Positions 1 through 64,000 of a DNA stretch of 64,000 nucleotides are shown here, in pieces. The position numbers were made by a program, and so were the translations under genes. The notes under the pieces are model-generated. The model searched no databases. It saw nothing but the letters and a program-made list of their open reading frames with translations, and was not told the origin of the DNA. Positions within the stretch are counted from its first letter, which is position 1; each line of letters starts with the position of its first letter. This stretch comes from Escherichia phage Baret: the sequence record OR896834.1; one strand, 5' to 3'.

Positions 1-2721
1 AGGCATAAACTTATAAGGAATTGGCATACACTCGATTTTACAATAGGTTCTGTACCAGTCTACAATATTTTCAGTGTTCATATCCTTACCAATACCCATC
101 ATACCAAGATACATTCTAGCATATTTTGGGTTAGCACTCTGACCTGTTTTAAGGAAGAAGTCCTTCTTCTTACCTTTCAGAGCTTCTATGAATGGTTTGA
201 TAGTGACGTTTGAACACTTCTTAATATCTTCCCAAAACATCTCGTGCATTTTATGGAAGAATGCCGCTCGATCATTAGGTTTATCCTTGATATATTGTTC
301 AACATGCTCAACTGTTACATCTTTAATAGACTCAAGATGATAATAGCGAACAAGAAGTAGTTTAGCTTCATACGCATCCGCATGACGTGGAGCACAATAA
401 TCAGGAGTTGAATGTAGAATAGCTTTGATTCGCTCTTCCATATATTCTTTCCCTGCACCTTCAATAGTTCCCCAGCTTTCGCTGAAAATATCAATAGTTG
501 CACCCTGATCAAGCAAGTAATAACGTAAAGTACTAGTATAATTTCTAGATTCCAGCTCTCTACGACGTGCATATAATTGCTGTGCTAACTCCAGCCAGCC
601 CTCATCAATATTATATTGTTCAGAACCTGCAGAGAATCCACTCGTAGATTTATCAATAAAATAATAGATATTCTGAGCACCACGGTCGCGCCTGATTGCT
701 TGAAAACGCATGTTTGGCGCTTGGTTACTGGTTCTAGTAATAACGAATACGTTATCAAAATAGTTGAAGTCAACCCCACTCGTTACGGATGGACTACATA
801 ATAAGCAATCAATTTGTTGATCAATCAGCTCATTAGTTGTGTAATCCAGAATACGTCTAATATCCACATCAGACGTAGAATTTGAGTGGATTTCCTTAAC
901 TAACGCACCCGTATTACGACGTAATGCCATACCCTTCTCATTCAGCTCATCAGGGGCACAATCAGATACCAGAATAGATTTCTCACCCATCTCTAGAGAA
1001 GTCTGAAGTGCAACCCAAATACTGGATTCATCAGGAAACTCATAAGCATGAGCTTTTGACAGCATTTTACGGTGATGATTATAAAATGCAACCGGTTTAT
1101 CAAACTCGATCAAAGAACCATATGCTTCAATTGTTTCTGCACTAATATCACCATCTGATAATATAATGATTTTTGCAGTTGCAAGAATATCCCGAAGAAC
1201 CTGAATACATTCACGACGTTGTTTAACAACCGGGGCGAATAGTAGGTCATTCATTACTGCATCACATTCATCTATAAAGATTGCATCAATTTGACCAATA
1301 AAACTCTTGAACTTATGCAAAGAGTGAATAGTTGTGGACATACGGTCAATAGCACCACGCTTAAAATTAAGCATATCTACAGACTTATCATATTGTCCTG
1401 CACTAAATTTCTTAGCATTGGAAGATACCAGTGCTCGAGTATTGGTAATTGCTAAGAAATTACCTTTAATAACTCTTGAATCTAACCAACGCACAACCGC
1501 TGTAGTTTTACCTGTACCTAGACTCGCTTTTACAAAAGTCATATAACCTTCTGGTGGCACAGTATTTAATTTCAAGAAGTTATCAGTCTCTAAAGAGTTA
1601 GTTTCTAGCTTTTTGAGTGGAATACCTTTTAAAACATCCGGTATATCACGTTTAGAATTATTAACAAATGCTTTTAGAGCCTGTTTACGACCATTATTAA
1701 AGTAGTCTTGAATATTACGACTATTATCTTTAGTTGCAATATATTCTGATAAGGCTGGACGGATTTCTTTTTCTAGCCATGCAAAATCAACACCATCCTC
1801 TAAAGCCCTGTGATAGAGTTTAGGAATAATACGTAGATACACTCCATCCTCAGCTTCTTCTAGTTCGCTGATGGTTTCTTCTACTTTATCAGAGGCAGCT
1901 TTTTTACCCTTAATTTGGTCGAGTAAAGAGTAGAACTCTTCTTTAAACTCACCTCTAGTTGTTTCATAGTCAACCAGATTATTGGGTAAATTTACTTTAG
2001 AACCCTTAACAAATACCAGACGTGAAGCACCCTCCGCTTTAAACGGATCTACTATACCATCGGTAAATAACGGATCTGCAAAATAATGGAGCTGTACGGA
2101 AGAGTAATAAGCTAAGTCGGCAATATCAAAGCCATACTTTTGTCTACTACTTTCGTTGATAGATGTAAATAAGAATTTGATTTGACCCTGAGTTACTTTA
2201 ACATTAGATTCTAGTATTAAGTGCATTCGGATACCTGGTTTTAGCCCAGCCGAAGATGATGCATGAGCGATAAACCCTGCATCAAGAGGAAACATATCCT
2301 CACTAATACTATTTAACATTCTAATAATATGTCGAGCCATGCCAACAAGATCAAACTTGTTACAACCACCTGTATCTACAATACCATCCACGTCCATTGC
2401 AATTATATGACTTGGGTTAGATACATTAAAGTTGCCCTTCTTACGTCGCACATTATTTTTAGGTGCAAGACATCGACCTCGTACCGCAACGATATGAGGG
2501 TCAGACGTTAAACGTCTCATAAGAGGAAGCATTTCTACTAGGGTTTGAGGATCAACTTCGTCAATTACATCAAACTTGAAGGGCATTGAAGCTGGTTTAC
2601 CTTCAGGATGCTTTGAGGAAAATCTTTTAGCAAAAAGATAATCTTCTGCTTTAACTTCTCGCCAATTGCCTGTGGCTAAATCGCGATGAAATCCTGCATG
2701 ACCTTGTAGGATTGAAAACAC
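1..2721 (-). CDS. putative primase/helicase-like replication protein, partial (C-terminus beyond window start)
   Basis: Absent from ORF track because the stop lies outside the window; hand translation from GTG 2719-2721 (AGGAG 2729-2733) appears open to the window start (stop-freeness not exhaustively verified); Walker A GTGKTT (~1504-1518) in frame, FIDECD Walker-B-like motif, N-terminal AMDVDG acidic primase-like motif. Confidence 0.55.
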   Translation of the reverse strand, partial: MFSILQGHAGFHRDLATGNWREVKAEDYLFAKRFSSKHPEGKPASMPFKFDVIDEVDPQTLVEMLPLMRRLTSDPHIVAVRGRCLAPKNNVRRKKGNFNVSNPSHIIAMDVDGIVDTGGCNKFDLVGMARHIIRMLNSISEDMFPLDAGFIAHASSSAGLKPGIRMHLILESNVKVTQGQIKFLFTSINESSRQKYGFDIADLAYYSSVQLHYFADPLFTDGIVDPFKAEGASRLVFVKGSKVNLPNNLVDYETTRGEFKEEFYSLLDQIKGKKAASDKVEETISELEEAEDGVYLRIIPKLYHRALEDGVDFAWLEKEIRPALSEYIATKDNSRNIQDYFNNGRKQALKAFVNNSKRDIPDVLKGIPLKKLETNSLETDNFLKLNTVPPEGYMTFVKASLGTGKTTAVVRWLDSRVIKGNFLAITNTRALVSSNAKKFSAGQYDKSVDMLNFKRGAIDRMSTTIHSLHKFKSFIGQIDAIFIDECDAVMNDLLFAPVVKQRRECIQVLRDILATAKIIILSDGDISAETIEAYGSLIEFDKPVAFYNHHRKMLSKAHAYEFPDESSIWVALQTSLEMGEKSILVSDCAPDELNEKGMALRRNTGALVKEIHSNSTSDVDIRRILDYTTNELIDQQIDCLLCSPSVTSGVDFNYFDNVFVITRTSNQAPNMRFQAIRRDRGAQNIYYFIDKSTSGFSAGSEQYNIDEGWLELAQQLYARRRELESRNYTSTLRYYLLDQGATIDIFSESWGTIEGAGKEYMEERIKAILHSTPDYCAPRHADAYEAKLLLVRYYHLESIKDVTVEHVEQYIKDKPNDRAAFFHKMHEMFWEDIKKCSNVTIKPFIEALKGKKKDFFLKTGQSANPKYARMYLGMMGIGKDMNTENIVDWYRTYCKIECMPIPYKFMP

Positions 2722-3292
2722 AACAATACTCCTGTGTTGAAAATGAAATAAGTTTTCTTTAGGACTATTCAGAAAGAATAGAACAACTGTTACTGTCAAT
2801 TTCTCAACAAATTAATCGCAAATACTGAAGGGGGGTGGCAACTTCCCCTTTCACGCTACACTGCCGCTTCACTATACCGCACAAATCCTTGAGGATGGCC
2901 GCTAAGCCAGATTTGCTCACCTAATGCTTCATGTACTAGCTCATACTAGATGCAGTATACCTTACGTCATCACTTCTCAGAGTTTTTCACTCTTCCCGTC
3001 TCACTTCACAACCACCTCACACTAGGTTGCTTCGAGGCCTTACCAGGGTTCCTACGGGATGTAGATCGCTAAGTATTCTATTAACTATTTGTTTAAAAAC
3101 TAACACGTAACAGTTAAAACAACCCTTAATGGGGCAGCCTAACTGTTCCGTATCGCGGATTGTAAACAAGAAAAATTAGCAAAATCAATTTTTACTAATG
3201 TCTCTCAATTCAATATAAATATTATATCAAGATTTTGGGCATCCTGCAAGTAAAATTTTCCGGATGGTGCTATCATTGGTCTTGAGTACGGA

Positions 3293-3320
3293 TAAAACCG
3301 AGCCAAAATGACTCGGTTAT
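3293..3320 (-). terminator. hairpin plus T-run after the 65-aa ORF (minus strand)
   Basis: minus-strand CCGAGTCATTTTGGCTCGG followed by TTTT. Confidence 0.45.
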
Positions 3321-3325
3321 GTGGA

Positions 3326-3523
3326 TTAGACGCTTAAAATACTTCTAATCTCTTCTATATACTTACCTACTTTTTTAGCATCTACTTTACTTAGTTTTCC
3401 TATATCAAAATCAGGATCAGTAAACATTCTAGCTATCTCTATCTCTAGAGACTTACTAATTTTCCCGGTAGTATTCCACTTAGAAATCTTACCTTTTATT
3501 TTCCAAAATTCCTTATTCATCAT
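3326..3523 (-). CDS. hypothetical protein (65 aa)
   Basis: ORF track; co-directional tight operon. Confidence 0.4.
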   Translation of the reverse strand: MMNKEFWKIKGKISKWNTTGKISKSLEIEIARMFTDPDFDIGKLSKVDAKKVGKYIEEIRSILSV

Positions 3524-3905
3524 TTAGGCCTGGAACATAAATCCCAACACGGTTTAATTGTTCTTTAGCTTCTTTGAGAATATCTGGAGTGTACTCCCAA
3601 ATATCATCTTCTACCTGTAAAAGATGGGGCGAACAACCGTCATCAGGCACACGACATATGGCCAAACCACGTGGATGGAATATAGAGAAGTTTAGGGCAA
3701 CAATTAAACCCATAGCAGACAATTCATTCCAATCCAATTCCCATTCCCTAGCGTAGCCTGATAGGAAAACACCAACACAGGGATCATCTATTTGCTGCTC
3801 TGGAAAAGTGAAGGAGGCTTGTCTTACCCCCAACCAACGTTGTAGCAGCTTCTCAGCACGCTTCACCAAACTAGGATCAATCTGACGCCAATATACTTGT
3901 TCCAT
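3513..3905 (-). CDS. hypothetical protein (130 aa), paralog of adjacent 142-aa ORF
   Basis: ORF track; shares ...WxELDxMGLxxALN...YxPGL pattern with 3915-4343 product. Confidence 0.5.
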   Translation of the reverse strand: MEQVYWRQIDPSLVKRAEKLLQRWLGVRQASFTFPEQQIDDPCVGVFLSGYAREWELDWNELSAMGLIVALNFSIFHPRGLAICRVPDDGCSPHLLQVEDDIWEYTPDILKEAKEQLNRVGIYVPGLNDE

Positions 3906-3914
3906 TCTGCCTCC

Positions 3915-4343
3915 TTAAGCAGTTAAACCTGGGATCATATACCCGAAATGGCGAAGTTTCTGAATCCCCTCATTCACTTCTTCCGGTGAGTAAGACCAAC
4001 CATAACGTTCATTAACCTGAAAACCAGGAGATTCACTAGTTTTATAGTTAACAACTAGGCGATGCTTAGCAGGCATAAACAGCTTATAGTTTAACGCAAA
4101 AACTAAGCCCATTTCGTCTAACTCTTTCCAGCCCACAATCTCTTCAAGACCATCCTCTACCTGCACAATTAAACCAATACAGGGGGCCTCATCAATATCA
4201 TCCTTAAAAGCAAAGGAGATTTCGTTATTCTCACACCATATTTTCAAAGAGTTAATAGCCTCATTATACAGGCTAGCTGGGAGAGTACGCCAAAAGTTAA
4301 CCAAAATTGGGTTAGCTTCTTTAGAGAATACATTATTGAACAT
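3915..4343 (-). CDS. hypothetical protein (142 aa), paralog of adjacent 130-aa ORF
   Basis: ORF track; tandem duplicate of 3513-3905. Confidence 0.5.
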   Translation of the reverse strand: MFNNVFSKEANPILVNFWRTLPASLYNEAINSLKIWCENNEISFAFKDDIDEAPCIGLIVQVEDGLEEIVGWKELDEMGLVFALNYKLFMPAKHRLVVNYKTSESPGFQVNERYGWSYSPEEVNEGIQKLRHFGYMIPGLTA

Positions 4344-4345
4344 AT

Positions 4346-4852
4346 TTACACCTTAAATTGTTGTAAGGATTTACACATTTCAATATCTGGGCTAAATTCT
4401 AGCATATAGCTAACAGCTTTTAAATCTTGAAGATTTATCCCAGTCCTACCGTTGACTATAACCGTTGGATACTGATACATCATAGCACCAGCATCATCAA
4501 GCACACACCAATGTTTGAGCTTATGCTTTTCAACGAAACGGAGAACAGAATTACCTCTAGATAGCCCACCCCCAGTAAAATCAGTTGTACCAAGAAAACG
4601 ATCGATAAGACCTAATCCGGTCATAATCTGAACGTTCTCCATCTCATTCCTGACAGAGAACCATGAGGATACTCCAACAATCATTATCGGAGAAGGACGA
4701 ATAAAATCCTGAAAAGCCTTGAGAAGCGGTTTGAAAACCCAGTCACTTCCAAAGAAAATCTTTTCATTATCAGGTGCATGATGATGGGAGATGCTCGAAT
4801 TGAGCACCCCATCAATGTCTAGAAAAATAATTGGAGTATTACTTATTTCCAT
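4346..4852 (-). CDS. HAD-superfamily phosphatase-like protein
   Basis: N-terminal IFLDIDGVL (DxDG motif I of HAD hydrolases); 168 aa. Confidence 0.5.
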   Translation of the reverse strand: MEISNTPIIFLDIDGVLNSSISHHHAPDNEKIFFGSDWVFKPLLKAFQDFIRPSPIMIVGVSSWFSVRNEMENVQIMTGLGLIDRFLGTTDFTGGGLSRGNSVLRFVEKHKLKHWCVLDDAGAMMYQYPTVIVNGRTGINLQDLKAVSYMLEFSPDIEMCKSLQQFKV

Positions 4853-5021
4853 TTTTGTTCCTTTCTAAGAACGTATCATACTCAACCGTATCAACATATA
4901 TAACACCATAGTCATCAGATTTATAGTCCATTTCCCACAGCTCACAACGATAGCACCAACTACCGTCCGCCCATACAAATATATCATCAGGGTGTGTATA
5001 CACAGATTTAATTATGGACAT
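4839..5021 (-). CDS. hypothetical protein (60 aa)
   Basis: ORF track; overlaps neighbours by a few nt in operon-like fashion. Confidence 0.35.
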   Translation of the reverse strand: MSIIKSVYTHPDDIFVWADGSWCYRCELWEMDYKSDDYGVIYVDTVEYDTFLERNKNGNK

Positions 5022-5866
5022 ATTTGTTTCCCCGGCACATAAGGTCTACCCTCTAAATGGGCTTCTACACGAGCGATAAAATCAGGGTCATTGAAAGCAT
5101 CTACCGCACCTTTACTCCAGTAAGAGATACCACGTTCTTCCAGCTGGTACATCTCACTACGAGTCATACCTTGATAGCCAGGTTCCGCTGCGAGGGCACT
5201 ATCATAGTAGTTAACAACCATAAGTTTCGCAGCAGTCAAATTAAGAACAGGAAATAATTCCCAGTAGAAGTTAATTACTTGGTTAGAGCAACCAACCACA
5301 ATGATCATATCTTGACTGGTAATACCATCAAAAATATTGTACATTTCTGCATACGCTGGAGCATGCTCCCCAAAGAAGATTACATTAGGTTTAACCCATT
5401 TATAATCATCTGGATCAATAGAAGTGTACCCTACATCAATAATCCGTTTATTGCTACTATTGTAGCTATCAGCTACAACAACCTCTTTTAAATATCCGTG
5501 AATGTGCAGAATGTCACTATGTGGAACGCCAGCACGCTCAATAAGGTCATCAACGTTGGTAGTCAAGTTTACTACCTGACCTGGATATTGTTTATACCAT
5601 TCACCAATACGCAAATGTGCAAGATTGGGTTCAACAGTTTTTAGCTCTTCACGACGTTTGTTGTAAAACATATGGGTTTTATGGTAAAAATTACCACGAA
5701 AGGCATGAATATTACATACTTCTTCTAGATCATAATCATCCCACAGTGCTTTACCACTAGCAGTATCAGTACGAAAAGCTCGTACACCACTTTCAACACT
5801 CAAACCCGCACCGCTAATAATAATTAATCTACGCATTTTCCACCTGTTCTCTGAAGTTTTGCCCAA
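5012..5866 (-). CDS. Sir2-family (sirtuin-like) NAD-dependent protein
   Basis: IISGAGLSVESGVRAFR (sirtuin GAGIS..SGIP.FR motif) and NVDDLIERAG...HIHG; true start may be the internal Met (MRRLII...). Confidence 0.6.
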   Translation of the reverse strand: MGKTSENRWKMRRLIIISGAGLSVESGVRAFRTDTASGKALWDDYDLEEVCNIHAFRGNFYHKTHMFYNKRREELKTVEPNLAHLRIGEWYKQYPGQVVNLTTNVDDLIERAGVPHSDILHIHGYLKEVVVADSYNSSNKRIIDVGYTSIDPDDYKWVKPNVIFFGEHAPAYAEMYNIFDGITSQDMIIVVGCSNQVINFYWELFPVLNLTAAKLMVVNYYDSALAAEPGYQGMTRSEMYQLEERGISYWSKGAVDAFNDPDFIARVEAHLEGRPYVPGKQICP

Positions 5867-6050
5867 TACTGTCTAATAGCTCAGCTAATTCTTTATTGCC
5901 TTTCTCCATTAAGGTATTAGCAATAACTTCTAGCATATTAGCGCAGGATTCAACACCATCCTTATAGCCAGTTTCCCAATACTGCATTAATGCGTTTTCC
6001 AAAGCGGCATTTAAACCCTTATCTGGTAGCATCGGCTTCGAGAATGCCAT
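5829..6050 (-). CDS. hypothetical protein (73 aa)
   Basis: ORF track. Confidence 0.4.
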   Translation of the reverse strand: MAFSKPMLPDKGLNAALENALMQYWETGYKDGVESCANMLEVIANTLMEKGNKELAELLDSIGQNFREQVENA

Positions 6051-6243
6051 AAAGTTTCTCCTCTAGTTCCATAACACGATTTTCATAAGAAGCACGCAAC
6101 TTTTCAATTGCCAGCGCACGCACTGTAACCTCATTAGAATTAATAGCTAACTGGGCTAGGTCTTCTGTTTCCATACGTCCGTTGTAAATTAAGCGATATT
6201 TAAGGTGTTTCACATTCTTAGTCATTATTAAACTCCACTGCAA
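6019..6243 (-). CDS. hypothetical protein (74 aa)
   Basis: ORF track. Confidence 0.4.
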   Translation of the reverse strand: MQWSLIMTKNVKHLKYRLIYNGRMETEDLAQLAINSNEVTVRALAIEKLRASYENRVMELEEKLYGILEADATR

Positions 6244-6598
6244 CTGTTTCTAGGTCTTCATCAGAAAAACTAGAGTATACATCTTTAAGATATTGTTTAA
6301 TACTCCAAGTAATATCTTCGTACCCATGGGGGCTACGTTGGTACACTTTTAGCACTCTATTATACACAAATTCAAGATTACATTTTACTTCATCTCTGTC
6401 TTCATCAAACAAGCAATATGGATTATAAGGTGATACATCTAGATTTGTTCCCACCCAATCGCCAATAATTGATGAATATCCAATACCCTCTAGATGGGAA
6501 TAATCTCCAGTAGATGCAAAAATAGCTTCTCTAAGATCGTCTACGCCAAGATGGAAACTACCACATGTAGACTCAACTATATAGGGCTTTAATTCCAT
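6218..6598 (-). CDS. hypothetical protein (126 aa)
   Basis: ORF track; immediately downstream of nrdD; no radical-SAM CxxxCxxC motif, so not an NrdG activase. Confidence 0.45.
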   Translation of the reverse strand: MELKPYIVESTCGSFHLGVDDLREAIFASTGDYSHLEGIGYSSIIGDWVGTNLDVSPYNPYCLFDEDRDEVKCNLEFVYNRVLKVYQRSPHGYEDITWSIKQYLKDVYSSFSDEDLETVAVEFNND

Positions 6599-6697
6599 AC
6601 CTTTCTCCTATCAAATTTATAAATCTATTATATATAAATTTTTGGCTGAAAGCAAATAAAATAAAAGCCAGGTCGACTAGCAACCCGGCTGATTAGC

Positions 6698-8572
6698 TTA
6701 CTTAGCTCGAATATCCTGATGCTTCACCCTGCCCATCACCTCGTGCTGTTTGCCAGGGTTAAATGGACGAGCACCCGGATTTCCAAGATACCCACAAACC
6801 CGACGAGTTACTTCAAGAGTTTCAGGGTCATGATTACCACAGATAGGGCACTTGAATCCATCTTCGGATGCTACTGTTTCACCTAAGAATCCACATTTAC
6901 CACAAGAATCCACTGGAGTATTAATACCAAAGTAATGAACCTTACTAGCAGCATAATTAATAACCCATTCCAGTGCATCTGGGAATCGTTTCATATCCGG
7001 TAGTTCTACATAGGAAATGCACCCACCAGAAGCAATCGGAGTAAAGTTAGATTCATAATCAAATTTGACGTTAGGAGCAACTTTACGTTCCACATCAAGG
7101 TGGTGAGAGTTAGTGTAGTAACCTTTGGACAGAATATCTTCATGCTCCGGGAAATATTCACGGTCTAGACGACAAAAGCGATCACATAGGGACTCTGATG
7201 GTGTAGCATACAGACTATAGCCTAACTGAGTCTCTTCCTTCTTCTGATCGACTCTATCTCGCATGTACTGCAATACACGCTGAACAAACTTGATGCAGGT
7301 CTCGGACATTGTATCTACATCTTTGCCAAACATGAACTGTAGCATTTCATGGCAACCAATATACCCTAGAGATACAGAAGCACGGTTATAGAAATGATCG
7401 AATACATATTCATCAGGCCCCAAGCGTAACCCAAAGGCTCCTGACATATAGAGGATGGGTGCAGCTTTAGCTTGAATGTATTTTAAGCGATCAACTCTCC
7501 ACTCCAACGCTTTTAATGCTGTATCCACACGTAGCTCAAGCAAATCAAAGAATAGATCAATATTTCCTTCAGCTTCGATAGCAATTCTAGGCAAGTTTAC
7601 AGAAACAACACCTAAGTTATTACGACCGGCAGTTTCACCATCTTCTGTAGCAGCTAGGAATGAACGGCAGCCCATAGAAACTTTGTAGTCTCCAGTAACC
7701 TCTACAACTTTGTCATAGCTGATATAATCTGGATACATACGTTCAGCAGTACATTTCATAGATAACTTCTTGATGTCATAATTAACATCTCCTGGTTTCA
7801 TATTAACGCCATCACGAAGTACAAATACCAGTTTCGGGAAGATAGCTGTACGTTTATTGATACCTAAACCATCCATGCGTACTTTCAGTATTGCCCTCTG
7901 TACTAGACGTGCTTCCCAAGAAGTTCCTAGACCAAAACCAAAGGTAATAAATGGGCTCTGACCATTAGAGTTGAACATGGTATTGATTTCATATTCTAAA
8001 CCCTGACAAGCGTCATAGACTTCTTTTTCAGTCATCTCCGTAGCCATTACGGATGCTTTGGCTTCATCCTTAGTCCAACGTTTTGCAAACGCATGATTTT
8101 TATCATAGGATTTACGAACATAAGGTGCTAATACTTCATCAAGGCGATCTACAGAAGTACCACCATACTGATGGGAGCTAACTTGAGTGATAATCTGAGC
8201 AGTGATAGCCGCCGCAGTAGTGATAGAGTTTGGAGTGCTAATTTCAGCATTACCAACCTTCATACCATTCTTCAACATATCTTCCAGAGCTACCAGGCAA
8301 CAGTTAGTCATGCCTAATGCAGCATAATCAGCATCATGGAAATGAATATCCCCAATCATATGAGCATTTCGAATCTGAATTGGCATTTCTTCTAGAATCA
8401 GATACTTACTCAATTCACCTGCAAGCATATCCCTTTGTGTAGGGAAACGTTCTGAGGGTTTATTGGCATTATTAAACAGCAGCTCTTCATCTGCTGACCC
8501 TTCGATAATCTCTTTGCAGTTTCTAATTAACGCCTGCATTTCTTTATACTTTAGTTCTTCATTGCGATTCAT
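6698..8572 (-). CDS. nrdD: anaerobic ribonucleoside-triphosphate reductase (class III RNR)
   Basis: 624 aa; C-terminal glycyl-radical motif RVCGYLG preceded by Zn-ribbon CGKCGF...CPICG. Confidence 0.9.
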   Translation of the reverse strand: MNRNEELKYKEMQALIRNCKEIIEGSADEELLFNNANKPSERFPTQRDMLAGELSKYLILEEMPIQIRNAHMIGDIHFHDADYAALGMTNCCLVALEDMLKNGMKVGNAEISTPNSITTAAAITAQIITQVSSHQYGGTSVDRLDEVLAPYVRKSYDKNHAFAKRWTKDEAKASVMATEMTEKEVYDACQGLEYEINTMFNSNGQSPFITFGFGLGTSWEARLVQRAILKVRMDGLGINKRTAIFPKLVFVLRDGVNMKPGDVNYDIKKLSMKCTAERMYPDYISYDKVVEVTGDYKVSMGCRSFLAATEDGETAGRNNLGVVSVNLPRIAIEAEGNIDLFFDLLELRVDTALKALEWRVDRLKYIQAKAAPILYMSGAFGLRLGPDEYVFDHFYNRASVSLGYIGCHEMLQFMFGKDVDTMSETCIKFVQRVLQYMRDRVDQKKEETQLGYSLYATPSESLCDRFCRLDREYFPEHEDILSKGYYTNSHHLDVERKVAPNVKFDYESNFTPIASGGCISYVELPDMKRFPDALEWVINYAASKVHYFGINTPVDSCGKCGFLGETVASEDGFKCPICGNHDPETLEVTRRVCGYLGNPGARPFNPGKQHEVMGRVKHQDIRAK

Positions 8573-8822
8573 TATACTCTCCTTCTCTAACTAAGACTAC
8601 TATTATAACTCATTCGAGGGCGGATGTCAACAATATTTTACTATAAAGTTCTGTAACATGATCTGAGTCAAAAAATTTTATTTGCCAATCTCTATTAAAA
8701 ATTGTATAATCACGCACTCGTACACGCGATATAAAATGATTATCTAGTATCACACATCTCACGTTAAAAGCAAGCAAATTTTTTATTTAAATGCAATATC
8801 ATAGGCTTATTTAAAATTGTAG

Positions 8823-8851
8823 TTGCTTTTTACTGTATATATTGGTATAAT
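8823..8851 (+). promoter_or_regulatory. early promoter (TTGCTT-17-TATAAT)
   Basis: -35 8823-8828, -10 8846-8851; upstream of phoH. Confidence 0.6.
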
Positions 8852-8924
8852 ATATTTGTAAGTTGATAAACAAGATCTTTTTGTTGATCCTCTGTTAGCG
8901 AAGTACACTATAGGAGTGTTATTT

Positions 8925-9677
8925 ATGGGAAAAGCACGTCAAAAAAGAGAGAACCGCAATGGTTCAAGAAAGCGTGGCAACAAATATGAGAATAACGTAA
9001 TTCAGGCTGATTTTTCTAATGATTACGCTAACCCAGTTGCTAAATCCCTAGTAGGTAAAAACCGCGAGCAAAAATCATATATCAATATGATCAAGAACAA
9101 CACAGTGACTGTGGGTATCGGTGAGCCAGGTACTGGTAAAACCTTTATTCCGTCCGTTCTTGCAGCTCAGGAACTCGTAGACATTCACTCAGATATTGAG
9201 CAAGTGATTCTCGTACGTCCTAATGAACCTCTAGGTAAGTCTCTTGGTATGCTTCCTGGTGATCTGGCGGAAAAGCTAGAGCCTTGGTTAGAGCCAATAG
9301 CTGATGGTATGAAATGGGCCATCGGCGATCATGCCTATAAGGGATATGTCGAACGTCAGAAAATTAAATTTTTGGCTGTCGAACATGCTCGTGGCAGAAC
9401 TTTCAACAACTCCTATGTAATTGTCGATGAAGCTCAGAATATTTCCGTTGAGGCAATGATTTGTCTCCTAACTCGTGTAGGGCAAGACTGCCGTTTAATT
9501 ATCTGTGGAGATATAGCTCAGAAAGACATTAAAGGTGACTCAGGTCTAGCACTCCTTATGGAAGTCTATGAGAAATATGAAAATGCCCCATTCTCAATGA
9601 TCGAATTGATTGATAACGTTCGTTCTGTTGAGTCTAAAGCATTCTATGATATTTTTAAAGATATGGGAAAGGTGTAA
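8925..9677 (+). CDS. phoH: PhoH-like ATPase
   Basis: Walker A GEPGTGKT; ATG 8925 with TAGGAG 8 nt upstream (track GTG 8916 start less likely). Confidence 0.85.
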   Translation: MGKARQKRENRNGSRKRGNKYENNVIQADFSNDYANPVAKSLVGKNREQKSYINMIKNNTVTVGIGEPGTGKTFIPSVLAAQELVDIHSDIEQVILVRPNEPLGKSLGMLPGDLAEKLEPWLEPIADGMKWAIGDHAYKGYVERQKIKFLAVEHARGRTFNNSYVIVDEAQNISVEAMICLLTRVGQDCRLIICGDIAQKDIKGDSGLALLMEVYEKYENAPFSMIELIDNVRSVESKAFYDIFKDMGKV

Positions 9678-9678
9678 T

Positions 9679-9921
9679 ATGGGAAACGTCGTTCATCTGA
9701 GCCGTAAAACTAAAATACATCGTACTTCACTGAGTGCTGCTAATATGATTACACGTAAGGAAGGGGAAGAAAGTCCTAAGACAACCCTAGCGTGGAAAAT
9801 TGTAACCTCAAATCCAAATAAACCATTCAATTATAACGAGCTGAGCACCTCTATAGATATTCTATTAAAAGAAGTAGCTAGAGCTAAAGTAATTGAACAA
9901 GCTAAAAAGCTAGACTGGTAA
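9679..9921 (+). CDS. hypothetical protein (80 aa)
   Basis: ATG 9679 directly after phoH stop; track ORF 9610-9921 trimmed. Confidence 0.4.
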   Translation: MGNVVHLSRKTKIHRTSLSAANMITRKEGEESPKTTLAWKIVTSNPNKPFNYNELSTSIDILLKEVARAKVIEQAKKLDW

Positions 9922-10042
9922 TATACAGGGCCTGGGTATGAAAATACTCGGGCCTTTTCTATCAGAAAATTTTATTTGCCTAATGACAGATAATAAAGTA
10001 GAATATTCCTTAAATCCTGATAACTATAAAAAGGAAAGCCAA

Positions 10043-12373
10043 ATGAGCCATCGCATTGAAAAAGTAATTAAACGTGACGGTACTGTAGAAGACTTTGCTC
10101 CTGAAAAACTCAATGGTTGGGCAGAGTATGGTTGCAAAACAGTTGATGTAAGTTGGTCAGCCATTACTATGGCTGCTCAAAAAACTCTGCCTAAGGGGGT
10201 TGTAGATTCCGACACTCTGATGGACGCATTAATTAAAGCTGCTGAAAGTCTTATCAAAGATAACCCAGCATACGATGTGCCAGCAAAGGAATTACGTCTT
10301 GCGCAAATGCGTAAACGCCTTTACGACTCTTTCGAACCACCTTCTCTACGCTTCTTCCATGACCATATGGTTAGCGTAGGTGCATGGGAAGACATGAGTG
10401 CATGGATTACCGATGAGCAGTTCGAAGCTCTGAATCAGGTTATCGACCATGATCGTGACCGTCTTTTTACTAGTGGTGGACTGAAACAGTTCTTTGATAA
10501 GTATTCCCGTCGTAACATAGCCACTGGTGAAATTTATGAAACTCCGCAGTTTGCCTACATGGGTATGGCAATGGCGATGTTATCTCAACCTAGCTGGACA
10601 ATTCTAGATGCAATCGACCTCTACAACGCAATGTCACTCCACAAAATCAACGTTCCTACGCCGCCACTGGTTGGTCTGCGCTCTAGTGACCGTGGATTTG
10701 CTAGTTGCTGCCTCGTGGATTCCACTGACACGTTGGATTCAATCGACACCGCCGAGCACATCGTCTTCAAAATGGTCGCAGCCAGAGCGGGAATCGGGTA
10801 TCATCTTGAAAGCCGATCAATTGCTGATCCGGTGCGAAATGGGGCATTCCCGCATTCCGGAAAACTGCCATATTATCGACACATTGACCGCTCAGTAAAG
10901 GCCAATACTCAGCAAACTCGTGGTGGTTCTGCCACAGTGTCTTATCCGTACTTCGACCCTGAAATCATTCAATTGATGCAGGTTAAGCAACAACGTGCTA
11001 CAGATGAGAATAAAATCGATAAGATGGATTATTCTCTGAGCTTTAACAATCTTTTGTTAAAACGTTATCTTAAAAACGAAGATATTACGCTAATGTCATA
11101 CTTCTATGCTCCAGAAGTTCATGAAGCGTTTTATAGTGATGACGAGGCTAAATTTGAAGAAATCTACGTGGCAGCGGAGAAACGTGTGGCATCTCTTACA
11201 AAGATCGACCACGAAGGAAAAACAGTTCCAGCAGCTCCTAAAGTCTCTGCAAAAGAAATCCTAGATACTTGGCTACGTATCCGAATGGAAACAGGACGTA
11301 TGTATGCGCATCACATCGGGGAATCTAATCGTCACGGTAATTTCCTTGATCCGATCCGTATGACAAACCTTTGTGTTGAGATTACTCAGCCTACACGCCC
11401 GTTCCACCATATCACGGAACTGTATAAAACAAAAGAACAACTTGATCAAATGAAGCCGGAGGATATTGGTGAAGTATCTCTGTGTAACTTAGGTGGTGTT
11501 GTACTTGGACGCATGGAATCTCTGGCTGAGTGGGAAAAAACTTGCTACATCCTCCTGAAATTCGTTGATACAATTATTGAAATCCAGGATTATCCGTTCC
11601 CAACTATGGAATATACGGCTAAGAAACGTCGTAATGTTGGTATTGGACTGATGAACGCAGCAGGTGCAATGGCAGCAGAAGGTCTGGCTTATGAAGGTAT
11701 TGAAGCCCGTAACTGGATTCACCGTGAGGCTGAAAAACTGTCTTACTTCCTGCATAAAGCCTCTGTACGCCTAGCTAAAGAACAGGGTGCATGTGAGTGG
11801 TTTGATCGTACTAAACCATCTAAAGGAATTCTGGTAATCGACACGTACAAGAAAACTGTTGATGAGCTGGTATCCGTAGGTCTAGAAATGGATTGGGAGT
11901 CTCTACGTGCAGATATTCTGAAATATGGTATGCGTAACTCTGTTCTGACTGCTCAGATGCCGGGAGAAAGTTCTTCTGTTCTGTTAGGTGTTACTAACTC
12001 TATTGAACCACCTCGTAAGATTGTATCTATCAAGGGTAGTGCAGTAAATAAAGTAATTGCAATTGCTCCAGGTGCAACCGATTGGGAAACGTTAATGAGC
12101 TATAAACTGGCCTATGATGTAGATCGTATCGAGTGGATCAAGTGGGTAGCAACTATGCAGAAATTCTTCAGTCAGTCTATCAGTACTAATATGTACTATG
12201 ACTACACCAAGTTTGAGAATGAAATCATTCCTGGCCCAGTAGTAGTTCGTGATTTCATGACTGCTGTTAAGTATGGGTGGAAAACTTGGTATTATGCTAA
12301 CTTCAATACCGCAAATGGTGGAGGTGCTGGAGAAGAAGCAGCCGGTTGTGCATCCGGTGGTTGTACTATTTAA
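10043..12373 (+). CDS. nrdA: ribonucleoside-diphosphate reductase large subunit (class Ia)
   Basis: 776 aa from ATG 10043 (SD AAAGGAAAG); RNR alpha motifs, C-terminal CASGGC; track start 9938 is probably an upstream extension. Confidence 0.9.
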   Translation: MSHRIEKVIKRDGTVEDFAPEKLNGWAEYGCKTVDVSWSAITMAAQKTLPKGVVDSDTLMDALIKAAESLIKDNPAYDVPAKELRLAQMRKRLYDSFEPPSLRFFHDHMVSVGAWEDMSAWITDEQFEALNQVIDHDRDRLFTSGGLKQFFDKYSRRNIATGEIYETPQFAYMGMAMAMLSQPSWTILDAIDLYNAMSLHKINVPTPPLVGLRSSDRGFASCCLVDSTDTLDSIDTAEHIVFKMVAARAGIGYHLESRSIADPVRNGAFPHSGKLPYYRHIDRSVKANTQQTRGGSATVSYPYFDPEIIQLMQVKQQRATDENKIDKMDYSLSFNNLLLKRYLKNEDITLMSYFYAPEVHEAFYSDDEAKFEEIYVAAEKRVASLTKIDHEGKTVPAAPKVSAKEILDTWLRIRMETGRMYAHHIGESNRHGNFLDPIRMTNLCVEITQPTRPFHHITELYKTKEQLDQMKPEDIGEVSLCNLGGVVLGRMESLAEWEKTCYILLKFVDTIIEIQDYPFPTMEYTAKKRRNVGIGLMNAAGAMAAEGLAYEGIEARNWIHREAEKLSYFLHKASVRLAKEQGACEWFDRTKPSKGILVIDTYKKTVDELVSVGLEMDWESLRADILKYGMRNSVLTAQMPGESSSVLLGVTNSIEPPRKIVSIKGSAVNKVIAIAPGATDWETLMSYKLAYDVDRIEWIKWVATMQKFFSQSISTNMYYDYTKFENEIIPGPVVVRDFMTAVKYGWKTWYYANFNTANGGGAGEEAAGCASGGCTI

Positions 12374-12382
12374 TAAAAACAA

Positions 12383-12406
12383 GGAGATCTTCGGGTCTCC
12401 TTTTTC
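12383..12406 (+). terminator. intrinsic terminator after nrdA
   Basis: GGAGATC-TTCG-GGTCTCC hairpin followed by TTTTT. Confidence 0.65.
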
Positions 12407-12419
12407 TTTGAAATTTTAC

Positions 12420-12448
12420 TTGCTAATCGCTACCAGATTTGCTATAAT
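12420..12448 (+). promoter_or_regulatory. early promoter (TTGCTA-17-TATAAT)
   Basis: -35 12420-12425, -10 12443-12448; upstream of nrdB. Confidence 0.6.
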
Positions 12449-12479
12449 ATTCCTGAAATAGTGAGAAAGAGGAAAATCA

Positions 12480-13625
12480 ATGACTACTTTACTAAACCTG
12501 AATTGGGATCATACTAACGCTGACCTTTTCCTGGGAGATTCTCTCGGTATCGCAGATTATGTACGTGTAGCACATCCAGAACTAGAACGTCTGGCACTTC
12601 TGCAACGCTCTCAATTTTGGACTGAAACTGAAATTAGTCTGGAAGCAGATAAGAAACAGTGGCCTAATCTCCCGCGTGAAATTCAGGAAATTACACTCCT
12701 GAACTTAGCATGGCAGACTCAAACAGATTCCTTTATCAGTCGTGCCCCTGAAGCAGCTATTATGCCGCTTGTAAGTCGTCCAGAGTTGGAAGGTATGCTC
12801 AAGCAGTGGAGCTACTTCGAAGATCTGCATAGCCGTGCATATAGTAATATTATTCGTAATGTGCTGACTGATCCAGCAGAATTTATTGATTCTGTAACCA
12901 AAAACCAAGAAGCATTCGCACGCATCGCTGATTCTGTTGAACTATTCGATGAACTGTACCAGTTAGGTCAGTATTTCATCGCAGTACGCGATCATCGTGG
13001 CGACAATACATATCCAGAAACTGAGTTCCCTGAAGTTAAACGTGAAACTCAGGCTAAGCTATTAGATGCTTACTTTGCGATCTATGGTCTGGAAGCAATG
13101 CAGTTTTACGCATCCTTTGCATGTACCTTTGCATTAGCAGAGAACGATATTCTGCAAGGTATTGCTAAAAATCTGCAATTAATCGCTAAAGATGAAGCTC
13201 TGCACACTCAGATGTCCAAAGCAATCATCCAGATTATGTTTCAACAATTTGACAAAGATCTGGTAGATGAAGCAGTGGCTAAAGCACCAGCACAGCTCCT
13301 GAAAACTCTGAAAACTGAAATTGAATGGGGTCATTTCATTTTCAAAGGTCGTAGTCTGATTGGTTTGAACGCAGAACTTCTAGAAGAGTATCTATATTTT
13401 GTGGGGCGTAATGCGTTTATGCACATTGGTGTAGAATGGCCTAGTCATTTACCAGTAATCACCAAAAACCCTATTCCGTGGATCATGAACTGGTTGGATA
13501 CCACTTCTTTACAGCCTGCTCCACAAGAAATCCAGATTGGTGCAGCCTACCGTGTGGGTCAGGTAACTGAGACCTCTACTGATACTCTGAAAGATCTGGG
13601 TAATGAATTTGGAGATTTCTTATGA
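12480..13625 (+). CDS. nrdB: ribonucleoside-diphosphate reductase small subunit
   Basis: 381 aa; ferritin-like di-iron RNR beta pattern; follows nrdA. Confidence 0.85.
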   Translation: MTTLLNLNWDHTNADLFLGDSLGIADYVRVAHPELERLALLQRSQFWTETEISLEADKKQWPNLPREIQEITLLNLAWQTQTDSFISRAPEAAIMPLVSRPELEGMLKQWSYFEDLHSRAYSNIIRNVLTDPAEFIDSVTKNQEAFARIADSVELFDELYQLGQYFIAVRDHRGDNTYPETEFPEVKRETQAKLLDAYFAIYGLEAMQFYASFACTFALAENDILQGIAKNLQLIAKDEALHTQMSKAIIQIMFQQFDKDLVDEAVAKAPAQLLKTLKTEIEWGHFIFKGRSLIGLNAELLEEYLYFVGRNAFMHIGVEWPSHLPVITKNPIPWIMNWLDTTSLQPAPQEIQIGAAYRVGQVTETSTDTLKDLGNEFGDFL

Positions 13626-14155
13626 TAACGGCATTATATGCAGTTGGGCCGAATGGGGAGTTCGGCCTCCGAGGTAAACTCCCTTGGGGTTCCTTCAAAG
13701 AAGAACTAGATGCTTTCTACTCTCAACTGGACGTGTTGAACCCAGATAACATCATCATTGGTGCGGGTACTTATTTAGCACTTCCAGAAGTTATTCGGCA
13801 ACGTATGATTGGAGAATCTGACCTCTTTATTCGTGCGGATCGTCCTCTGCCTGATGATATTAAACATGGTATCTATACCCCAATTTCTAAGATTGGGGAT
13901 ACATTACCTACGTTCTTAAAAGATCAGCAAACAGTAGTTCTAGGCGGAGCTAATCTTCTCCTAGAAATGTATCAGCATGGACATATAGAAAGTGCTTTTG
14001 TATCTACAATCTTTAGCGAGCAGAAGCTAGAGGCGGATATACACCTAGATAGTATGATACTGGATTATAACTACGAATCCACTCGATTAGTCTATGCAGT
14101 TGGCGCAAACAGTGATAACAGCCTGCGATTTGTACAGGAATTGGTTACTTATTAA
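13622..14155 (+). CDS. frd: dihydrofolate reductase
   Basis: 177 aa; GLRGKLPWG DHFR motif; start overlaps nrdB stop. Confidence 0.8.
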   Translation: MITALYAVGPNGEFGLRGKLPWGSFKEELDAFYSQLDVLNPDNIIIGAGTYLALPEVIRQRMIGESDLFIRADRPLPDDIKHGIYTPISKIGDTLPTFLKDQQTVVLGGANLLLEMYQHGHIESAFVSTIFSEQKLEADIHLDSMILDYNYESTRLVYAVGANSDNSLRFVQELVTY

Positions 14156-14994
14156 TGCAACAATACTTAAAAATTTTGACAGATGTAATTTTACTAGGTG
14201 AACCCCGTAATGACCGTACAGGAACAGGCACAGTTTCAATTTTTGATTCCTATGCTAAATTCGACCTACGTGAGGGGTTTCCGGCTGTAACTACCAAACG
14301 TCTAGCTTGGAAATCCGTAGTAGGAGAACTCTTATGGTTCTTGTCTGGTTCCACAAATCTCCATGATCTACGTGTATTCACATTTGGTCGTGACGAAGGA
14401 CAGTGGACCATCTGGACTCCAAATTATGAAGATCAAGCTATAAGTATGGGGTATGATAAGGGTAATCTAGGACCGGTATATGGTAAACAGTGGCGTAACT
14501 TTGGTGGGCGAGATCAGATTCTAGAACTTATTGAAGGACTCAAGAATAATCCTCATGGCCGCAGACATCTAGTTTCTGCGTGGAACGTAGCTGAACTTGA
14601 TAAAATGGCATTACCACCTTGTCACTACGGCTTCCAGTGCTATGTAAGTAACGATGGATACCTAGATCTTAAATGGACACAACGCTCTGTGGATTGTTTC
14701 CTCGGTTTACCTTTCAATATTGCTAGTTATGCTTTATTAACACATATCCTGGCAAAACTGACTGGATTAAAACCTCGCTACCTTATCTTTAGTGGCGGTG
14801 ATACTCATATCTATAATGACCATATGGAACAGGTAGAAGAACAGGTAAAACGTAAACCTCGTTCTTTACCAACTCTAGTAATGCCAGAATTTGTAGATCT
14901 CTACGATTTACTGGAGAATAATACTGCAGCTTGGTCATTCCATTTAGAGGGGTACGATCCTCACCCAGCTCTTAAAGCTAAGATGTCTTCTTAA
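14155..14994 (+). CDS. thyA: thymidylate synthase
   Basis: 279 aa; active-site region LPPCHYGFQCYV; start overlaps frd stop. Confidence 0.9.
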   Translation: MQQYLKILTDVILLGEPRNDRTGTGTVSIFDSYAKFDLREGFPAVTTKRLAWKSVVGELLWFLSGSTNLHDLRVFTFGRDEGQWTIWTPNYEDQAISMGYDKGNLGPVYGKQWRNFGGRDQILELIEGLKNNPHGRRHLVSAWNVAELDKMALPPCHYGFQCYVSNDGYLDLKWTQRSVDCFLGLPFNIASYALLTHILAKLTGLKPRYLIFSGGDTHIYNDHMEQVEEQVKRKPRSLPTLVMPEFVDLYDLLENNTAAWSFHLEGYDPHPALKAKMSS

Positions 14995-15000
14995 CTCAAA

Positions 15001-15024
15001 TAGCCCTTCGGGGCTATTATATTT
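15001..15024 (+). terminator. intrinsic terminator after thyA
   Basis: TAGCCC-TTCG-GGGCTA hairpin then T-rich run. Confidence 0.6.
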
Positions 15025-15033
15025 AAATTTCAT

Positions 15034-15062
15034 TTGCTTACTGAGTGAAATTTAGATATAAT
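15034..15062 (+). promoter_or_regulatory. early promoter (TTGCTT-17-TATAAT)
   Basis: -35 15034-15039, -10 15057-15062. Confidence 0.6.
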
Positions 15063-15086
15063 ATATTTTATAAATCGGAGACAACT

Positions 15087-15341
15087 ATGGGACTATTTAA
15101 AAAGAAAGTTTATTTAACACAAAGTCAAGAACGTAGGTTCTTAGCTCTGTCTCAGTATTATCACTTACCTTTCGATCATTTTGTAGAACGGGCGTTAGAA
15201 CAATTCATAGAAAAGGAATTAAAGGCAATTAGACCTGAACCGCCAAGAGTACTAAATGATGCACAGAGAGGTCAACCATGTATTCCTCCTATGCCGCCAA
15301 TTCCTCCAGCGACTAGGGTAATTATAGAAGGCGAAAACTAA
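15087..15341 (+). CDS. hypothetical protein (84 aa), Pro-rich C-terminus
   Basis: ATG 15087 with SD GGAG; track ORF 15045 trimmed. Confidence 0.45.
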   Translation: MGLFKKKVYLTQSQERRFLALSQYYHLPFDHFVERALEQFIEKELKAIRPEPPRVLNDAQRGQPCIPPMPPIPPATRVIIEGEN

Positions 15342-15610
15342 TGTCTATTCTTTTATCTGCTTTAGAAGCAAAACAAAATACTATTGCTGTTATTAAACAG
15401 GAAGTACTTAATCTAGAGTCACTTATTGCCGTAGAGATTGATAAAGCAATCAAAGAAAAAGAATTTAACTGCCATATTCAGGGATTAACTGAATATTCAG
15501 AAAACGCCAGAAACAGCGTTATGCAACGACTCACTAAACTAGGCTACGTCGTAGAAGCTAAGTATGAGCAGCGTGAAGGTTTTTGGCTTGAAATTGACTG
15601 GAGCAAATAA
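15341..15610 (+). CDS. hypothetical protein (89 aa)
   Basis: ORF track; ATGA start/stop overlap. Confidence 0.4.
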   Translation: MSILLSALEAKQNTIAVIKQEVLNLESLIAVEIDKAIKEKEFNCHIQGLTEYSENARNSVMQRLTKLGYVVEAKYEQREGFWLEIDWSK

Positions 15611-16086
15611 TGTCGGTTTTCCACATTTACACAGATGGTGCTTGTAAGTCTAACCCAGGTCCAGGTGCTTGGGGATTTATTGTCTATGATGATAACGATG
15701 ATCGTTTAGGTTCTAAATCTGGATATAGTCCTAAAACTACAAATAATGAGATGGAACTCACGGCTATTGTAGAGGCTCTACGTTGGTCAGTTAAAAAAGA
15801 TAATAGACCAATTGTTATCTATACTGATTCTGCTTATTGCAAAAATGGTATGGAAAGTTGGATGTTTTCTTGGCAAAGGAAAGGCTGGAAGAAAGCAGAT
15901 GGTGAAGTTCCTCTTAATCTAGAACTTTGGCAGGAAGCATTTAAATTAACACAGCAGTATATCAACTTTCATAATACTAACCCTACCTTTATTAAGGTTA
16001 AAGGACATTCTGGTATTAGTGGTAATGAAGCTGTAGACGCCTTATGTAACACAGTTATTACTGAAGCTGAAATGGCTGAGATGTGA
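15610..16086 (+). CDS. rnh: ribonuclease H
   Basis: 158 aa; IYTDGAC...ELTAIVEAL...IYTDSAY RNase HI motifs. Confidence 0.85.
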   Translation: MSVFHIYTDGACKSNPGPGAWGFIVYDDNDDRLGSKSGYSPKTTNNEMELTAIVEALRWSVKKDNRPIVIYTDSAYCKNGMESWMFSWQRKGWKKADGEVPLNLELWQEAFKLTQQYINFHNTNPTFIKVKGHSGISGNEAVDALCNTVITEAEMAEM

Positions 16087-16107
16087 TAAATAAATTAAAA
16101 AATTTTC

Positions 16108-16136
16108 TTGCTTAAAGCCCTCTAATTTAGTATAAT
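16108..16136 (+). promoter_or_regulatory. early promoter (TTGCTT-17-TATAAT)
   Basis: -35 16108-16113, -10 16131-16136. Confidence 0.6.
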
Positions 16137-16163
16137 ATTCGTATTGAAAGTGAGGAGGGCTTT

Positions 16164-16442
16164 ATGAGAATTTATAACTCAAATTCATTAGGATTTAAAC
16201 CGTTGAGAAAACGTGCACAATCACCTCGTCAAATAAGAAAGGCTAATATTGGTGAGCCAGAAACACGTCTTCCACCTCCTCCGGAACAACGTTTAGTTTA
16301 TCTGGATGAAGAATTAGCTGAACGCGAAAGAAAAGCTCAAGAAGAGATTGAGCGTAAGAAAATGTGTACTGCTCCAGCATATAATAAAGGAGCGTATCAA
16401 TATGTTTCCGATGCAGAACAAGCCAAGATGGTTGGTAGATAA
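16164..16442 (+). CDS. hypothetical protein (92 aa)
   Basis: ORF track; SD GAGGAGG upstream. Confidence 0.45.
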   Translation: MRIYNSNSLGFKPLRKRAQSPRQIRKANIGEPETRLPPPPEQRLVYLDEELAERERKAQEEIERKKMCTAPAYNKGAYQYVSDAEQAKMVGR

Positions 16443-16458
16443 TTTTTAAAAAATTCAT

Positions 16459-16487
16459 TTGCTAAACGCTTCAAATTCTCGTATAAT
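16459..16487 (+). promoter_or_regulatory. early promoter (TTGCTA-17-TATAAT-CATAAATT)
   Basis: -35 16459-16464, -10 16482-16487. Confidence 0.65.
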
Positions 16488-16525
16488 ATACTTCATAAAT
16501 TGATAAACAAAAAGGAAAATAAATA

Positions 16526-17041
16526 ATGGCTAAGCAGAAAAACGCAAAAACTCAAGCAGCCCCGGCAGTTAAAACTTTCCCTCAGACTGAGGCTAACCGC
16601 AAAGCTCGTCTGGAACGCCACCTGCGCAAGCACCCTACTGATGCTCAAGCTGCACAGGCACTGAATCGTCCGGCTCCGATTCGTCAAAAGCCGAAGGCTA
16701 AGAATACCACTCGTTCTGTAGCCCGCCTTGTGACCTATGTACAGGGTTATGGTCACAAATCTGTTCCAGTAGCACTGAGTTTCAATGCTGGAGCAGAATT
16801 GTTCCCTCGTAATGGCATGGCCATGAAAGATTACGAGAAAGCAGTTAACCAGAAACGCAAACCAACGGCAGATGTATTGCGTGATACTCGTGGACAGTTT
16901 GGTTCTGTTAAGCCAAATATCTTCGGTGTAGGGTATAGCAAAGATAATGTTCGTGCTCTATGTTACGGTGTAGGCATTAAGTTCACGGGTGATTCTGCTC
17001 GTAAATCTGCTAAACCAGCTCGTAAACGTAAAGCGAAGTAA
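16526..17041 (+). CDS. highly basic putative nucleic-acid-binding protein
   Basis: 171 aa, Lys/Arg-rich; host-like high-expression codon choice (CGT, CTG, GCT). Confidence 0.5.
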   Translation: MAKQKNAKTQAAPAVKTFPQTEANRKARLERHLRKHPTDAQAAQALNRPAPIRQKPKAKNTTRSVARLVTYVQGYGHKSVPVALSFNAGAELFPRNGMAMKDYEKAVNQKRKPTADVLRDTRGQFGSVKPNIFGVGYSKDNVRALCYGVGIKFTGDSARKSAKPARKRKAK

Positions 17042-17050
17042 TAGATAAAT

Positions 17051-17066
17051 AGGGGCAGAAGCCCCT
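17051..17066 (+). terminator. stem-loop after basic-protein gene
   Basis: AGGGGC-AGAA-GCCCCT hairpin; weak T-run. Confidence 0.4.
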
Positions 17067-17104
17067 ACAATCTACTAATTCTCTAACTAATCAAGGATAT
17101 TTTT

Positions 17105-17320
17105 ATGTTCTCTAAGAAACCACGTTCCGTTACTGAAATCGTTGCTTCCTTTACCACTATCACTGATGAGCTTCAAGCTCGTATTGAGGCTGATCAAAAA
17201 ATTGCGGCGGATATTCAGAAACAGCAGGAAGAACTCGCTTTAAAGTTGGCTGAAACCAACAAGAGTGAAAAATCTGCCCAAACTATTATGGAAAATATCC
17301 TTAAACTGCTGGGCAAGTGA
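17105..17320 (+). CDS. hypothetical protein (71 aa)
   Basis: ORF track. Confidence 0.45.
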   Translation: MFSKKPRSVTEIVASFTTITDELQARIEADQKIAADIQKQQEELALKLAETNKSEKSAQTIMENILKLLGK

Positions 17321-17329
17321 TTTAAATCA

Positions 17330-17352
17330 GGGGGCGAAAGCCCCTCTTATTT
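17330..17352 (+). terminator. intrinsic terminator
   Basis: GGGGC-GAAA-GCCCC hairpin followed by TCTTATTT. Confidence 0.6.
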
Positions 17353-17361
17353 GGAGAAACT

Positions 17362-17598
17362 ATGCGTAATTTTGTAGCAAAGAATGATTTTAACCGTGCT
17401 AGCACTCATAAGTCCGCTAGAGATTATACACGACTTTCTAGTCATGAGGTAATGGACACCTGTTATGAAGAGCTGGAAGGTAGCTGGAATGAATGGCCCG
17501 ACTTCTCTATGGAAGAGAACTGGGATGTCAGTGAGGATATGCTTCCTGGCTTTAAAGACCCCAAGAAGTGGGAGTCTATTAAAGAGACAGCTCTTTAA
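17362..17598 (+). CDS. hypothetical acidic protein (78 aa)
   Basis: ORF track. Confidence 0.4.
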   Translation: MRNFVAKNDFNRASTHKSARDYTRLSSHEVMDTCYEELEGSWNEWPDFSMEENWDVSEDMLPGFKDPKKWESIKETAL

Positions 17599-17626
17599 TA
17601 GTTTTCTACACAGTAAAGGATAAGTT

Positions 17627-18328
17627 ATGAAAGTAAAACCATTTGGTATGCTAGATATTGAATCTCTAGGAACTCCAGGAGATTGTGGTACTACTCATAT
17701 CGTAATGCCTTCTTTCGCTTTTGTGGCTATGCATGGGGTTGATAAAGACCCTGATCTAGTATTTGTTACTTTGGATGTGCAGGATCAGCTTAATTCTGGT
17801 GCCAAAGTTACAGCATCTACTCTAGCATTCTGGATGGATCAAGCTAAAAATAGCCCCTCTGCTATCCACATTATGGAAGCTATGAAGGAACGTAATACAA
17901 AACTGATTGCCTTCCAAAATGGTAAACATCATTGCACTAATAAATTAGGCTCAAACTATGCTGCCTTCTCTATGGCTCAAAATATTATGGAGTTGGCTCT
18001 AGGCGAAAATGCTTTGTATTATGGCAATGGCCCAGAGTTTGATATGACTATCTACTCTGCAAACACGTTCCATGCTGGAACCAATGAAGAGGTAGTTCCA
18101 TGGAAATTCTGGAATTTGGGTAATGTTCGATCTCTTCGTAATCTCTGGATGCAAGCTGGATACAGTTATAAGGCTCTAGAGACCGAAGGTATTAGCTGGG
18201 CAATAGCTAAAATGGAGAAGATGGACACCATTCGTTATGGGATCTATCCGGTTAAGCACGACCCAGCATTCGATGCCCTAGTTGAGAGTTATTGTGTTGC
18301 AGCTATGATCGAAAAAATGAAAATTTGA
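17627..18328 (+). CDS. DEDD-family 3'-5' exonuclease-like protein
   Basis: 233 aa; MLDIESLG (Exo I DxE) and HDPAFDALV (Exo III H..D) motifs. Confidence 0.55.
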   Translation: MKVKPFGMLDIESLGTPGDCGTTHIVMPSFAFVAMHGVDKDPDLVFVTLDVQDQLNSGAKVTASTLAFWMDQAKNSPSAIHIMEAMKERNTKLIAFQNGKHHCTNKLGSNYAAFSMAQNIMELALGENALYYGNGPEFDMTIYSANTFHAGTNEEVVPWKFWNLGNVRSLRNLWMQAGYSYKALETEGISWAIAKMEKMDTIRYGIYPVKHDPAFDALVESYCVAAMIEKMKI

Positions 18329-18329
18329 T

Positions 18330-18358
18330 TTGCTTCCGGCTCCAAAATTCTGTATAAT
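18330..18358 (+). promoter_or_regulatory. early promoter (TTGCTT-17-TATAAT)
   Basis: -35 18330-18335, -10 18353-18358. Confidence 0.6.
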
Positions 18359-18398
18359 ATATTCATAAATTTGAGAAAACAATAAAAGGAAAACAAAT

Positions 18399-18581
18399 AT
18401 GCCAGTATCTAAAAATGTTCGTAAAAATGGTAAGAAAGCTACTCGTAATCTGGGTATCCGTCGTATGGCTGAACGTCAATCAGGTATCCAGAAAATCTTT
18501 GATCTGCTAAATCGTGCTAATCCTAAAATTGATAACAGTAATGATACTGTTCTGCGCACTCTGCTGGCAATTGGTCTGTAA
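18399..18581 (+). CDS. hypothetical protein (60 aa)
   Basis: ORF track. Confidence 0.4.
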   Translation: MPVSKNVRKNGKKATRNLGIRRMAERQSGIQKIFDLLNRANPKIDNSNDTVLRTLLAIGL

Positions 18582-18634
18582 TAGACCAAATTTAAACAAA
18601 TTCAAATCTCAAACTTCATATAAGGAAGCAAATA

Positions 18635-19273
18635 ATGACTACTCGTATCTCTAAAACTCGCGCTCTAGCAACTATCAAATCTCTGGAAGCTAAAATCCGT
18701 AAAGCTACTGAACAACAGCTTCTGATCGCTGTTGGTGAAGGTAAGGATAAAAATAAGGTTGTAGTTGGCGCTGCAATCGAAGTAGATGATTTATCTGAGC
18801 GTATTAAGACAGATTTCCAGTCTCTGCTGGATATGATGTCTCAGCGTGATCGTATCAAAGCTGCTCTGATTAAGAGCAATGCGGAAACAGTAGTTGAGAT
18901 TGGCTCTCGTAAGATGACTGTTGCGGAAGCAATTGAAGCTAAGCGTTCTATGGAGCTTAAAGCTCAACTGCTGGCTAACATGCGTAAGCAGTTCCATGCC
19001 GCTACGGTTAAATTTAATACGCAGAAAGCACAGTTTGATGCTAAATATGAGCGTTTGCAGGATAGCATGGCTACCCGCGATAAGAAAACTTCCGAAGATG
19101 AAGTTAAAATGCAGCTCAACCTGCTGGAACTCAAGAATACTCCATTCTTGATTGATCCGCTGGAACTGGAGAAGCTGATTAAGCAGCATGACGAGGAATA
19201 CCAGGACTTTGCAACAAATGTTGACTTTGTTCTGTCCGAGTCTAACGCCTCTACCTTCATTGAAGTAGAGTAA
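18635..19273 (+). CDS. hypothetical coiled-coil protein (212 aa)
   Basis: ORF track; high-expression-like codon usage; antisense ORFs 18791-19315 etc. judged spurious. Confidence 0.5.
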   Translation: MTTRISKTRALATIKSLEAKIRKATEQQLLIAVGEGKDKNKVVVGAAIEVDDLSERIKTDFQSLLDMMSQRDRIKAALIKSNAETVVEIGSRKMTVAEAIEAKRSMELKAQLLANMRKQFHAATVKFNTQKAQFDAKYERLQDSMATRDKKTSEDEVKMQLNLLELKNTPFLIDPLELEKLIKQHDEEYQDFATNVDFVLSESNASTFIEVE

Positions 19274-19656
19274 TAATTTAAAAGCTAGTAAATCGGTAGA
19301 CGAAAGCCCAAGCATCTTACCTCGCAGCAGCGGTTGAAATACGAGGTTAAATAAGACCGCTGACCATACTATAAAGTATAATCTATTGGAGATTATGTTT
19401 ATTACACCAGCCTTTTAAGCTGACACGTAAGAACAAAGCGTCGTTGATATTACCGACACAACTTCAAAGATCAACATTTAAGTATGAAAGCTGAAAAGTT
19501 TAAAGAACTCAAACTTCTAAACTTCTAAAGCTAAAAGATGCAAAGTATTCGTTGATGATTCAAACCCTAGATCAAAGGTACATGGCTCATAAGATATGGC
19601 CTGTGGCGCCTCTAGGCTGTTTATCGGTTTACTAGTTTCACAATTTAAAAATGTAT

Positions 19657-19685
19657 TTGCTAATCCACTAAATTATATGTATAAT
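19657..19685 (+). promoter_or_regulatory. early promoter (TTGCTA-17-TATAAT)
   Basis: -35 19657-19662, -10 19680-19685. Confidence 0.6.
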
Positions 19686-19715
19686 ATATTTTTAAATTGA
19701 TGAAACGAGGCTATT

Positions 19716-20033
19716 ATGACTTTTCATATTTTGATTGATGATGTGCGTAATCTTCATGGAATGGACATTATCATTCGAACCCCAGAAGCCGCTGTAGAGT
19801 TTCTGAATAAAACTGATACCACAGGCCATTTCGTTTATATGGATAATGACTTGGCTGTAGATGGTATGGAAGGTTATCAAATTCTTCGTTTACTCTTAGA
19901 ATTTGGGCAGAGACCAAAGAAAGTGGTACTAGTAACCTCGAACCCAGTAGCTAAGCAAAATATGCGTAATGATTTGCTTGACTTAGGGTATAAAGAAAAT
20001 CCCAATCGTGTTGAATATGATTGGCAGGAGTAA
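19716..20033 (+). CDS. hypothetical protein (105 aa)
   Basis: ORF track. Confidence 0.45.
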   Translation: MTFHILIDDVRNLHGMDIIIRTPEAAVEFLNKTDTTGHFVYMDNDLAVDGMEGYQILRLLLEFGQRPKKVVLVTSNPVAKQNMRNDLLDLGYKENPNRVEYDWQE

Positions 20034-20038
20034 AAAGA

Positions 20039-20488
20039 ATGAAGGCAGCTTTGCTTTTAGTAGCTGCCCTTACCTTCAGCTTTAGTAGTCAGGCATCGCA
20101 CGATGCAAAAGAAATAGATTGCATTGCTAAAAATATCTATTTCGAAAGTCGTGGTGAGGGCATAAAGGGAATGACGGCGATTGCACATGTTACTAAAAAC
20201 CGTGTAAACTCCGGTAAATTCCCAGATTCCTACTGTAAAGTAGTATATCAGTCTAACCAGTTCTCTTGGGTATCTAAGAGACCAAAAGTTGATAAAACTG
20301 ATGAGGCTTGGCAAACCGCCAAGAATTTAGCTAGAGTGATATACTACGTTGATTTACCACAAGATCCTACACATGGAGCACTATACTTCCATAGTGGTAA
20401 AGATAAACCTTACTGGACAAAGAAGTTTAAGAAAACAACTAAGATTAAGGGACATACGTTTTATAAACCTGTTGTCACTAAAACTTAA
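20039..20488 (+). CDS. secreted SleB-like cell-wall hydrolase-like protein
   Basis: ATG 20039; signal peptide MKAALLLVAALTFSFSSQA; NIYFESRGEG...AHVTKNR resembles SleB/Hydrolase_2 family. Confidence 0.5.
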   Translation: MKAALLLVAALTFSFSSQASHDAKEIDCIAKNIYFESRGEGIKGMTAIAHVTKNRVNSGKFPDSYCKVVYQSNQFSWVSKRPKVDKTDEAWQTAKNLARVIYYVDLPQDPTHGALYFHSGKDKPYWTKKFKKTTKIKGHTFYKPVVTKT

Positions 20489-20496
20489 AAATTTAC

Positions 20497-20525
20497 TTGC
20501 TTAAATACTTAAATTTCCGTATAAT
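20497..20525 (+). promoter_or_regulatory. early promoter (TTGCTT-17-TATAAT)
   Basis: -35 20497-20502, -10 20520-20525. Confidence 0.6.
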
Positions 20526-20556
20526 ACTTCCATAAATTAATGAGAGGAAGCGAAAT

Positions 20557-20727
20557 ATGAAATCAGTTGTAATTATTGGTGTTAACACTCGCGGTATTCG
20601 TACTACGAAAACTGTTAAAACTTCTAACGTTGCTGAGATCACTACGAACCCTAAAAAGTTTGATTTCGCCAAAGTCTCAGCAGTTATGACAGAACGATCT
20701 TTTAACCAAGCGTTAGGAATGAAATAA
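20557..20727 (+). CDS. hypothetical small protein (56 aa)
   Basis: ATG 20557 with SD GAGAGGAAG after promoter; below ORF-track size cut-off. Confidence 0.35.
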   Translation: MKSVVIIGVNTRGIRTTKTVKTSNVAEITTNPKKFDFAKVSAVMTERSFNQALGMK

Positions 20728-21170
20728 TGGAAGAGAATATTTTAGATGTTTTGCGTAGAGCTTTGCAGGATTCTAAGTTTAATGGTTCTGATAAAGAAGT
20801 CGCTAAAAGCTATCAGACCATAATCGGGGATCTTCAGCGTATTAATAAAGATTTCATCACTTCTGAACAATTTGTGTCTTATCTCAAAGCTCAACTAAAA
20901 AGCATTAACCAGATGAAAGCTAAACTTCATGGTCAAGATCTTGATAGTTATAGCTTGCAGTCCGCTCAGTATGAATACATTCTAAATAAGTGGTTGCAGG
21001 AGTATCTGCCTCCTCAGTTATCTGATACTGAGATTCGTAAATACTTTGCAGAATTAGTTAAGCTAAACCCTGGAATTACAAAAGGTATGCTAATGAAAGC
21101 GATTAAGGAAGAATTTCCTGGGCGTTATGATGGTGGTACTGCTGCTCAGATTGCTGGCGAATTTAATTAA
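20727..21170 (+). CDS. hypothetical protein (147 aa)
   Basis: ORF track. Confidence 0.45.
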   Translation: MEENILDVLRRALQDSKFNGSDKEVAKSYQTIIGDLQRINKDFITSEQFVSYLKAQLKSINQMKAKLHGQDLDSYSLQSAQYEYILNKWLQEYLPPQLSDTEIRKYFAELVKLNPGITKGMLMKAIKEEFPGRYDGGTAAQIAGEFN

Positions 21171-21178
21171 AAATTTAT

Positions 21179-21207
21179 TTGCTAAATGCTTATAAATTCT
21201 GTATAAT
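21179..21207 (+). promoter_or_regulatory. early promoter followed by ~800 nt without ORF
   Basis: -35 21179-21184, -10 21202-21207; reads into non-coding stretch then tRNA-Arg. Confidence 0.6.
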
Positions 21208-22019
21208 ATATTCATAAATTAGAGAACAGCGAGCCGATTACGCTGAACTTGTCTTAATGTAAGATGCGTCAAGCACTAAGATTCGTTGAATAGAGTCGGT
21301 GGGTTAGTTGTAAAACTAGTACACAGGGGGCGGCAATCCCGGTTAGTGGCTAGAACGTGTAAAATGAGGCGTCTGAAACCTCTCCCCTAAACTCTTCTCT
21401 AATTTATAAATAGTGGGGTGTGGAAATCACTTATGTAGTAACACTGCCGTCCTAGTATAATTGGTATTATCAAGCCGTAACTGGTGGAAGATGTAGGTTC
21501 GAATCCTACGGTCGGTAAGAACTGGATAACTGATGCTTTTAACGTAAAAGCTTCCGAGGTTAGTTGCGCACTGCCTAAACCACGCGGTAGTTGGTTCCAG
21601 ACTAACCAACCAGTCTGCTGAATAGTTTTATTACGATTTAACTATGCCCAGGCTAAAGAAGAACTTTAGAAGGTATTCTAGGGTAGTGAAGTTCTTTCTC
21701 CATATCGGAGTAGTTTTTCAAGCTATCCACAAAGTGGGAAATGCTGACATGAGAGATGTCACTAATGGTGCACAATAGCACAGGTAATTCGCGATAACTC
21801 CTGTTGAGTAGCAGCAAAAGGTGGGAAGTCATGACCCCAAGCCTAACCGAGTCCTCAATATACCGCAGGACATAACCACTAAGTCACCCTGACTTAAACT
21901 GGAAAATAATAGACGTTACCGTATTTTGTCTTGAAATACTTAATGAGTGAGACTTATGACTCTCCCGGTATCGTCTGTATTTTTAAGAGTTTTTACGAGA
22001 GTTCTTAAAAATACTTAAA

Positions 22020-22094
22020 CGGGGTGTAGTCTAAGGGATAGGCAGGAGTCTTCTAAATTCCTTTATGCAGGTTCGAATCCTGTCACCTCGGCCA
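22020..22094 (+). tRNA. tRNA-Arg (anticodon TCT)
   Basis: Hand-folded: 7-bp acceptor, anticodon loop CTTCTAA, T-arm GCAGG-TTCGAAT-CCTGT, encoded CCA. Confidence 0.8.
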
Positions 22095-22128
22095 ATTTTA
22101 TTAACTGTAACTAAAACAAAGGAAATAT

Positions 22129-23076
22129 ATGTTTAATACTAAAAATATGAAAGAACTAACTTCTGAGCAGAAAGTAATTCGTACTATTAAACGTTGGGGG
22201 ATTGGTGCTGTAGTTGGTTTAGCAGGTTTAATCCTAGCTTTTAATTCATATACTATTGTTTCTGATGGTACGGTTAAAACCCAAACATTTCTTGGTAAAG
22301 TAGATCCTAACCCAGTATTACCTGGTTTCCATCCTGTAAACCCATTTGCATCTTTCGATACTTTTAGTACAAAAGATATTGCTGTAAAATTAGATAAACT
22401 TCAGGTTCCTAGCCAGGATAAGTTTAAATCCACTGTTGACCTGACTGTTATGTTGCAGTTTGATGGTTCTAAGGCACCGATTAACCGTATTAATGCAGGT
22501 ACTCAGGATCAAGCATTAGACAAATATGTAACTGAAAAATTACTGTCTACTATTCGTGAGTTTGGTAAGTCTGTACCTAAAGCACAAGATTTATTTGATG
22601 CTAAAATTCAGGCTCAATTGCAAACTGCAATTCAACAGGAAGTTGAAGAGTATGCACGCCCATATGGCTACACAGTTAAGCAGGTGTTTCTTCAGGATAT
22701 TACTTTGCCACCAGTAATCATGGAACAGGTACAGAATACCAAAGTTCGTGAAGAGCAAGTTAATGCTGCAAAAGCTGAACTGGCTCGCGTTGAACAAGAA
22801 GCTCAGCAGAAAGTTAAACAAGCAGAAGCAGACCGTGAAGCTCGTAATAACCAAGCTATTGCTAACGAACGCGACGCAGATGCTAAACTGTATGCAGCTA
22901 AGAAAGAAGCTGAAGCTAACGCCGCGCTGCAACGTACCATTACTCCTGAGATGATTCGCTGGAAGCAACTAGAAGTTGAAATGATTCGTGCTCAGAAGTA
23001 TCAAGGTGGTGTACCGCAGACTGTGGTTGGCACTGGTTACGATGGCCAGATGATTATGGATATGCGTAATAAGTAA
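22129..23076 (+). CDS. SPFH/band-7 (stomatin/prohibitin-like) membrane protein
   Basis: 315 aa; N-terminal TM helix, SPFH-like core, long Ala/Glu/Gln-rich coiled coil. Confidence 0.65.
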   Translation: MFNTKNMKELTSEQKVIRTIKRWGIGAVVGLAGLILAFNSYTIVSDGTVKTQTFLGKVDPNPVLPGFHPVNPFASFDTFSTKDIAVKLDKLQVPSQDKFKSTVDLTVMLQFDGSKAPINRINAGTQDQALDKYVTEKLLSTIREFGKSVPKAQDLFDAKIQAQLQTAIQQEVEEYARPYGYTVKQVFLQDITLPPVIMEQVQNTKVREEQVNAAKAELARVEQEAQQKVKQAEADREARNNQAIANERDADAKLYAAKKEAEANAALQRTITPEMIRWKQLEVEMIRAQKYQGGVPQTVVGTGYDGQMIMDMRNK

Positions 23077-23100
23077 TATCCACGCGTAATATTCGAAGTA

Positions 23101-23133
23101 AGCCCTGTGTTTCCTGGAGAGCGCAGGGCTTTT
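23101..23133 (+). terminator. intrinsic terminator after SPFH gene
   Basis: AGCCCTG...CAGGGCT hairpin followed by TTTT. Confidence 0.6.
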
Positions 23134-23173
23134 CTGTATAATGTATTTATACAACTAACTAGGGGATCAAATA

Positions 23174-23692
23174 ATGACTGTTGATGAACTAACAGAACAT
23201 CTCTTATCTAGAGGGTTTGATACAGATAAATATCACTGCTGGCTAAGCCCAGAAGGATGGCTAACAGTCCCATTGTATGACTTCTCTGGGATGTTGAGAG
23301 GCTATCAGACTTATAATCCTTCTGCTCCAAAAGGTCATGGTAAATGCCCCTTTGAAGCTAGATATTTTACTTATTCTACTACACAGTGTGTATGGGGACT
23401 AGAAACTCTCAATGGAGACGAAAAAGTAGTATTGATTGCTGAATCTGTATTTAAGGCAGTTGCGTTACATAACGCTGGTTATCCAGCCCTGGCAATGTTG
23501 GGTTCTTCCCCCGGAAAAGCGTTGTTAAAGCAATTGAAATTACTACCTTTTAAATTGGTAGCTGTTGGGGATAATGATCCTGCTGGTGAAAAATTTGCTA
23601 GACAATTAAATGGATTTGTTTCTCCTGTAGATGTGGATGAGATGTCTACCGAAAACTTGAAAAATTTTCTTGCTATGAAGCTAAATTTCTAA
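23174..23692 (+). CDS. Toprim-domain protein (172 aa)
   Basis: VVLIAESVFKAV...LVAVGDNDPAGEKFA matches Toprim E...DxD core. Confidence 0.5.
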   Translation: MTVDELTEHLLSRGFDTDKYHCWLSPEGWLTVPLYDFSGMLRGYQTYNPSAPKGHGKCPFEARYFTYSTTQCVWGLETLNGDEKVVLIAESVFKAVALHNAGYPALAMLGSSPGKALLKQLKLLPFKLVAVGDNDPAGEKFARQLNGFVSPVDVDEMSTENLKNFLAMKLNF

Positions 23693-23698
23693 TATAAT
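23670..23698 (+). promoter_or_regulatory. early promoter driving tRNA genes
   Basis: -35 23670-23675, -10 23693-23698; overlaps 3' end of Toprim ORF. Confidence 0.55.
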
Positions 23699-23712
23699 AT
23701 ATTTATAAATTC

Positions 23713-23801
23713 GGAAGAATAGCATAACGGTATTGCAGCAGATTGCTAATCTGTCGGTTTGAAATATAGCCTTGTGGGTTCGATTCCCACTTCTTCCGCC
23801 A
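23713..23801 (+). tRNA. tRNA-Ser (anticodon GCT)
   Basis: Acceptor GGAAGAA/TTCTTCC, loop TTGCTAA, long variable arm, T-arm GTGGG-TTCGATT-CCCAC, CCA. Confidence 0.8.
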
Positions 23802-23807
23802 AATTCT

Positions 23808-23885
23808 GGTTCTCAAGCTCATATGGTATGAGCACCCGGCTCATAACCGGAAGGTACGTAGGTTCGAATCCTCGGGGAGCCACCA
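23808..23885 (+). tRNA. tRNA with CAT anticodon (Met/fMet/Ile2 type)
   Basis: 7-bp acceptor (2 GU), D-stem GCTC/GAGC, loop CTCATAA, CCA; T-stem imperfect. Confidence 0.6.
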
Positions 23886-24101
23886 ACTTAATTAGGGGAT
23901 TACAAGTGGAATTATACATAGTTTATGTTGTGTTTATTCAAGATAGAGAATACCCTGATGAATATAAAAAAGGATATAGGTTAGCCAGAGCTACTTCTGA
24001 AGCCCAAGCTATGGATAAAGTGGCAGATTATATGCTTACAGTAGAAAACGTACACTACATCGACTACCTTGAAGCCTCAAAAGTAATTGACTAAACTACA
24101 C

Positions 24102-24178
24102 GGGGGTGTAATCGAATTGGCATAGGTACTGGACTTAAAATTCAGGTTTTGTGGGTTCGAATCCCACCACCCCTACCA
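24102..24178 (+). tRNA. tRNA-like gene, anticodon loop CTTAAAA (TAA, Leu-type) with short variable loop
   Basis: 7-bp acceptor, AC stem CTGGA/TTCAG, T-arm GTGGG-TTCGAAT-CCCAC, CCA; type-I architecture unusual for Leu. Confidence 0.55.
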
Positions 24179-24353
24179 AATTAAGGAAATAAGATGTATA
24201 GACACCCACCTCCGCCAACACGTCGTTCTAGAGAAGTTATCCTCATGGAATTGACTAAAAACTTCAAGGCAACTCTTGAGGATAGAGATTTAGGCACGGA
24301 TGAAGACATTGATTTTATTTGTAGACTATTAAAGATGAAACTGGAGAAACAAC

Positions 24354-24560
24354 ATGGCTAATCCTGAAATTACCATGCAACGATTCATGGCTAAAGGCAT
24401 GATAGCTGAGGCAGGCATTGAACAAGAAGTAAAAAGTTATTACGAACAGATTAAGGGTATTGTAGACTCGGCTAAAAACACCGGAGAAAAAGAACATGGT
24501 GCGGCAATTATGGCTATAACTCTTATTAGTCTAGACTTGGCCGAAGAATCTGGAGTTTAG
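24354..24560 (+). CDS. hypothetical protein (68 aa)
   Basis: ORF track. Confidence 0.35.
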   Translation: MANPEITMQRFMAKGMIAEAGIEQEVKSYYEQIKGIVDSAKNTGEKEHGAAIMAITLISLDLAEESGV

Positions 24561-24590
24561 CTCCTCCAAACAGAATTTTTAAAAATGTAC

Positions 24591-24620
24591 TTGCCTTTTG
24601 CCTTAAATTTCTGATATAAT
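24591..24620 (+). promoter_or_regulatory. early promoter (TTGCCT-18-TATAAT)
   Basis: -35 24591-24596, -10 24615-24620. Confidence 0.55.
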
Positions 24621-24650
24621 AATTATATAAATTGATGGAGGAGTTAACGA

Positions 24651-24926
24651 ATGCAAAATCGTGTTGTAGCAACTGGTATTGAAAGTGCAATCTGTAAATC
24701 CTGGGAAGGCTGGGAAGGTGAGATTGAATGGCTTTATTTCTATGATGTAGAACTTCTACCGGAAGTTAAAGCTAAATGTATTGAAGCTGGCATGGCTCCA
24801 GATGCAAAAGCTGATATTGATATTTTAATGTCTGAACTTAAAGGTCGTGTAGTTACCGTTAGTAATGAGGGCGAAGAAGTTTTCGAACTTCCATTTTCCT
24901 TAACTGTCACTCCTAAGTTCGACTAA
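24651..24926 (+). CDS. hypothetical protein (91 aa)
   Basis: ORF track; SD GGAGGAG. Confidence 0.45.
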   Translation: MQNRVVATGIESAICKSWEGWEGEIEWLYFYDVELLPEVKAKCIEAGMAPDAKADIDILMSELKGRVVTVSNEGEEVFELPFSLTVTPKFD

Positions 24927-24962
24927 CTAATACAGCACTGAGCAAGTTCTTTAAAATTTGAC

Positions 24963-24991
24963 TTGCTCAGTGCCTTAAAACTTGATATAAT
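24963..24991 (+). promoter_or_regulatory. early promoter driving tRNA genes
   Basis: -35 TTGCTC 24963-24968, -10 TATAAT 24986-24991. Confidence 0.55.
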
Positions 24992-25007
24992 AGTTATCTA
25001 ATTCGGA

Positions 25008-25057
25008 AACATATTTAAAAGTGTTTAAACTAGTATTTGAATACTTTTAAATATGTT
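25008..25057. repeat. 14-bp inverted repeat between promoter and tRNA-Tyr
   Basis: AACATATTTAAAAG ... CTTTTAAATATGTT, arms ~22 nt apart. Confidence 0.6.
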
Positions 25058-25145
25058 GGATTAGTATCGTAGAGGTAGCGAAGCAGACTGTAAATCTGCC
25101 GACTCGGAAGGGTCTCGGGTGGTTCGACTCCATCATCCAACACCA
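25055..25145 (+). tRNA. tRNA-Tyr (anticodon GTA)
   Basis: Acceptor GTTGGAT/ATCCAAC, AC stem GCAGA/TCTGC loop CTGTAAA, long variable arm, CCA. Confidence 0.85.
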
Positions 25146-25152
25146 AATTTAA

Positions 25153-25229
25153 GTCCTGTTAGACAAACTGGTAAAGTCACTACCCTTTCAAGGTAGGGTT
25201 TGCGGGTTCGATCCCCGCACAGGACGCCA
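25153..25229 (+). tRNA. tRNA-Glu (anticodon TTC)
   Basis: Acceptor GTCCTGT/ACAGGAC, AC stem CTACC/GGTAG loop CTTTCAA, T-arm GCGGG-TTCGATC-CCCGC, CCA. Confidence 0.85.
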
Positions 25230-25238
25230 ATTAATAAT

Positions 25239-25309
25239 TGGGGTACGCATAGGTTGCAAATGGGCCTCCAAAACCCATGAAAAGGTTTCGAATACCTTTA
25301 CCCCTGCCA
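25239..25309 (+). tRNA. tRNA-Trp (anticodon CCA), U1-U72 mismatch
   Basis: 6/7 acceptor pairs, loop CTCCAAA, T-arm AAGGT-TTCGAAT-ACCTT, CCA. Confidence 0.6.
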
Positions 25310-25315
25310 AAATTT

Positions 25316-25390
25316 GCACCTTTAGCTGAGATGGATTAGCGCTTGCCTGAAGAGCTTGAGAGGTTCGTTCGATACGAACAGGGTGCACCA
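25316..25390 (+). tRNA. atypical tRNA-like gene (possible Phe GAA; non-canonical T-arm)
   Basis: Acceptor GCACCTT/AGGGTGC pairs and CCA present, loop CTGAAGA possible, but T-arm does not fold canonically. Confidence 0.35.
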
Positions 25391-25407
25391 AATTGAAGGA
25401 GATGCTG

Positions 25408-25677
25408 ATGCATCCTGAAAACTTCTTTATTTACTGCGCGGATAAGTTGCTGAAACGTAGAATTAACAAAGTCTATCATTATCGTGTTAGTCAACAGCCT
25501 TATGTATACGCTTTTGACGGTGATCACATTTCATTAGAACAATTATCTTGTGATTACATGATATTGAAGAACTTTGACGAGACGAAGATCTCAAGCGTTC
25601 ACAATCGACAGAATCCATTAACGTGGAAATATAAGAAAAAGAAAGGCATCAAATTCTTAAAAAATGTAGTTGCTTAG
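25408..25677 (+). CDS. hypothetical protein (89 aa)
   Basis: ATG 25408 with AAGGAG 6 nt upstream; track TTG 25393 trimmed. Confidence 0.4.
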   Translation: MHPENFFIYCADKLLKRRINKVYHYRVSQQPYVYAFDGDHISLEQLSCDYMILKNFDETKISSVHNRQNPLTWKYKKKKGIKFLKNVVA

Positions 25678-25698
25678 TTTCCAAAAGTTCTGTATAAT
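25670..25698 (+). promoter_or_regulatory. early promoter (TTGCTT-17-TATAAT)
   Basis: -35 25670-25675, -10 25693-25698. Confidence 0.55.
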
Positions 25699-25727
25699 AA
25701 ATACATAAATTGAACTGGAGAAGCAAC

Positions 25728-25946
25728 ATGACAGAACAAGAATTGAATGAACGTAAGCTAGTAATGCTTCGCTTACTAAATATTTTCTCTGGTATGGACG
25801 GTGGTGGTGATTTCTTAAGACTTAAGGTATTTACAGAAACTGCCGAAGGTGATGCAATCTCTAGAGTTATTAGGAACATGGGAAGCCTGCTAGATGTGGC
25901 TGGAGTAGCTACTCAATACACCTTAGATAATCCTACTGGAGAATAA
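25728..25946 (+). CDS. hypothetical protein (72 aa)
   Basis: ATG 25728 with SD GGAGAAG. Confidence 0.4.
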   Translation: MTEQELNERKLVMLRLLNIFSGMDGGGDFLRLKVFTETAEGDAISRVIRNMGSLLDVAGVATQYTLDNPTGE

Positions 25947-26138
25947 ATGAGAAGATTAGTTAGATTTAAGTGTTGTAGTTCTGAACATATTTTCACACAT
26001 CTTCGTGAATTTAAAATGTGTGATTGTGGTAAATCAGGCTATGACTCTGGAAATGGGTTCTACACCCGTACTCTAGGGAACTTCAATGATTTAGAATTTG
26101 AAGATCTCGAAAAACAAGATAAACCGACCGTTGGCTGA
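25947..26138 (+). CDS. small Cys-rich (zinc-finger-like) protein
   Basis: 63 aa; CC...CDC cysteines; 3' end overlaps tRNA-Cys. Confidence 0.4.
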   Translation: MRRLVRFKCCSSEHIFTHLREFKMCDCGKSGYDSGNGFYTRTLGNFNDLEFEDLEKQDKPTVG

Positions 26139-26200
26139 ATGGCTTAGGCGAAGGATTGCAAATCCTTTTTATGTGAGTTCAAATCTCATGCGGTCGTCCA
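26125..26200 (+). tRNA. tRNA-Cys (anticodon GCA)
   Basis: Acceptor CGACCGT/GCGGTCG, AC stem AAGGA/TCCTT loop TTGCAAA, T-arm GTGAG-TTCAAAT-CTCAT, CCA. Confidence 0.8.
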
Positions 26201-26221
26201 AATTACTAAAGGAAAGAAGTA

Positions 26222-26740
26222 GTGCATACAAAAGTTTTTGATAGTTTGGTAAAGAAAGGCGTTGTTACTAACGAGCCCTTCTATATAACCGCAGAACTAA
26301 TCCAGAGATTTATGGAAGAATATATAAATCTTTCAGGAACCAATGGTAATACCAAAAAGAATACAAATACTATGTATTCGAGAAAACTTGCTGCACTTTC
26401 CTTTATAAAGTTTAAGCAGGAAAATAAACTTCCTATTTCTGAAGGTTTTGTATACTGTATTAGTAATCCTGCATGGAAAAATCAGTATAAAATAGGTATG
26501 AGTCAAAATCCAAAAGAGAGATTAGCTCAATATCAGACTTATTCCCCTTATAGGGATTATAAGTTAGAGCATTGGTCTTTTTGGTTTGACAAACGAAAAG
26601 GTGAAAAACTAATTCACCAGTATTTCAAAGATTTAAAAGAACATGAGTGGTTTAGTATAAATTCTAGGGATCTTAGTAAATATCTAGAACGTATTAACTC
26701 TAGTTCTGACTTATATGGTTCCTTAGCTCTAATTGGTTAG
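26222..26740 (+). CDS. T5orf172-type GIY-YIG-like nuclease-domain protein
   Basis: 172 aa; GFVYCISNP...YKIGMSQNPKER motif; true start may be internal Met; last ~24 nt overlap tRNA-Asn. Confidence 0.55.
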   Translation: MHTKVFDSLVKKGVVTNEPFYITAELIQRFMEEYINLSGTNGNTKKNTNTMYSRKLAALSFIKFKQENKLPISEGFVYCISNPAWKNQYKIGMSQNPKERLAQYQTYSPYRDYKLEHWSFWFDKRKGEKLIHQYFKDLKEHEWFSINSRDLSKYLERINSSSDLYGSLALIG

Positions 26741-26794
26741 AGCGGCATCTTGTTAAGTTGAGGGTTGCTGGTTCGAATCCAACAGGAACCGCCA
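26717..26794 (+). tRNA. tRNA-Asn (anticodon GTT)
   Basis: Acceptor GGTTCCT/AGGAACC, D-stem GCTC/GAGC, loop TTGTTAA, CCA; AC stem has 2 mismatches. Confidence 0.7.
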
Positions 26795-26896
26795 AATTCT
26801 GTGTAGAGTTAAGTAAACCGGTAGCCAACCAGCTATCATTGCTGACATCGAATTCAGCCATAGATACCATTTTCGTTAATAACTGAGGAAACAAGC

Positions 26897-27082
26897 ATGT
26901 CCAAGAATGTAATTGCGCAGCTAGAAGTTCATCGTGATAGCACTATCAACAATATTGAAGTTGAGAAGAAATACATAGAAGAACTTAAACATGATATACT
27001 GGTAAGTCTCAACCGTCTTAATGTACGAAAAGAGTTTCTTAAAGAACTTAATGCAGCTATTGAAAAACTCAAAGCTGAGTAA
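26897..27082 (+). CDS. hypothetical coiled-coil protein (61 aa)
   Basis: ORF track. Confidence 0.35.
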   Translation: MSKNVIAQLEVHRDSTINNIEVEKKYIEELKHDILVSLNRLNVRKEFLKELNAAIEKLKAE

Positions 27083-27091
27083 ATGAATTAT

Positions 27092-27168
27092 GCGACCGGG
27101 GCTGGCTTGGTAATGGTACTCCCCTGTCACGGGAGAGAATGTGGGTTCAAATCCCATCGGTCGCGCCA
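27092..27168 (+). tRNA. tRNA-Asp (anticodon GTC)
   Basis: Acceptor GCGACCG/CGGTCGC, AC stem CTCCC/GGGAG loop CTGTCAC, T-arm GTGGG-TTCAAAT-CCCAT, CCA. Confidence 0.85.
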
Positions 27169-27185
27169 AATAAGGTAGGTTAGCT

Positions 27186-27344
27186 ATGGAACGTAGGGAG
27201 TTTACTCCAGAAGAGATAGAGCAGATAAAAGAATCTGCTATGAAAAATGCTAGAATATCTCTGTCACTGGAAGGTATCATTATTAGTGATGTAAACTTTG
27301 AAAAAATCAAAGCCATAGCTGATGAACTGGAAAAAGTAATTTAA
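27186..27344 (+). CDS. hypothetical small protein (52 aa)
   Basis: ATG 27186 with SD AAGGTAGG; below ORF-track cut-off. Confidence 0.3.
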   Translation: MERREFTPEEIEQIKESAMKNARISLSLEGIIISDVNFEKIKAIADELEKVI

Positions 27345-27345
27345 T

Positions 27346-27421
27346 ACATCCATAGCTCAATGGTTAGAGCTACCGCCTCTTAAGCGGAGGGTTCTAGGTT
27401 CAAGTCCTAGTGGGTGTACCA
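27346..27421 (+). tRNA. tRNA-Lys (anticodon CTT)
   Basis: Acceptor ACATCCA/TGGGTGT, D-stem GCTC/GAGC, loop CTCTTAA, T-arm CTAGG-TTCAAGT-CCTAG, CCA. Confidence 0.75.
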
Positions 27422-27447
27422 AATTAAACTAGCACGAGAAATATGCT

Positions 27448-27795
27448 ATGATTAATGCTAAAGAAGAATTGTTACTTGCCCTAAAGAATACTAATTCTGA
27501 AGTTAAGTGTATTAAGATAGAATTCGGTTATTATGGGGATAAAGAAGTTTGGGTATTACCCGTAGGTTATACAGAAAAAGATATTGAAGATTTTCTAGAT
27601 AATCTAGACTTTAAATATGATTCTGGTTTCGGCGGACAATTGCTTTATGGTAACGTATGGTTTACCGATGGAACTTGGTTAGAACGTGGTGAATATGATG
27701 GTTCTGAATGGTGGGAATATAAGACTACACCAGCAATCCCAGAAGAATGCCGAACAATTAATGGTGAAGTAGATCGTACTTTACTATTAAATTAA
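27448..27795 (+). CDS. hypothetical protein (115 aa)
   Basis: ORF track. Confidence 0.45.
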   Translation: MINAKEELLLALKNTNSEVKCIKIEFGYYGDKEVWVLPVGYTEKDIEDFLDNLDFKYDSGFGGQLLYGNVWFTDGTWLERGEYDGSEWWEYKTTPAIPEECRTINGEVDRTLLLN

Positions 27796-28187
27796 CAAAA
27801 TTTCAGTGCAGAACACGGAGCTAGCAATTCGGAAGTGCTGACTCATGATAAGCTGCCTATGTACTTGCGAAGCGGTCGTGTCCAAGACTCGGACTCTTGC
27901 ACTGAAAACAATCAAACATTCTAGCGTGGTTGATGGGGAAACCAGCTTGGCGAGGGCAGAAGCTCGTTCGATTCGAGTGAAAGAATGGTTCTCGTAAGTC
28001 CGCACAAGTGATAACAGGTTCGAGTCCTGTCTAGAATGACACTATAAAGTTTACTTATTATGTAGGTTCCGATAGACCGGCGGGTCTATTCTGGCATTTA
28101 AGAGAGGTCTCGCAAACTTCTTTGTCAGCCGTGGGGTTGGTAGCCTCCAGGTGGCCTACACAATAAGTAAATTTATTAAAAATTCAT

Positions 28188-28216
28188 TTGCTATTCTGCT
28201 TTATTATCTGTATAAT
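28188..28216 (+). promoter_or_regulatory. early promoter (TTGCTA-17-TATAAT)
   Basis: -35 28188-28193, -10 28211-28216. Confidence 0.6.
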
Positions 28217-28248
28217 ATATTTTATAAAGTGAAGAGAAGGAAAGCAAA

Positions 28249-28407
28249 ATGAAACACAAGATAGCTCAAGTTTTTATGGCATTATGGTGTATACCAATAG
28301 CTATAACAGCATTTAATCTAGATACTTTTACTATAGAAGAAAAATGTATCGGATTAGTTAGCGGTTTTAGTATGCTGGGCTTATCTTTGCTGTGGTTAAA
28401 GAAATAA
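28249..28407 (+). CDS. small hydrophobic membrane protein (52 aa)
   Basis: ATG 28249 with SD GAAGGAAAG after promoter; below ORF-track cut-off. Confidence 0.35.
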   Translation: MKHKIAQVFMALWCIPIAITAFNLDTFTIEEKCIGLVSGFSMLGLSLLWLKK

Positions 28408-28411
28408 TATT

Positions 28412-28489
28412 CTCCGTGTAGCTCAGTTTGGCCAGAGCGTTTCGTTTGGGGCGATAGGGTCGGGGGTTCAAATCCTCCCACGGAGACCA
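28412..28489 (+). tRNA. tRNA-Pro (anticodon TGG)
   Basis: Acceptor CTCCGTG/CACGGAG, D-stem GCTC/GAGC, loop TTTGGGG, T-arm GGGGG-TTCAAAT-CCTCC, CCA. Confidence 0.8.
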
Positions 28490-28495
28490 AACAAT

Positions 28496-28573
28496 TGCGG
28501 GTTAGATCTCTGGTAGAGATCGCTAGTCTCATAAGCTAGAAAGAGGTAGGTTCGATTCCTGCACCCGCTTCCA
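28496..28573 (+). tRNA. tRNA with CAT anticodon (Met/Ile2 type), U1-U72 mismatch
   Basis: D-stem GATC/GATC, AC stem CTAGT/GCTAG loop CTCATAA, T-arm GTAGG-TTCGATT-CCTGC, CCA. Confidence 0.7.
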
Positions 28574-28593
28574 CTTTAATAGAGGATTTCGAA

Positions 28594-28761
28594 ATGAAAG
28601 TATTTCGATTAGTAGTAAGTGACAAACGTTTAGGTAAGAATACCTCAAAATCCTTACTTGCTCATTATGGAAAAGATGAGAAAGAAGTAATGGCGGAGTT
28701 TGGGATTAATCACCCTTACTTGAAAGTTCACTCTATTAAAGAAGTATATAATGGTTACTAA
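28594..28761 (+). CDS. hypothetical small protein (55 aa)
   Basis: ATG 28594; between tRNAs; below ORF-track cut-off. Confidence 0.3.
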   Translation: MKVFRLVVSDKRLGKNTSKSLLAHYGKDEKEVMAEFGINHPYLKVHSIKEVYNGY

Positions 28762-28762
28762 T

Positions 28763-28841
28763 AGATCGCTAGCTCAATAGGTTTAGTAGCATCCGACTTT
28801 TAATCGGAAGGTTCTGGGTTCGAGTCCCAGGCGATCTACCA
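28763..28841 (+). tRNA. tRNA-Lys (anticodon TTT)
   Basis: Acceptor AGATCGC/GCGATCT, AC stem TCCGA/TCGGA loop CTTTTAA, T-arm CTGGG-TTCGAGT-CCCAG, CCA. Confidence 0.85.
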
Positions 28842-28859
28842 ATTTCAAGAAAAACGCAG

Positions 28860-28888
28860 TTGCTTGATGCTTAATTTCTTGTTATAAT
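28860..28888 (+). promoter_or_regulatory. early promoter followed by non-coding leader then tRNA-Ala
   Basis: -35 TTGCTT 28860-28865, -10 TATAAT 28883-28888. Confidence 0.6.
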
Positions 28889-29126
28889 ATTTATATAAAT
28901 TGATGAGGATTTCTCCTCATCATAGTTCACTAAGGTATTAGCTCGACCTAGGACTGGCTGCCAAAAAGCACGATCCCTACGATTCGGGAGGAGTTCTAGA
29001 TTAGTCCACTAGATTCAGCGGCAACTGAATAGTGTATTGGGTTTGCGAGATGACGCGGTTCCTTCCGCTCGAAGCGAAGGTGCTGTAGTTACGCCGAGCT
29101 AATAGCCTTAGTAAACTAAAGAATTT

Positions 29127-29205
29127 GGGGGATGGGTCTGCTAGGGGTGGACACCTCGCTTGCACCGAGGACATCAGAACGATTCGAATTCGTTATCCTC
29201 CACCA
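29127..29205 (+). tRNA. tRNA-Ala (anticodon TGC)
   Basis: Acceptor GGGGGAT/ATCCTCC, AC stem CCTCG/CGAGG loop CTTGCAC, T-arm AACGA-TTCGAAT-TCGTT, CCA. Confidence 0.7.
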
Positions 29206-29210
29206 AATAC

Positions 29211-29287
29211 GCGTGATTGATGGAATTGGCATACATACCGTCCTTAGAAGTCGGGTTTTGAGGGTTCGAATCCCTTGTCACGCACCA
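29211..29287 (+). tRNA. tRNA-like gene, anticodon loop CTTAGAA (TAG, Leu-type) with short variable loop
   Basis: Acceptor GCGTGAT/GTCACGC, T-arm GAGGG-TTCGAAT-CCCTT, CCA; type-I architecture unusual for Leu. Confidence 0.55.
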
Positions 29288-29412
29288 AATTTGATGGTCA
29301 GAGTAAATTAAACCTACTATCTCGGTTGAGCTGTTTTAATGGGTTCGAATCCCAGCGAGGCGTAACTGCCTGGTGTGATAGAGGCATCATTCCACTAACA
29401 TTGGAAAAACTA

Positions 29413-29643
29413 ATGAAACGAAAATTAAAAAAGTCTTATATAATTAAGATAAATAAGCTACGAAGTAGGGCAAAAGGATGGCCACTTCGAATATTAATTG
29501 CGGATAACCATACTAGATACCATGCGGAACAACGTCATTACAAACAGTGGGAGTCATACTGCCGCTCAAAAGCAGGTCGTTTAGATGGATCTTATGAGTT
29601 TCTATTTGGTAAGAAGCCTACTAGAGTAGCTTTAGGTAATTAA
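29413..29643 (+). CDS. hypothetical basic protein (76 aa)
   Basis: Internal ATG of track ORF 29275-29643, whose 5' part overlaps tRNA sequence. Confidence 0.3.
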   Translation: MKRKLKKSYIIKINKLRSRAKGWPLRILIADNHTRYHAEQRHYKQWESYCRSKAGRLDGSYEFLFGKKPTRVALGN

Positions 29644-29648
29644 TACTT

Positions 29649-29739
29649 GGAAGAGCAAATCGAATTGGCGACGAAAACCGCTTGGAAAGTGGCTGACTGG
29701 TAAAACGGCTTGAGAGTTCAAATCTCTCCTCTTCCGCCA
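29649..29739 (+). tRNA. tRNA-Ser (anticodon GGA)
   Basis: Acceptor GGAAGAG/CTCTTCC, loop TTGGAAA, long variable arm, T-arm GAGAG-TTCAAAT-CTCTC, CCA. Confidence 0.75.
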
Positions 29740-29751
29740 AACAATTTATAT

Positions 29752-29846
29752 GGTAGGTCAATCCAACGGCTGGCGCTGGACTCCGACTTGAAATCGGTTG
29801 ATCGTAGTGATACGGTGTAAGGGTTCGATCCCCTTACCTACCTCCA
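29752..29846 (+). tRNA. tRNA-Ser (anticodon TGA)
   Basis: Acceptor GGTAGGT/ACCTACC, AC stem CCGA/TCGG loop CTTGAAA, long variable arm, T-arm AAGGG-TTCGATC-CCCTT, CCA. Confidence 0.75.
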
Positions 29847-29851
29847 AATCT

Positions 29852-29980
29852 TGGAATATGCCGGAATTGGTAGACGGGACTGCCGAATAGGTTTACTAGG
29901 AACATCCACTCCTAGAAATATACCTTAAAAGCGGTTGAGTTAAATGGTCTAACTCATGAAGGTTCAAGCCCTTCTATTCC
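29852..29980 (+). ncRNA. atypical ~127-nt tRNA-like RNA with Leu-type D-arm
   Basis: 5' TGGAATA + D-arm CCGG-AATTGGTAGA-CGGG, two extra hairpins, T-arm GAAGG-TTCAAGC-CCTTC and 3' TATTCCT pairing with the 5' end; no canonical anticodon arm. Confidence 0.3.
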
Positions 29981-30211
29981 TTGATACATCAATGGCTCAA
30001 AGTGTAACGGTGCTATTTGATGCTCTTGGAAAGACTTTCCCGACATGCGTTCGGGGGTAAGCTTCTGAGGCTAGAATAGAAGAGTTTCTGAGAGCCGCCA
30101 CAATTGAAAATTCGTACTCGTCTTGAGCTGCGTGCAATAGGAGATAACTTGATTAGTATTCTAGAACATGCTAATTGAGGATGGTTTCGCTAACCCTGCG
30201 AGTTTTCAATT

Positions 30212-30289
30212 GTGGCTATATCATAATTGGTTAATGATCCTGATTGTGAATCAGGCCTATGTGGATTCGAATTCCACTAGCCACCCCCA
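30212..30289 (+). tRNA. tRNA-His (anticodon GTG)
   Basis: Acceptor GTGGCTA/TAGCCAC, AC stem CCTGA/TCAGG loop TTGTGAA, T-arm GTGGA-TTCGAAT-TCCAC. Confidence 0.8.
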
Positions 30290-30314
30290 AATTAACTTAA
30301 ATAGGAAATAAAAT

Positions 30315-30509
30315 ATGGCTGATTTCTGCAAACAATGCTCCATTGATATGTGGGGCAGAGATACTGGTGATCTTTCTGGGCTGATTACAGAAGCCGAAGT
30401 CAAAGAAGGTTATGGTGCAGTTGTGGTTTGTGAAGGATGCGGAGTCATTCGAGTAGATCATGAGGGTAAGCGCCTTGAAGAATCTGAGCCAGTTACCCTA
30501 TTTCCCTAA
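30315..30509 (+). CDS. small zinc-ribbon-like protein (64 aa)
   Basis: ORF track; CKQC...CEGC cysteine pairs. Confidence 0.4.
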   Translation: MADFCKQCSIDMWGRDTGDLSGLITEAEVKEGYGAVVVCEGCGVIRVDHEGKRLEESEPVTLFP

Positions 30510-30522
30510 AGTAAAGAATTAT

Positions 30523-30598
30523 TGGGATGTAGATCAATTGGCAGATCGTCGGCCTCTGACTCCGAAGGTTCCACGTTCGATCCGTGGCATCCCAGCCA
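30523..30598 (+). tRNA. tRNA-Gln (anticodon CTG)
   Basis: Acceptor TGGGATG/CATCCCA, D-stem GATC/GATC, loop CTCTGAC, T-arm CCACG-TTCGATC-CGTGG, CCA. Confidence 0.75.
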
Positions 30599-30604
30599 AA
30601 TACT

Positions 30605-30680
30605 TGGAGAGTAGTGTAACGGTTAGCACAACGGCCTTTGACTCCGTTAATGGTAGGTTCGATTCCTCCTTCTCCAGCCA
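30605..30680 (+). tRNA. tRNA-Gln (anticodon TTG)
   Basis: Acceptor TGGAGAG/TTCTCCA, D-stem GTGT/GCAC, loop CTTTGAC, CCA. Confidence 0.75.
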
Positions 30681-30687
30681 AATTAAT

Positions 30688-30762
30688 GCGTGATTAGTTC
30701 AGTGGCTAGAATAACTGGCTTCCAACCAGTAGACACGAGTTCGACTCTCGTATCCCGCACCA
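30688..30762 (+). tRNA. tRNA-Gly (anticodon TCC)
   Basis: AC stem ACTGG/CCAGT loop CTTCCAA, T-arm ACGAG-TTCGACT-CTCGT, CCA; one acceptor mismatch. Confidence 0.8.
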
Positions 30763-30776
30763 AATAAGGAAACACT

Positions 30777-31028
30777 ATGCACGTTTTTGAGTTTCGTAAT
30801 AAAAGTACTGATAAGCGAGTTATCATTATTGGAGAAACATATCGAGCATATGAACAAACTGATGGCTCTGTTATCTTGAATGATGAGAAAGGAGGTTTTA
30901 GCTTTTATCCAGAAGAACCTTATGAAGAGTTTCGAAAACAATTTAACCTAGACTGGAGAAAGCATTTAAACACTGTTGCTTCATCTGTAGTATTGCCAAC
31001 TACCAGTACTGTACTCTCTAATGGCTGA
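30777..31028 (+). CDS. hypothetical protein (83 aa)
   Basis: ORF track; SD AAGGAAAC. Confidence 0.4.
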   Translation: MHVFEFRNKSTDKRVIIIGETYRAYEQTDGSVILNDEKGGFSFYPEEPYEEFRKQFNLDWRKHLNTVASSVVLPTTSTVLSNG

Positions 31029-31187
31029 CAACCTAAAAGTAAAGATTGATAAACAAAAGAAACGTGTAGAAGTAGAGATTGGTGAAGAACGTGTTGCCTT
31101 TACTTTTGAATTTCTACAGCAAATGGCAATGGCAGTTATGACTGATAAGTCTCCTGTTATTGAAAAAGAAATCCCGTTGAAATAACG
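31023..31187 (+). CDS. hypothetical small protein (54 aa)
   Basis: ATG overlapping upstream stop (ATGGCTGA); below ORF-track cut-off. Confidence 0.3.
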
Positions 31188-31195
31188 GGATCATC

Positions 31196-31270
31196 GCTCC
31201 TAAAGCATTGCTGGCGATGCAGTTGCCTTGTAAGCATCTGAACCGGGTTCGATTCCTGGTGGGAGCACCA
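31196..31270 (+). tRNA. tRNA-Thr (anticodon TGT)
   Basis: Acceptor GCTCCTA/TGGGAGC, D-stem GCAT/ATGC, loop CTTGTAA, T-arm CCGGG-TTCGATT-CCTGG, CCA. Confidence 0.8.
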
Positions 31271-31285
31271 AATTTAAAAATTCAT

Positions 31286-31314
31286 TTGCCTTCTCTCTTA
31301 TTTATTGTTATAAT
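31286..31314 (+). promoter_or_regulatory. early promoter (TTGCCT-17-TATAAT)
   Basis: -35 31286-31291, -10 31309-31314. Confidence 0.6.
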
Positions 31315-31344
31315 ATTCATATAAATTAATGAGAGGGAAACCAA

Positions 31345-31635
31345 ATGAAACGTTATCTTTCTATTGTATTCCAAACTGGTGGTCAAAGATATACCTATGA
31401 ATTTCCATCTTCTTGGAAAATCAAAGAAGGTGATCAAGTAGTAGTGTTAACACCGCGTGAAGGGTATAAAGTAGTAATGGTTAAACAAGTATTCCCAAAA
31501 GATCATGAACCAGCTAAAGGCATTCGCTATAAGATGATTCATGGTGTGGTCCGTCAAGTACCACGAACTGAGGTAGAAGTAGATAAGACTGGAGAAACTA
31601 AATTCCATTATACTTCTTACTTAGATAGTGTGTGA
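31345..31635 (+). CDS. hypothetical protein (96 aa)
   Basis: ORF track; SD GAGAGGGAAAC. Confidence 0.45.
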   Translation: MKRYLSIVFQTGGQRYTYEFPSSWKIKEGDQVVVLTPREGYKVVMVKQVFPKDHEPAKGIRYKMIHGVVRQVPRTEVEVDKTGETKFHYTSYLDSV

Positions 31636-31650
31636 TGTAAATATTCTAAT

Positions 31651-31727
31651 ACTTCGGTAGCTTAGCGATCTAAAGCACCCGGCTGATAACCGAGAGATCG
31701 GGGGTTTAAATCCCTCCCGGAGTACCA
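31651..31727 (+). tRNA. tRNA-Ile (anticodon GAT)
   Basis: Acceptor ACTTCGG/CCGGAGT, D-stem GCTT/AAGC, loop CTGATAA, T-arm GGGGG-TTTAAAT-CCCTC (variant T-loop), CCA. Confidence 0.8.
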
Positions 31728-31826
31728 AATTTAGGAATTAAGACTATGCGTCCAGGAAAGTTTAAAAAAGCTAATTGGTCTAAAGAGTATAAAGAATACT
31801 TACTTAGTCTAGTAAAACATAACAGT

Positions 31827-31902
31827 TAGTTGGCAGAGTGGTTATGCACCTCCTTCATACGGAGCGACTACAGTGGTTCAAATCCACTACTAACTACCAT
31901 TA
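31827..31902 (+). tRNA. tRNA with CAT anticodon (Met/fMet/Ile2 type)
   Basis: Acceptor AGTTAGT/ACTAACT, loop TTCATAC, T-arm AGTGG-TTCAAAT-CCACT, CCA. Confidence 0.7.
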
Positions 31903-31936
31903 AAATAGCTAGAGATAGCTAAATTTAGGAGCAGCT

Positions 31937-32131
31937 ATGTTAACAATTAAAATAATGTCAGCCAAGAATGGTGAACATATCCATACAGGCAAAAGCGTAA
32001 GCTTTAATCCTAGAAATAAGAGATTGGCTATAGTTGGAGTAGATCAAGCCATCTTTTTAAAAGAAGATGAAGTAGCATACGTCATGAACCAAACTGGTAA
32101 GACAGTTTCCGTATACTATGGAAAAGTATAA
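31937..32131 (+). CDS. hypothetical protein (64 aa)
   Basis: ORF track. Confidence 0.4.
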   Translation: MLTIKIMSAKNGEHIHTGKSVSFNPRNKRLAIVGVDQAIFLKEDEVAYVMNQTGKTVSVYYGKV

Positions 32132-32173
32132 AGAATAAAGAGCTGAGCCAAATTCTAGCATCGTGGAGATCTA

Positions 32174-32542
32174 ATGAAAGCATATCAAAATCTTAAGTCT
32201 GGCGTAATTAATCTTGTTCATGATAATCAGATTATTCAACTGTACTCTAAAAATGGCGAACTTAAACAAAAAGTTCTGGTTGAGGATCTAGAGGGTATTA
32301 CACCCCATTTTGACCCCGAGTCCTTTCGTGAAGTCAAGGTGGAAGTCGCCCCTCAAATTGAAGGTGGTCAGCACCTAAATGTCAATGTGTTAAGTCGTGA
32401 TCAGCTTTTGGATGCACAGAAACATCCTGAAAAATACCCTCAATTAACTATCCGTGTTTCAGGGTACGCTGTGCGTTTTAACGCACTGACGCGTGAACAG
32501 CAGAACGACGTTATTAGTCGTACATTTACTCAGGCGATGTAA
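32174..32542 (+). CDS. grcA: autonomous glycyl-radical cofactor GrcA(YfiD)-like protein
   Basis: 122 aa; C-terminal [11 protein letters not shown]...[21 protein letters not shown] closely matches the GrcA/PFL glycyl-radical domain (RVSGYAV). Confidence 0.8.
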
Positions 32543-32623
32543 TGGGGCTTGGATACGGTTTCTACGAACTACGTAAGGTAGTCGAGCAAACTCCATTTAT
32601 CTCCCAAGTTTTAGGAGAAATGT

Positions 32624-32938
32624 GTGGATCGAGCATTAAGACGTCATCACCGGCAACGTGTAAAGAACAACCGCAAGAAGTATTGGACAGTCTTCCCACA
32701 TGAAGAAAGCCCTAAACGGTTAGGTATTATCACTACTACTCCTTGTATCTGTTCTTGTTGGATGTGCGGGAATCCTCGCAAATACTTTAAGAATAGTAAA
32801 GCAGGGATGAAAACCTCGGAGATTAGGAAAATGGAAGCAATGATTACGGATATTTCAAATGATGAATTTGATGGCTTTGTAGGATTCGGAGAAGGAATTA
32901 GCTCAGGCTGTTTCGAAGATGTACGCCCCGATTTGTAA
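32624..32938 (+). CDS. hypothetical Cys-rich basic protein (104 aa)
   Basis: ORF track. Confidence 0.4.
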   Translation: MDRALRRHHRQRVKNNRKKYWTVFPHEESPKRLGIITTTPCICSCWMCGNPRKYFKNSKAGMKTSEIRKMEAMITDISNDEFDGFVGFGEGISSGCFEDVRPDL

Positions 32939-32947
32939 TTAATAACA

Positions 32948-32982
32948 AACCCCAGCTATTGAATAGGTAGTCTGGGGTTTTT
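32948..32982 (+). terminator. intrinsic terminator
   Basis: CCCCAG...CTGGGG hairpin followed by TTTTT. Confidence 0.6.
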
Positions 32983-33059
32983 CTGTATACAGGTAGATAA
33001 TTTATGTATAATAAAATTCATCCACATTAGGTTAATTTAAAAAACTTAATGGAGGTAAT

Positions 33060-33407
33060 ATGAGCCGTACTTATCGTAAACAATCTGGTGATCAGTGGTG
33101 GAAGTCTAAAGAACAATTCTCTCAAGAATATTCTTTCATCAAAGAAAATGGCTACTGGATTCGTGTTATTTATGCCAAATCTTGGGACGACATCAAAAAA
33201 GAAATGAAGGAAGCAACCATTCGTAATGAGAAAAAGGATGGTTATAACTGGAATTCTGTTAGTAAGAATGTTAAGTGGCATTCTAATAAAATGGTTCGTC
33301 AAGGGAATCGTCAAGAACTCCACCGCGTGATGAAAGATCCAGAAAATTACGACTATAATCGCGATCATGACATGCGTAAGCGTGGATTATGGTGGTGCTA
33401 TGACTAA
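33060..33407 (+). CDS. hypothetical protein (115 aa)
   Basis: ORF track; SD GGAGG. Confidence 0.45.
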   Translation: MSRTYRKQSGDQWWKSKEQFSQEYSFIKENGYWIRVIYAKSWDDIKKEMKEATIRNEKKDGYNWNSVSKNVKWHSNKMVRQGNRQELHRVMKDPENYDYNRDHDMRKRGLWWCYD

Positions 33408-33424
33408 ATTCTGAAATAATTCAT

Positions 33425-33453
33425 TTGCTAAACCTCTCTTTTCTTGCTATAAT
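33425..33453 (+). promoter_or_regulatory. early promoter (TTGCTA-17-TATAAT)
   Basis: -35 33425-33430, -10 33448-33453. Confidence 0.6.
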
Positions 33454-33483
33454 ATATTTATAAATTGATGAGAGAGGTTTGAA

Positions 33484-33765
33484 ATGAAAAATCGCCTAGA
33501 CTGTGCCATTCATGTTCTTGAACATGATGTTGTGGGAACCTGTATGTCTTACCACGAAGCAGGTCCTTTAATTAAAGAACGTGTGGCAGATGTGTGTGGA
33601 TTGAAGATTACTGCTGAGGAAGCTGATGATCTTTTAGGTCAAGCACTGGAAAAAACCGAAATGTTCCTATGCGATTCTTGTTCTTGGTGGTGTGAAGCTC
33701 ACGAACGTTCTTTCAACGATTATGATGTATGTCGTGATTGTAGTGGGGAGGATGAAGATGAATAA
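33484..33765 (+). CDS. hypothetical Cys-rich acidic protein (93 aa)
   Basis: ORF track. Confidence 0.4.
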   Translation: MKNRLDCAIHVLEHDVVGTCMSYHEAGPLIKERVADVCGLKITAEEADDLLGQALEKTEMFLCDSCSWWCEAHERSFNDYDVCRDCSGEDEDE

Positions 33766-34057
33766 GTTTATTATTGCACTGATGATCTCCGCAGTTAGTT
33801 TCGGTTCTCTGGCATCTACCAAAGTTTCTATGAAAAACGGTAATGTTAAAGTCCAACAAAACGGCATCATTACTGAATATGGTAAAGTGCGTGATGTTAA
33901 GGAACGTAATGGCAAAGTAGAAATATATACTAATAAAAACTTCTCTACTCCGGCTGTTACTGTTAGCAAACGTGGTGAGATAACTACTCAACGTACTAAT
34001 AGCTCTAGTTCTTTTACTTGTCGTTATGATTGCGACTTTGAAGGTGAAGATGAATAA
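33758..34057 (+). CDS. small secreted protein with signal peptide (99 aa)
   Basis: ATG 33758 overlapping upstream stop; N-terminal MNKFIIALMISAVSFGSLAS. Confidence 0.4.
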   Translation: MNKFIIALMISAVSFGSLASTKVSMKNGNVKVQQNGIITEYGKVRDVKERNGKVEIYTNKNFSTPAVTVSKRGEITTQRTNSSSSFTCRYDCDFEGEDE

Positions 34058-34442
34058 TTTAGATCCTAGAATTAAATTTGCAATTACAGAAATCCAAGAT
34101 CAAATTGATGAAGACTTCACTATTTGGTCAAGATCTGGTAATGGGGAATACTGCCAGCTTTACAGCATGAAAATGGGTATCTCAATTGAGCTTAATATCA
34201 ACTCTGAAGGTAGGGTAGAAGCCCAACCCATGTTCAGTGTTCCAGGCTTCTCTGGGTTTGTTGCGGGTATGAAATTATGCCTACCAAATAACCATCTTCA
34301 TCGAGTTATTTGTCAGCTAGAGACTATTAAGCATTTCTTGCCAGAAGATAATATTAATGACTACTACCATGAAGTTGTAGCAGCTCATATGATGAAAGAA
34401 TGCAAACGTCGGAGAGAAGAACGTGAAAAGACTAAATATTAA
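34050..34442 (+). CDS. hypothetical protein (130 aa)
   Basis: ATG 34050 overlapping upstream stop; track ORF 34026 trimmed. Confidence 0.4.
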   Translation: MNNLDPRIKFAITEIQDQIDEDFTIWSRSGNGEYCQLYSMKMGISIELNINSEGRVEAQPMFSVPGFSGFVAGMKLCLPNNHLHRVICQLETIKHFLPEDNINDYYHEVVAAHMMKECKRRREEREKTKY

Positions 34443-34719
34443 TAGCACAGTGCAGATCCCAGCAACTAAGGATATTTTAACATTCCTACGTAGTGAGAAT
34501 GCCCAGTTTTGGCATGACTATATCCAGAAAAATAAAAATAACCCAGATGTAGTTGCCTTTGCCAAAAAACGTATCGAAGAATATAAAGATCCAGAGATTA
34601 AAGATGGGATGATCACTATGCAATTGTGGGTAGCCATGAATACGTTTGGACCTACTATGAGTCTAGGATTTACTCCGCTGTTTACAAATATTCTAATTAA
34701 TGAAAAGGATCTGAAATGA
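34423..34719 (+). CDS. hypothetical protein (98 aa)
   Basis: ORF track. Confidence 0.4.
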   Translation: MKRLNINSTVQIPATKDILTFLRSENAQFWHDYIQKNKNNPDVVAFAKKRIEEYKDPEIKDGMITMQLWVAMNTFGPTMSLGFTPLFTNILINEKDLK

Positions 34720-35000
34720 TTATCTCTCCCTTTGCTCTTTGGTTCGTCATTGGATCCATAGTAGCTATTTATAGCTTGGTTGATGATCTGTATATTTCTA
34801 AGAACAAAGATGTAATATTATATGTTATACATAAAACCCGACCGTTAGACCTACCACCTCTTGATGATAAAACATTACTCAGATGTGCTAGATCTGTGAT
34901 ATTTATTATGGATATTCTTCTAGGCCCAACATCTGTATTTTTCTATTACCGAAAAACTCGTAATATGAAAAAATTTAAAGCAGAAATGCAGAATAATTAA
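34716..35000 (+). CDS. hypothetical membrane protein (94 aa)
   Basis: ORF track; hydrophobic segments. Confidence 0.4.
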   Translation: MIISPFALWFVIGSIVAIYSLVDDLYISKNKDVILYVIHKTRPLDLPPLDDKTLLRCARSVIFIMDILLGPTSVFFYYRKTRNMKKFKAEMQNN

Positions 35001-35074
35001 AGAACTCGCGTAGGACCGAGTTGCGTCACCTGCAACTGTTACGGATAAGGGAGTCGTGCCCCTTAGTGCGGTAA

Positions 35075-35455
35075 GTGGTGAGGTGGCTGCTAGCCCTAAC
35101 TGGAGATGATATGACTATATTACTAATTCTTGTTACTACCTGGTTTTTAATCGGTGCTGGATATGCGATAGCTATTATTAGACATTTGGACGAATATTCT
35201 GCTGAATGGTTTATTAAGTATCTACGTATTGATGATAAAGAACAGAAGTTTAAAGATGAAAAGCAGAAAAAAGCAGTAAATAATATGACAGCCAAAGAAT
35301 GCTTGTTCTACATGCGTATTGTAGGGTTCTTTGGACTATTAGTTGCTGGCCCAATTGGTTCTACCATTGCTCCATATAAAGAAACAGTTGCTGACATCAA
35401 ATTGTGGAGAAATGCAGGGGTACTGCGTAAAGCTAGAGAAACCAATATTACATAA
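35075..35455 (+). CDS. hypothetical membrane protein (126 aa)
   Basis: ORF track; two hydrophobic helices. Confidence 0.4.
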   Translation: MVRWLLALTGDDMTILLILVTTWFLIGAGYAIAIIRHLDEYSAEWFIKYLRIDDKEQKFKDEKQKKAVNNMTAKECLFYMRIVGFFGLLVAGPIGSTIAPYKETVADIKLWRNAGVLRKARETNIT

Positions 35456-35500
35456 GATTGATACTAAATCAACTTACTAGCAAAAGCAAATAATGACAAA

Positions 35501-35535
35501 GCCCAGCCTGCACTTTTGCGACTGGGCTATTTTTA
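35501..35535 (+). terminator. intrinsic terminator
   Basis: GCCCAGC...GCTGGGC-like hairpin followed by TATTTTT. Confidence 0.6.
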
Positions 35536-35549
35536 TAATAAAATTTTAA

Positions 35550-35578
35550 TTGCTTAGATGCCCAAACTTTTGTATAAT
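35550..35578 (+). promoter_or_regulatory. early promoter (TTGCTT-17-TATAAT)
   Basis: -35 35550-35555, -10 35573-35578. Confidence 0.6.
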
Positions 35579-35609
35579 ATGTTTATAGATTGAGGCAAGA
35601 GGATTAAAT

Positions 35610-36308
35610 ATGAGGATTATTTCTAAGTTCGCCGATGTGTATGATTTGCAGAACAGTTTGTTCGACCCAGATCGTGTGTGGGAACGTAAAACTGAGGAGT
35701 TACTGGTTAAAGTAACCGATGATGCAGAAAAGAACATTGTGCATACTCGCCAGGTATTTCGTGATGGTTCGCTATCTTTCCGTGGTGATTTCGAATACTT
35801 CGTAAACCCCCTATTTGTTGCAGGTGAAGTTTACTGGTTACACGAGCTGTACTGCTGGCATCCAGCATTTAGCTTCAAAACGTTTAATCTCGACACTATG
35901 TTCGATAAAATGGAAGAGATGGGATTACATGCTCGCTCTTACTTAAGGGATAAGAGTCGTGGAGATGTTCGTGAAACAATGCGTGATCTGCTAGCTGAAG
36001 CAAAACCTAAAGCAGAACGTATCTTATCCGAACTGCGTGTACCGATTGCATATGTGAAAGGTATTAAAAAGAACGATAACGATGATGTTCGTAACTTCGT
36101 AATTCAGACTAACATTCGTTTCCATCAGTCCGGTATTCCGTGGCAGGAAATTGAAAGTAACTTATACCGTTTACACCAAGTTCTCGAACAGTATATCTTC
36201 GGTGTACTAGGAACTGGTGAGCCTGATATGATTAAAGTATCAGATAAAGACAGGTTAGCAGCGCATGGATTTGATACAAAAACTTCTTTCAGGAATATGG
36301 CGCGGTAA
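35610..36308 (+). CDS. hypothetical protein (232 aa)
   Basis: ORF track; SD AGAGGA. Confidence 0.5.
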   Translation: MRIISKFADVYDLQNSLFDPDRVWERKTEELLVKVTDDAEKNIVHTRQVFRDGSLSFRGDFEYFVNPLFVAGEVYWLHELYCWHPAFSFKTFNLDTMFDKMEEMGLHARSYLRDKSRGDVRETMRDLLAEAKPKAERILSELRVPIAYVKGIKKNDNDDVRNFVIQTNIRFHQSGIPWQEIESNLYRLHQVLEQYIFGVLGTGEPDMIKVSDKDRLAAHGFDTKTSFRNMAR

Positions 36309-36714
36309 GTGGTATATCCTGGGAGCAGGTCTAGCGATAGGCATCGGGTTCGGTGCTTATCACTTAATAAATAAAGTGGAGACTTTGTCGGGAGATCTTG
36401 CGGTAGCTACTAAAAAGATCTCTTCTCTAGAGACTTCCCTTAACAAGGTGAAAGCTGAGAGTGAACTTCGCGAGACTCGTATGAATCAGTATTTCACAAT
36501 GAATAATGTTTCCCAAGCAGATCTAGATAAGAAAATTAGTCAGCTTGATAAAGCACTTAGTCGTCAAGACATTATAGCTGCAAAGCCTGGATTGGTAACA
36601 TTAATTGCTAAAAAGCAGAGTAAGGAGTTCGAGGAAAGATTAGCATGTTTAACTGGAAACTTGGAATACTGCTCGCAGCCGCAATCACAATCACAGGCTG
36701 TGCACAAGAAATAA
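36265..36714 (+). CDS. putative i-spanin-like protein (TM helix plus coiled coil)
   Basis: 149 aa; TM segment WYILGAGLAIGIGFGAYHLI then coiled-coil region. Confidence 0.4.
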   Translation: MDLIQKLLSGIWRGKWYILGAGLAIGIGFGAYHLINKVETLSGDLAVATKKISSLETSLNKVKAESELRETRMNQYFTMNNVSQADLDKKISQLDKALSRQDIIAAKPGLVTLIAKKQSKEFEERLACLTGNLEYCSQPQSQSQAVHKK

Positions 36715-36998
36715 AGACAGAATCTACACATGAGCTACCAACAGCTCATGTAGACTGGCCCAAAGGACTTCAACCTTGTAGCTTTGACTTTAAGTTTGAA
36801 AAGAAATTAGCTACAAATGGAGAAGATGGTGTAGTAGTTGTTGTACCATATAAAGATTGGAATATGTTGGCAAAATGCCGTGAGGCAGAATATTCATATA
36901 TTTCACGACTGACAAGTATGGTTTGCTTCTATCGCCAAGATTTACAAGAAAAACGTTGCTTAGTTTACTATCCACCCATTACAAATAGGAAAGATTAA
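36645..36998 (+). CDS. putative o-spanin-like lipoprotein
   Basis: 117 aa; signal peptide with lipobox ITGC; start overlaps 3' end of the i-spanin-like ORF in another frame. Confidence 0.4.
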   Translation: MFNWKLGILLAAAITITGCAQEIKTESTHELPTAHVDWPKGLQPCSFDFKFEKKLATNGEDGVVVVVPYKDWNMLAKCREAEYSYISRLTSMVCFYRQDLQEKRCLVYYPPITNRKD

Positions 36999-37750
36999 TG
37001 TCAGTATTAGTCGGTTTACATGGTGAAGCTGGTTCGGGAAAAGATACCGTTGCAAAATTAATTATCGATTGGTGTAATGACACGTATCCAACGTGTTTAC
37101 CCCGTCGTTATAGTTTTGCTAAGCCCGTTTATGAACTTGCATCCGTAATCCTCGGTGTAACTCCAGAGTTTCTAGGAGAGCGCAGGGGAAAAGAGGTTGA
37201 CCAATGGTTTACGATCACACAATCTCAATTGGAGCGAGCCAGAGATGTGTGGGTTAAGTATGGTATCGATAAGTTTGAAGACTTCTCGTACGTTTGGCCT
37301 ATTTTTGAGGAAAAATATCTTAATCCCCAACAACTTATCTCAGAGAGTAAAGAAGATGGTCTTTATAGTTTATTTATTTCTCCGAGAAAAATGTTACAGC
37401 TCGTAGGAACAGAGCTAGGAAGGCAGCTGGTGCATGAACGCATTTGGCTCATAATTCTGGAGCAATCCATCGCTAAAGACGACCCAGACGTCGCTGTAAT
37501 AACAGATGTTAGATTCCCCAATGAAGGAGAGCTACTCAGAGAAACAAACCATTTAGATATGGATTCTTTGATAGTAAATGTAGTACCAGCTGAGCAGAAG
37601 TTCACTATTAAATCAGATCATCCATCTGAAAGGGGTATTCCTGCAAAATATATTACTCACGAATTAGTTAATAAATTCGATGGTATCAATAACCTTAAAC
37701 TAGAAGTTTATAACTTCTGTGACTTAGAGCTAGAACCACTAGTTGGATAA
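36998..37750 (+). CDS. dnk: deoxynucleoside monophosphate kinase
   Basis: 250 aa; P-loop GEAGSGKDT; T5 dNMP-kinase-like. Confidence 0.7.
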   Translation: MSVLVGLHGEAGSGKDTVAKLIIDWCNDTYPTCLPRRYSFAKPVYELASVILGVTPEFLGERRGKEVDQWFTITQSQLERARDVWVKYGIDKFEDFSYVWPIFEEKYLNPQQLISESKEDGLYSLFISPRKMLQLVGTELGRQLVHERIWLIILEQSIAKDDPDVAVITDVRFPNEGELLRETNHLDMDSLIVNVVPAEQKFTIKSDHPSERGIPAKYITHELVNKFDGINNLKLEVYNFCDLELEPLVG

Positions 37751-37762
37751 TCAAGGATCGCT

Positions 37763-38362
37763 ATGACTAATAAAAAAGAAGAAAAGACTAACCTGTTTCA
37801 CTCCATTCGCCAATCTAATGAGTATACCTTTTTCTTTGATGAAGAACTCGGTCCGCCGGATGAATACCGTGATTTATCAATGGTACTTATGCAAGCAAAT
37901 GAGGACGACGAAATTAATCTGATGATTAATGGTCCAGGTGGTTATGTTGATACTGCTGCACAGTTATCTAACTTAATTGCTAATTGCCGTGGAACAGTTA
38001 TAGGACATCTGGTTGGTCCTAGTGCTTCTGCTTACTGCACAATTTTCCTATCCTGTCATGGATGGGTAGTACATCCACATGCTACGCTAATGGGACACAC
38101 GTTCTCTGGCGGATTCTGTGAGAAAGGTCAAGAAATCAAGAAAGCCTATGAATCTTACAACAAGTTCGTAGAAGATATGATGCTAGATGTCTACTATCCG
38201 TTCTTCTCAATAGATGAAATAGACGAGATGGTAAAAGACAACAAAAATATCTATCTAGATAGCAAGGAAATCCATAAGCGTATTGAAATCTTGGCGAAAT
38301 ATAGATCTGAGCAATATAATAAAATGCAGTTAACTCAATCTGAGGAGCACAACGAAGAGTAA
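37763..38362 (+). CDS. ClpP-like (S14 family) serine protease-like protein
   Basis: 199 aa; INGPGGYVDTAAQL...GPSASAY...MGH pattern resembles ClpP catalytic core. Confidence 0.5.
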   Translation: MTNKKEEKTNLFHSIRQSNEYTFFFDEELGPPDEYRDLSMVLMQANEDDEINLMINGPGGYVDTAAQLSNLIANCRGTVIGHLVGPSASAYCTIFLSCHGWVVHPHATLMGHTFSGGFCEKGQEIKKAYESYNKFVEDMMLDVYYPFFSIDEIDEMVKDNKNIYLDSKEIHKRIEILAKYRSEQYNKMQLTQSEEHNEE

Positions 38363-38370
38363 GTAATTTT

Positions 38371-38400
38371 AAGCCAGGGTTAAGTACCCTGGCTTTTCTT
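38371..38400 (+). terminator. intrinsic terminator
   Basis: AAGCCAGGG...CCCTGGCTT hairpin followed by TTCTTTT. Confidence 0.6.
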
Positions 38401-38464
38401 TTATCTAAAATTCTTCTTGACAACGACATAATTTTATGCTCCAAGTGTAACATTTAAAAACCCA

Positions 38465-38493
38465 TTGAAATTTTCCTCCAAAATTAGTATAAT
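38465..38493 (+). promoter_or_regulatory. promoter upstream of holin (TTGAAA-17-TATAAT)
   Basis: -35 38465-38470, -10 38488-38493. Confidence 0.5.
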
Positions 38494-38518
38494 GGTACTG
38501 GTTAGAGGAGGTTACAAA

Positions 38519-39175
38519 TTGGAAAAGTTCTTACAATTATTAACAGTACTGCTCCAAGAAGCGAAAGACCCAGCATCGCTTCTTAAACGTCTGCTAACTA
38601 TCTTAGTTGCTGTCATTATTTTCTTATTTGTTAGTAATACTAGTGAAGTAATGTCATTCTTAAAGACTTTTTCCACGTCTGCAGTTTTACAGGATTTACA
38701 AACCCAGAGGATAGATAACTTCCCTAATGTGGCGAGGGAAAAGAGCATGGTTCTCTTCTCTCAGACGGGTGCAGATGCTGTTTTTGTAGTCAAGTATAAA
38801 CCAGATGCTATCAATGATTATTCCAATATTATTGCATGGGAAAGTAATGCGCAATTAGATAGGGCTGACTTGGCCGATAAAGCGGTAAATAAAACGTCTG
38901 AATTATACAGACGTCATTTAGAGGGCTTTAACTACGCATCGGATTTAAGTGTAAGAGTAAATAAATATATGGGGTTAAATATACCTGCGTTTAAAAACGT
39001 TACTTTTAATTACATATACACTTGTCCATACTTCAATCTAAAAAATATCTATGCTGGGTACATTGGTATTGCTTGGAAAGATAATCCGGTAGATACAGCT
39101 GATTCTGAACAGTTCAAGGAATATTTAGCAAAGCTCTGTTCCCCACAACAGAGATCTTTAGGTAGGTCAATATGA
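38519..39175 (+). CDS. holin (T5-type large holin)
   Basis: 218 aa from TTG 38519 (SD GAGGAGG 7 nt upstream); one TM helix; immediately upstream of and overlapping endolysin. Confidence 0.55.
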   Translation: MEKFLQLLTVLLQEAKDPASLLKRLLTILVAVIIFLFVSNTSEVMSFLKTFSTSAVLQDLQTQRIDNFPNVAREKSMVLFSQTGADAVFVVKYKPDAINDYSNIIAWESNAQLDRADLADKAVNKTSELYRRHLEGFNYASDLSVRVNKYMGLNIPAFKNVTFNYIYTCPYFNLKNIYAGYIGIAWKDNPVDTADSEQFKEYLAKLCSPQQRSLGRSI

Positions 39176-39585
39176 GTTTTAAATTTGGTAAAAATAGCGA
39201 AAAACAATTAGCTACCGTTAAGCCCGAGCTACAAAAAGTAGCTCGTAGGGCTTTAGAATTATCTCCGTATGATTTCACAATCGTGCAAGGTATTCGTACA
39301 GTAGCACAAAGTGCCCAGAACATTGCTAATGGTACTTCATTTCTAAAAGATCCTAGTAAAAGCAAACATATTACTGGGGATGCTATTGATTTTGCTCCAT
39401 ATATTAATGGCAAAATTGATTGGAATGACTTAGAAGCATTTTGGGCGGTTAAAAAGGCTTTTGAACAAGCTGGTAAAGAACTAGGCATTAAACTTCGTTT
39501 TGGTGCTGATTGGAATGCTTCAGGAGACTATCACGATGAAATAAAACGTGGTACCTATGATGGCGGTCATGTCGAACTAGTTTAA
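39172..39585 (+). CDS. endolysin, L-alanyl-D-glutamate peptidase (M15 family)
   Basis: 137 aa; HITGDAIDF...DYHDEIKRGTYDGGHVEL zinc-ligand pattern typical of T5-type endolysin. Confidence 0.75.
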   Translation: MSFKFGKNSEKQLATVKPELQKVARRALELSPYDFTIVQGIRTVAQSAQNIANGTSFLKDPSKSKHITGDAIDFAPYINGKIDWNDLEAFWAVKKAFEQAGKELGIKLRFGADWNASGDYHDEIKRGTYDGGHVELV

Positions 39586-39595
39586 TTAATAACTG

Positions 39596-39620
39596 AGGCG
39601 GGAATATTCCCGCCTTTTTA
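39596..39620 (+). terminator. intrinsic terminator after endolysin
   Basis: GGCGGGAATATTCCCGCC hairpin followed by TTTTT. Confidence 0.65.
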
Positions 39621-39663
39621 GGCAAAGGGGGCTTTAATAATTTTTTGAAGATAGGAGAAAGCC

Positions 39664-40080
39664 ATGTTTGCAGAGCTATTCACTATGATGCTGCTAGGTA
39701 TCTGGAAAATAAGTCTAGTAGTATTCGTTTTAATGATAGTCTTTACTATCATTGCATTAACTACCCGAAATAGCTTATTAATAAAGGTTATTCACGGACT
39801 AGAGTATATAATTATGGGTTCATTCGGCGTTTGTAAATGCAATTGCCATAGAGATACGAAATATTGTTGGTTATGGATGGAACTAGAGAATCCCATATCC
39901 ATAGCTTTGGCTGTTTCATTCGGTATGATTCTTATGGCCCTTACTCTAGCATTAATACCTTTAATGTTAGCTGGGGGAGTTACAGCGTATTTCACCCTTT
40001 TCTCCCCGATACTTATGTACTCAATTTACCCAATAACTATGTATCTAGTTAGGAAAAGATTTATACATGCAGTAGATTAA
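39664..40080 (+). CDS. hypothetical multi-pass membrane protein (138 aa)
   Basis: ORF track; several hydrophobic helices. Confidence 0.4.
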   Translation: MFAELFTMMLLGIWKISLVVFVLMIVFTIIALTTRNSLLIKVIHGLEYIIMGSFGVCKCNCHRDTKYCWLWMELENPISIALAVSFGMILMALTLALIPLMLAGGVTAYFTLFSPILMYSIYPITMYLVRKRFIHAVD

Positions 40081-40093
40081 TATAAAAAAGTAG

Positions 40094-40122
40094 TTGACTT
40101 TTAGCCCTAGTTATTATATAAT
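40094..40122 (+). promoter_or_regulatory. early promoter (TTGACT-17-TATAAT)
   Basis: -35 40094-40099, -10 40117-40122. Confidence 0.6.
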
Positions 40123-40155
40123 ATATACATAAATTAGTTAAGAGAGGTATATATT

Positions 40156-40587
40156 ATGTCTGATCGTTTCTACACTCAAATGGCGGAACATTTTCGTATA
40201 CCACATTACGAGCTAAACATTGCACTCCGTGATCATGACTCTCCTGAGTACAAAAAGCTCGAAAAGAAAGCGGAAAAATCTATTGATACAAAGGTAGGTG
40301 CATCTATGTCTAAGGGCAAAAAGTTAACTCGTCTTGATCTTAATAAAATTTTAACTGAACTTTTGGGTACTGATATTGAAGGTGCTAAATTACCACTTCT
40401 TGTACTAGAGACTATGATTAAAAAGGTCAAAAATAAAGAATATAAGAAGGTAGAAGTCCCAGAGGGCAGATTAAAGGCTCCTTATCAGGAAGCATTAACC
40501 GAGTGTTTGGGTGTAAATCTTGATCTGAGCACCGCAACCGTAAAAACTATGAAAAACTTCTTAGAGGCCATTAATAACTATGAGTAA
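40156..40587 (+). CDS. hypothetical protein (143 aa)
   Basis: ORF track. Confidence 0.45.
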   Translation: MSDRFYTQMAEHFRIPHYELNIALRDHDSPEYKKLEKKAEKSIDTKVGASMSKGKKLTRLDLNKILTELLGTDIEGAKLPLLVLETMIKKVKNKEYKKVEVPEGRLKAPYQEALTECLGVNLDLSTATVKTMKNFLEAINNYE

Positions 40588-40870
40588 ATTAGTATATCTA
40601 TTAAAAGGTTCTACTTGCAATCCTTGCAAAATGTTTGAGCCAGTATTTGATAAAGTAGTCAATGAATATAATTTGGAAGTCCATAAAGAGACTGATAATG
40701 CAGAATTAATGCAGAAATTTGGTGTGCGCCAAGTACCTGTAGTAGTTCTGGCGGATCGCTTACCTAATGGTCGAGTAGAAGCTAATCATATTTTGATTGG
40801 ACGTCAGCTTCGTAAAGAAACTATGCACGAAGCTATTAAAAATTTCCTGGATGATAATCCAGAGGATTAA
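40580..40870 (+). CDS. thioredoxin/glutaredoxin-like protein
   Basis: 96 aa; CNPC CxxC motif near N-terminus. Confidence 0.5.
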   Translation: MSKLVYLLKGSTCNPCKMFEPVFDKVVNEYNLEVHKETDNAELMQKFGVRQVPVVVLADRLPNGRVEANHILIGRQLRKETMHEAIKNFLDDNPED

Positions 40871-40876
40871 TAAACC

Positions 40877-40908
40877 AAGCCTGATCTTAGCGGATCAGGC
40901 TTTTATTT
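40877..40908 (+). terminator. intrinsic terminator
   Basis: AGCCTGATC...GATCAGGCT hairpin followed by TTTTATTTT. Confidence 0.6.
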
Positions 40909-40912
40909 TACT

Positions 40913-40940
40913 TGCTTTTTGCTAAAAATTTTGGTATAAT
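40913..40940 (+). promoter_or_regulatory. early promoter (TTGCTT-16-TATAAT)
   Basis: -35 40913-40918, -10 40935-40940. Confidence 0.55.
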
Positions 40941-40997
40941 ACTTATATAAATTGATGAGAAGGCTATCTACGCACTACAAGAAATAGGGGTATTCCA

Positions 40998-41375
40998 ATG
41001 AACTATGCATATCTAATTATTAATAATAACGTAGTTTGTGGTACTCGCGCTGTTGAGATGGGTATTACAGAAGAAAAGTATAAGTCACTTCCAGAAAAGG
41101 AACAACAATATTATGTTGAAGAAGCTGCTTGGGAGTATGCTGAGGTTTATCCCGAAGAACGTGAAGATCGTCTTACTCTTGTTGTGTCTCTGGGTTTGGT
41201 TGGCTGTGATACCGAAGTTGATACAGACTTAGAGACTTTGGAAGAGTGGGAAGAGTTAGATATCTCAGCTAAAAACTCCTTAATCCGTGAAGCCTTTTGG
41301 GAAGCTGTAGATTGCCACGTAGTATTTGAGCCTAATGATGAAGAGGCTGAAAAACATACCAACCATTGGAGATAA
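40998..41375 (+). CDS. hypothetical acidic protein (125 aa)
   Basis: ORF track. Confidence 0.4.
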   Translation: MNYAYLIINNNVVCGTRAVEMGITEEKYKSLPEKEQQYYVEEAAWEYAEVYPEEREDRLTLVVSLGLVGCDTEVDTDLETLEEWEELDISAKNSLIREAFWEAVDCHVVFEPNDEEAEKHTNHWR

Positions 41376-41379
41376 TTAA

Positions 41380-41625
41380 ATGTTAGCGGAACAAGCAAAA
41401 CGTTTAGCTAGGATAAATAGAGCCGCGTCCCTTAAGAGCCGAAAGAAAACGTATAGATGGGTTAAGCGGAGGATAGTATCTTCTGTAGAGATTGGAGGTT
41501 CTTTTGTACAGCTTAATCGTGACGAAATTAGTTATGAAGCTATAAAAGCCCTCAATAAAGAGGGTTATACTCTAAAACTATCAAATAATTATGGTACAAC
41601 TATTTTAAATGTTATTTGGGAATAA
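41380..41625 (+). CDS. hypothetical protein (81 aa)
   Basis: ORF track. Confidence 0.35.
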   Translation: MLAEQAKRLARINRAASLKSRKKTYRWVKRRIVSSVEIGGSFVQLNRDEISYEAIKALNKEGYTLKLSNNYGTTILNVIWE

Positions 41626-42491
41626 TTATGAAAAAAGAATTTAATGTGCATAAAACACTAGTAGTACCTGATGATGTTAACTTATTCTTTGTTGGTGATA
41701 TTCATGGATGCAACGATTTGCTAGAAGATGCACTACAATTAGCTGGCTATAACGGCAAGAAAGATTGCGTTGTATGCGTGGGAGATTTAATTGATCGAGG
41801 CACACAGAATCTGCAAGTTTTAGCCAAATTCCTGTATAATCCACGCTTTATCAGTGTCCGTGGTAATCATGACCAATTTATGATTGTGGGAGATTGGGCT
41901 AACTGGATGTATAACGGTGGTATGTGGGCTATGAATGAACTAGATGCAGATACCATTAAAAATATTGCCGAAGACATGGCTGAAAAAATGCCAGTATTCC
42001 TAACTGTTAAACATCGTGGCAAGAAGTATGGTGTTGTTCATGGTGGTGTACCTTTTACGTACAAAGAATGTGGTAACGAAGTAGAAACCCCAGTGTGGGA
42101 TAACCTTATTGCACAAGTAGAAGCAGCTAAGGAAGACCCACATGACCACCCCGGATACCATGTTGAACCATACTTATGGGATCGAGATGTAATCCAAGAA
42201 ATAGGTTTTCACTTAGCTAAAAATGGTGAAGAACACTCACATTTCCAGCGTTATGCAGGGTTTAAAGAGAAATACATGGTAGAAGTACCTCCGGTTAATG
42301 GAGTAGACTTTGTATTTCATGGGCATACCGGAGTACCTTACCCGATTTTATACCAGAACCGTGTTTACCTAGATACTGGCGGTGTTTTCAACGGGCAGTT
42401 GACGGTTGCGCAGGTTAACGATGAAACTGGCAAAATCACCACATTTACCACAGACAAAAATGATAGCTGCGGTGTACAGAGGATCCTTTAA
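41616..42491 (+). CDS. Ser/Thr protein phosphatase (calcineurin-like metallophosphatase)
   Basis: 291 aa; GDIHG...GDLIDRG...GNHD motifs. Confidence 0.75.
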   Translation: MGIIMKKEFNVHKTLVVPDDVNLFFVGDIHGCNDLLEDALQLAGYNGKKDCVVCVGDLIDRGTQNLQVLAKFLYNPRFISVRGNHDQFMIVGDWANWMYNGGMWAMNELDADTIKNIAEDMAEKMPVFLTVKHRGKKYGVVHGGVPFTYKECGNEVETPVWDNLIAQVEAAKEDPHDHPGYHVEPYLWDRDVIQEIGFHLAKNGEEHSHFQRYAGFKEKYMVEVPPVNGVDFVFHGHTGVPYPILYQNRVYLDTGGVFNGQLTVAQVNDETGKITTFTTDKNDSCGVQRIL

Positions 42492-42778
42492 TGAATGATA
42501 GAATGAAAGAAGTACAAGAAGAATTACGAGCAATGCGTATTGATGCCCTTCGTTGGAGGGCATTAGCTAATGCTTTCGTCAAAGGAGATACCGGAGTAAT
42601 ATATTCTGGAATAGCAGTCAATTTTTGTTTTAATTCTCCTGCTGAAATAGAGATAGAAACAAGGCTTACTACCTACCTTAATGAGGTAGACCTTAAGGAA
42701 GGAGAGACTCCAAAGGAGTTTAAAACTAGAGTATTAACTACCTGGGTTGATAATTTAATACAAAAAAGGAGTAAGTGA
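42491..42778 (+). CDS. hypothetical protein (95 aa)
   Basis: ORF track. Confidence 0.4.
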   Translation: MNDRMKEVQEELRAMRIDALRWRALANAFVKGDTGVIYSGIAVNFCFNSPAEIEIETRLTTYLNEVDLKEGETPKEFKTRVLTTWVDNLIQKRSK

Positions 42779-43368
42779 TGAAGGTTAAATTCTGGTCAGA
42801 CTTGCACTTAGACCACCCTGGAGCACTACGTTTCCGTCCGTGGTTTAAGAACATGAAAGAGCACGATGAGTATATTCTAGATACTTTGTCCAAGCATATT
42901 GGTAAACGAACAAAACTTATTTTGCTAGGAGATATTGCAGTAGGTCGTGAAGGTCTGGCCAAGTTAAAGTCGGTTATCCACAATGTCCCTAATCAACTCA
43001 TTATGGGTAATCATGATGCGGAGCGTCAAGGACTGAGTATTAGGGACTTAGCGGAAGTTTATGACGATATTCAAGCTCTAGGCAAACAGACTGGAGGTGG
43101 CAAAAAGTTTTGGCTATCTCACTGCCCTTTGCATCCCAATGAACTTCGTGGCAAACTAAATATTCACGGACATGTACATACTACTTCTTTACGTGACCCA
43201 CGTTATATTAATGTCTCATTTGAAATGAGTAGAACTCCAATTCCACTAGAGGATATTGTGTCTGGTAAGTTTACTAGTTACGATAGAGTGGTTAATTGTA
43301 CTACCGGCGAGGTATTACAAATAGGAGAAGACGTAGCTGCTGTATTGCGTGGCGATATAAATGTCTAA
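42775..43368 (+). CDS. calcineurin-like metallophosphoesterase
   Basis: 197 aa; DLHLDH...GDIAVG...GNHD motifs. Confidence 0.65.
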   Translation: MMKVKFWSDLHLDHPGALRFRPWFKNMKEHDEYILDTLSKHIGKRTKLILLGDIAVGREGLAKLKSVIHNVPNQLIMGNHDAERQGLSIRDLAEVYDDIQALGKQTGGGKKFWLSHCPLHPNELRGKLNIHGHVHTTSLRDPRYINVSFEMSRTPIPLEDIVSGKFTSYDRVVNCTTGEVLQIGEDVAAVLRGDINV

Positions 43369-43476
43369 GTATATAGCTGAGGTTATTATTAAACGAATCA
43401 TACAGGCGATAGCAATACTTATAATCATTTGTATTGCTGTTGGCACAGGATTAGGCATTTTAATTAAAAGTTTTAT

Positions 43477-43505
43477 TTGCTAAAATGCTTAAGTTTCTGT
43501 ATAAT
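43477..43505 (+). promoter_or_regulatory. early promoter (TTGCTA-17-TATAAT)
   Basis: -35 43477-43482, -10 43500-43505. Confidence 0.6.
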
Positions 43506-43535
43506 TACTGTATAAATTGATGAGAAGGAATCAAA

Positions 43536-43967
43536 ATGAACAAAGTTGATAAAGCTCTAGTTTTTGCAGCAGCAGATAAGTTTGAACAAGTTAAAGCTAC
43601 TTTCAGAACCCTGTTTCAGTCCTACGTTCAGGATAAGTCTAATCCTATTTCTGAACGCTTGATGGTTTGGGAGTGTCATGCTTGTAATGCCCTGCTAATT
43701 GCTGATTACCGTAGTGATATAGATAAAGATCTTTGTGAAATCCTTATCCCCGAGGAAGCAGAACGTTATCAGTTAATCTCTTTTCAAGATTTAGCAGAAC
43801 ACATCATCCCAGATGATCTTTGGGACAAGTATTATGGTGATCCTGAAGACGAAGGAATGGCTCCAGAAGCATGTATTGAGTTAATCTGTAAAGATCATCC
43901 TGAAATTGCAGAAAAATTTGAAAAAGTTTTTGCTTCTGAGTTCTCAGGTTTCGTTAACGATTGGTAA
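43536..43967 (+). CDS. hypothetical acidic protein (143 aa)
   Basis: ORF track. Confidence 0.45.
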   Translation: MNKVDKALVFAAADKFEQVKATFRTLFQSYVQDKSNPISERLMVWECHACNALLIADYRSDIDKDLCEILIPEEAERYQLISFQDLAEHIIPDDLWDKYYGDPEDEGMAPEACIELICKDHPEIAEKFEKVFASEFSGFVNDW

Positions 43968-43984
43968 GTAATTAAAAAATTCAG

Positions 43985-44013
43985 TTGCTTTAAGCCTTAA
44001 AATTCTGTATAAT
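43985..44013 (+). promoter_or_regulatory. early promoter (TTGCTT-17-TATAAT)
   Basis: -35 43985-43990, -10 44008-44013. Confidence 0.6.
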
Positions 44014-44027
44014 AAGTTCATAAATTA

Positions 44028-44297
44028 ATGAGAGAGGAAATTCTAATGGAAAACATGACTAAAAATGAAATGGCTAACGTTCTGGCAATTCTCCTCGACA
44101 TGCAAGGATTTGAGGGGCAACTGATGAAAATGTCTATTCCGGCGATGAAGAAGATGTATGATTCCCTGAATAAGAATGCTATGGCATTCAACCTTGCAAA
44201 ACAAGAAGCACGTTTTGCTAAAGAGCATCAGGCAACTGCCGAACGTCGTGCAGCATCTTTTGAGCGTGAAGTTAAGCAACTGAAAGGTAAGAAATAA
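44028..44297 (+). CDS. hypothetical protein (89 aa)
   Basis: ORF track. Confidence 0.4.
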   Translation: MREEILMENMTKNEMANVLAILLDMQGFEGQLMKMSIPAMKKMYDSLNKNAMAFNLAKQEARFAKEHQATAERRAASFEREVKQLKGKK

Positions 44298-44460
44298 TGG
44301 AAAGAATATCCATTTTTATGCTATCACTCCTTTTAGGAGTGTTAATATATAGTATAGTTTCTCTTCACATACGTTTAGCAGAACTAGACAATTCTATCCA
44401 CGAGTTAAATGTGGAGATGTGTAAACTAGTTCCAAACAATGAAAAATGTAAGGATATTTA

Positions 44461-44742
44461 ATGTTGGTTGAAATTCTTATTGGGTTACTAATTCTTACTA
44501 CGCTAGTAGCGATTGGTGGAGTTATTGGAGTTGTAAACGCACGAAAAAACATGGAAAGTATGCTCATTACTAATGATGGGCTACACCACCGTTTGCTAGA
44601 GCAAGAGCAAGATATTGAAATAGCCCAAAGACGCTCGGATATTCTTAAGGAAAAATTAAATAATATAGAAGCAATAGTTGGGAATAATAAATTACCTGCT
44701 AAAGTAATGCGTACACAGATAATCACGGAGATTAAAAAATGA
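44461..44742 (+). CDS. hypothetical membrane protein (93 aa)
   Basis: ORF track; N-terminal TM helix. Confidence 0.4.
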   Translation: MLVEILIGLLILTTLVAIGGVIGVVNARKNMESMLITNDGLHHRLLEQEQDIEIAQRRSDILKEKLNNIEAIVGNNKLPAKVMRTQIITEIKK

Positions 44743-44984
44743 TGATGTTTATTCTAGCATTTTATCTAATCGTGGTGGGAGTTCTAGTTACTAAGTACCA
44801 TACATGGGCACCAAAGAATGTAGTTAAGGTAGCACTATTTGTTATCCCAGTTCCACTTATTATACTTTCTATGTTACTGGTGATGTTAATCGGTAAAGTA
44901 ACAAAAACAGATGTTAAGCGCATTGCTGACGAATTGCAACAGTCCTGTGATATGATTGAGGATATTCTTAAAGATGAAACTTAA
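44739..44984 (+). CDS. hypothetical membrane protein (81 aa)
   Basis: ORF track; two hydrophobic helices. Confidence 0.4.
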   Translation: MMMFILAFYLIVVGVLVTKYHTWAPKNVVKVALFVIPVPLIILSMLLVMLIGKVTKTDVKRIADELQQSCDMIEDILKDET

Positions 44985-45300
44985 TTTTAACGAATTAAAT
45001 ACTTTGCATGAGCTGTTACAGTTTGTAAATAATAATATTAGTATTCCAGATGACACACTAGAAGTTCTCATGGTAATCGAGAAAAAGGTAGGAAATGAAA
45101 TTGAGGACTCTTGGAAACCGCTCTCTGAACTGACACCTCTCAAAATGAAGGTGGTTGTTAAAAATATTGAAACTGGAGAAGAACGTGAGATGGTTCGTAC
45201 AGAACTGGCGAATAGTTACTCTCCAACGTCTGTAGTGATGCAACATGATGATGTTTCCGAAGTTCTACAGACAGCTAATTACGTATGGCGTCTCCCATGA
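44974..45300 (+). CDS. hypothetical protein (108 aa)
   Basis: ATG 44974; track ORF 44956 trimmed. Confidence 0.4.
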   Translation: MKLNFNELNTLHELLQFVNNNISIPDDTLEVLMVIEKKVGNEIEDSWKPLSELTPLKMKVVVKNIETGEEREMVRTELANSYSPTSVVMQHDDVSEVLQTANYVWRLP

Positions 45301-45399
45301 TTGATTTAGTACCAATTACTGCGTGGCTAATAGCACTATTAGTGCTCGCAGTTTTCATTATTGTGGAGCAGGCCAAAGTAATAAGGAGACTTAAAAACA

Positions 45400-45600
45400 A
45401 TGATAAAACGTCTTGTTTATCAGGCACCAAAGATTGTAACTGAGTATTTTGTATTACTGCCTAAGATTGTATTTCTAACAGCATTATTTAATATACTTTT
45501 TCGACATCTAGGAATAACGGAAAATATCTTCTACACTTCTGGACTACTTCCTTTTATGTACGAAGGCATCATCGTGGCAATTAACGGAGTTCGTAAATGA
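45400..45600 (+). CDS. hypothetical membrane protein (66 aa)
   Basis: ORF track. Confidence 0.35.
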   Translation: MIKRLVYQAPKIVTEYFVLLPKIVFLTALFNILFRHLGITENIFYTSGLLPFMYEGIIVAINGVRK

Positions 45601-46058
45601 CAGCACTACAACAACTACAGAATTACTGGTTTGATAACCAATTTAATGATCTCTTCATCCAGTTGTTTGTCGAAACGAACGGACGCTTCAACTACCGATT
45701 CTTTAATAAGTTTCACGAAACAAAATTCTCGCATACAGAAATTAATGCAGCGATCCAAGACCTAACTGGTTCTAAAGTAGTTCAATATCGTGAAGTAGAC
45801 TTTACACCAGATTGTTTTGGATTTGAATTGTTTAAGAAAGCGTATAAATTTGGTAAGTTTGAAGACGCTCGTCAATGGGTTCACGATTTTTGGTATAACA
45901 CCGATATTGTCCCTAGTCGCGTGCTGATTCTTAACTGGATTGCTAAGCAACATCCACCTAAAACGCAATCATCCTTCTTACCGACTGACACAGGAAACCT
46001 CTACCATGACAGAAAAGAAAAATCCATTATTGGAGCAGATGAAGGAGTGGGAGAGTAA
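45597..46058 (+). CDS. hypothetical protein (153 aa)
   Basis: ORF track. Confidence 0.45.
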   Translation: MTALQQLQNYWFDNQFNDLFIQLFVETNGRFNYRFFNKFHETKFSHTEINAAIQDLTGSKVVQYREVDFTPDCFGFELFKKAYKFGKFEDARQWVHDFWYNTDIVPSRVLILNWIAKQHPPKTQSSFLPTDTGNLYHDRKEKSIIGADEGVGE

Positions 46059-46377
46059 TATTGAAACTGGTCTAATAGACGGTGAAGATATTGTCAACTC
46101 CATGCTAGAAGTAACAGTAGATAATATTAATCCTATTTTGGCTGGAGAAACCTCAGATCTTATAGGACTCTCTAGCACATTTGATTCTTTGGCTAAATTA
46201 GCTTTAGACGATGAAGAGATAACCAAAGAAGATCTCGCTACAGCTATGAATATGGCTATTAATGCTTACATCGGTAAACGTACTGATGAACTTGGTAAAC
46301 AGATCAATAAGCGTGATGCTACGCTAGGTCTTATGGAAACGGCCACTATGTTAAGAAGTGGTAAACAACTTCATTAA
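46006..46377 (+). CDS. hypothetical acidic protein (123 aa)
   Basis: Internal ATG of track ORF 45940-46377. Confidence 0.4.
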   Translation: MTEKKNPLLEQMKEWESNIETGLIDGEDIVNSMLEVTVDNINPILAGETSDLIGLSSTFDSLAKLALDDEEITKEDLATAMNMAINAYIGKRTDELGKQINKRDATLGLMETATMLRSGKQLH

Positions 46378-46385
46378 TTTTAGGA

Positions 46386-46414
46386 GGCCAGGACTTAATT
46401 GTTCTGGCCTTTTA
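46386..46414 (+). terminator. intrinsic terminator
   Basis: GGCCAGGA...TTCTGGCC hairpin followed by TTTT. Confidence 0.6.
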
Positions 46415-46433
46415 TGTTTTCAAGGAATATAAT

Positions 46434-46631
46434 ATGAAAGCACTAGATAATTACTTAAAGGCTAAATATAGTCCTACAGAAGATCAATCTGCTGTAACTT
46501 GTGAAATAAGTCGAAATAATACAGTACGATTGGCTCAAAAAGGCGGGGGAACATCTGCCAGTATTATTTGGCTATCCGAAGAACAAGCAAAAGACTTGTA
46601 CCATAAACTAGACAAGTTATTTAACAGGTAG
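46434..46631 (+). CDS. hypothetical protein (65 aa)
   Basis: ORF track. Confidence 0.4.
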   Translation: MKALDNYLKAKYSPTEDQSAVTCEISRNNTVRLAQKGGGTSASIIWLSEEQAKDLYHKLDKLFNR

Positions 46632-46632
46632 T

Positions 46633-47079
46633 ATGAGAGAAAAAGTAAATGAATTATTAATCGAGGAAGCTAACAACTTTCCAATAAATAGGTTCATCAA
46701 ATCGGATGGATCTATTAATAGAACTAAAATTAAACAGCTACATCCCGACTTCCAACAAGAAGCACTAAACCTTATATTTATCAAGAAAGCTGTTGCAGCT
46801 CATGGAGCTTTCTTCGGGTATGAGCGTGTAAATTATAAGACAATGCAACAGCAAGTTGAGATCTATTGTCCAGATCACGATGGTTATTACTGGCAGACTG
46901 CTAGATCTCATTTAGAAGGGCATGGTTGCCGACTGTGTGCACACAAGGTTGTGCAGCGTGTCACGGATTATGGAACTTATACCGTACCAGCATGTTACCA
47001 TAAATTTGTAATTGACGATAATCATATAGTTTGGTATAATAAGTTTTCAAAGCTAAGAATGGAGATAAGTAGTGAGTAG
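46633..47079 (+). CDS. paralog of N-terminal domain of the 49088-49816 protein (truncated homing-endonuclease-like family member)
   Basis: 148 aa; shares KQLHPDFQQEALNLIFI...YERVNYKT...QTARSHLEGHGC block with 49088-49816 product but lacks its C-terminal nuclease-like domain. Confidence 0.45.
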   Translation: MREKVNELLIEEANNFPINRFIKSDGSINRTKIKQLHPDFQQEALNLIFIKKAVAAHGAFFGYERVNYKTMQQQVEIYCPDHDGYYWQTARSHLEGHGCRLCAHKVVQRVTDYGTYTVPACYHKFVIDDNHIVWYNKFSKLRMEISSE

Positions 47080-47362
47080 CTATATTGTATGGTCAAACCC
47101 ACTAGCAGCACTTAGTAACAAACTATTTAAAACAACGTGGGGATATAATGAAATAGACTTAGGTAGTCGCCCAATACCAAACAAACACCCCTTAGTTCCA
47201 GAGCTGTATAGGGTAGGGATAAATGGCACGGAGTATTTGGTTGATAAATTTGACAGAAAACGTCTACTAGAGGGTATCTACGATAATTCTACATCGATAA
47301 ATGAATTAGTAGAACATGCCCAAATATATGATAAAAGCTGGATGTTAATATGGAGATCATAG
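47072..47362 (+). CDS. hypothetical protein (96 aa)
   Basis: ORF track (GTG start). Confidence 0.35.
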   Translation: MSSYIVWSNPLAALSNKLFKTTWGYNEIDLGSRPIPNKHPLVPELYRVGINGTEYLVDKFDRKRLLEGIYDNSTSINELVEHAQIYDKSWMLIWRS

Positions 47363-47574
47363 TAATTATTTTAGCAGTTATGTTATTTATTGTAACATTT
47401 GCTATTATGCGCAGAGCTAGAGAACTAGCGGAAGATATAACAAAATTACGTGGTGAGTTGGCTGCTCTTAAATTACAGCGAGAGGCTTTAAAGTTGTTTG
47501 TGGTTCAGGGTAGCGTAGAGCATACAGCAGAAGACTTCATCATATATCTCAAACGTTACATGGGAGTTAAATAA
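47350..47574 (+). CDS. hypothetical membrane protein (74 aa)
   Basis: ORF track. Confidence 0.35.
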   Translation: MEIIVIILAVMLFIVTFAIMRRARELAEDITKLRGELAALKLQREALKLFVVQGSVEHTAEDFIIYLKRYMGVK

Positions 47575-47759
47575 TGGAAACTCTTTTTCTTTTAATGCTC
47601 GTAGGTTCCTTGCTAGTTATATTAGCACTTCTACTGATCTGCAATATTCTTAATAATAAGAATCTAGAGCTAAAGTGTGAAAACCAAATCCTTAATCGTG
47701 AACTTAAACAATATAACATAGCAGCGCACAAGCTACTAGACAAATTGGAGAATAAGTAA
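47574..47759 (+). CDS. hypothetical membrane protein (61 aa)
   Basis: ORF track. Confidence 0.35.
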   Translation: METLFLLMLVGSLLVILALLLICNILNNKNLELKCENQILNRELKQYNIAAHKLLDKLENK

Positions 47760-48370
47760 TGACTTTATATGCACAACAACCTGTTCAAGTAGTACCAGAC
47801 CATGAATTAAATACATGGGATTATGATTTTAAAGACTTAACTGCCACTGTACAGTTCAAATCTATGAAGCTAACCTTTGCGCACACTAATATTAAAGCAT
47901 GTAAAGATTTTGAAGGTAGGCTCAACAACGCTCGTAAGATTTTTGGCAAGGCTCGCATCCCAGCTGATAATCTAATTAATACACTAATCGATGCTGGTTA
48001 TAAACTTGTAAAGACTGAGGTTAACCGTCCTAGTACTCCTGTGACTATTCGAGATCCGTGGCAGTCAGGGCCAATTACAATGTGGAACAGCCCTAAAATA
48101 ACGTCGGATTTGCACAATGTTCCATGCGGTGGCGTTATAGAAAATAATTCCTCATATCGAGTTGGTGAAGATTATGGACCTTCTGCACAATTGAAACATA
48201 CTCAAGAAGCTTTTGAATCTGATATGAAAAGCGTAGCGCCTGTGGATACTGAAGGTTTTAGAAGTCCCATCTATGTTACTCACTTTAATAATCTTAGGCC
48301 TGGGGGTATAAATGATACTATCCTTGAAGCGTTGGGAGCTGCTATTAATGAAGATAAGAGGGGTAATTAA
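47759..48370 (+). CDS. hypothetical protein (203 aa)
   Basis: ORF track. Confidence 0.45.
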   Translation: MTLYAQQPVQVVPDHELNTWDYDFKDLTATVQFKSMKLTFAHTNIKACKDFEGRLNNARKIFGKARIPADNLINTLIDAGYKLVKTEVNRPSTPVTIRDPWQSGPITMWNSPKITSDLHNVPCGGVIENNSSYRVGEDYGPSAQLKHTQEAFESDMKSVAPVDTEGFRSPIYVTHFNNLRPGGINDTILEALGAAINEDKRGN

Positions 48371-49095
48371 TGAGTATAAAAAAGAATTTAGCAGAGATTA
48401 TTAAGTTAGCTAGAGCTTGTAATGGAAAATGTGTTTCTCAGCTTAATGAACTAGAGGCACATGCAGTAGCGTTTTGTGCAGAGTTTTACCCTGCATATAT
48501 TAACGCTAGTGGACAGCCGAAATATAATAAGGATGCCGAAGAAGTTACGTTAGCTCCTTCATATATTAGCTTGCGTCGTTTAATTCAAACCGTTGATCCT
48601 ACTATTAAAGGATTCTCAGCAGATTCATTCCACGTCTTTGCAGATAAAGAACTCCCGTATTTTAAAGAAGGAAATGCAAAGTCATGTTTAGAATGTTATC
48701 CTAATATACTGATGATTCCTCAAAAGCAATGTAAATACGATCATCTTCCTAGACTTACAAAGAAAGTAGCACCACCTTATTCTTCTCTATCTGAATTAAA
48801 GCTAGGAATTGTATCTACACTTGCGCAGATTCATCTAAGTATAGTTGACGACTCAACAACATCTAACCCTATTCTAGACGCTGCTCACTTTGAAATTTTA
48901 CGTGATCCTGAACAAGCTAGAAAAGTTGCTAAGTCTGTTAAGTTTGATATATCAACAATTCTTGACACTAAACAAGAAACTAGACCTAGAGGAAGTGTAG
49001 ATTATTCTGCGCTAAATTCCGAGTCATCTTACTTAGCAACATTCCTTTTCATGGCGTCAAAAGGGGTTATTCTAAAGGTTAATAAAGATGGATGA
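48370..49095 (+). CDS. hypothetical protein (241 aa)
   Basis: ORF track. Confidence 0.45.
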   Translation: MSIKKNLAEIIKLARACNGKCVSQLNELEAHAVAFCAEFYPAYINASGQPKYNKDAEEVTLAPSYISLRRLIQTVDPTIKGFSADSFHVFADKELPYFKEGNAKSCLECYPNILMIPQKQCKYDHLPRLTKKVAPPYSSLSELKLGIVSTLAQIHLSIVDDSTTSNPILDAAHFEILRDPEQARKVAKSVKFDISTILDTKQETRPRGSVDYSALNSESSYLATFLFMASKGVILKVNKDG

Positions 49096-49816
49096 TTTAC
49101 GTGCTGAAATTAATAAAAAGTTACGAGAGGAAGCCCGGAGGTTTCCTCTTAAAAACTTTTTGAAGTCAAATGGCTCTACTAATATAACGAAGATTAGGCA
49201 ACTTCACCCTGACTTCCAACAAGAGGCCTTAAACCTTATCTTTATTAGGAAAGCTTTAAAAGTCCAGAAAGAAGAGTATGGGTATGAAAGAGTTAATTAT
49301 AAGACAGCCAATCAGTTAGTAGAGATATGGTGCTATAAACATAAAGGATACTTTATGCAAACTGCTAGATCTCACCTAGATGGGCACGGTTGTTTACAAT
49401 GTGCTAGGGAAAGCAACCTAAATACACCTATCGAGAAACCGGAGGTAGAAGAAGATGTTCAGTCCCCCACATATCTCTATATCTTCTCTAATAAAGATCA
49501 GTCTAGGAAGAAATTAAAGACAAAGATTGGGGTTTCTAGAGAGCCACATCAAAGGTTTAAGAATCTAGAGTATGATAAATTGCGTGTGCCGGGTTTTGAA
49601 GATATGGAAGTATTTGGTATCTACCAGTATAAGAAAGGATCGAAAGAACTCGCTTACAAAATAGAACACCAAGCACATAAATTTTTCGAGAATAAATTTG
49701 CTAACCATTATAAATTCGATGGAGCAAAAGAGATATTCAACATTAAAGCTGTAGAGGCAGAAGAATATCTATTAAGTCAAGGTTGCATAAAAATTTACCC
49801 AACTCCAAACTCATGA
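49088..49816 (+). CDS. homing-endonuclease-like protein with C-terminal T5orf172/GIY-YIG-like domain
   Basis: 242 aa; C-terminal YLYIFSNK...KIGVSREPHQRFK resembles the GFVYCISNP...YKIGMS motif of ORF 26222-26740; N-terminal domain paralogous to 46633-47079. Confidence 0.45.
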   Translation: MDDLRAEINKKLREEARRFPLKNFLKSNGSTNITKIRQLHPDFQQEALNLIFIRKALKVQKEEYGYERVNYKTANQLVEIWCYKHKGYFMQTARSHLDGHGCLQCARESNLNTPIEKPEVEEDVQSPTYLYIFSNKDQSRKKLKTKIGVSREPHQRFKNLEYDKLRVPGFEDMEVFGIYQYKKGSKELAYKIEHQAHKFFENKFANHYKFDGAKEIFNIKAVEAEEYLLSQGCIKIYPTPNS

Positions 49817-49843
49817 CAAAAATTTAAAAGTAACGAAATCTGC

Positions 49844-49873
49844 TTGACATTCGTGAGAATAATGTGTTATAAT
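49844..49873 (+). promoter_or_regulatory. consensus sigma70-type promoter (TTGACA-18-TATAAT) reading into the repeat tract
   Basis: -35 49844-49849, -10 49868-49873; no ORF downstream for ~1.7 kb. Confidence 0.55.
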
Positions 49874-50360
49874 AATCTCATAGATTAAAAACATCAACTT
49901 GTTTTTACCTCTAGGCCGTAGATTTACATCATTCCTCGTAGGAAAACACTTGATGACGGTTCTGTTCGCAGGTTCTCGTCAATTGTTCTTCCACACCGAG
50001 ACTTAGGAGGATGTATCAAATCGCACGCGCCTAGAGGGACTAACTCTCATGAAATGGGGGTATATTTACTTTTAAATAACTAAAAAATATTTAAAGGCAA
50101 TATCTGTGTTCAAGATGATACACCTGTTGCCGCTCATCTGCTAGGATGGCACAACACTTTCTTCTAGACTCCTAAGTTTCTAGGAATAGTTGAGCACTAA
50201 CTCTAGAGTTTACATTAAACTTTAAATCTGCTTCTCTAGTTAACTCAGGCGGTTTTCATATTCCTAGAAACTCCAGCAATAGGCGGTTAATACAGGGCGG
50301 TTATAGGGAGGGCGGTTATTTCTAAGAGACATTTTTTGAAAACACATTTCCAGAAATTAC

Positions 50361-50961
50361 TGTCGGATTTGCACATTGTGTTTCTAGAAATTTATGGTCG
50401 GATTTGCACAAACGCCTAAGTTTTTAGGAACTCTTACTCTCCTGAAAATACCAGCATTATTTCGGGCCGAAGGCCCGTGATTGCCTGAGTTTTTAGAGCC
50501 ACAGAAATTTTCACTTGTCAAGCTATTTTGCCACCTTTAGCAAATAAAATCTTACTTTATCTCCACTAATCTCAAATTAACCCAAATCTTCTCAACTCTT
50601 CCCCAAAAACGCAGCAAATCAGGTGCTCCGCACCAAACATGCTGCTCCTCCAGTTTCTCCTCTTATTTTCTCTCGCTCTCTCATCTTCTCCTCAAACCTA
50701 TACAATCACACACTCTCCAATCGAAGTCACAAAAATCTTGTCGGTTTCGCACACCTCAACACATGTCGGATCTGCACATATTCTAGCTAATTCCACAGGA
50801 TTCGAACGCAGTTCGTGATTGCTGGAGTTTCTAGAAAAATTCATTGTCGGATTTGCACACTATAAAAATTTTTCGGGTCGGATTTGCACACTACCAAAAA
50901 TTGTCGGATTCGCACATACACGCCCACACGTAACACCCGTGGAGCAATGTCGGATTTGCAC
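50361..50961. repeat. array of 8 direct copies of a 14-mer (GTCGGATTTGCACA and close variants)
   Basis: Copies at ~50361, 50396, 50739, 50764, 50845, 50876, 50902, 50948, all same orientation, irregular spacing. Confidence 0.85.
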
Positions 50962-50990
50962 AAAAGCGCAGGGCAATTGCCCTGCTCGCC

Positions 50991-51168
50991 TGAATGCGAA
51001 TGATAATGAGAATCAATCTTATTTAAAAAGCGGAATGAGAATGATAATGATTCGCATTTAAGAAAGGGAATGAGAGCTATTCAAGAAGTGAAATGATTCT
51101 CATTTAAGAAAGGAAATGATTATCGGTTAGACAGTGGAATGCGAATGATAATGATTCGCATTTAAAAA
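50991..51168. repeat. three palindromic units of type AATGCGAATGATAATGATTCGCATT
   Basis: Units near 50993-51017 (partial), 51031-51060, 51137-51166, plus degenerate copy ~51066-51106. Confidence 0.75.
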
Positions 51169-51194
51169 CGGAAGTGAGAAACACTGTTATTTAA

Positions 51195-51276
51195 GTTATC
51201 CACAGACTTATCAACAGCACGATTTGACTTGACAGAATCCTAGCCATTTTGAGGCGTTATTAACAGACTTATCCAC
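51195..51276. promoter_or_regulatory. DnaA-box cluster (2 x TTATCCACA)
   Basis: TTATCCACA at ~51195-51203 and ~51268-51276. Confidence 0.6.
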
Positions 51277-51284
51277 AGCTTATC

Positions 51285-51304
51285 CTACTGTATAAATATA
51301 CAGT
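51285..51304. promoter_or_regulatory. SOS-box-like palindrome TACTGTATAAATATACAGTA
   Basis: CTGT-N8-ACAG with AT-rich centre, matching the LexA operator pattern. Confidence 0.5.
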
Positions 51305-51561
51305 ATTCCTATGTAGTGAATAATTCTAATATAGGCCTAAAACGTCCTGAATCGCATTCTAACGCGTTTAATTTTGATGGGGATACTAAAACAAGGGCAA
51401 AATTGGAGGAGGCTTAAAAATTAGTTAGCTTGCTAACGATCACACAAGGCGACATGTAACACCTTAATCATTAGCAGGCTAACCATCGCGGGCGCGGTTA
51501 AATGAGAATCACTCTCATTTGAGAATTGGGGGCACTCCCTGGTAGTTACGCCCCGTTATTA

Positions 51562-51786
51562 TTAGTCTGGTAGTCGATGCGTGATCTTTTCCTCCTCCCC
51601 GTAGGAATCCACCAAATGCTGATAATAACCATCGGCATCATAAATAACGCTATCATATTCGCCACGCTCGACCGCTTGCCGATTCTCCGGCGTATCGGGC
51701 ACGTAAAAAACATCAACCATTGTACTGATTTTGGTTACAACAATTTTATTGTTCATAATAACCCCTAGTAAATATATTTTTGCCAA
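51562..51786 (-). CDS. hypothetical acidic protein (64-74 aa)
   Basis: ORF track; last gene of minus-strand pre-early block. Confidence 0.4.
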   Translation of the reverse strand: MAKIYLLGVIMNNKIVVTKISTMVDVFYVPDTPENRQAVERGEYDSVIYDADGYYQHLVDSYGEEEKITHRLPD

Positions 51787-51856
51787 TAGTGGCGAACGTT
51801 ATCGCCACCAGCGGAATCATTTGCAGCCTCAACATTACCAGCGAAAATATATAATC

Positions 51857-52201
51857 TCATTGCGCCACCTTTCGAAACGCTGTTTCAATACTATCCGCAG
51901 TGGATTGAATATACGCGCCTTTCATTATCAGGCGCTCGGTGCATACCTTGCGGAAAATATTAATAAAATCCTCTTCATTTTCTGCAATCAATGCTTCCCC
52001 CATGACCTGAATATCACAAGATGCAAAGGTCAAAAATTGAAATGCTAGTTCACGGGCAACGACCGCATTGATTTTATAATGCGCCTTGCCCTCATAAATA
52101 TTAATAACGCCCTTGTAAGCTGGGGAAAGCTGATTTAAATAGTTTGCTAATAATGCCGGACGGCAATTAGTAACAAAGCGATTACCTTCATAAATTACCA
52201 T
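51857..52201 (-). CDS. hypothetical protein (114 aa)
   Basis: ATG at 52201 four nt after upstream stop; track ORF 51857-52240 trimmed. Confidence 0.45.
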   Translation of the reverse strand: MVIYEGNRFVTNCRPALLANYLNQLSPAYKGVINIYEGKAHYKINAVVARELAFQFLTFASCDIQVMGEALIAENEEDFINIFRKVCTERLIMKGAYIQSTADSIETAFRKVAQ

Positions 52202-52202
52202 T

Positions 52203-52415
52203 TTATAGCACCCCACGAAAAGCCGCGTAAAAGGTGGCAAAGTGTTTAACTGTTTCAGCGATCACGTTGCCGCGCTTGTCGAATTTTTTCTCGGTAACAC
52301 GAAAGGCATTTTTGTTACGTGCTACATATTCGATTTTACAATCCTCCCGCTCGAACGTGTTAACATCCACCAGCTTAAAGCCTTTCGAACGTGCAAGAGA
52401 AACGTTGCGGATCAT
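52203..52415 (-). CDS. hypothetical basic protein (70 aa)
   Basis: ORF track; SD AAAGGAG upstream. Confidence 0.45.
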   Translation of the reverse strand: MIRNVSLARSKGFKLVDVNTFEREDCKIEYVARNKNAFRVTEKKFDKRGNVIAETVKHFATFYAAFRGVL

Positions 52416-52417
52416 TT

Positions 52418-52573
52418 TTATTCTCCTTTACCAGTCATGCAGCCCAGCAGATAAGAAAATACAGCGATACCCGCGCCGATAATAACAGCGTGAACGCCGA
52501 AAGCTATTGCAAAAAGTGATAAAATAGCGCCCAAGATACCTGCTAGAATAGCTCGAAAAATAACCATTTTCAT
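52418..52573 (-). CDS. small hydrophobic membrane protein (~50 aa)
   Basis: Hand-found minus-strand ORF (MKMVIFRAILAGILGAILSLFAIAFGVHAVIIGAGIAVF...); below ORF-track cut-off; SD AGGAG. Confidence 0.4.
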   Translation of the reverse strand: MKMVIFRAILAGILGAILSLFAIAFGVHAVIIGAGIAVFSYLLGCMTGKGE

Positions 52574-52613
52574 ACTCCTAGTTAATGGGGCGAAAGTAAC
52601 GCCCCATTATTAA

Positions 52614-52877
52614 TTACATTAAAACAATTTTTGCAGCTTGTTTTTTGGTGCAATGTTCCGCCTTCAGGGTATCCAGCAAAAAGCCAGCCGTTTGCTGATC
52701 GATTTTATCGGCGTTATATAGTTCCTGAATGGTATTATAGGTTTTAGCAATACCGAACTCCTGCACCATTTCATAGATGACAGCACGATTAGACACCCAG
52801 CCTTGAGCGGTGAACAGATGACTAGCAGAAGAATAAGCAACCATTTTAAGCCTCCAAATTTTTGGGAAAATTTTCAA
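52614..52877 (-). CDS. hypothetical protein (76-87 aa)
   Basis: ORF track. Confidence 0.4.
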   Translation of the reverse strand: MKIFPKIWRLKMVAYSSASHLFTAQGWVSNRAVIYEMVQEFGIAKTYNTIQELYNADKIDQQTAGFLLDTLKAEHCTKKQAAKIVLM

Positions 52878-52950
52878 CCGTCCTTAAACGGTGTAAAGGC
52901 ATTATAACAAAAAAGGCCACCAATTATGGCGACCTTTACAAAACTTTACA

Positions 52951-53445
52951 TTAAACTACTTGTAATGTTTCAATATTGAAACATCGTTTCAATTCGTCAT
53001 GCAAAACAGCGTATTCCTCCCATCGGGTACTATCAGGAATATAAACAAGCTGTTTTAATCGGTTTGCATATATTACCGCTTTGTTATCAATTATCTCGAC
53101 GCCGCCATATTTAATAATTAATTTCATGACGGAATTAATAGGATCACCGCCGTTTACATATGTGCCGGATTTACTTAACTGATAATGATAAAGGCTTGCA
53201 TATACGTTTTCATTTTCATACCATTCGCCAGTATCCTCGTCTTCATAGCCATCGCTACCAAAACGAGAAGCATTATCAATAGCCATTTCATGAGCGAAAG
53301 CGTCCAGATCCGTACCAGCAGGAACAAAGTATTCCTCGGTATTCCCCTCGCCGCAATAGCCAGTATGGCAATCGACTAAAATGATCATATCATGTTTAGC
53401 CGTGCTCACTTCCCCTAGCGAGAAGCCGTATTTTTCCTCAGCCAT
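52951..53445 (-). CDS. hypothetical acidic protein (164 aa)
   Basis: ORF track; no recognisable motif. Confidence 0.5.
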   Translation of the reverse strand: MAEEKYGFSLGEVSTAKHDMIILVDCHTGYCGEGNTEEYFVPAGTDLDAFAHEMAIDNASRFGSDGYEDEDTGEWYENENVYASLYHYQLSKSGTYVNGGDPINSVMKLIIKYGGVEIIDNKAVIYANRLKQLVYIPDSTRWEEYAVLHDELKRCFNIETLQVV

Positions 53446-53510
53446 TAGTTAGCCTCCTATTAATTAACAAGGGAATAGTAAAGCGGGGTAACAATCCCCG
53501 CTTAATATTA

Positions 53511-54503
53511 TTACTCGCTTTCGGTGTTAGTGGTAAAAGTAGAAATATCGATACCTTTTACCATTTCATCAATCATTTCAGCGATGTTAAAACTTTGCAC
53601 CATTTCCAGCATTGCCGCTTCCATAGCTGCGCCTGCTACCGCTTTCGCTTTCTGGTTATTCGGGGCGTACTGGTCAACCGCTACGCTCAGCAGGTTAGCA
53701 ATAACTACCCGACCAATCGGCGTATCAATATAACCTTTGATCATGAATGGTGCTTTTTTAGCCGCTACTTTCGTAATTTGAGTTAATGCAATTTTGCCAG
53801 CTTCCAGTTTTGCAGCATTTACAACAGCGGATTTATTAGCGGCAACGATATTAGCGATCTTGGTCATGGTATTATTTCCTTTGTTTTCAGTAGTTTGAGT
53901 GTTAACGCTTTGAGTGTTAGAATTTACAGCATGTTTTTCCGTGTTGTCAATAGGCTGATCTTCCTCCTTCCAGAAAGAAAAGCCCGCGCTTTCAATATCC
54001 CCATCATATACATAAGGGTACACTTCCGACGGTAACAAAAAATTACCGTTATCATCAAAGGCCATTACAGCCGCGAAACGATACCCGTCACAATCCGACC
54101 GATTCCAGCCAACTGATAAATAACGCCAAAATGAATCAAGAAAATTTTCAATATCATAAAGATCATTGGGGTTGGCTTCATAATTTTCTATTGAAAAAAC
54201 TTCTAAGCCTGCCCCAGTATCATAGGCTTTTACTGTGCTACCTTTTACGATTATGAAATCAGTATCCGGCCCTCGACTAGTGAGCAATTGATAATCTTGA
54301 TTATATAAAACAAGCGTTGCCCCTTGTTTATATAACGGTAGAAAACTATTCATATCATAGGCATCGAAATCACCAAAAAAGTTTTGGTGAATAGTTTCAG
54401 CCTTGTTAATAAAATGTTTAATGCTGGTTGTTCTGCTACCGTCCAGCAGGTTACGCAGCGCACCTTTTAAGACGGTTGCGTTATCTGGTTTATATAGCCT
54501 CAT
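53511..54503 (-). CDS. hypothetical protein (330 aa) with Asn/Thr-rich linker and Ala-rich helical C-terminus
   Basis: ORF track; SD GAGGGAGG before ATG 54503; first gene of minus-strand pre-early block. Confidence 0.55.
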   Translation of the reverse strand: MRLYKPDNATVLKGALRNLLDGSRTTSIKHFINKAETIHQNFFGDFDAYDMNSFLPLYKQGATLVLYNQDYQLLTSRGPDTDFIIVKGSTVKAYDTGAGLEVFSIENYEANPNDLYDIENFLDSFWRYLSVGWNRSDCDGYRFAAVMAFDDNGNFLLPSEVYPYVYDGDIESAGFSFWKEEDQPIDNTEKHAVNSNTQSVNTQTTENKGNNTMTKIANIVAANKSAVVNAAKLEAGKIALTQITKVAAKKAPFMIKGYIDTPIGRVVIANLLSVAVDQYAPNNQKAKAVAGAAMEAAMLEMVQSFNIAEMIDEMVKGIDISTFTTNTESE

Positions 54504-54769
54504 TTGTTGGCCTCCCTCGTTAATCGGTGAGTGAATGATAAAGGCAATTTTCTAGCATAGGCAAATATTATTTTACCTTTTTATTTTCCTTGCCTAGCGC
54601 CTAGTTTTATGCTAACCGCGCAGCGGTACAGTAAAGAGCAAAACACGGTGAAGCCACCAGGGCGACGGGTGAAGGCTTTACTTTAATATTACCCCACCGC
54701 ATTTAGCTCGTTAGAAAGCGTTTTAGGCCGCTTAAAATTGATTGCAGTTGTTAACACTACCCATTTACC

Positions 54770-54785
54770 CTGTATATTTATACAG
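54770..54785. promoter_or_regulatory. SOS-box-like palindrome CTGTATATTTATACAG
   Basis: CTGT-N8-ACAG; inverted counterpart of the element at 51285-51304. Confidence 0.5.
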
Positions 54786-54795
54786 TAGGATAACA

Positions 54796-54879
54796 TGTGG
54801 ATAAGTCTGTGGATAAGTCCTTATATCGCCGCCTATCGTGTCAAATCATTTTGTGCTGTTAATAACATTGTGGATAACT
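54796..54879. promoter_or_regulatory. DnaA-box cluster (3 x TGTGGATAA)
   Basis: TGTGGATAA at ~54796-54804, ~54808-54816 and TTGTGGATAAC ~54868-54878. Confidence 0.6.
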
Positions 54880-54911
54880 TAAATGATAGTGGTTCTCACT
54901 TAGGACGATAG

Positions 54912-54963
54912 TTTCTTATAGTTATTATTTCTATCGGTTACGATTTCTTATAATTATTATTTC
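54912..54963. repeat. two direct ~20-bp repeats (TTTCTTATAGTTATTATTTCT / TTTCTTATAATTATTATTTCT)
   Basis: Copies at ~54912-54931 and ~54944-54963 in the divergent control region. Confidence 0.6.
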
Positions 54964-55160
54964 TCATTAATTTATAAGTATATTATATATCATGAAATAG
55001 TTAGTTGGCTAATGAGATTTTCCGTGATTAATAGTCTGCTAATAGTTCCGGCTGTTACAATCCACCAGCATGATTATCATCCTAGCAACTATTAGTCTGC
55101 TATCTTTCCGATGCATACTAACAAATAAAAGTCAATTAATTTATTTCATAAAATAAGTAG

Positions 55161-55236
55161 TTATCCACTGGAAAATAAAAGTCAAGTGGATAACTAGGAA
55201 AATTTCATTTTTGCTTTTGGGGATAAGTTATCAACA
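55161..55236. promoter_or_regulatory. DnaA-box-like cluster
   Basis: TTATCCACT ~55161, GTGGATAAC ~55187, GGATAAGTTATCAACA ~55221. Confidence 0.5.
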
Positions 55237-55649
55237 AGGCTAGAATGCACCTAAAACGCCCTAGAACGCGATGAAAGTTTTAGCCATGCCATTGCATTGC
55301 CTACCCTCGTTTATCGCTACCACGAGCTTTTTAGTTTTTGTCAAGTAGGGCAAGGCAAATATAAATGAAAAAATTACTTGCCAACCTGCTGGGTTTTATG
55401 GTATTCGCGCGCCCGTTTCCTTTAATTTTAGTGCGCCGCGCCCAGGTCGCCGCACGGTGTCCGGTGGCATTTTGTCTTTACGTTTCTTTACAAAAATAAG
55501 GTTGCGCCATTTTTACTATTTGCTATTATTTATCTCGTAGGGCGGCAATGACGAACTACACGGCGGGAAGTTTACCGCCGCGCTCTTTAAAAATTGGGTA
55601 CATCTTAAAGTCTATCGGCGGTAAACTTATATTATAAGGAATCGCAGAT

Positions 55650-55853
55650 ATGAAACAAACTTTATTGATCACTGGTAAACCAGCTAAAAAATTAGATGGT
55701 ACTACTAAAAAATTGTTGACAATAGCCCAGCAATCCGTAAAATACCGATTTGCTCAGTACAAGAAAGGCCGCCAGCAGGGTTTAGAAATGATCTGGCGTA
55801 ATATTATGATCGACCTGAAAGAAAATCATAAAAAACTGCAAAAAACAGTTTGA
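55650..55853 (+). CDS. pre-early hypothetical protein (67 aa)
   Basis: ORF track; SD AGGAATCG. Confidence 0.45.
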   Translation: MKQTLLITGKPAKKLDGTTKKLLTIAQQSVKYRFAQYKKGRQQGLEMIWRNIMIDLKENHKKLQKTV

Positions 55854-56083
55854 CACCCTAGCCGATAGGCTTTAAGATGTACCCAGTTCGATGAGAGCGA
55901 TAACTTGATACAATTTGACGGTTAGGTGATTCCCCATAAATCATCCTGCCCCCTAACTGGGATATAGCAGCCTGCGTGGAGTTCCTTAAATTGATTATAG
56001 CGGTGAGCGGATTGTTGCTTATTACCTGCTACTTTCTAGCAGGTAATGCGGAACAATCCCCTAAATAACTTGGAGTTTATACT

Positions 56084-56335
56084 ATGCAAAACGTTATTAC
56101 CGCGCCTAAAATTGGTCAATCCGTTTTTATTCCTTTCGTTACTAAAACGGATGAACTAACCGGAAAAGCCGAACGTATTAAAGGTGCGGCGCTTATGCCG
56201 TTTGATACAATCGACGCGGTATACGCTGAAAATGAACGTAGTAACAACGGCAAAACCGTTTTTAGCGTTCGCGTTAAATCCGGCGACGTTGTAAAGGTTG
56301 TACAGCGTAACGAAAAATGGGAAGCTGTAGCGTAA
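56084..56335 (+). CDS. pre-early hypothetical protein (83 aa)
   Basis: ORF track; SD GGAG. Confidence 0.45.
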   Translation: MQNVITAPKIGQSVFIPFVTKTDELTGKAERIKGAALMPFDTIDAVYAENERSNNGKTVFSVRVKSGDVVKVVQRNEKWEAVA

Positions 56336-56431
56336 TAGTGTTACTTTTATATCCCCCAGTAGTTCGGGGGATATAACGATTAACATTATGTTAATCTTAT
56401 CCCTTAAATTAAACTAATAGGAGTTTTTACC

Positions 56432-56839
56432 ATGACTAACGTTAAAACCGCAAAATTTGCTTGGAATGAAGAAAACACTCAAAAAGCTGTTTCTATGTAC
56501 CAGCAGTTAATTAATGAAAACGGTTTAGATTTCGCAAATAGCGACGGTTTAAAAGAGATTGCAAAAGCAGTGGGCGCGTCTTCTCCCGTGTCTGTTCGCT
56601 CAAAATTGACCAGCGCAAAAGCGTATCAGAAAAGCGATAAGCCTCGCAAAGTTGGCGGCGGTAGCTCAATCCGCAAAGCTCACTATGTACGCGTTATCGC
56701 TAAACATGCTATTGATTCCGGCATTATTAAAGACGCCGACGATCTGGCAAGTCTGGAAAGTGCAAAACTTGAAACGCTGGACGCCGTAGCGCAACTGTTA
56801 GGCGTTGCCGATGAAGTAAAACAGGCCGCAGGTGAATAA
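56432..56839 (+). CDS. pre-early hypothetical protein (135 aa)
   Basis: ORF track; SD AGGAG. Confidence 0.5.
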   Translation: MTNVKTAKFAWNEENTQKAVSMYQQLINENGLDFANSDGLKEIAKAVGASSPVSVRSKLTSAKAYQKSDKPRKVGGGSSIRKAHYVRVIAKHAIDSGIIKDADDLASLESAKLETLDAVAQLLGVADEVKQAAGE

Positions 56840-56895
56840 ATTTAATTAGTGGGGAATATTCCCCACTATAATTTCCCTTTGACTGGAGTTTTAAA

Positions 56896-57093
56896 ATGAT
56901 CTTTTACCCCACTGAATCGTTAATTCTAGGCTTATTTATTATGGCGGCCTCGTTATTATTCGCTTATTTTCAAAATGATTTAGACTCATATTATTTTAAA
57001 CGTAAGTCTAAATTGGCAAAGCGTTTAGGTCTGATTTGTTTTATTGCCGCCATTGCTTGTGGTGTTAGTTCTAGCCTTATGCCTTTAAATTAA
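56896..57093 (+). CDS. pre-early small membrane protein (65 aa)
   Basis: ORF track; two hydrophobic helices. Confidence 0.4.
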   Translation: MIFYPTESLILGLFIMAASLLFAYFQNDLDSYYFKRKSKLAKRLGLICFIAAIACGVSSSLMPLN

Positions 57094-57190
57094 TGTTGCA
57101 AATTATAACGCCTATTATTCAAGGCGTTATATTTGGCAATATTTGCCAATAACAAACGTTTTTTAATCCCTTTAATGGAGTTTTATTAAT

Positions 57191-58855
57191 ATGATTATTT
57201 CCGCAGAAAAACAAACCGTTATCCTGAAAATGGCCGCTGACTTTAATTTCTATGGTAAACGTCTGCGCGCTACTAAACTGGAGGTCTGCGACGATATATC
57301 AAAAGCGGTCTACGATACAACAAAACACTCGACCGCTATCTGCGACTGGTTGGAAGCAAATAAACCAGCTAAACCGAAAGCGGCGAAAGTAGCAAAAGCC
57401 ATTAAAAACGATGAGCGTCCAGAAGCGGCGGGGATTGTTTCTAGCACGGTTGAGCAATGGGAAGTAAAGCAGGGTAAACGCTTTATTATTACGTCGATTC
57501 AGAATAATACTTTCCCGCATAAAAACTTTTTAGCCTCATTGGAGCAATTTGCTAAATATATCGGCGCTGATTTGCTGGTTAGCAAGTTTATTTATAACAA
57601 AAACGGTTTTCAAAATGGCGAGGGTGCAGAAGGAATAAAATATGATTCCGCATTTGACAAATATATCTGCAATAAAAACGTGTTTTTAAATAACCGCCGT
57701 TTTGCTTTCATGGCTGAAATTAACGTTTTGCCAACCGCAGATTATCCGCTTTCTGGATTCGCTGAAACTGCAACGGCGCTTAATCTGGAAGGTCTGGCAA
57801 TTGGTCACGCTAAAATTACCGCTGAAAGCGTGCCAGCTTTAAAAGGTGAAGTAGTGCGCCGTATGTACTCAACCGGAACGGCAACGCTCAAAAACTACAT
57901 TCAGCAGAAAGCAGGACAAAAGGCCGAGGCGCTGCATAACTTCGGTGCGCTAATTGTCGAGTTCGACGAGGACGGGGAATTTTTTGTACGCCAGCTCGAA
58001 ACGATGGACGAAAGCGGGGTATTTTATGATCTGAATGTGTGCGCTACTCCTGCCGGATGCTATGAGACATCGGGGCATGTTTTAGGCTTGCAATACGGCG
58101 ATATTCACGCAGAAAAATTAGATGATGATTGTGCCGTTGCGTCATGGGCTGGCGAAAATAGCTTGCTTGATATTCTTAAACCAAAATATCAATTCGTACA
58201 CGACGTGCATGATTTTACATCACGCAACCATCACAACCGCGCATCCGGTGTATTCCTAGCAAAACAATACGCCGCCGGACGTGATAAGGTATTAGATGAT
58301 CTTATCGATACGGGGCGCGTGCTGGAATCAATGGAACGTGATTTCTCGCAAACAATCATTGTTGAATCTAATCACGATTTGGCGCTATCCCGTTGGCTTG
58401 ATGATCGTAATGCTAACATTAAAGACGATCCAGCAAACGCGGAACTATATCACCGCCTAAATGCCGCGATTTATGGAGCTATTGCAGAAAAAGACGATAC
58501 TTTCAACGTGCTAGATTATGCGCTGCGCAAGGTTGCAGGTTGTGAGTTTAACGCCATTTTTCTAACTACTGACCAATCTTTCAAGATTGCAGGCATTGAA
58601 TGCGGCGTACACGGTCACAACGGCATTAACGGCAGCCGTGGCAATCCTAAACAATTTAAGAAATTGGGCAAATTAAACACCGGACACACTCACACCGCCA
58701 GCATTTATGGCGGCGTGTATACCGCTGGCGTAGCTGGTAGTCTGGACATGGGTTACAACGTTGGCGCGTCAAGCTGGACACAAACGCATTTAATTACCTA
58801 TGCAAACGGTCAGCGCACTTTGATTGACTTTAAAAACGGTAAATTCTTTGCGTAA
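57191..58855 (+). CDS. A1: A1-like pre-early protein (metallophosphatase-fold nuclease)
   Basis: 554 aa; GDIHAE, GHNG, GHTH calcineurin-like motifs; size and position relative to dmp as for T5 A1. Confidence 0.7.
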   Translation: MIISAEKQTVILKMAADFNFYGKRLRATKLEVCDDISKAVYDTTKHSTAICDWLEANKPAKPKAAKVAKAIKNDERPEAAGIVSSTVEQWEVKQGKRFIITSIQNNTFPHKNFLASLEQFAKYIGADLLVSKFIYNKNGFQNGEGAEGIKYDSAFDKYICNKNVFLNNRRFAFMAEINVLPTADYPLSGFAETATALNLEGLAIGHAKITAESVPALKGEVVRRMYSTGTATLKNYIQQKAGQKAEALHNFGALIVEFDEDGEFFVRQLETMDESGVFYDLNVCATPAGCYETSGHVLGLQYGDIHAEKLDDDCAVASWAGENSLLDILKPKYQFVHDVHDFTSRNHHNRASGVFLAKQYAAGRDKVLDDLIDTGRVLESMERDFSQTIIVESNHDLALSRWLDDRNANIKDDPANAELYHRLNAAIYGAIAEKDDTFNVLDYALRKVAGCEFNAIFLTTDQSFKIAGIECGVHGHNGINGSRGNPKQFKKLGKLNTGHTHTASIYGGVYTAGVAGSLDMGYNVGASSWTQTHLITYANGQRTLIDFKNGKFFA

Positions 58856-58911
58856 ATAATTAATCCCCTAGCGGCTTGAAATATAGCCGCTATTACAGGA
58901 GCTAAATTAGA

Positions 58912-59169
58912 ATGAAAGTTACATTACCCAAAACGCTAGACGAAAAAGCATTTATTTCACCGGATGAAATGGAATCCGATAAAGTTTACAGCTTCGGGCC
59001 TATTCTAGCCGCCAAAACTAATACTGATGGGATTATTACGGTCGATTATCGTGATAATGATATTGTACCCTTTGACGATGATGGTGCTTTTTATGAGTGG
59101 CTAAGCGATAATAATTTACCCGTAAACGGTGAATTAACGCCGTACCAGATGCAGATTATTATCAAATAA
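58912..59169 (+). CDS. pre-early hypothetical protein (85 aa)
   Basis: ORF track. Confidence 0.45.
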   Translation: MKVTLPKTLDEKAFISPDEMESDKVYSFGPILAAKTNTDGIITVDYRDNDIVPFDDDGAFYEWLSDNNLPVNGELTPYQMQIIIK

Positions 59170-59207
59170 ATTAAATCCATTATTAAACTAATTGGAGTTT
59201 TATAAAC

Positions 59208-59600
59208 ATGAAAAAGCAAAATATTCCATTTGACCGCGCTCAATCCTCAATTGTTCTGGTTTATTCTAATGGTGAGCGTTACCACGTCGAGGCGGGGCAC
59301 GTTATTGATGAATTGCTAGATTTCAATGACGCTTTGCAGGTTACAACATTTGCATATATGCAAGGCAAACTAACTAGCCATATTAAAGCAAAAGGCGTTT
59401 ATGTTGACACGGTGAAACAAGAAACGATTATCATCGACGCAGTAAAATCCGGTCTAGCCTTTGCAGTTGTCGCGCCTTGCCCCGCTTGCCTTGATGATCA
59501 ATTGATTTCTGCAAAAGTATATACTTGTGCGGGGATTCGTTCCCATGTATCAGGTGAGGATGTTAGTTTTATCGCCGATGCGTTGGCTTATGGTCTTTAA
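59208..59600 (+). CDS. A2-like pre-early protein (130 aa)
   Basis: About 14 kDa and located between A1 and dmp; assignment by position and size only. Confidence 0.4.
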   Translation: MKKQNIPFDRAQSSIVLVYSNGERYHVEAGHVIDELLDFNDALQVTTFAYMQGKLTSHIKAKGVYVDTVKQETIIIDAVKSGLAFAVVAPCPACLDDQLISAKVYTCAGIRSHVSGEDVSFIADALAYGL

Positions 59601-59679
59601 TAGTTAATTTATTATTACCCGCTTATAAATAGCGGGTAATGCTGAATTAATCTAATCCCTTAAATGGAGAACGTAACAA

Positions 59680-60414
59680 ATGAATAAAGCTATCATGAAT
59701 CTTTCCCGCAGCTTCCCGCATATTTCCCGCGTCATGATTTGGGATTTAGACGGCACTATCATTAATTCTTTCCATCGTGTAGCACCCTGCTTTGATAGCG
59801 AGGGCAATTTAGATTTAAATAAGTATAAAAATGAAGCGTGTAAACACCATTTAATAATGCAAGATACTTTATTGCCATTGGTTGAATATATGCGCCAGTG
59901 CATGAATGACGCAAATACTTTAAACATTATTTGCACCGCTCGACTGATGAGTAAGTCGGACTATTATTTCTTGCGTAAACAAGGGTTGCGCGGTCGTGGT
60001 AATAGTAATATCCGCGTATTTTCCCGCGATACACTACACAAATATTTTAAAGCTGATAAGGTTAGCGAAATATACCACAGCAAAGACGCAGTATATAAAT
60101 CTTATTATTTTGAATTATTTAAACAGTTATATCCTAACGCTGATTTTACAATGATTGATGATCATAAAGGCGTGCTATCAGCGGCAGCGTCATACGGATT
60201 TAAAACGCTGGACGCACAAGCCGTTAATGATATTCTATCAATCGGCGTGGCATTGATAGGTGAAACCTTTATTGATGAATCTCTCGACGATGATAATGAT
60301 TATCAATTCCTAGCTGACCGTTTAAAATTATGCTGGGAAGGTATGACCGAGGAAGAACGCGCAGAATATAGTTGCAGTCCTCAACAATATATTGAGAAAT
60401 TAAAAGTTGCCTAA
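59680..60414 (+). CDS. dmp: 5'-deoxyribonucleotidase (HAD family)
   Basis: 244 aa; N-terminal MIWDLDGTI HAD motif I. Confidence 0.8.
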   Translation: MNKAIMNLSRSFPHISRVMIWDLDGTIINSFHRVAPCFDSEGNLDLNKYKNEACKHHLIMQDTLLPLVEYMRQCMNDANTLNIICTARLMSKSDYYFLRKQGLRGRGNSNIRVFSRDTLHKYFKADKVSEIYHSKDAVYKSYYFELFKQLYPNADFTMIDDHKGVLSAAASYGFKTLDAQAVNDILSIGVALIGETFIDESLDDDNDYQFLADRLKLCWEGMTEEERAEYSCSPQQYIEKLKVA

Positions 60415-60566
60415 CAATTAAAGTTGAAATAGTCACGGTGTGTAATGATACCATGCCGTGACTATTAGCCTGCTAAGTACCGGGCGGTAATGAGACTCAT
60501 TCTCATCTGGGGGGCCACTGGACACACCCACGCGTACGTAATCCAAAGAAATTGGCAAAAGTCAAA

Positions 60567-60812
60567 TTAGCGCATAGAAGGGTCATCAAACCTGTATTCT
60601 GGTCTGAACTCACGGAATCTCTTCCGCGACGCCCGAGATCCATCCGACCACTCCCGCTCAAACTCCGCACGTTTCTCGTCAAACTTCCGCTCCCTTTCCG
60701 CAATCTCCCTCGTCACTCCCGCAATATATTTACGATGCTTATTGATTGCCGCAGTCGTCCCGAAAACTCCCGCGAGTATCCCGATAATAAAAGCAATTAC
60801 AATACTAAACAT
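60567..60812 (-). CDS. hypothetical membrane protein (81 aa)
   Basis: ORF track; N-terminal TM helix then charged tail. Confidence 0.4.
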   Translation of the reverse strand: MFSIVIAFIIGILAGVFGTTAAINKHRKYIAGVTREIAERERKFDEKRAEFEREWSDGSRASRKRFREFRPEYRFDDPSMR

Positions 60813-60999
60813 CTAATTCCCTCTCAATTTGCAGAATACGGGTACTATCACAGCGTTGAAGCTCTACTAATTTTTCTAGTGCAAATTGTTGCTGCTTTAC
60901 CTGGGCCTCTAGAGTTTTTAGGCGAACATACGCGGTATAAGAAACAATGAAAATTGCCCAGATTAATATTACTATTAATGTAGCTGCCACTTCCATCAT
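60805..60999 (-). CDS. hypothetical membrane protein (64 aa)
   Basis: ORF track; N-terminal TM helix. Confidence 0.4.
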   Translation of the reverse strand: MMEVAATLIVILIWAIFIVSYTAYVRLKTLEAQVKQQQFALEKLVELQRCDSTRILQIERELDV

Positions 61000-61398
61000 T
61001 TACGTTTCTCCAGCAATAAAGTTTCAATTCTAGCTAAGTGATTATCTAAAATACATTGCCCAATAATCACAATCCCTAATAGTGCAATAATTACCCATTC
61101 CATTAAATCCACCCCGCCATAGCTGCTAACCAAAAACCTACGAAAATAAAGAATAGGAGAGTTCCGAACCCAAAACTATTTATCCAACTCTCATACACCT
61201 CTCCGCGTCTATTATTTCTTTTGTTTGACATATCTTTCGTGCTCCCATAAATGTGATATTTTAAAATATATGCATAACCAACCGTGCTTGTGGACTCCTA
61301 GAAGGACTTCTACTTTTCTTACATAGTGGTTTCTGCCAATATACCATCCAAGAAATAAAAAATTTAGTTTACTTGGATGTCTTTTTGTTTTATACTAA

Positions 61399-61665
61399 TT
61401 ACAGGTAATTAGATTGCTCTAGTTTAAATTTACAATCACCATATTTAAGGTCAAACTGACTGAGATCCCACCACCCAAATTTAGTACGGAGCTGTACTAC
61501 TGGAAAGCGATCTCCCTTAATACGAACTTTTTGAACCTTGAGACCGTAATGTTCTTCTCCCGCACCACCAAAAGATTTTACAAATCCCGTACAAAATGGT
61601 TTGGGAGCAGGTGCACAACCAGATAACATAATTGTGGCAACTAGTGCAATTACAAACTTTTTCAT
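61399..61665 (-). CDS. llp: Llp-like receptor-blocking lipoprotein
   Basis: 88 aa; signal peptide with lipobox LSGC; divergent from receptor-binding protein gene; early-type promoter upstream. Confidence 0.65.
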   Translation of the reverse strand: MKKFVIALVATIMLSGCAPAPKPFCTGFVKSFGGAGEEHYGLKVQKVRIKGDRFPVVQLRTKFGWWDLSQFDLKYGDCKFKLEQSNYL

Positions 61666-61696
61666 ATTTATCTCTCCATTTCTAATTTATGAATTT

Positions 61697-61725
61697 ATTA
61701 TAGCAAAATAGAGGGATGAAAGCAA
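61697..61725 (-). promoter_or_regulatory. early-type promoter for llp (TTGCTT-17-TATAAT on minus strand)
   Basis: minus-strand -35 at 61720-61725, -10 at 61697-61702, followed by CATAAATT box. Confidence 0.6.
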
Positions 61726-61750
61726 ATACATTTTTATAATAGGAGATTAT

Positions 61751-63508
61751 ATGGGTTTTTTCGCTGGAAAGTATAGCGATGGTAAGACCGTACTATCTTT
61801 AAATACTGAATCTGGGGGTGACATTAATCGTCACTATAGCCCAAATAATAATAGTATTTTTCATAGTGATATGCCATTTGTCCTAGTTGATGGTACTTAT
61901 GAGGCAGGATTAGGTGATGCCGGGAATGGGTTTTTCGTATGTCAGATGCCTCCTGATATAGTAAATATTAAATCTAATGATCCTGGTAGAGTTATACTAA
62001 CTGCTATTGAGATTAATGGTACTCACAGAGCTTTTCTTAATGGTACTCAGAGTAAAGTTGGTCAAACTATAGTTGCCACTCAAGCAGACCCCTTTAGATC
62101 TTTTGCTAGTGTTTCTCAAACCAGTGGATTTGCATTTGGTAATAGTCTAGCATCTGGAACTTATAATTATAACCCATCGATAGGGCACGAAGAATCTATC
62201 TCTAGGAGTGGTACAGGCGGTACTACGTTACATAGTACCTACCATGGGATAGTTAGGCCTGGTGCGGGAGCTCCTGTAGGTGTTACTGTTGCAGAAGCTT
62301 TTGCACAATTAGGGTTCCCTACTAACAGTAGCACAGTACCTGTAGATGGCAATAACCCGTACTATTGGGATCCTGGATGGATGTCACCCCTAGGAGCAGC
62401 GCATAGAGGGCATGATTGGTTTTATGTCTGCAATTCTAATATACGTGGGTACGGTGGGGTTAGACAAGGGCTCCCAGGTAATGTAAATACTATGTACCAC
62501 GATGGTGGGGATAGATTTGTTTGTAGGGGATCTACTACTAATTTAGCTAACCAGTCTGGTAATTCTACAATACTACAGGATGGATATAATATAACTCCTA
62601 CTAAGGTTATTTGGTATGTTCTTAACTTAAGGTACTCGAATGGCGGTATGAGTATTTCCGGCAACCCCTTTACGGGTTCTGATATTCTTATATCTCCTTC
62701 TAATTTTATAATTAAAGGGGTAAGTCTCCCTAATACCGGGTATAAATTTATAAATCAGAATGCTTTTGGTAACCTAGGTTACCGTCCTGATATGGAGTAT
62801 ATAGGGAATAACGCAGCGTATACTGGAGTTTTTGGGGATACCACTGCAAGGTGTGAACTTGTAGGATCTAGTAATGGGGGTTTGTGGTCTCCTGTAGATT
62901 ATGGAGGGGCTAAATCTCAAATTAGTATTTATAAATTTGGGGCAGGTAAACAATGGTATGTAAACTCAAATAATAATACTATTGGTAATGAACATGGGGT
63001 TGTTTGGGGACCCTCAGCAGTTCCACTGCGACTTTTTGGTGGAAATGTAGGTAGTTCTTATATGGGAGATGATATTACTCCCAGCTACCCAGGAACTGGG
63101 GATAGATACGTTGGTTTATCCACTATTGGGCTAGGTATACCGGGTGGCAATGCTACAGTAATTCTTACCACTGAAGTTATATCAGGTAACCTTAACTGTG
63201 CAGGTGTTCCTGCTAATACATGGAATAACGGTGTGTTTCAAGTGCAAGGAAGAAGAGCATATAGCTATAGTAATGGAGATGCAATATTCCACCAGATTTT
63301 AACATTACCAGTAGGGTATTTAGTACCTTTTCATACTACATCTGCTTTTAGGTACACACCTAACAATGCCCTAAGTAGAAATAGTTTTATATATACTGCT
63401 AAAAATCTGGGGAATGGAAATGTAGAGTTAGGGGTAGTTATGCACGTAAGTTTAGGTAGTGCAGTTTTCCTACCGAGATTAAGAGTAACAGTTCAACGCC
63501 TTACCTAA
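61751..63508 (+). CDS. receptor-binding tail protein (pb5/Oad-like)
   Basis: 585 aa; N-terminal M-G-FFAGK and C-terminal ...VQRLT resemble what I recall of T5 pb5; Gly/Asn/Thr-rich; adjacent divergent llp. Confidence 0.6.
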
Positions 63509-63518
63509 AGGAGGAAAT

Positions 63519-64000
63519 ATGGCAAATGATGTATTAGTACCAGATCTTATGTCCCCTGAAGGGATGGATGTAATTGAAGCATATTTACAGTGTGGCAGCG
63601 ATGTGCCTTCTGCCGCACGTAGTCTTGGGATGTCCGAAATTGCTTTTCGAGATATTATGAATCGTAGTGAAGTTAAGAACTACTTAAATGATATTTTTAT
63701 GGAGAGTGGTTTCCGTAACAGAGATCGTTTATTTGGTGTTCTGGATGAAGTTATCAAGTGTAAACTAGAGGAACTAGAAGAAACTGGCATGGGTTCTGAC
63801 CAAGATATTATGGATATTCTCTGGAAAGCACATAAAATGAAAATGGAAGAAATGAAAATGATGGTAGAACTGGAGAAAGTGAAGGCAGCAGCCCGTACTC
63901 CAGCTAACCAGACCAACATCCAGAATAATATTATTGCTGGAGCTGGGGATCAAAACTACATGGACTTAATTACTTCCCTAGCTACTGGAGGTAAGAAGTA
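63519..64000 (+). CDS. terminase small subunit-like protein, partial (runs past window end)
   Basis: Open from ATG 63519 to window end; helix-turn-helix-like [17 protein letters not shown]; not in ORF track because no stop in window. Confidence 0.5.

What the first reader, a model, noticed from the sequence alone, without database searches (positions are those of the whole stretch)
29852..30211. Atypical ~127-nt tRNA-like gene with a Leu-type D-arm, followed by further structured RNA
The sequence opens like a tRNA-Leu (acceptor then CCGG-AATTGGTAGA-CGGG D-arm) and closes with a good T-arm and a 3' strand that pairs with the 5' end, but carries two extra hairpins and no recognisable anticodon arm. 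Downstream, 29981-30211 is also non-coding, with a 13-bp inverted repeat (CCACAATTGAAAA ~30098 / TTTTCAATTGTGG ~30200) overlapping the start of tRNA-His. This could be an interrupted or insertion-bearing tRNA-Leu, a pseudogene, or a distinct RNA.
Basis: seen in the sequence. Interest (0 to 1): 0.55.

Follow-up and report, generated by a model that had tools for sequence, protein, structure and literature searches.

The report
Known T5 stable RNAs: RNA1, RNAI, RNAIII
The stretch holds three small non-coding RNA genes already annotated in phage T5 (a leucine-tRNA look-alike with no anticodon, then two other structured RNAs); they are real and conserved, but not new, and their function is still unknown.

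Summary
The window is a T5-like phage (100% identical here to Escherichia phage vB_Eco_mar004NP2). Region 29850-30211 corresponds base for base to three misc_RNA genes annotated in T5 (NC_005859, AY692264) and BF23 (AJ604530). These are RNA1 ('tRNA-like stable RNA with unknown functions', window 29850-29993), RNAI (29994-30100) and RNAIII (30105-30210), which abuts tRNA-His.

RNA1 is a type-II tRNA-Leu-like cloverleaf. A 40-nt structured insertion extends its anticodon arm in place of an anticodon loop. Across 33 distinct homologues from four phage genera, 15 of 41 base pairs show compensatory changes, while the insertion's 8-nt loop ACAUCCAC is almost invariant.

It is not an intron-bearing decoding tRNA. 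The 'anticodon' that software extracts changes between homologues (UAA, AAA, AAC), no CCA is encoded, and the discriminator is U.

This helix pairs the 3' end of RNAI with the 5' end of tRNA-His and closes the RNAIII slot, and it persists around five unrelated interiors. It is probably an RNase III processing stem.

All three RNAs are dispensable in the laboratory (T5 deletion mutant) and are sometimes lost in nature. None is in Rfam. Verdict: already known, function unknown.

The parts
29752..29846 (+). tRNA-Ser(UGA), upstream neighbour (context); ends in CCA at 29846
   Evidence: Annotated as tRNA-Ser in HildyBeyeler and T5. Found by ARAGORN only at a relaxed threshold. Rfam tRNA-Sec model 38.3 bits, below threshold.
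29850..29993 (+). RNA1, as delimited in the T5 and BF23 records (144 nt): tRNA-like core plus an 11-nt trailer that ends where RNAI begins
   Evidence: 95% identical over 144/144 nt to BF23 rna1. Alignment to T5. Annotation 'tRNA-like stable RNA with unknown functions'.
29852..29982 (+). tRNA-Leu-like cloverleaf core of RNA1. Acceptor 29852-58/29975-81; D stem 29861-63/29875-77; anticodon-type stem 29879-83/29931-35; variable arm 29936-42/29950-56; T stem 29958-62/29970-74; U at the discriminator position 29982; no CCA.
   Evidence: ARAGORN -i; the minimum-free-energy fold reproduces the same helices; pair counts on 33 sequences.
29884..29923 (+). 40-nt insertion that replaces the anticodon loop. 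It comprises an A-rich internal loop, a 4-bp helix (29889-92/29922-25), a second internal loop and a 6-bp hairpin (29896-29901/29910-15).
   Evidence: Called an 'intron' by ARAGORN. Both inserted helices covary: 2 of 4 and 3 of 6 pairs have double changes.
29902..29909 (+). Loop ACAUCCAC of the insertion hairpin, almost invariant (one C-to-U change in 33 sequences) while its stem covaries
   Evidence: Alignments A2 and A3.
29994..30100 (+). RNAI (107 nt): 5-bp terminal stem GGCUC/GAGCC followed by single-stranded GCCA, a conserved GUAACGGUGC element, and a covarying central hairpin (30036-30058)
   Evidence: 98% identical to BF23 rnaI. RNAalifold on 23 variants: 4 pairs with double changes. 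Two interior types share the same ends.
30105..30210 (+). RNAIII (106 nt): long terminal stem closing a multi-hairpin interior; 2-nt 3' overhang at the annotated ends
   Evidence: 100% identical to BF23 and T5 rnaIII. Fold z-score -3.8 for 30101-30211 and -2.85 for 30105-30210.
30097..30114 (+). 5' arm of the closing helix (GCCACAATTGAAAATTCG): last 4 nt of RNAI, a 4-nt spacer, and the first 10 nt of RNAIII
   Evidence: Inverted repeat I1, 18 nt, 94% complementary. A 17-21-bp helix is kept around 5 unrelated interiors; one variant of the 138-nt type has a mismatch after 12 bp.
30199..30216 (+). 3' arm of the closing helix (CGAGTTTTCAATTGTGGC): end of RNAIII plus the first 5 nt of tRNA-His
30212..30287 (+). 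tRNA-His(GUG), downstream neighbour (context)
   Evidence: ARAGORN and Rfam, 59.9 bits.

Best explanation
The region holds three adjacent small-RNA genes of the T5 early tRNA cluster: RNA1, RNAI and RNAIII. They are transcribed on the + strand together with the flanking tRNA genes and are cut out by the host's RNA-processing enzymes.

SHOWN:
- RNA1 (29850-29993) descends from a type-II tRNA-Leu. It keeps the acceptor stem, the D-arm and D-loop of E. coli tRNA-Leu, the positions that would form the A15-U48 pair, the long variable arm, the T-arm and a 5-bp anticodon-type stem.
- Its anticodon loop is replaced by a 40-nt structured extension ending in a nearly invariant ACAUCCAC loop.
- It has no conserved anticodon, no encoded CCA, a U at the discriminator position, and leader-trailer pairing that lengthens the terminal helix.
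- It is therefore a non-decoding tRNA mimic, not a tRNA.
- RNAI (29994-30100) has a short terminal stem and a tRNA-like GCCA 3' end.
- RNAIII (30105-30210) is a stem-closed module.

INFERRED (processing):
- RNase P cutting at the 5' ends of RNAI and tRNA-His sets the 3' ends of RNA1 and RNAIII.
- The roughly 20-bp helix that pairs ...GCCA-CAAU of RNAI with the 3' end of RNAIII and GUGGC of tRNA-His is an RNase III site. The annotated RNAIII ends leave the 2-nt 3' overhang typical of that enzyme.

INFERRED (function, low confidence):
- RNA1 uses its tRNA-Leu-shaped body to engage a host tRNA-binding factor.
- It uses the extended arm, with its invariant loop, as a sequence-specific contact.
- In other words it acts as an accessory decoy or titrator. 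It is not a translation component, and it is dispensable on laboratory hosts.
For: Identity:
- 95%, 98% and 100% identity over the full lengths of BF23 rna1, rnaI and rnaIII.
- Same order, and the same abutment to tRNA-His, as in T5.

RNA1 structure:
- 41 pairs are 91.9% paired, against 37-51% in slid controls. 15 pairs have double changes and 0 of 500 shuffles reach the observed covariation score.
- The minimum-free-energy fold gives the same helices.
- The D-arm core is identical to E. coli tRNA-Leu(CAG).

Not a decoder:
- The anticodon call varies among homologues: taa, aaa, aac.
- TTGATA, not CCA, follows the acceptor stem.
- The phage already has a tRNA-Leu(UAA) at 24102-24178.

Functional constraint:
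- 492 phage records carry RNA1, down to about 73% identity in Klebsiella Sugarlandvirus.
- The loops are invariant while the stems covary.

Co-transcription:
- No + strand promoter or genuine terminator is found between 28700 and 31300.
- T5 annotates promoter P13b upstream of RNA2H.

Closing helix: 17-21 bp uninterrupted in all five interior types (one variant of the 138-nt type has a mismatch after 12 bp), including a compensated T-to-G / A-to-C change in DU_PP_V.

Dispensability:
- T5123 carries the deletion 29191-32442 (AY543070 coordinates), which spans rnaIII through rna1 (30284-30644). It is viable, and that fragment did not rescue infection under PARIS (PMC11464382).
- Gostya9 lacks RNA1 cleanly; TrudiRoth lacks the 3' end of RNAI, RNAIII and tRNA-His.
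Against: - Expression, stability and exact ends rest on the depositors' GenBank annotations, and I could not read the papers behind them.
- The decoy function has no direct support. No partner was identified, and the complement of the invariant loop is not enriched in the window (4 sites including the locus itself, against 1.15 expected).
- Leader-trailer pairing at the RNA1 terminus could hinder RNase P.
- The RNAI terminal stem is only 5 bp, and the rest of the RNAI fold is not resolved.
- RNAIII is too conserved to test its interior by covariation.
- Dispensability in the laboratory is also what a by-product of processing would show.
Confidence: 0.6

Rival explanations
1. RNA1 is an intron-containing tRNA-Leu(UAA) gene. 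The 40-nt insert is removed and the exons are joined to give a functional 91-nt type-II tRNA-Leu.
For: ARAGORN in intron mode returns exactly this for the window and the T5 group. One GenBank record (JLBYU40) annotates it as tRNA-Leu(taa), 134 nt. After excision, the T5-type junction gives CUUAAAA, a good anticodon loop.
Against: - In the other clades, the same procedure on the same Leu-type body yields AAA or AAC at different cut positions.
- U33 is G in the T5 group on the 5' side.
- No CCA is encoded and the discriminator is U, whereas E. coli tRNA-Leu needs A73 (established knowledge).
- The insert is itself under structural selection and has an invariant loop.
- 40 nt is far too short for a group I intron, and no intron family matches.
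- Bacteria have no known machinery for short tRNA introns.
- The phage already encodes tRNA-Leu(UAA).
Confidence: 0.05
2. The three RNAs are structured spacers. Their only role is to provide RNase P, RNase III and exonuclease signals that separate the flanking tRNAs and small mRNAs. They accumulate simply because they are well folded.
For: - They abut their neighbours without spacers.
- The closing helix ties the 3' end of RNAI to the 5' end of tRNA-His.
- They are dispensable in T5123, and RNA1 is absent from Gostya9.
- The RNAIII interior is freely exchangeable.
Against: - Processing signals do not explain an 8-nt loop, a variable-arm loop and A-rich internal loops staying invariant across four genera while the stems drift.
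- In Klebsiella phages RNA1 sits in a different context, away from tRNA-Ser and tRNA-His.
- The window-type RNAIII is 96-100% identical between phages whose RNA1 is only about 79% identical.
Confidence: 0.25
3. RNA1 is a decaying tRNA-Leu pseudogene, and the downstream stretch is non-functional intergenic DNA.
For: No standard tRNA caller finds it, and most genome records leave it unannotated.
Against: 15 compensatory pairs and 91.9% pairing. It is present in 492 records spanning four genera (Tequintavirus, Epseptimavirus, Hongcheonvirus, Sugarlandvirus). It is annotated as a stable RNA in T5.
Confidence: 0.03
4. Part of the region is protein-coding, as several GenBank records annotate short hypothetical proteins across it.
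For: ORFs of 25-47 aa exist. CDS calls overlap the region in GreteKellenberger, SuperGirl, phiLLS, DU_PP_V and the Klebsiella phages.
Against: The ORFs are short, differ between records, and overlap RNA helices or tRNA-His. The substitutions are paired across helices and interiors are swapped wholesale. The curated T5 and BF23 records call these features RNAs.
Confidence: 0.02

Closest known systems
Bacteriophage T5 / BF23 misc_RNA genes rna1 (RNA1), rnaI (RNAI) and rnaIII (RNAIII): NC_005859 30284-30644, AY692264, AJ604530
   Same: The same genes. They are 95-100% identical, in the same order and on the same strand, with the same abutment to tRNA-His.
   Different: Nothing essential. In the window RNA1 directly follows tRNA-Ser(UGA), whereas T5 and BF23 have a small ORF between them.
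Bacterial type-II tRNA-Leu (for example E. coli tRNA-Leu(CAG))
   Same: Cloverleaf with a 3-bp D stem plus G13.A22, an identical D-loop, A15/U48, a long variable arm and a GGUUCAAGYCC T-loop.
   Different: The anticodon loop is replaced by a 40-nt structured extension. There is no conserved anticodon and no CCA. The discriminator is U instead of A73, and the terminal helix is extended by leader-trailer pairing. It scores below the Rfam tRNA threshold.
Phage T4 species 1 and species 2 stable RNAs (rnaC, rnaD) in the T4 tRNA cluster
   Same: Small stable RNAs of unknown function that lie inside a phage tRNA gene cluster next to a tRNA. T4 rnaC also carries a T-arm-like 3' domain.
   Different: There is no detectable sequence similarity to any of the six T5-type RNAs of the window. 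They are an analogy, not homologues.
tRNA-Leu(UAA) genes interrupted by a group I intron (cyanobacteria, plastids)
   Same: A Leu(UAA)-type tRNA body with extra sequence in the anticodon region.
   Different: The insert is 40 nt, not 200-300 nt. It lies before position 32 rather than between positions 34 and 35, and no group I intron model matches.

Membership tests
T5-group stable RNAs RNA1 / RNAI / RNAIII (GenBank misc_RNA of T5 and BF23) | Full-length sequence homology to the annotated rna1, rnaI and rnaIII | tested here: met
   95.1% over 144/144 nt, 98.1% over 107/107 nt and 100% over 106/106 nt against BF23; three-way alignment with T5.
T5-group stable RNAs RNA1 / RNAI / RNAIII (GenBank misc_RNA of T5 and BF23) | Synteny: order RNA1-RNAI-(4 nt)-RNAIII-tRNA-His on the strand of the tRNA cluster | tested here: met
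   compared with window coordinates.
T5-group stable RNAs RNA1 / RNAI / RNAIII (GenBank misc_RNA of T5 and BF23) | Accumulation as discrete stable RNAs in infected cells | not testable with these tools
   This rests on the depositors' notes ('stable RNA').
Canonical tRNA (Rfam RF00005) | Score at or above the curated threshold of the tRNA covariance model | tested here: not met
   Best match 21.6 bits against 29, covering only 29914-29982. No hit at the gathering threshold.
Canonical tRNA (Rfam RF00005) | Acceptor, D, anticodon and T stems supported by covariation | tested here: met
   Double changes in 4 of 6 acceptor pairs and 3 of 5 anticodon-stem pairs. The D stem is invariant; the T stem is invariant apart from one one-sided change (A-U to G-U), and every cell in both stems pairs.
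Canonical tRNA (Rfam RF00005) | 7-nt anticodon loop with U33 and an anticodon conserved among orthologues | tested here: not met
   The loop is replaced by a 47-48-nt extension. Forced excision gives taa, aaa or aac depending on the clade.
Canonical tRNA (Rfam RF00005) | Aminoacylatable 3' end (discriminator plus CCA; A73 for E. coli LeuRS) | tested here: not met
   UUGAUA follows the acceptor stem in Markadamsvirinae and DU_PP_V; the Klebsiella phages have AGCG. Post-transcriptional CCA addition cannot be excluded with these tools.
Group I intron-containing tRNA-Leu(UAA) | Group I intron fold (P1-P9, more than 200 nt) inserted in the anticodon | tested here: not met
   The insert is 40 nt. 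No intron family matches at E up to 10 in 29852-30211.
tmRNA | tRNA-Ala-like domain plus a tag reading frame | tested here: not met
   ARAGORN finds no tmRNA. The Rfam tmRNA fragments score about 10 bits and lie elsewhere.
T4 species 1 / species 2 RNAs (rnaC, rnaD) | Sequence homology | tested here: not met
   Only chance 7-10-nt matches.
RNase III processing stem | Uninterrupted double helix of about two turns flanking the excised RNA | tested here: met
   17-21 bp in all five interior types; one variant of the 138-nt type has a mismatch after 12 bp. 18 nt at 94% complementarity in the window.
RNase III processing stem | Cleavage by RNase III leaving 2-nt 3' overhangs | not testable with these tools
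   The annotated RNAIII ends (30105 and 30210) leave a 2-nt 3' overhang on the helix. The enzyme responsible has not been tested.

The most novel reading that the evidence does not exclude
RNA1 is an anti-defence or host-takeover decoy. Its tRNA-Leu-shaped body would dock onto a host tRNA-binding enzyme or tRNA-targeting immune nuclease, while the extended arm, with its invariant ACAUCCAC loop, blocks or redirects that partner. The neighbouring RNAIII slot would be a stem-closed, exchangeable small-RNA cassette (at least five unrelated interiors between constant CCACAATTGA / TCAATTGTGG arms). Together they would form an 'accessory RNA island' in T5-like phages, analogous to protein accessory-gene hotspots.
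Probability: 0.15. Interest if true: 0.7.

Novelty: already known. Interest (0 to 1): 0.3.

Why it matters
The genes themselves are not new. They have been annotated as RNA1, RNAI and RNAIII in the T5 and BF23 records for about twenty years, always with 'unknown functions'.

The practical value lies in annotation. Among the sampled hits of about 490 related phage genomes, only the BF23 record names RNA1; the rest leave it blank, call short 'hypothetical proteins' across it, or label RNA1 as tRNA-Leu(taa). No Rfam family exists for any of the three.

The comparative analysis here adds four things:
- a covariation-backed structure for RNA1;
- evidence that RNA1 cannot be a decoder;
- the invariant loops that are the obvious targets for mutagenesis;
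- a processing model for the RNAI-RNAIII-tRNA-His junction.

If the tRNA mimic turns out to act on a host tRNA-binding or tRNA-cleaving factor, it would add an RNA-based layer to the known role of T5 tRNAs in evading tRNA-targeting defences.

Tried and rejected
- Rfam, at both gathering and permissive thresholds, on the window and on six related loci: no family for RNA1, RNAI, RNAIII or the alternative modules.
- A 14-mer scan of viral contigs (GGAACATCCACTCC) gave mostly chance hits. A gapped pattern was specific (25 viral loci; 15 metagenome loci, of which 4 were chance). It found only one hit, by its different spacing probably chance, among the representative genomes of 185,579 bacterial and archaeal species, so no cellular homologue was detected.
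- BLAST of an artificially 'spliced' RNA1 against E. coli genomes found nothing. A direct alignment with a verified E. coli tRNA-Leu was used instead.
- The complement of the invariant loop (GTGGATGT) is not convincingly enriched in the window. An anti-Shine-Dalgarno resemblance was considered and dropped because the CUCC part lies in the stem and changes in the Klebsiella phages.
- A 14-nt complementarity between the 3' part of RNA1 and RNAI is absent from the other sequence types and was treated as chance.
- T4 rnaC and rnaD were fetched and compared; they are not homologous.
- Literature searches found no functional study of these RNAs. They yielded only the T5 deletion-mutant data in the PARIS paper.
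- The simple promoter and terminator scans gave nothing useful inside the region. The two + strand 'terminators' are the RNA1 T-arm and a small RNAIII hairpin.
Full report
**What the window is.** The 1-kb stretch around the finding is 100% identical to Escherichia phage vB_Eco_mar004NP2 and several Salmonella phages. It is 92-96% identical to other members of the genus Tequintavirus, the T5-like phages. The finding lies inside the large tRNA gene cluster (22 tRNAs by ARAGORN, all on the + strand). It sits between a tRNA-Ser(UGA) at 29752-29846 and tRNA-His at 30212-30287. Default ARAGORN misses that tRNA-Ser, but related records annotate it.

**Checking the observation.**
- a 5' strand, 29852-29858, that pairs with 29975-29981;
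- a D-arm CCG-GAATTGGTAGA-CGG;
- a T-arm GAAGG-TTCAAGC-CCTTC;
- two more hairpins.

No standard tool calls a tRNA here. ARAGORN in default mode finds nothing. Rfam finds nothing at gathering thresholds. At E up to 10, the tRNA model reaches only 21.6 bits (threshold 29) over the 3' half. The inverted repeat near tRNA-His is real and longer than reported: 18 nt at 94% complementarity, 30097-30114 with 30199-30216.

**These are known genes.** The curated T5 and BF23 records annotate three misc_RNA genes in exactly this position:
- The T5 records are NC_005859 and AY692264; the BF23 tRNA-region record is AJ604530.
- rna1 is described as 'tRNA-like stable RNA with unknown functions' (144 nt).
- rnaI (107 nt) and rnaIII (106 nt) are described as 'stable RNA with unknown functions'.
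- rnaIII follows rnaI after a 4-nt gap and directly abuts tRNA-His.

BLAST of the BF23 features onto the window gives RNA1 = 29850-29993 (95%), RNAI = 29994-30100 (98%) and RNAIII = 30105-30210 (100%) (alignment). The same records annotate three more such RNAs, which are also present in the window: RNA2 at 27917-28040, RNAIV at 28060-28162 and RNA2H at 28936-29107.

Most other genome records leave the region blank. Several place short 'hypothetical protein' CDSs on it, and one (JLBYU40) calls RNA1 a 134-nt tRNA-Leu(taa).

**Anatomy of RNA1.**
- *Software call.* In intron mode, ARAGORN returns a 91-nt type-II tRNA-Leu(taa) at 29852-29982. To do so it removes 40 nt (29884-29923) between the 5' strand of the anticodon stem and a CUUAAAA loop.
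- *Thermodynamic fold.* Folding alone reproduces the same helices and shows that the 40 nt are structured. An internal loop is followed by a 4-bp helix (29889-92/29922-25), a second internal loop, and a 6-bp hairpin (29896-29901/29910-15) with the loop ACAUCCAC.
- *Homologues.* I collected sequences from annotated phage records and from viral and metagenomic contigs. This gave 33 distinct sequences from Tequintavirus, Epseptimavirus, Hongcheonvirus (Pectobacterium phage DU_PP_V) and Sugarlandvirus (Klebsiella phages).
- *Overall pair counts.* On this alignment the 41 proposed pairs are formed in 91.9% of cells, against 37-51% when partners are slid by 1-3 columns. 15 pairs change on both sides, and no shuffle out of 500 reaches the observed covariation score.
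- *Which helices covary.* Double changes occur in the acceptor stem (4 of 6 pairs), the anticodon-type stem (3 of 5), the inserted helix (2 of 4), the inserted hairpin (3 of 6) and the variable arm (1 of 7). The D stem is invariant. The T stem is invariant apart from one one-sided A-U to G-U change. Every cell pairs in both stems.
- *Invariant loops.* Several unpaired elements stay invariant or nearly so:
  - the D-loop;
  - the variable-arm loop block UAAAUGGUCUA;
  - the T-loop;
  - the insertion loop ACAUCCAC;
  - several A residues of the internal loops.
- *Likely origin.* The 15-nt D-arm core CGGAATTGGTAGACG is identical to E. coli tRNA-Leu(CAG). The phage's own decoding tRNA-Leu genes are 77 nt, lack the long variable arm and resemble RNA1 less.

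**Why RNA1 is not a decoding tRNA.**
- Run on the homologues, ARAGORN keeps the Leu-type body. However, it extracts anticodon taa in the T5 group, aaa in the HildyBeyeler-type Tequintavirus sequences, Epseptimavirus and Klebsiella phages, and aac in DU_PP_V, each with a different cut position. The A-rich flanks simply allow some 7-nt loop to be forced. No anticodon or U33 is conserved.
- The acceptor stem is followed by UUGAUA (AGCG in the Klebsiella phages), not CCA. Most of the phage's genuine tRNAs (23 of 26 listed) and RNAI encode CCA.
- The discriminator is U, whereas E. coli LeuRS requires A73 (established knowledge of tRNA-Leu identity).
- In both major clades, leader and trailer extend the terminal helix using different sequences.
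- A tRNA-Leu(UAA) already exists at 24102-24178.
- Forty nucleotides cannot be a group I intron, and no intron model matches.

The pseudogene reading is excluded by the covariation, and by the presence of RNA1 in 492 records at down to about 73% identity.

**RNAI.**
- All variants begin GGCUCAAAG(U/A)GUAACGGUGC and end GAGUUUC(U/G)GAGAGCC-GCCA. DU_PP_V has compensated changes in the 5-bp terminal stem.
- The interior comes in two diverged types that still share a central hairpin with compensatory changes.
- The single-stranded GCCA after a terminal stem is a tRNA-like 3' end.
- The rest of the fold is not resolved by my data.

**RNAIII and the inverted repeat.**
- *Conservation.* The window-type RNAIII is 96-100% identical even between phages whose RNA1 is about 79% identical. 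Its interior therefore cannot be tested by covariation, though it folds much better than shuffles (z = -3.8).
- *Exchangeable interior.* At the same position other phages carry unrelated interiors of 68, 122, 126 and 138 nt.
- *Constant closing helix.* Every one of these interiors is closed by the same kind of helix. Counted from the GCCA of RNAI to the GUGGC of tRNA-His, it runs 17-21 bp without interruption, and only one variant of the 138-nt type has a mismatch, after 12 bp. Its inner part is built from different sequences in each type, and DU_PP_V has a compensated T-to-G / A-to-C change in the constant part.
- *Processing inference.* The annotated RNAIII ends (30105 and 30210) lie on this helix with a 2-nt 3' overhang, the signature of RNase III. 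I therefore infer the following steps:
  - The helix is an RNase III processing site that separates RNAI, RNAIII and tRNA-His.
  - Exonucleases then trim the 4-nt CAAU back to the CCA of RNAI.
  - RNase P finishes the tRNA-His 5' end.
  This is inference. It depends on the depositors' end coordinates having been mapped experimentally.

**Context and dispensability.**
- No + strand sigma-70-like promoter or genuine terminator lies between 28700 and 31300, and T5 annotates promoter P13b upstream of RNA2H. The three RNAs are therefore most likely co-transcribed with the flanking tRNAs.
- The PARIS study used T5 mutant T5123, whose deletion 29191-32442 (AY543070 coordinates) spans rnaIII through rna1 (30284-30644 in the RefSeq copy). 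The mutant forms plaques, and only the fragment carrying tRNA-Lys rescued it under PARIS; 'other fragments had no effect' (PMC11464382).
- In nature, Gostya9 has lost RNA1 cleanly (tRNA-Ser-CCA-AATAAT-RNAI). TrudiRoth has lost the 3' end of RNAI, RNAIII and tRNA-His.
- In the Klebsiella phages RNA1 sits in a different neighbourhood, without RNAI, RNAIII or tRNA-His.

RNA1 is thus an independent, accessory module.

**How it most likely works.**
- *Shown:* identity with the T5 RNAs; the tRNA-Leu-derived fold with an extended, anticodon-less arm; strong purifying selection on the loops.
- *Inferred:* excision by host RNase P and RNase III.
- *Inferred, with low confidence:* function. The combination of a tRNA-Leu-shaped core that cannot decode or be charged as encoded, an added arm with an invariant 8-nt loop, accessory status and a phage-only distribution fits best with a tRNA mimic that titrates or redirects a host tRNA-binding factor.
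  - The phage-only distribution rests on the pattern scan: only one hit, by its different spacing probably chance, among the representative genomes of 185,579 bacterial and archaeal species.
  - I found no partner. The complement of the loop is not convincingly enriched in the window.

The main rival is that these RNAs are only structured processing spacers. That explains their position and dispensability, but not the invariant loops.

**Comparison with known systems.**
- *Membership* in the T5 RNA1, RNAI and RNAIII gene set is met on homology and synteny.
- *Membership in canonical tRNA* fails on the model score, the anticodon loop and the 3' end, although four stems are tRNA-like.
- *Other families.* Group I intron-bearing tRNA-Leu and tmRNA are not met.
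- *Closest analogy.* T4 species 1 and 2 RNAs (rnaC, rnaD) are also stable RNAs of unknown function inside a phage tRNA cluster, but they share no sequence similarity with the T5-type RNAs.
- *Rfam.* None of the three RNAs, and none of the alternative modules, has an Rfam family.

**Verdict.** The feature is real but already known, and its function remains unknown. What is added here:
- a covariation-backed structure;
- the argument against decoding or splicing;
- the RNase III-type junction model;
- the modular RNAIII slot.

Interest is modest (0.3). It would rise substantially only if a specific host target of the tRNA mimic were found.

Noticed in passing
window 29649-29739 and 29752-29846: Two tRNA-Ser genes (anticodons GGA and UGA, each with an encoded CCA) are missed by default ARAGORN and by the Rfam tRNA model. 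The second scores only against the tRNA-Sec model (38.3 bits, below threshold). T5, BF23 and HildyBeyeler annotate both as tRNA-Ser. Their D-arms are unusual.
   Followed up: partly
window 24102-24178 and 29211-29287: The phage's decoding tRNA-Leu(UAA) and tRNA-Leu(UAG) are only 77 nt, with a short variable loop, unlike bacterial type-II tRNA-Leu. The non-decoding RNA1 keeps the long variable arm. BF23 notes say the UAG species becomes an efficient amber suppressor when its anticodon is changed.
   Followed up: partly
window 27917-28040, 28060-28162, 28936-29107: Three further T5-type RNAs of unknown function are present: RNA2 (tRNA-like, with an 8-bp terminal stem, a T-arm and a large middle insertion), RNAIV and RNA2H. 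They are 95-97% identical to the BF23 features. None has an Rfam family.
   Followed up: partly
window 30101-30211; loci L129, L130, L146 (68 nt), L131 (122 nt), L138, L168 (126 nt), L124, L132, L139 (138 nt): The RNAIII position is a hypervariable slot. At least five unrelated interiors sit between the constant arms CCACAATTGA and TCAATTGTGG, which suggests cassette exchange between phages at this spot.
   Followed up: partly
L132 (UTK0009) and L139 (bastian), between RNA1 and RNAI: An extra, apparently structured element of about 125 nt is inserted between RNA1 and RNAI in these Epseptimavirus genomes. It is absent from the window.
   Followed up: no
L133 (Klebsiella phage vB_Kpn_3), RNA1 homologue: This RNA1 looks chimeric: the 5' half is of the HildyBeyeler type and the 3' half of the Epseptimavirus type. 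This creates an A.C mismatch in the inserted helix and suggests recombination inside the RNA gene.
   Followed up: no
window 21446-21517 and 23808-23882: Two Rfam tRNA hits above threshold (35.5 and 40.3 bits) that ARAGORN did not call.
   Followed up: no
L175 (Gostya9) and L176 (TrudiRoth): Natural deletion variants. Gostya9 lacks RNA1 exactly. In TrudiRoth a truncated RNAI is joined to tRNA-Thr, with RNAIII and tRNA-His lost. Homing endonuclease genes lie nearby in several relatives.
   Followed up: partly

What the first reader, a model, noticed from the sequence alone, without database searches (positions are those of the whole stretch)
32174..32542. Phage-encoded GrcA (YfiD)-like autonomous glycyl-radical cofactor
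The C-terminal 60 residues nearly replicate the GrcA/pyruvate-formate-lyase glycyl-radical domain (QHLNVNV...[21 protein letters not shown]). In bacteria GrcA rescues oxygen-damaged PFL. A phage copy, in the same genome as a class III RNR (nrdD), implies the phage supports host anaerobic metabolism; the RVSGYAV motif is PFL-type rather than the NrdD-type RVCGYLG.
Basis: partly seen in the sequence, partly recalled or inferred. Interest (0 to 1): 0.6.

Follow-up and report, generated by a model that had tools for sequence, protein, structure and literature searches.

The report
T5-like phage GrcA spare-part protein
This is a real, conserved 122-residue phage gene that copies the radical-carrying tail of the host's pyruvate formate-lyase; its phage T4 counterpart was shown in 2001 to repair oxygen-damaged enzyme, so the finding is correct but not new.

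Summary
Window 32174..32542 (+) is an intact 122-aa ORF with a Shine-Dalgarno site. Residues 61-122 are 77-82% identical to the C-termini of E. coli GrcA, PflB and TdcE. They include the exact PFL-activase substrate heptamer RVSGYAV, with the radical glycine at G97.

The window is a T5-like phage (Tequintavirus), 98% identical to Salmonella phage PMBT29. The gene is the orthologue of T5.056 and is present in about 435 of about 440 T5-like records. It is under strong purifying selection (dN/dS 0.07) and lies in a conserved T5 early transcription unit just after the tRNA cluster.

It is 52% identical over its full length to T4 Vs.6/Y06I, which was shown biochemically in 2001 to reconstitute oxygen-cleaved PFL. 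The most likely function is therefore the same. Host PflA would activate it, since no activase was found in the phage DNA examined. It would keep PFL working while the host cannot express its own genes.

Three points are new here:
- The T5-like copy is an old phage lineage, not a recent host capture; synonymous sites are saturated.
- Residues 1-34 are not alignable to bacterial GrcA.
- PFL's product, formate, is the reductant of the phage's own NrdD, which suggests a functional link.

Verdict: already known; low interest.

The parts
32174..32542 (+). CDS of the GrcA-like autonomous glycyl-radical protein (122 aa plus stop); orthologue of T5.056
   Evidence: ORF. Pfam Gly_radical, PHROG 1209 full length, TIGR04365 121.5 bits. 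100% identical to the PMBT29 protein. T5.056. dN/dS 0.067 over 29 distinct T5-like alleles.
32165..32168 (+). Shine-Dalgarno GGAG, 5 nt upstream of the ATG
   Evidence: Read directly from the sequence.
32174..32353 (+). N-terminal half (residues 1-60): divergent, phage-type. By analogy with YfiD it is the part that binds damaged PFL and promotes activation.
   Evidence: dN/dS 0.106. hhalign: only columns 35-61 align to other phage copies (prob 90%) and only columns 50-61 to bacterial GrcA. AF2 predicts a beta-sheet with pLDDT about 80. Role of the YfiD N-half: PMC8683613.
32354..32539 (+). C-terminal glycyl-radical domain (residues 61-122), equivalent to PflB 698-759 and GrcA 66-127
   Evidence: dN/dS 0.017. 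All 34 columns that are invariant across 93 homologues lie between residues 63 and 119. AF2: helix 75-83, hairpin 92-95/98-101, helix 107-117. Top Foldseek hits are 6OWR and PFL.
32453..32473 (+). Codons for RVSGYAV (residues 94-100), the minimal PFL-activase substrate; the radical glycine G97 is at 32462-32464
   Evidence: Sequence. The heptamer RVSGYAV is a competent PFL-AE substrate (PMC10665898).
31266..31340 (+). Homologue of the annotated T5 promoter P11; probable start of the transcription unit that contains the gene
   Evidence: 93% identical to the T5 P11 feature. The scan finds TTGCCT-17-TATAAT with an upstream TG at 31286-31314.
32950..32982 (+). Rho-independent terminator (CCCCAGC...GCTGGGG-like stem followed by TTTTT), homologue of the terminator annotated after T5.055; probable end of the unit
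   Evidence: 95% identical to the T5 terminator region. RNAfold draws a hairpin there.
32624..32938 (+). Co-transcribed downstream ORF (104 aa, T5.055 homologue, PHROG 4499, function unknown) with an invariant CICSCWMCGNPRK motif
   Evidence: It is always directly downstream in the T5-like loci.
6698..8572 (-). Context: phage class III ribonucleotide reductase NrdD (RRVCGYLG), of the E. coli/T4 formate-dependent type
   Evidence: Pfam NRDD 2.5e-171. Sequence. T4 NrdD (1H78) E 2.3e-176.

Best explanation
The gene encodes a stand-alone 'spare part' glycyl-radical protein of the GrcA/YfiD-Y06I kind.

Proposed mechanism:
1. It is made early in infection from a sigma-70 T5 early promoter.
2. It binds host pyruvate formate-lyase (PflB, possibly also TdcE) whose own C-terminal radical domain has been cut off at Gly734 by oxygen.
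3. Host PflA, the PFL-activating radical-SAM enzyme, abstracts a hydrogen from G97 in the RVSGYAV loop.
4. The G97 radical then generates the Cys419 thiyl radical of PflB, which restores pyruvate -> acetyl-CoA + formate.

Why a phage would carry it: T5 destroys the host chromosome, so the cell cannot re-make PflB or induce its own grcA. A phage copy keeps fermentative ATP and acetyl-CoA production going during infection under microaerobic, gut-like conditions. It would also keep up the supply of formate, the reductant of the phage's own NrdD.

Shown here: homology, conserved catalytic and recognition residues, predicted fold, purifying selection, near-universal presence in T5-like phages, and no activase homologue in the phage DNA examined.

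Inferred: the biochemical activity (from the T4 and E. coli homologues), the dependence on host PflA, the timing of expression, and the benefit to the phage.
For: C-terminal domain:
- Residues 61-122 are 77-82% identical to GrcA, PflB and TdcE, with the exact RVSGYAV heptamer.
- RVSGYAV alone is a PFL-AE substrate (PMC10665898).
- All 34 columns invariant in 93 homologues are present.
- The AF2 model has the hairpin-plus-helices fold. Its best PDB matches are YfiD (6OWR) and PFL.

Link to a tested homologue:
- Full-length 52% identity to T4 Vs.6. T4 Y06I/Vs.6 and YfiD were shown to be activated by PFL-AE and to restore activity to oxygen-cleaved PFL (PMC8683613 citing Wagner 2001).

The gene is functional and conserved:
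- dN/dS is 0.067 overall, 0.106 for the N-half and 0.017 for the C-half, over 29 distinct alleles.
- About 435 T5-like records carry it, against about 440 with the T5-type dNMP kinase.
- It has a GGAG ribosome-binding site and lies between conserved homologues of T5 promoter P11 and a terminator.

Dependence on host enzymes and rationale:
- No PflA or NrdG homologue was found in the window plus the first 50 kb of the closest complete genome.
- T5 degrades host DNA early in infection (bioRxiv 10.64898/2026.04.02.716235, abstract).
- Formate is the NrdD reductant and a PFL product (PMC4390871). The phage NrdD is of the T4/E. coli type.
Against: - No experiment exists for any T5-clade protein. 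None was found in four literature searches.
- The N-terminal half, which in YfiD is needed for binding cleaved PFL and for efficient activation, is the most divergent in the family. Residues 1-34 align neither to bacterial GrcA nor, by profile, to other phage copies. Target recognition could therefore differ.
- The protein scores below NCBIfam's GrcA equivalog cutoff (121.5 against 170). The T4-type protein does too (152.9), so this is weak evidence.
- Expression and timing are inferred from T5 annotation, not measured.
Confidence: 0.72

Rival explanations
1. It is a spare part or alternative radical subunit for a different glycyl-radical enzyme. Candidates are host TdcE (2-ketobutyrate/pyruvate formate-lyase) or the phage's own NrdD after oxygen cleavage.
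For: The C-domain is marginally closest to TdcE (51/62, against 49/62 for PflB and 48/62 for GrcA). It shares TdcE's tail [20 protein letters not shown]. The phage encodes an oxygen-sensitive NrdD and no activase homologue was found. PMC8683613 speculates that spare parts may exist for other GREs.
Against: The differences among TdcE, PflB and GrcA amount to 1-3 residues out of 62, and the tree is poorly resolved. TdcE is itself a PFL isoenzyme activated by PflA, so this is hardly a distinct mechanism. The NrdD radical loop (TRRVCGYLGNPGARPFNPGK) and C-terminus are unrelated beyond RV.GY. NrdD is activated by NrdG, not PflA (established knowledge).
Confidence: 0.12
2. It is a decoy or inhibitor. 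It mimics the PFL radical domain to titrate host PflA, or to occupy PFL, and so re-routes or shuts down host fermentation instead of rescuing it.
For: It contains the complete PflA recognition loop. Its divergent, possibly folded N-half could give different binding behaviour. Phages often encode mimics of host proteins (general knowledge).
Against: Every residue that is invariant in bona fide GrcA/PFL radical domains is kept under very strong constraint, including those far from the PflA-binding loop (dN/dS 0.017). The T4 homologue restores activity rather than inhibiting it. Blocking ATP and acetyl-CoA production would hurt a lytic phage with a large burst.
Confidence: 0.08
3. It is a non-functional remnant: a captured 3' fragment of host pflB, tdcE or grcA that is simply carried along.
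For: Many GenBank records label it 'pyruvate formate-lyase' or '2-ketobutyrate formate-lyase'. It sits in the tRNA region next to small ORFs of unknown function.
Against: The ORF is intact in all 31 copies examined, with dN/dS 0.067 at dS 0.38. It has its own start codon and ribosome-binding site, plus a conserved non-PFL N-terminal half shared with T4-type proteins (MKAYQ...). It is present in about 99% of T5-like records. Its GC content (0.41) is close to that of the phage window (0.39), and its synonymous sites are saturated against the host genes.
Confidence: 0.02

Closest known systems
Bacteriophage T4 Vs.6 (Y06I), autonomous glycyl radical cofactor
   Same: Phage-encoded, about 120 aa. 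Same MKAYQ start. 52% identity over the full length (E 9e-39). Same radical domain and RVSGYAV loop. The genome also carries nrdD. Shown in vitro to be activated by PFL-AE and to reconstitute oxygen-cleaved PFL.
   Different: - The T4-type C-half is essentially the host's: the last 60 residues are 100% identical in protein and 98% in nucleotides to E. coli grcA. The T5-type C-half is only about 72% nucleotide-identical to any host paralogue.
- The T4-type N-half aligns to bacterial GrcA (hhalign prob 99%). The T5-type N-half does not, apart from its last residues.
- In a T4-type record nrdG is annotated beside nrdD, and T4 itself encodes NrdG (own knowledge). No NrdG homologue was found in the T5-like DNA examined.
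E. coli GrcA (YfiD), PDB 6OWR; TIGR04365 / IPR011140
   Same: A stand-alone protein of about 14 kDa. 74% identity over residues 51-122. Same radical Gly context. The C-half has the same fold (Foldseek top hit).
   Different: There is no detectable similarity in residues 1-50. The linker is two residues shorter. The score is below the equivalog cutoff. The YfiD N-half is disordered by NMR, whereas AF2 predicts a beta-sheet for the phage N-half (a prediction only).
C-terminal glycyl-radical domain of PflB / TdcE (formate C-acetyltransferases)
   Same: 79% and 82% identity to the last 62 residues. Identical [10 protein letters not shown].
   Different: The phage protein is 122 aa, against 760 and 764 aa for the enzymes. 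It lacks the whole catalytic barrel and the Cys418/Cys419 site. TIGR01255 scores 85.9 bits against a cutoff of 994. GenBank names such as 'pyruvate formate-lyase' are therefore misnomers.
GrcA-like proteins of jumbo and other phages (Klebsiella K64-1, Salmonella SE_PL, Yersinia fHe-Yen9-03, Vibrio D479)
   Same: The C-domains share phage-typical residues ([15 protein letters not shown]) and are 51-53/61 identical. They group with the T5-like copies in a weakly supported NJ tree.
   Different: Their N-halves (…SGEH.GTI…ARIIVSKTF…) are clearly GrcA-like. The T5-like N-half is not.

Membership tests
Autonomous glycyl radical cofactor (GrcA/YfiD/Y06I) | Small stand-alone protein (about 14 kDa) whose only recognisable domain is a glycyl-radical domain | tested here: met
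   122 aa. The single Pfam hit is Gly_radical, residues 62-103.
Autonomous glycyl radical cofactor (GrcA/YfiD/Y06I) | C-terminal half homologous to PFL residues about 693-759, with the radical glycine in RVSGYAV | tested here: met
   49/62 identical to PflB 698-759. RVSGYAV at residues 94-100, G97.
Autonomous glycyl radical cofactor (GrcA/YfiD/Y06I) | Fold of the C-half: beta-strand, Gly-tipped hairpin, C-terminal helix, as in 6OWR and PFL | tested here: met
   AF2 model: H75-83, E92-95/E98-101, H107-117. Foldseek top hits are 6OWR (E 3.7e-6) and 2PFL. The strand region 60-72 has low confidence.
Autonomous glycyl radical cofactor (GrcA/YfiD/Y06I) | N-terminal half of about 60 residues homologous to that of GrcA (needed for binding cleaved PFL) | tested here: inconclusive
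   Profile-profile comparison: only columns 50-61 align to bacterial GrcA (prob 15%), and columns 35-61 to other phage copies (prob 90%). The MKAYQ start and Q5 are shared with T4-type proteins.
Autonomous glycyl radical cofactor (GrcA/YfiD/Y06I) | Score above the NCBIfam TIGR04365 equivalog cutoff (170 bits) | tested here: not met
   121.5 bits. The T4-type Vs.6, whose T4 orthologue is experimentally validated, also fails at 152.9. E. coli GrcA scores 234. The cutoff is tuned to bacterial proteins.
Autonomous glycyl radical cofactor (GrcA/YfiD/Y06I) | Radical installed by PflA, and activity restored to oxygen-cleaved PFL | not testable with these tools
   Needs anaerobic biochemistry (EPR) or genetic complementation. 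Demonstrated only for YfiD and T4 Y06I.
Formate C-acetyltransferase (PflB/TdcE), as many GenBank records name this gene | Full-length barrel of about 760 aa with catalytic Cys418/Cys419 | tested here: not met
   122 aa. TIGR01255 gives 85.9 bits against a cutoff of 994, matching only profile positions 683-744.
Class III RNR (NrdD) radical domain | RVCGYLG-type loop preceded by a Zn-ribbon; Pfam NRDD | tested here: not met
   The motif is RVSGYAV and there is no NRDD hit. The window's true NrdD is at 6698..8572.
PHROG 1209 (phage protein family, unnamed) | Full-length profile match | tested here: met
   E 4.7e-48; residues 1-122 match profile positions 1-121 of 121.

The most novel reading that the evidence does not exclude
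The T5-like proteins form a distinct, long-resident phage lineage of spare-part proteins. Their remodelled, possibly folded N-terminal module (residues 1-34 unalignable to GrcA) would change how or when they dock on PFL, for example onto intact or not-yet-activated PflB. Their selective value would be to secure formate for the phage's own formate-dependent NrdD. That would make GrcA-like protein -> host PFL -> formate -> phage NrdD a phage-run anaerobic dNTP supply line that borrows both host activases (PflA and NrdG).
Probability: 0.25. Interest if true: 0.45.

Novelty: already known. Interest (0 to 1): 0.2.

Why it matters
It is a clean example of a phage auxiliary metabolic gene that repairs a host enzyme rather than replacing it. 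It also shows that T5-like phages, which are common biocontrol and therapy candidates, are equipped for oxygen-fluctuating gut conditions: they carry NrdD plus a PFL spare part and, as far as examined, no activase of their own.

Practical value:
- Annotation clean-up. The same gene is variously labelled PFL, 2-ketobutyrate formate-lyase, acetyltransferase-related protein, RNR subunit or hypothetical protein.
- A natural N-terminal variant that could help define how spare-part proteins recognise damaged PFL.

It does not open a new kind of biology.

Tried and rejected
- Phage-encoded activase. tblastn of E. coli PflA and NrdG against the window and against PMBT29 1-50000 gave nothing better than E about 1. 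A CxxxCxxC scan found only the 104-aa ORF at 32624-32938, which is too small for a radical-SAM enzyme and has no Pfam hit. I concluded that the host activases must be used.
- Recent capture from the host. Rejected: third-codon-position identity to grcA, pflB and tdcE is 43-47%.
- Phylogeny of the 61-residue C-domain (NJ, 200 bootstraps). Only shallow nodes are supported. The bootstrap labels were unreliable after re-rooting, so I use the tree only as a weak indication that the T5-like copies group with other phage copies.
- First N-half profile test. It was contaminated by mis-sorted sequences, so I redid it with clean classes.
- Generic promoter/terminator scan. It was not above the shuffled expectation and found no terminator. 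It was replaced by direct homology to annotated T5 elements.
- Fold search against afdb50 was unavailable. The BFVD search added only other phage GrcA-like models.
- Literature searches for any study of T5.056 or T5-like GrcA found none. PMC6754787 (the YfiD NMR paper) is not held.

Full report
**1. Observation**

The ORF list shows an ATG-initiated ORF of 122 aa at exactly 32174..32542 on the + strand. GGAG lies at 32165-32168, 5 nt upstream of the ATG. The protein reads [122 protein letters not shown].

Family and structure-database matches:
- Pfam Gly_radical: E 3.8e-18, 66.4 bits against a gathering score of 22.2.
- PHROG 1209, an unnamed family: matched end to end, E 4.7e-48.
- NCBIfam: the best model is GrcA (TIGR04365, 121.5 bits). 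Only residues 50-122 match, and the score is below the 170-bit cutoff.
- PDB sequences: the best hit is E. coli YfiD/GrcA (6OWR, E 1.6e-30, residues 48-121). Next is the last 62 residues of PflB (E 5e-27).

**2. Where the window comes from**

A 3-kb stretch around the gene is 98.2% identical to Salmonella phage PMBT29 and to Escherichia phage vB_Eco_mar004NP2. It matches 453 phage records, essentially all of them T5-like (Demerecviridae, Tequintavirus and relatives).

The gene is the orthologue of T5.056. The T5 record annotates that gene as 'putative acetyltransferase-related protein, match to IPR001150'. Other records call it PFL, 2-ketobutyrate formate-lyase, formate acetyltransferase, RNR subunit, hypothetical protein or, correctly, autonomous glycyl radical cofactor.

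A tblastn search finds the protein in 1583 phage records:
- About 435 T5-like records at 80% identity or more.
- More than 1000 T4-like records (gene vs.6) at about 53% identity over the full length.
- Jumbo phages and Vibrio and Aeromonas phages.

A T5-type marker gene, dNMP kinase, occurs at 60% identity or more in about 440 records. The gene is therefore nearly universal in the T5 group.

**3. Anatomy and comparison with the host proteins**

I took E. coli K-12 grcA, pflB, tdcE and pflA from the reference genome. I took vs.6 from a T4-like phage and from T4 itself.

Over residues 61-122 the phage protein is identical at the following numbers of positions:

| Compared with | Identical positions |
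|---|---|
| TdcE | 51/62 |
| PflB | 49/62 |
| T4-type Vs.6 | 49/62 |
| GrcA | 48/62 |

The heptamer RVSGYAV occupies residues 94-100, with G97 equivalent to PflB G734 and GrcA G102. This heptamer is by itself a competent substrate of the PFL-activating enzyme (PMC10665898). In an alignment of 93 homologues, 34 columns are invariant. All of them lie between residues 63 and 119.

BLASTP gives 52% identity to T4 Vs.6 over the whole length (E 9e-39), including the shared start MKAYQ. Against E. coli GrcA it gives 74% identity, but only over residues 51-122.

Profile-profile comparison of the N-terminal halves alone:
- T4-type and jumbo-phage N-halves are clearly homologous to bacterial GrcA N-halves (prob 99%, E 1.8e-18).
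- The T5-type N-half aligns to the other phage proteins only over columns 35-61 (prob 90%).
- It aligns to bacterial GrcA only over columns 50-61.

The T5 clade therefore has the most divergent N-terminus of the family.

**4. Predicted structure**

AlphaFold2 with the 93-sequence alignment gave a mean pLDDT of 74. The features are:
- A beta-sheet for residues 2-54, with pLDDT about 80.
- A low-confidence segment at residues 60-72. This corresponds to the strand that completes the PFL barrel.
- A helix at 75-83, a hairpin at 92-95/98-101 with G97 at its tip, and a helix at 107-117.

The best Foldseek matches in the PDB are YfiD (6OWR) and PFL, followed by other glycyl-radical enzymes. Only the C-half is matched. 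By NMR the YfiD N-half is disordered, yet it is needed for binding cleaved PFL and for efficient activation (PMC8683613). A folded N-half in the phage protein is only a prediction.

**5. Is it a working gene?**

I compared 31 T5-like copies: the window plus 30 IMG/VR loci. There are 29 distinct coding sequences and all are intact. Results:

| Region | dN/dS |
|---|---|
| Whole protein (mean dS 0.38) | 0.067 |
| Residues 1-60 | 0.106 |
| Residues 61-122 | 0.017 |

Both halves are under purifying selection, which excludes a decaying fragment.

**6. Origin**

The last 60 codons are 71-74% identical in nucleotides to grcA, pflB, tdcE and T4-type vs.6. Third-codon-position identity is only 43-47%, which means synonymous sites are saturated. 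The gene's GC content (0.41) is close to that of the window (0.39). The T5-like copy is therefore an old resident of phage genomes, not a recent capture from Escherichia or Salmonella.

By contrast, the T4-type vs.6 3' half is 98% identical in nucleotides to E. coli grcA, with 97% identity at third positions. This indicates a recent exchange with the host in that lineage.

A neighbour-joining tree of the 61-residue C-domain places the T5-like proteins with other phage copies and places T4 Vs.6 with E. coli GrcA. The deep nodes are not supported.

**7. Genomic and expression context**

The gene follows the last tRNA of a cluster of 22 tRNA genes spanning 22020-31899. Homologues of three elements annotated in the T5 record are conserved in the window:
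- Promoter P11 at 31266-31340, 93% identical. It contains TTGCCT-17-TATAAT with an upstream TG.
- A rho-independent terminator at about 32950-32982.
- Promoter P10a at 32967-33039.

The inferred transcription unit is:
- P11
- ORF 31345-31635
- tRNA-Ile
- tRNA-Met
- ORF 31937-32131
- GrcA-like gene
- ORF 32624-32938
- terminator

All T5 gene classes are transcribed by host sigma-70 RNA polymerase (PMC7472727, abstract). The neighbouring ORFs belong to families of unknown function.

**8. The anaerobic context**

NrdD is at 6698..8572 (-). It has a Pfam NRDD match at E 2.5e-171 and carries RRVCGYLG. It is closely related to T4 NrdD (E 2.3e-176). The aerobic NrdA and NrdB genes are also present.

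Neither PflA nor NrdG has a homologue in the window or in bases 1-50000 of the closest complete genome. PMBT29 1-50000 overlaps the start of the window, so together these two stretches appear to cover nearly the whole phage. That coverage is an inference. Both radical proteins must then be activated by host enzymes, which is also an inference.

The E. coli and T4 class III reductases use formate as reductant, and PFL is the main anaerobic source of formate (PMC4390871). This gives a rationale for finding the two genes together.

**9. Mechanism**

The best-supported explanation has a confidence of about 0.7. The protein would work like YfiD and T4 Y06I. It docks on oxygen-cleaved PflB and receives its radical on G97 from host PflA. 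It then regenerates the Cys419 radical, restoring pyruvate cleavage (mechanism as described in PMC8683613 and PMC12338860).

T5 degrades host DNA early in infection (bioRxiv 10.64898/2026.04.02.716235). The infected cell therefore cannot replace PflB or induce grcA. A phage-borne spare part would preserve fermentative energy and formate supply during infection in oxygen-fluctuating habitats.

Rival explanations:
- A different target, TdcE or NrdD (confidence about 0.12).
- A PflA/PFL decoy (about 0.08).
- A dead remnant (about 0.02, effectively excluded).

**10. Novelty and verdict**

[quoted passage not shown] The T5 gene has been in the databases since the T5 genome was deposited, and several T5-like records already name it GrcA. 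No paper in the searchable library deals with the T5-clade protein, so its activity is untested.

The modestly new points are:
- The long independent history of the T5-type copy.
- Its unalignable N-terminal 34 residues.
- No activase homologue in the phage DNA examined.
- The possible formate link to the phage NrdD.

The feature is ordinary and already known, and the interest is low (0.2).

Noticed in passing
L036 2501-2863 (T4-like ime09 vs.6) versus L037 4067-4450 (-) (E. coli K-12 grcA): The last 60 codons of T4-type vs.6 are 98% identical in nucleotides to E. coli grcA, with 97% identity at third positions and 100% in protein. The N-terminal half is phage-specific. This looks like a recent recombination or gene conversion with the host gene, in contrast to the T5-like copy.
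   Followed up: partly
window 6698-8572 (-), and the whole window plus L040: The T5-like phage encodes NrdD. No NrdG (or PflA) homologue was found in the window or in PMBT29 1-50000. In a T4-type record nrdG is annotated next to nrdD. The phage reductase presumably relies on host NrdG.
   Followed up: partly
window 32624-32938 (+): This 104-aa ORF lies directly downstream and is co-transcribed (T5.055 homologue, PHROG 4499/6828, no Pfam hit). It has an invariant CICSCWMCGNPRK motif, the only CxxxCxxC found in the window or in PMBT29 1-50000. Its C-terminal tail varies in length. Function unknown; probably a small zinc-binding protein.
   Followed up: partly
window 31937-32131 (+): This 64-aa ORF (PHROG 3909) lies between tRNA-Met and the GrcA-like gene and is a variable insertion. 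The tRNA-to-ATG spacer is 274 nt in 10 related loci and 13-23 nt in 9 others. In T5 itself the gene directly follows tRNA-Met.
   Followed up: partly
window 32542-32703 (+): This 53-aa ORF starts inside the GrcA-like stop codon (TAATG) and overlaps the next gene in another frame. It matches PHROG 31464 and is open in 27 of 29 distinct related loci. It is unclear whether it is a real overlapping gene or is merely kept open by constraint on the other frame.
   Followed up: partly
proteins P0108 and P0106: P0108, a cluster of 900 member sequences, is an enterobacterial-type GrcA whose last 20 or so residues are PflB-type (SLTKEQQQDVITRTFTQSM). This suggests grcA/pflB recombination. P0106 carries a tandem duplication of [10 protein letters not shown].
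   Followed up: no
window 3915-5866 (-) and 8916-9677 (+): Around nrdD lie a Sir2-family protein (5012-5866), a HAD_SAK_2 phosphatase-like protein (4346-4852), two paralogous ORFs at 3513-3905 and 3915-4343 (the latter hits Pfam DUF7415), and a PhoH-like ATPase (8916-9677).
   Followed up: no
GenBank annotations of the orthologues: The same 122-aa protein is labelled pyruvate formate-lyase, 2-ketobutyrate formate-lyase, acetyltransferase-related protein, ribonucleotide reductase subunit, HNH homing endonuclease or hypothetical protein in different records. Only a minority use 'autonomous glycyl radical cofactor'.
   Followed up: yes
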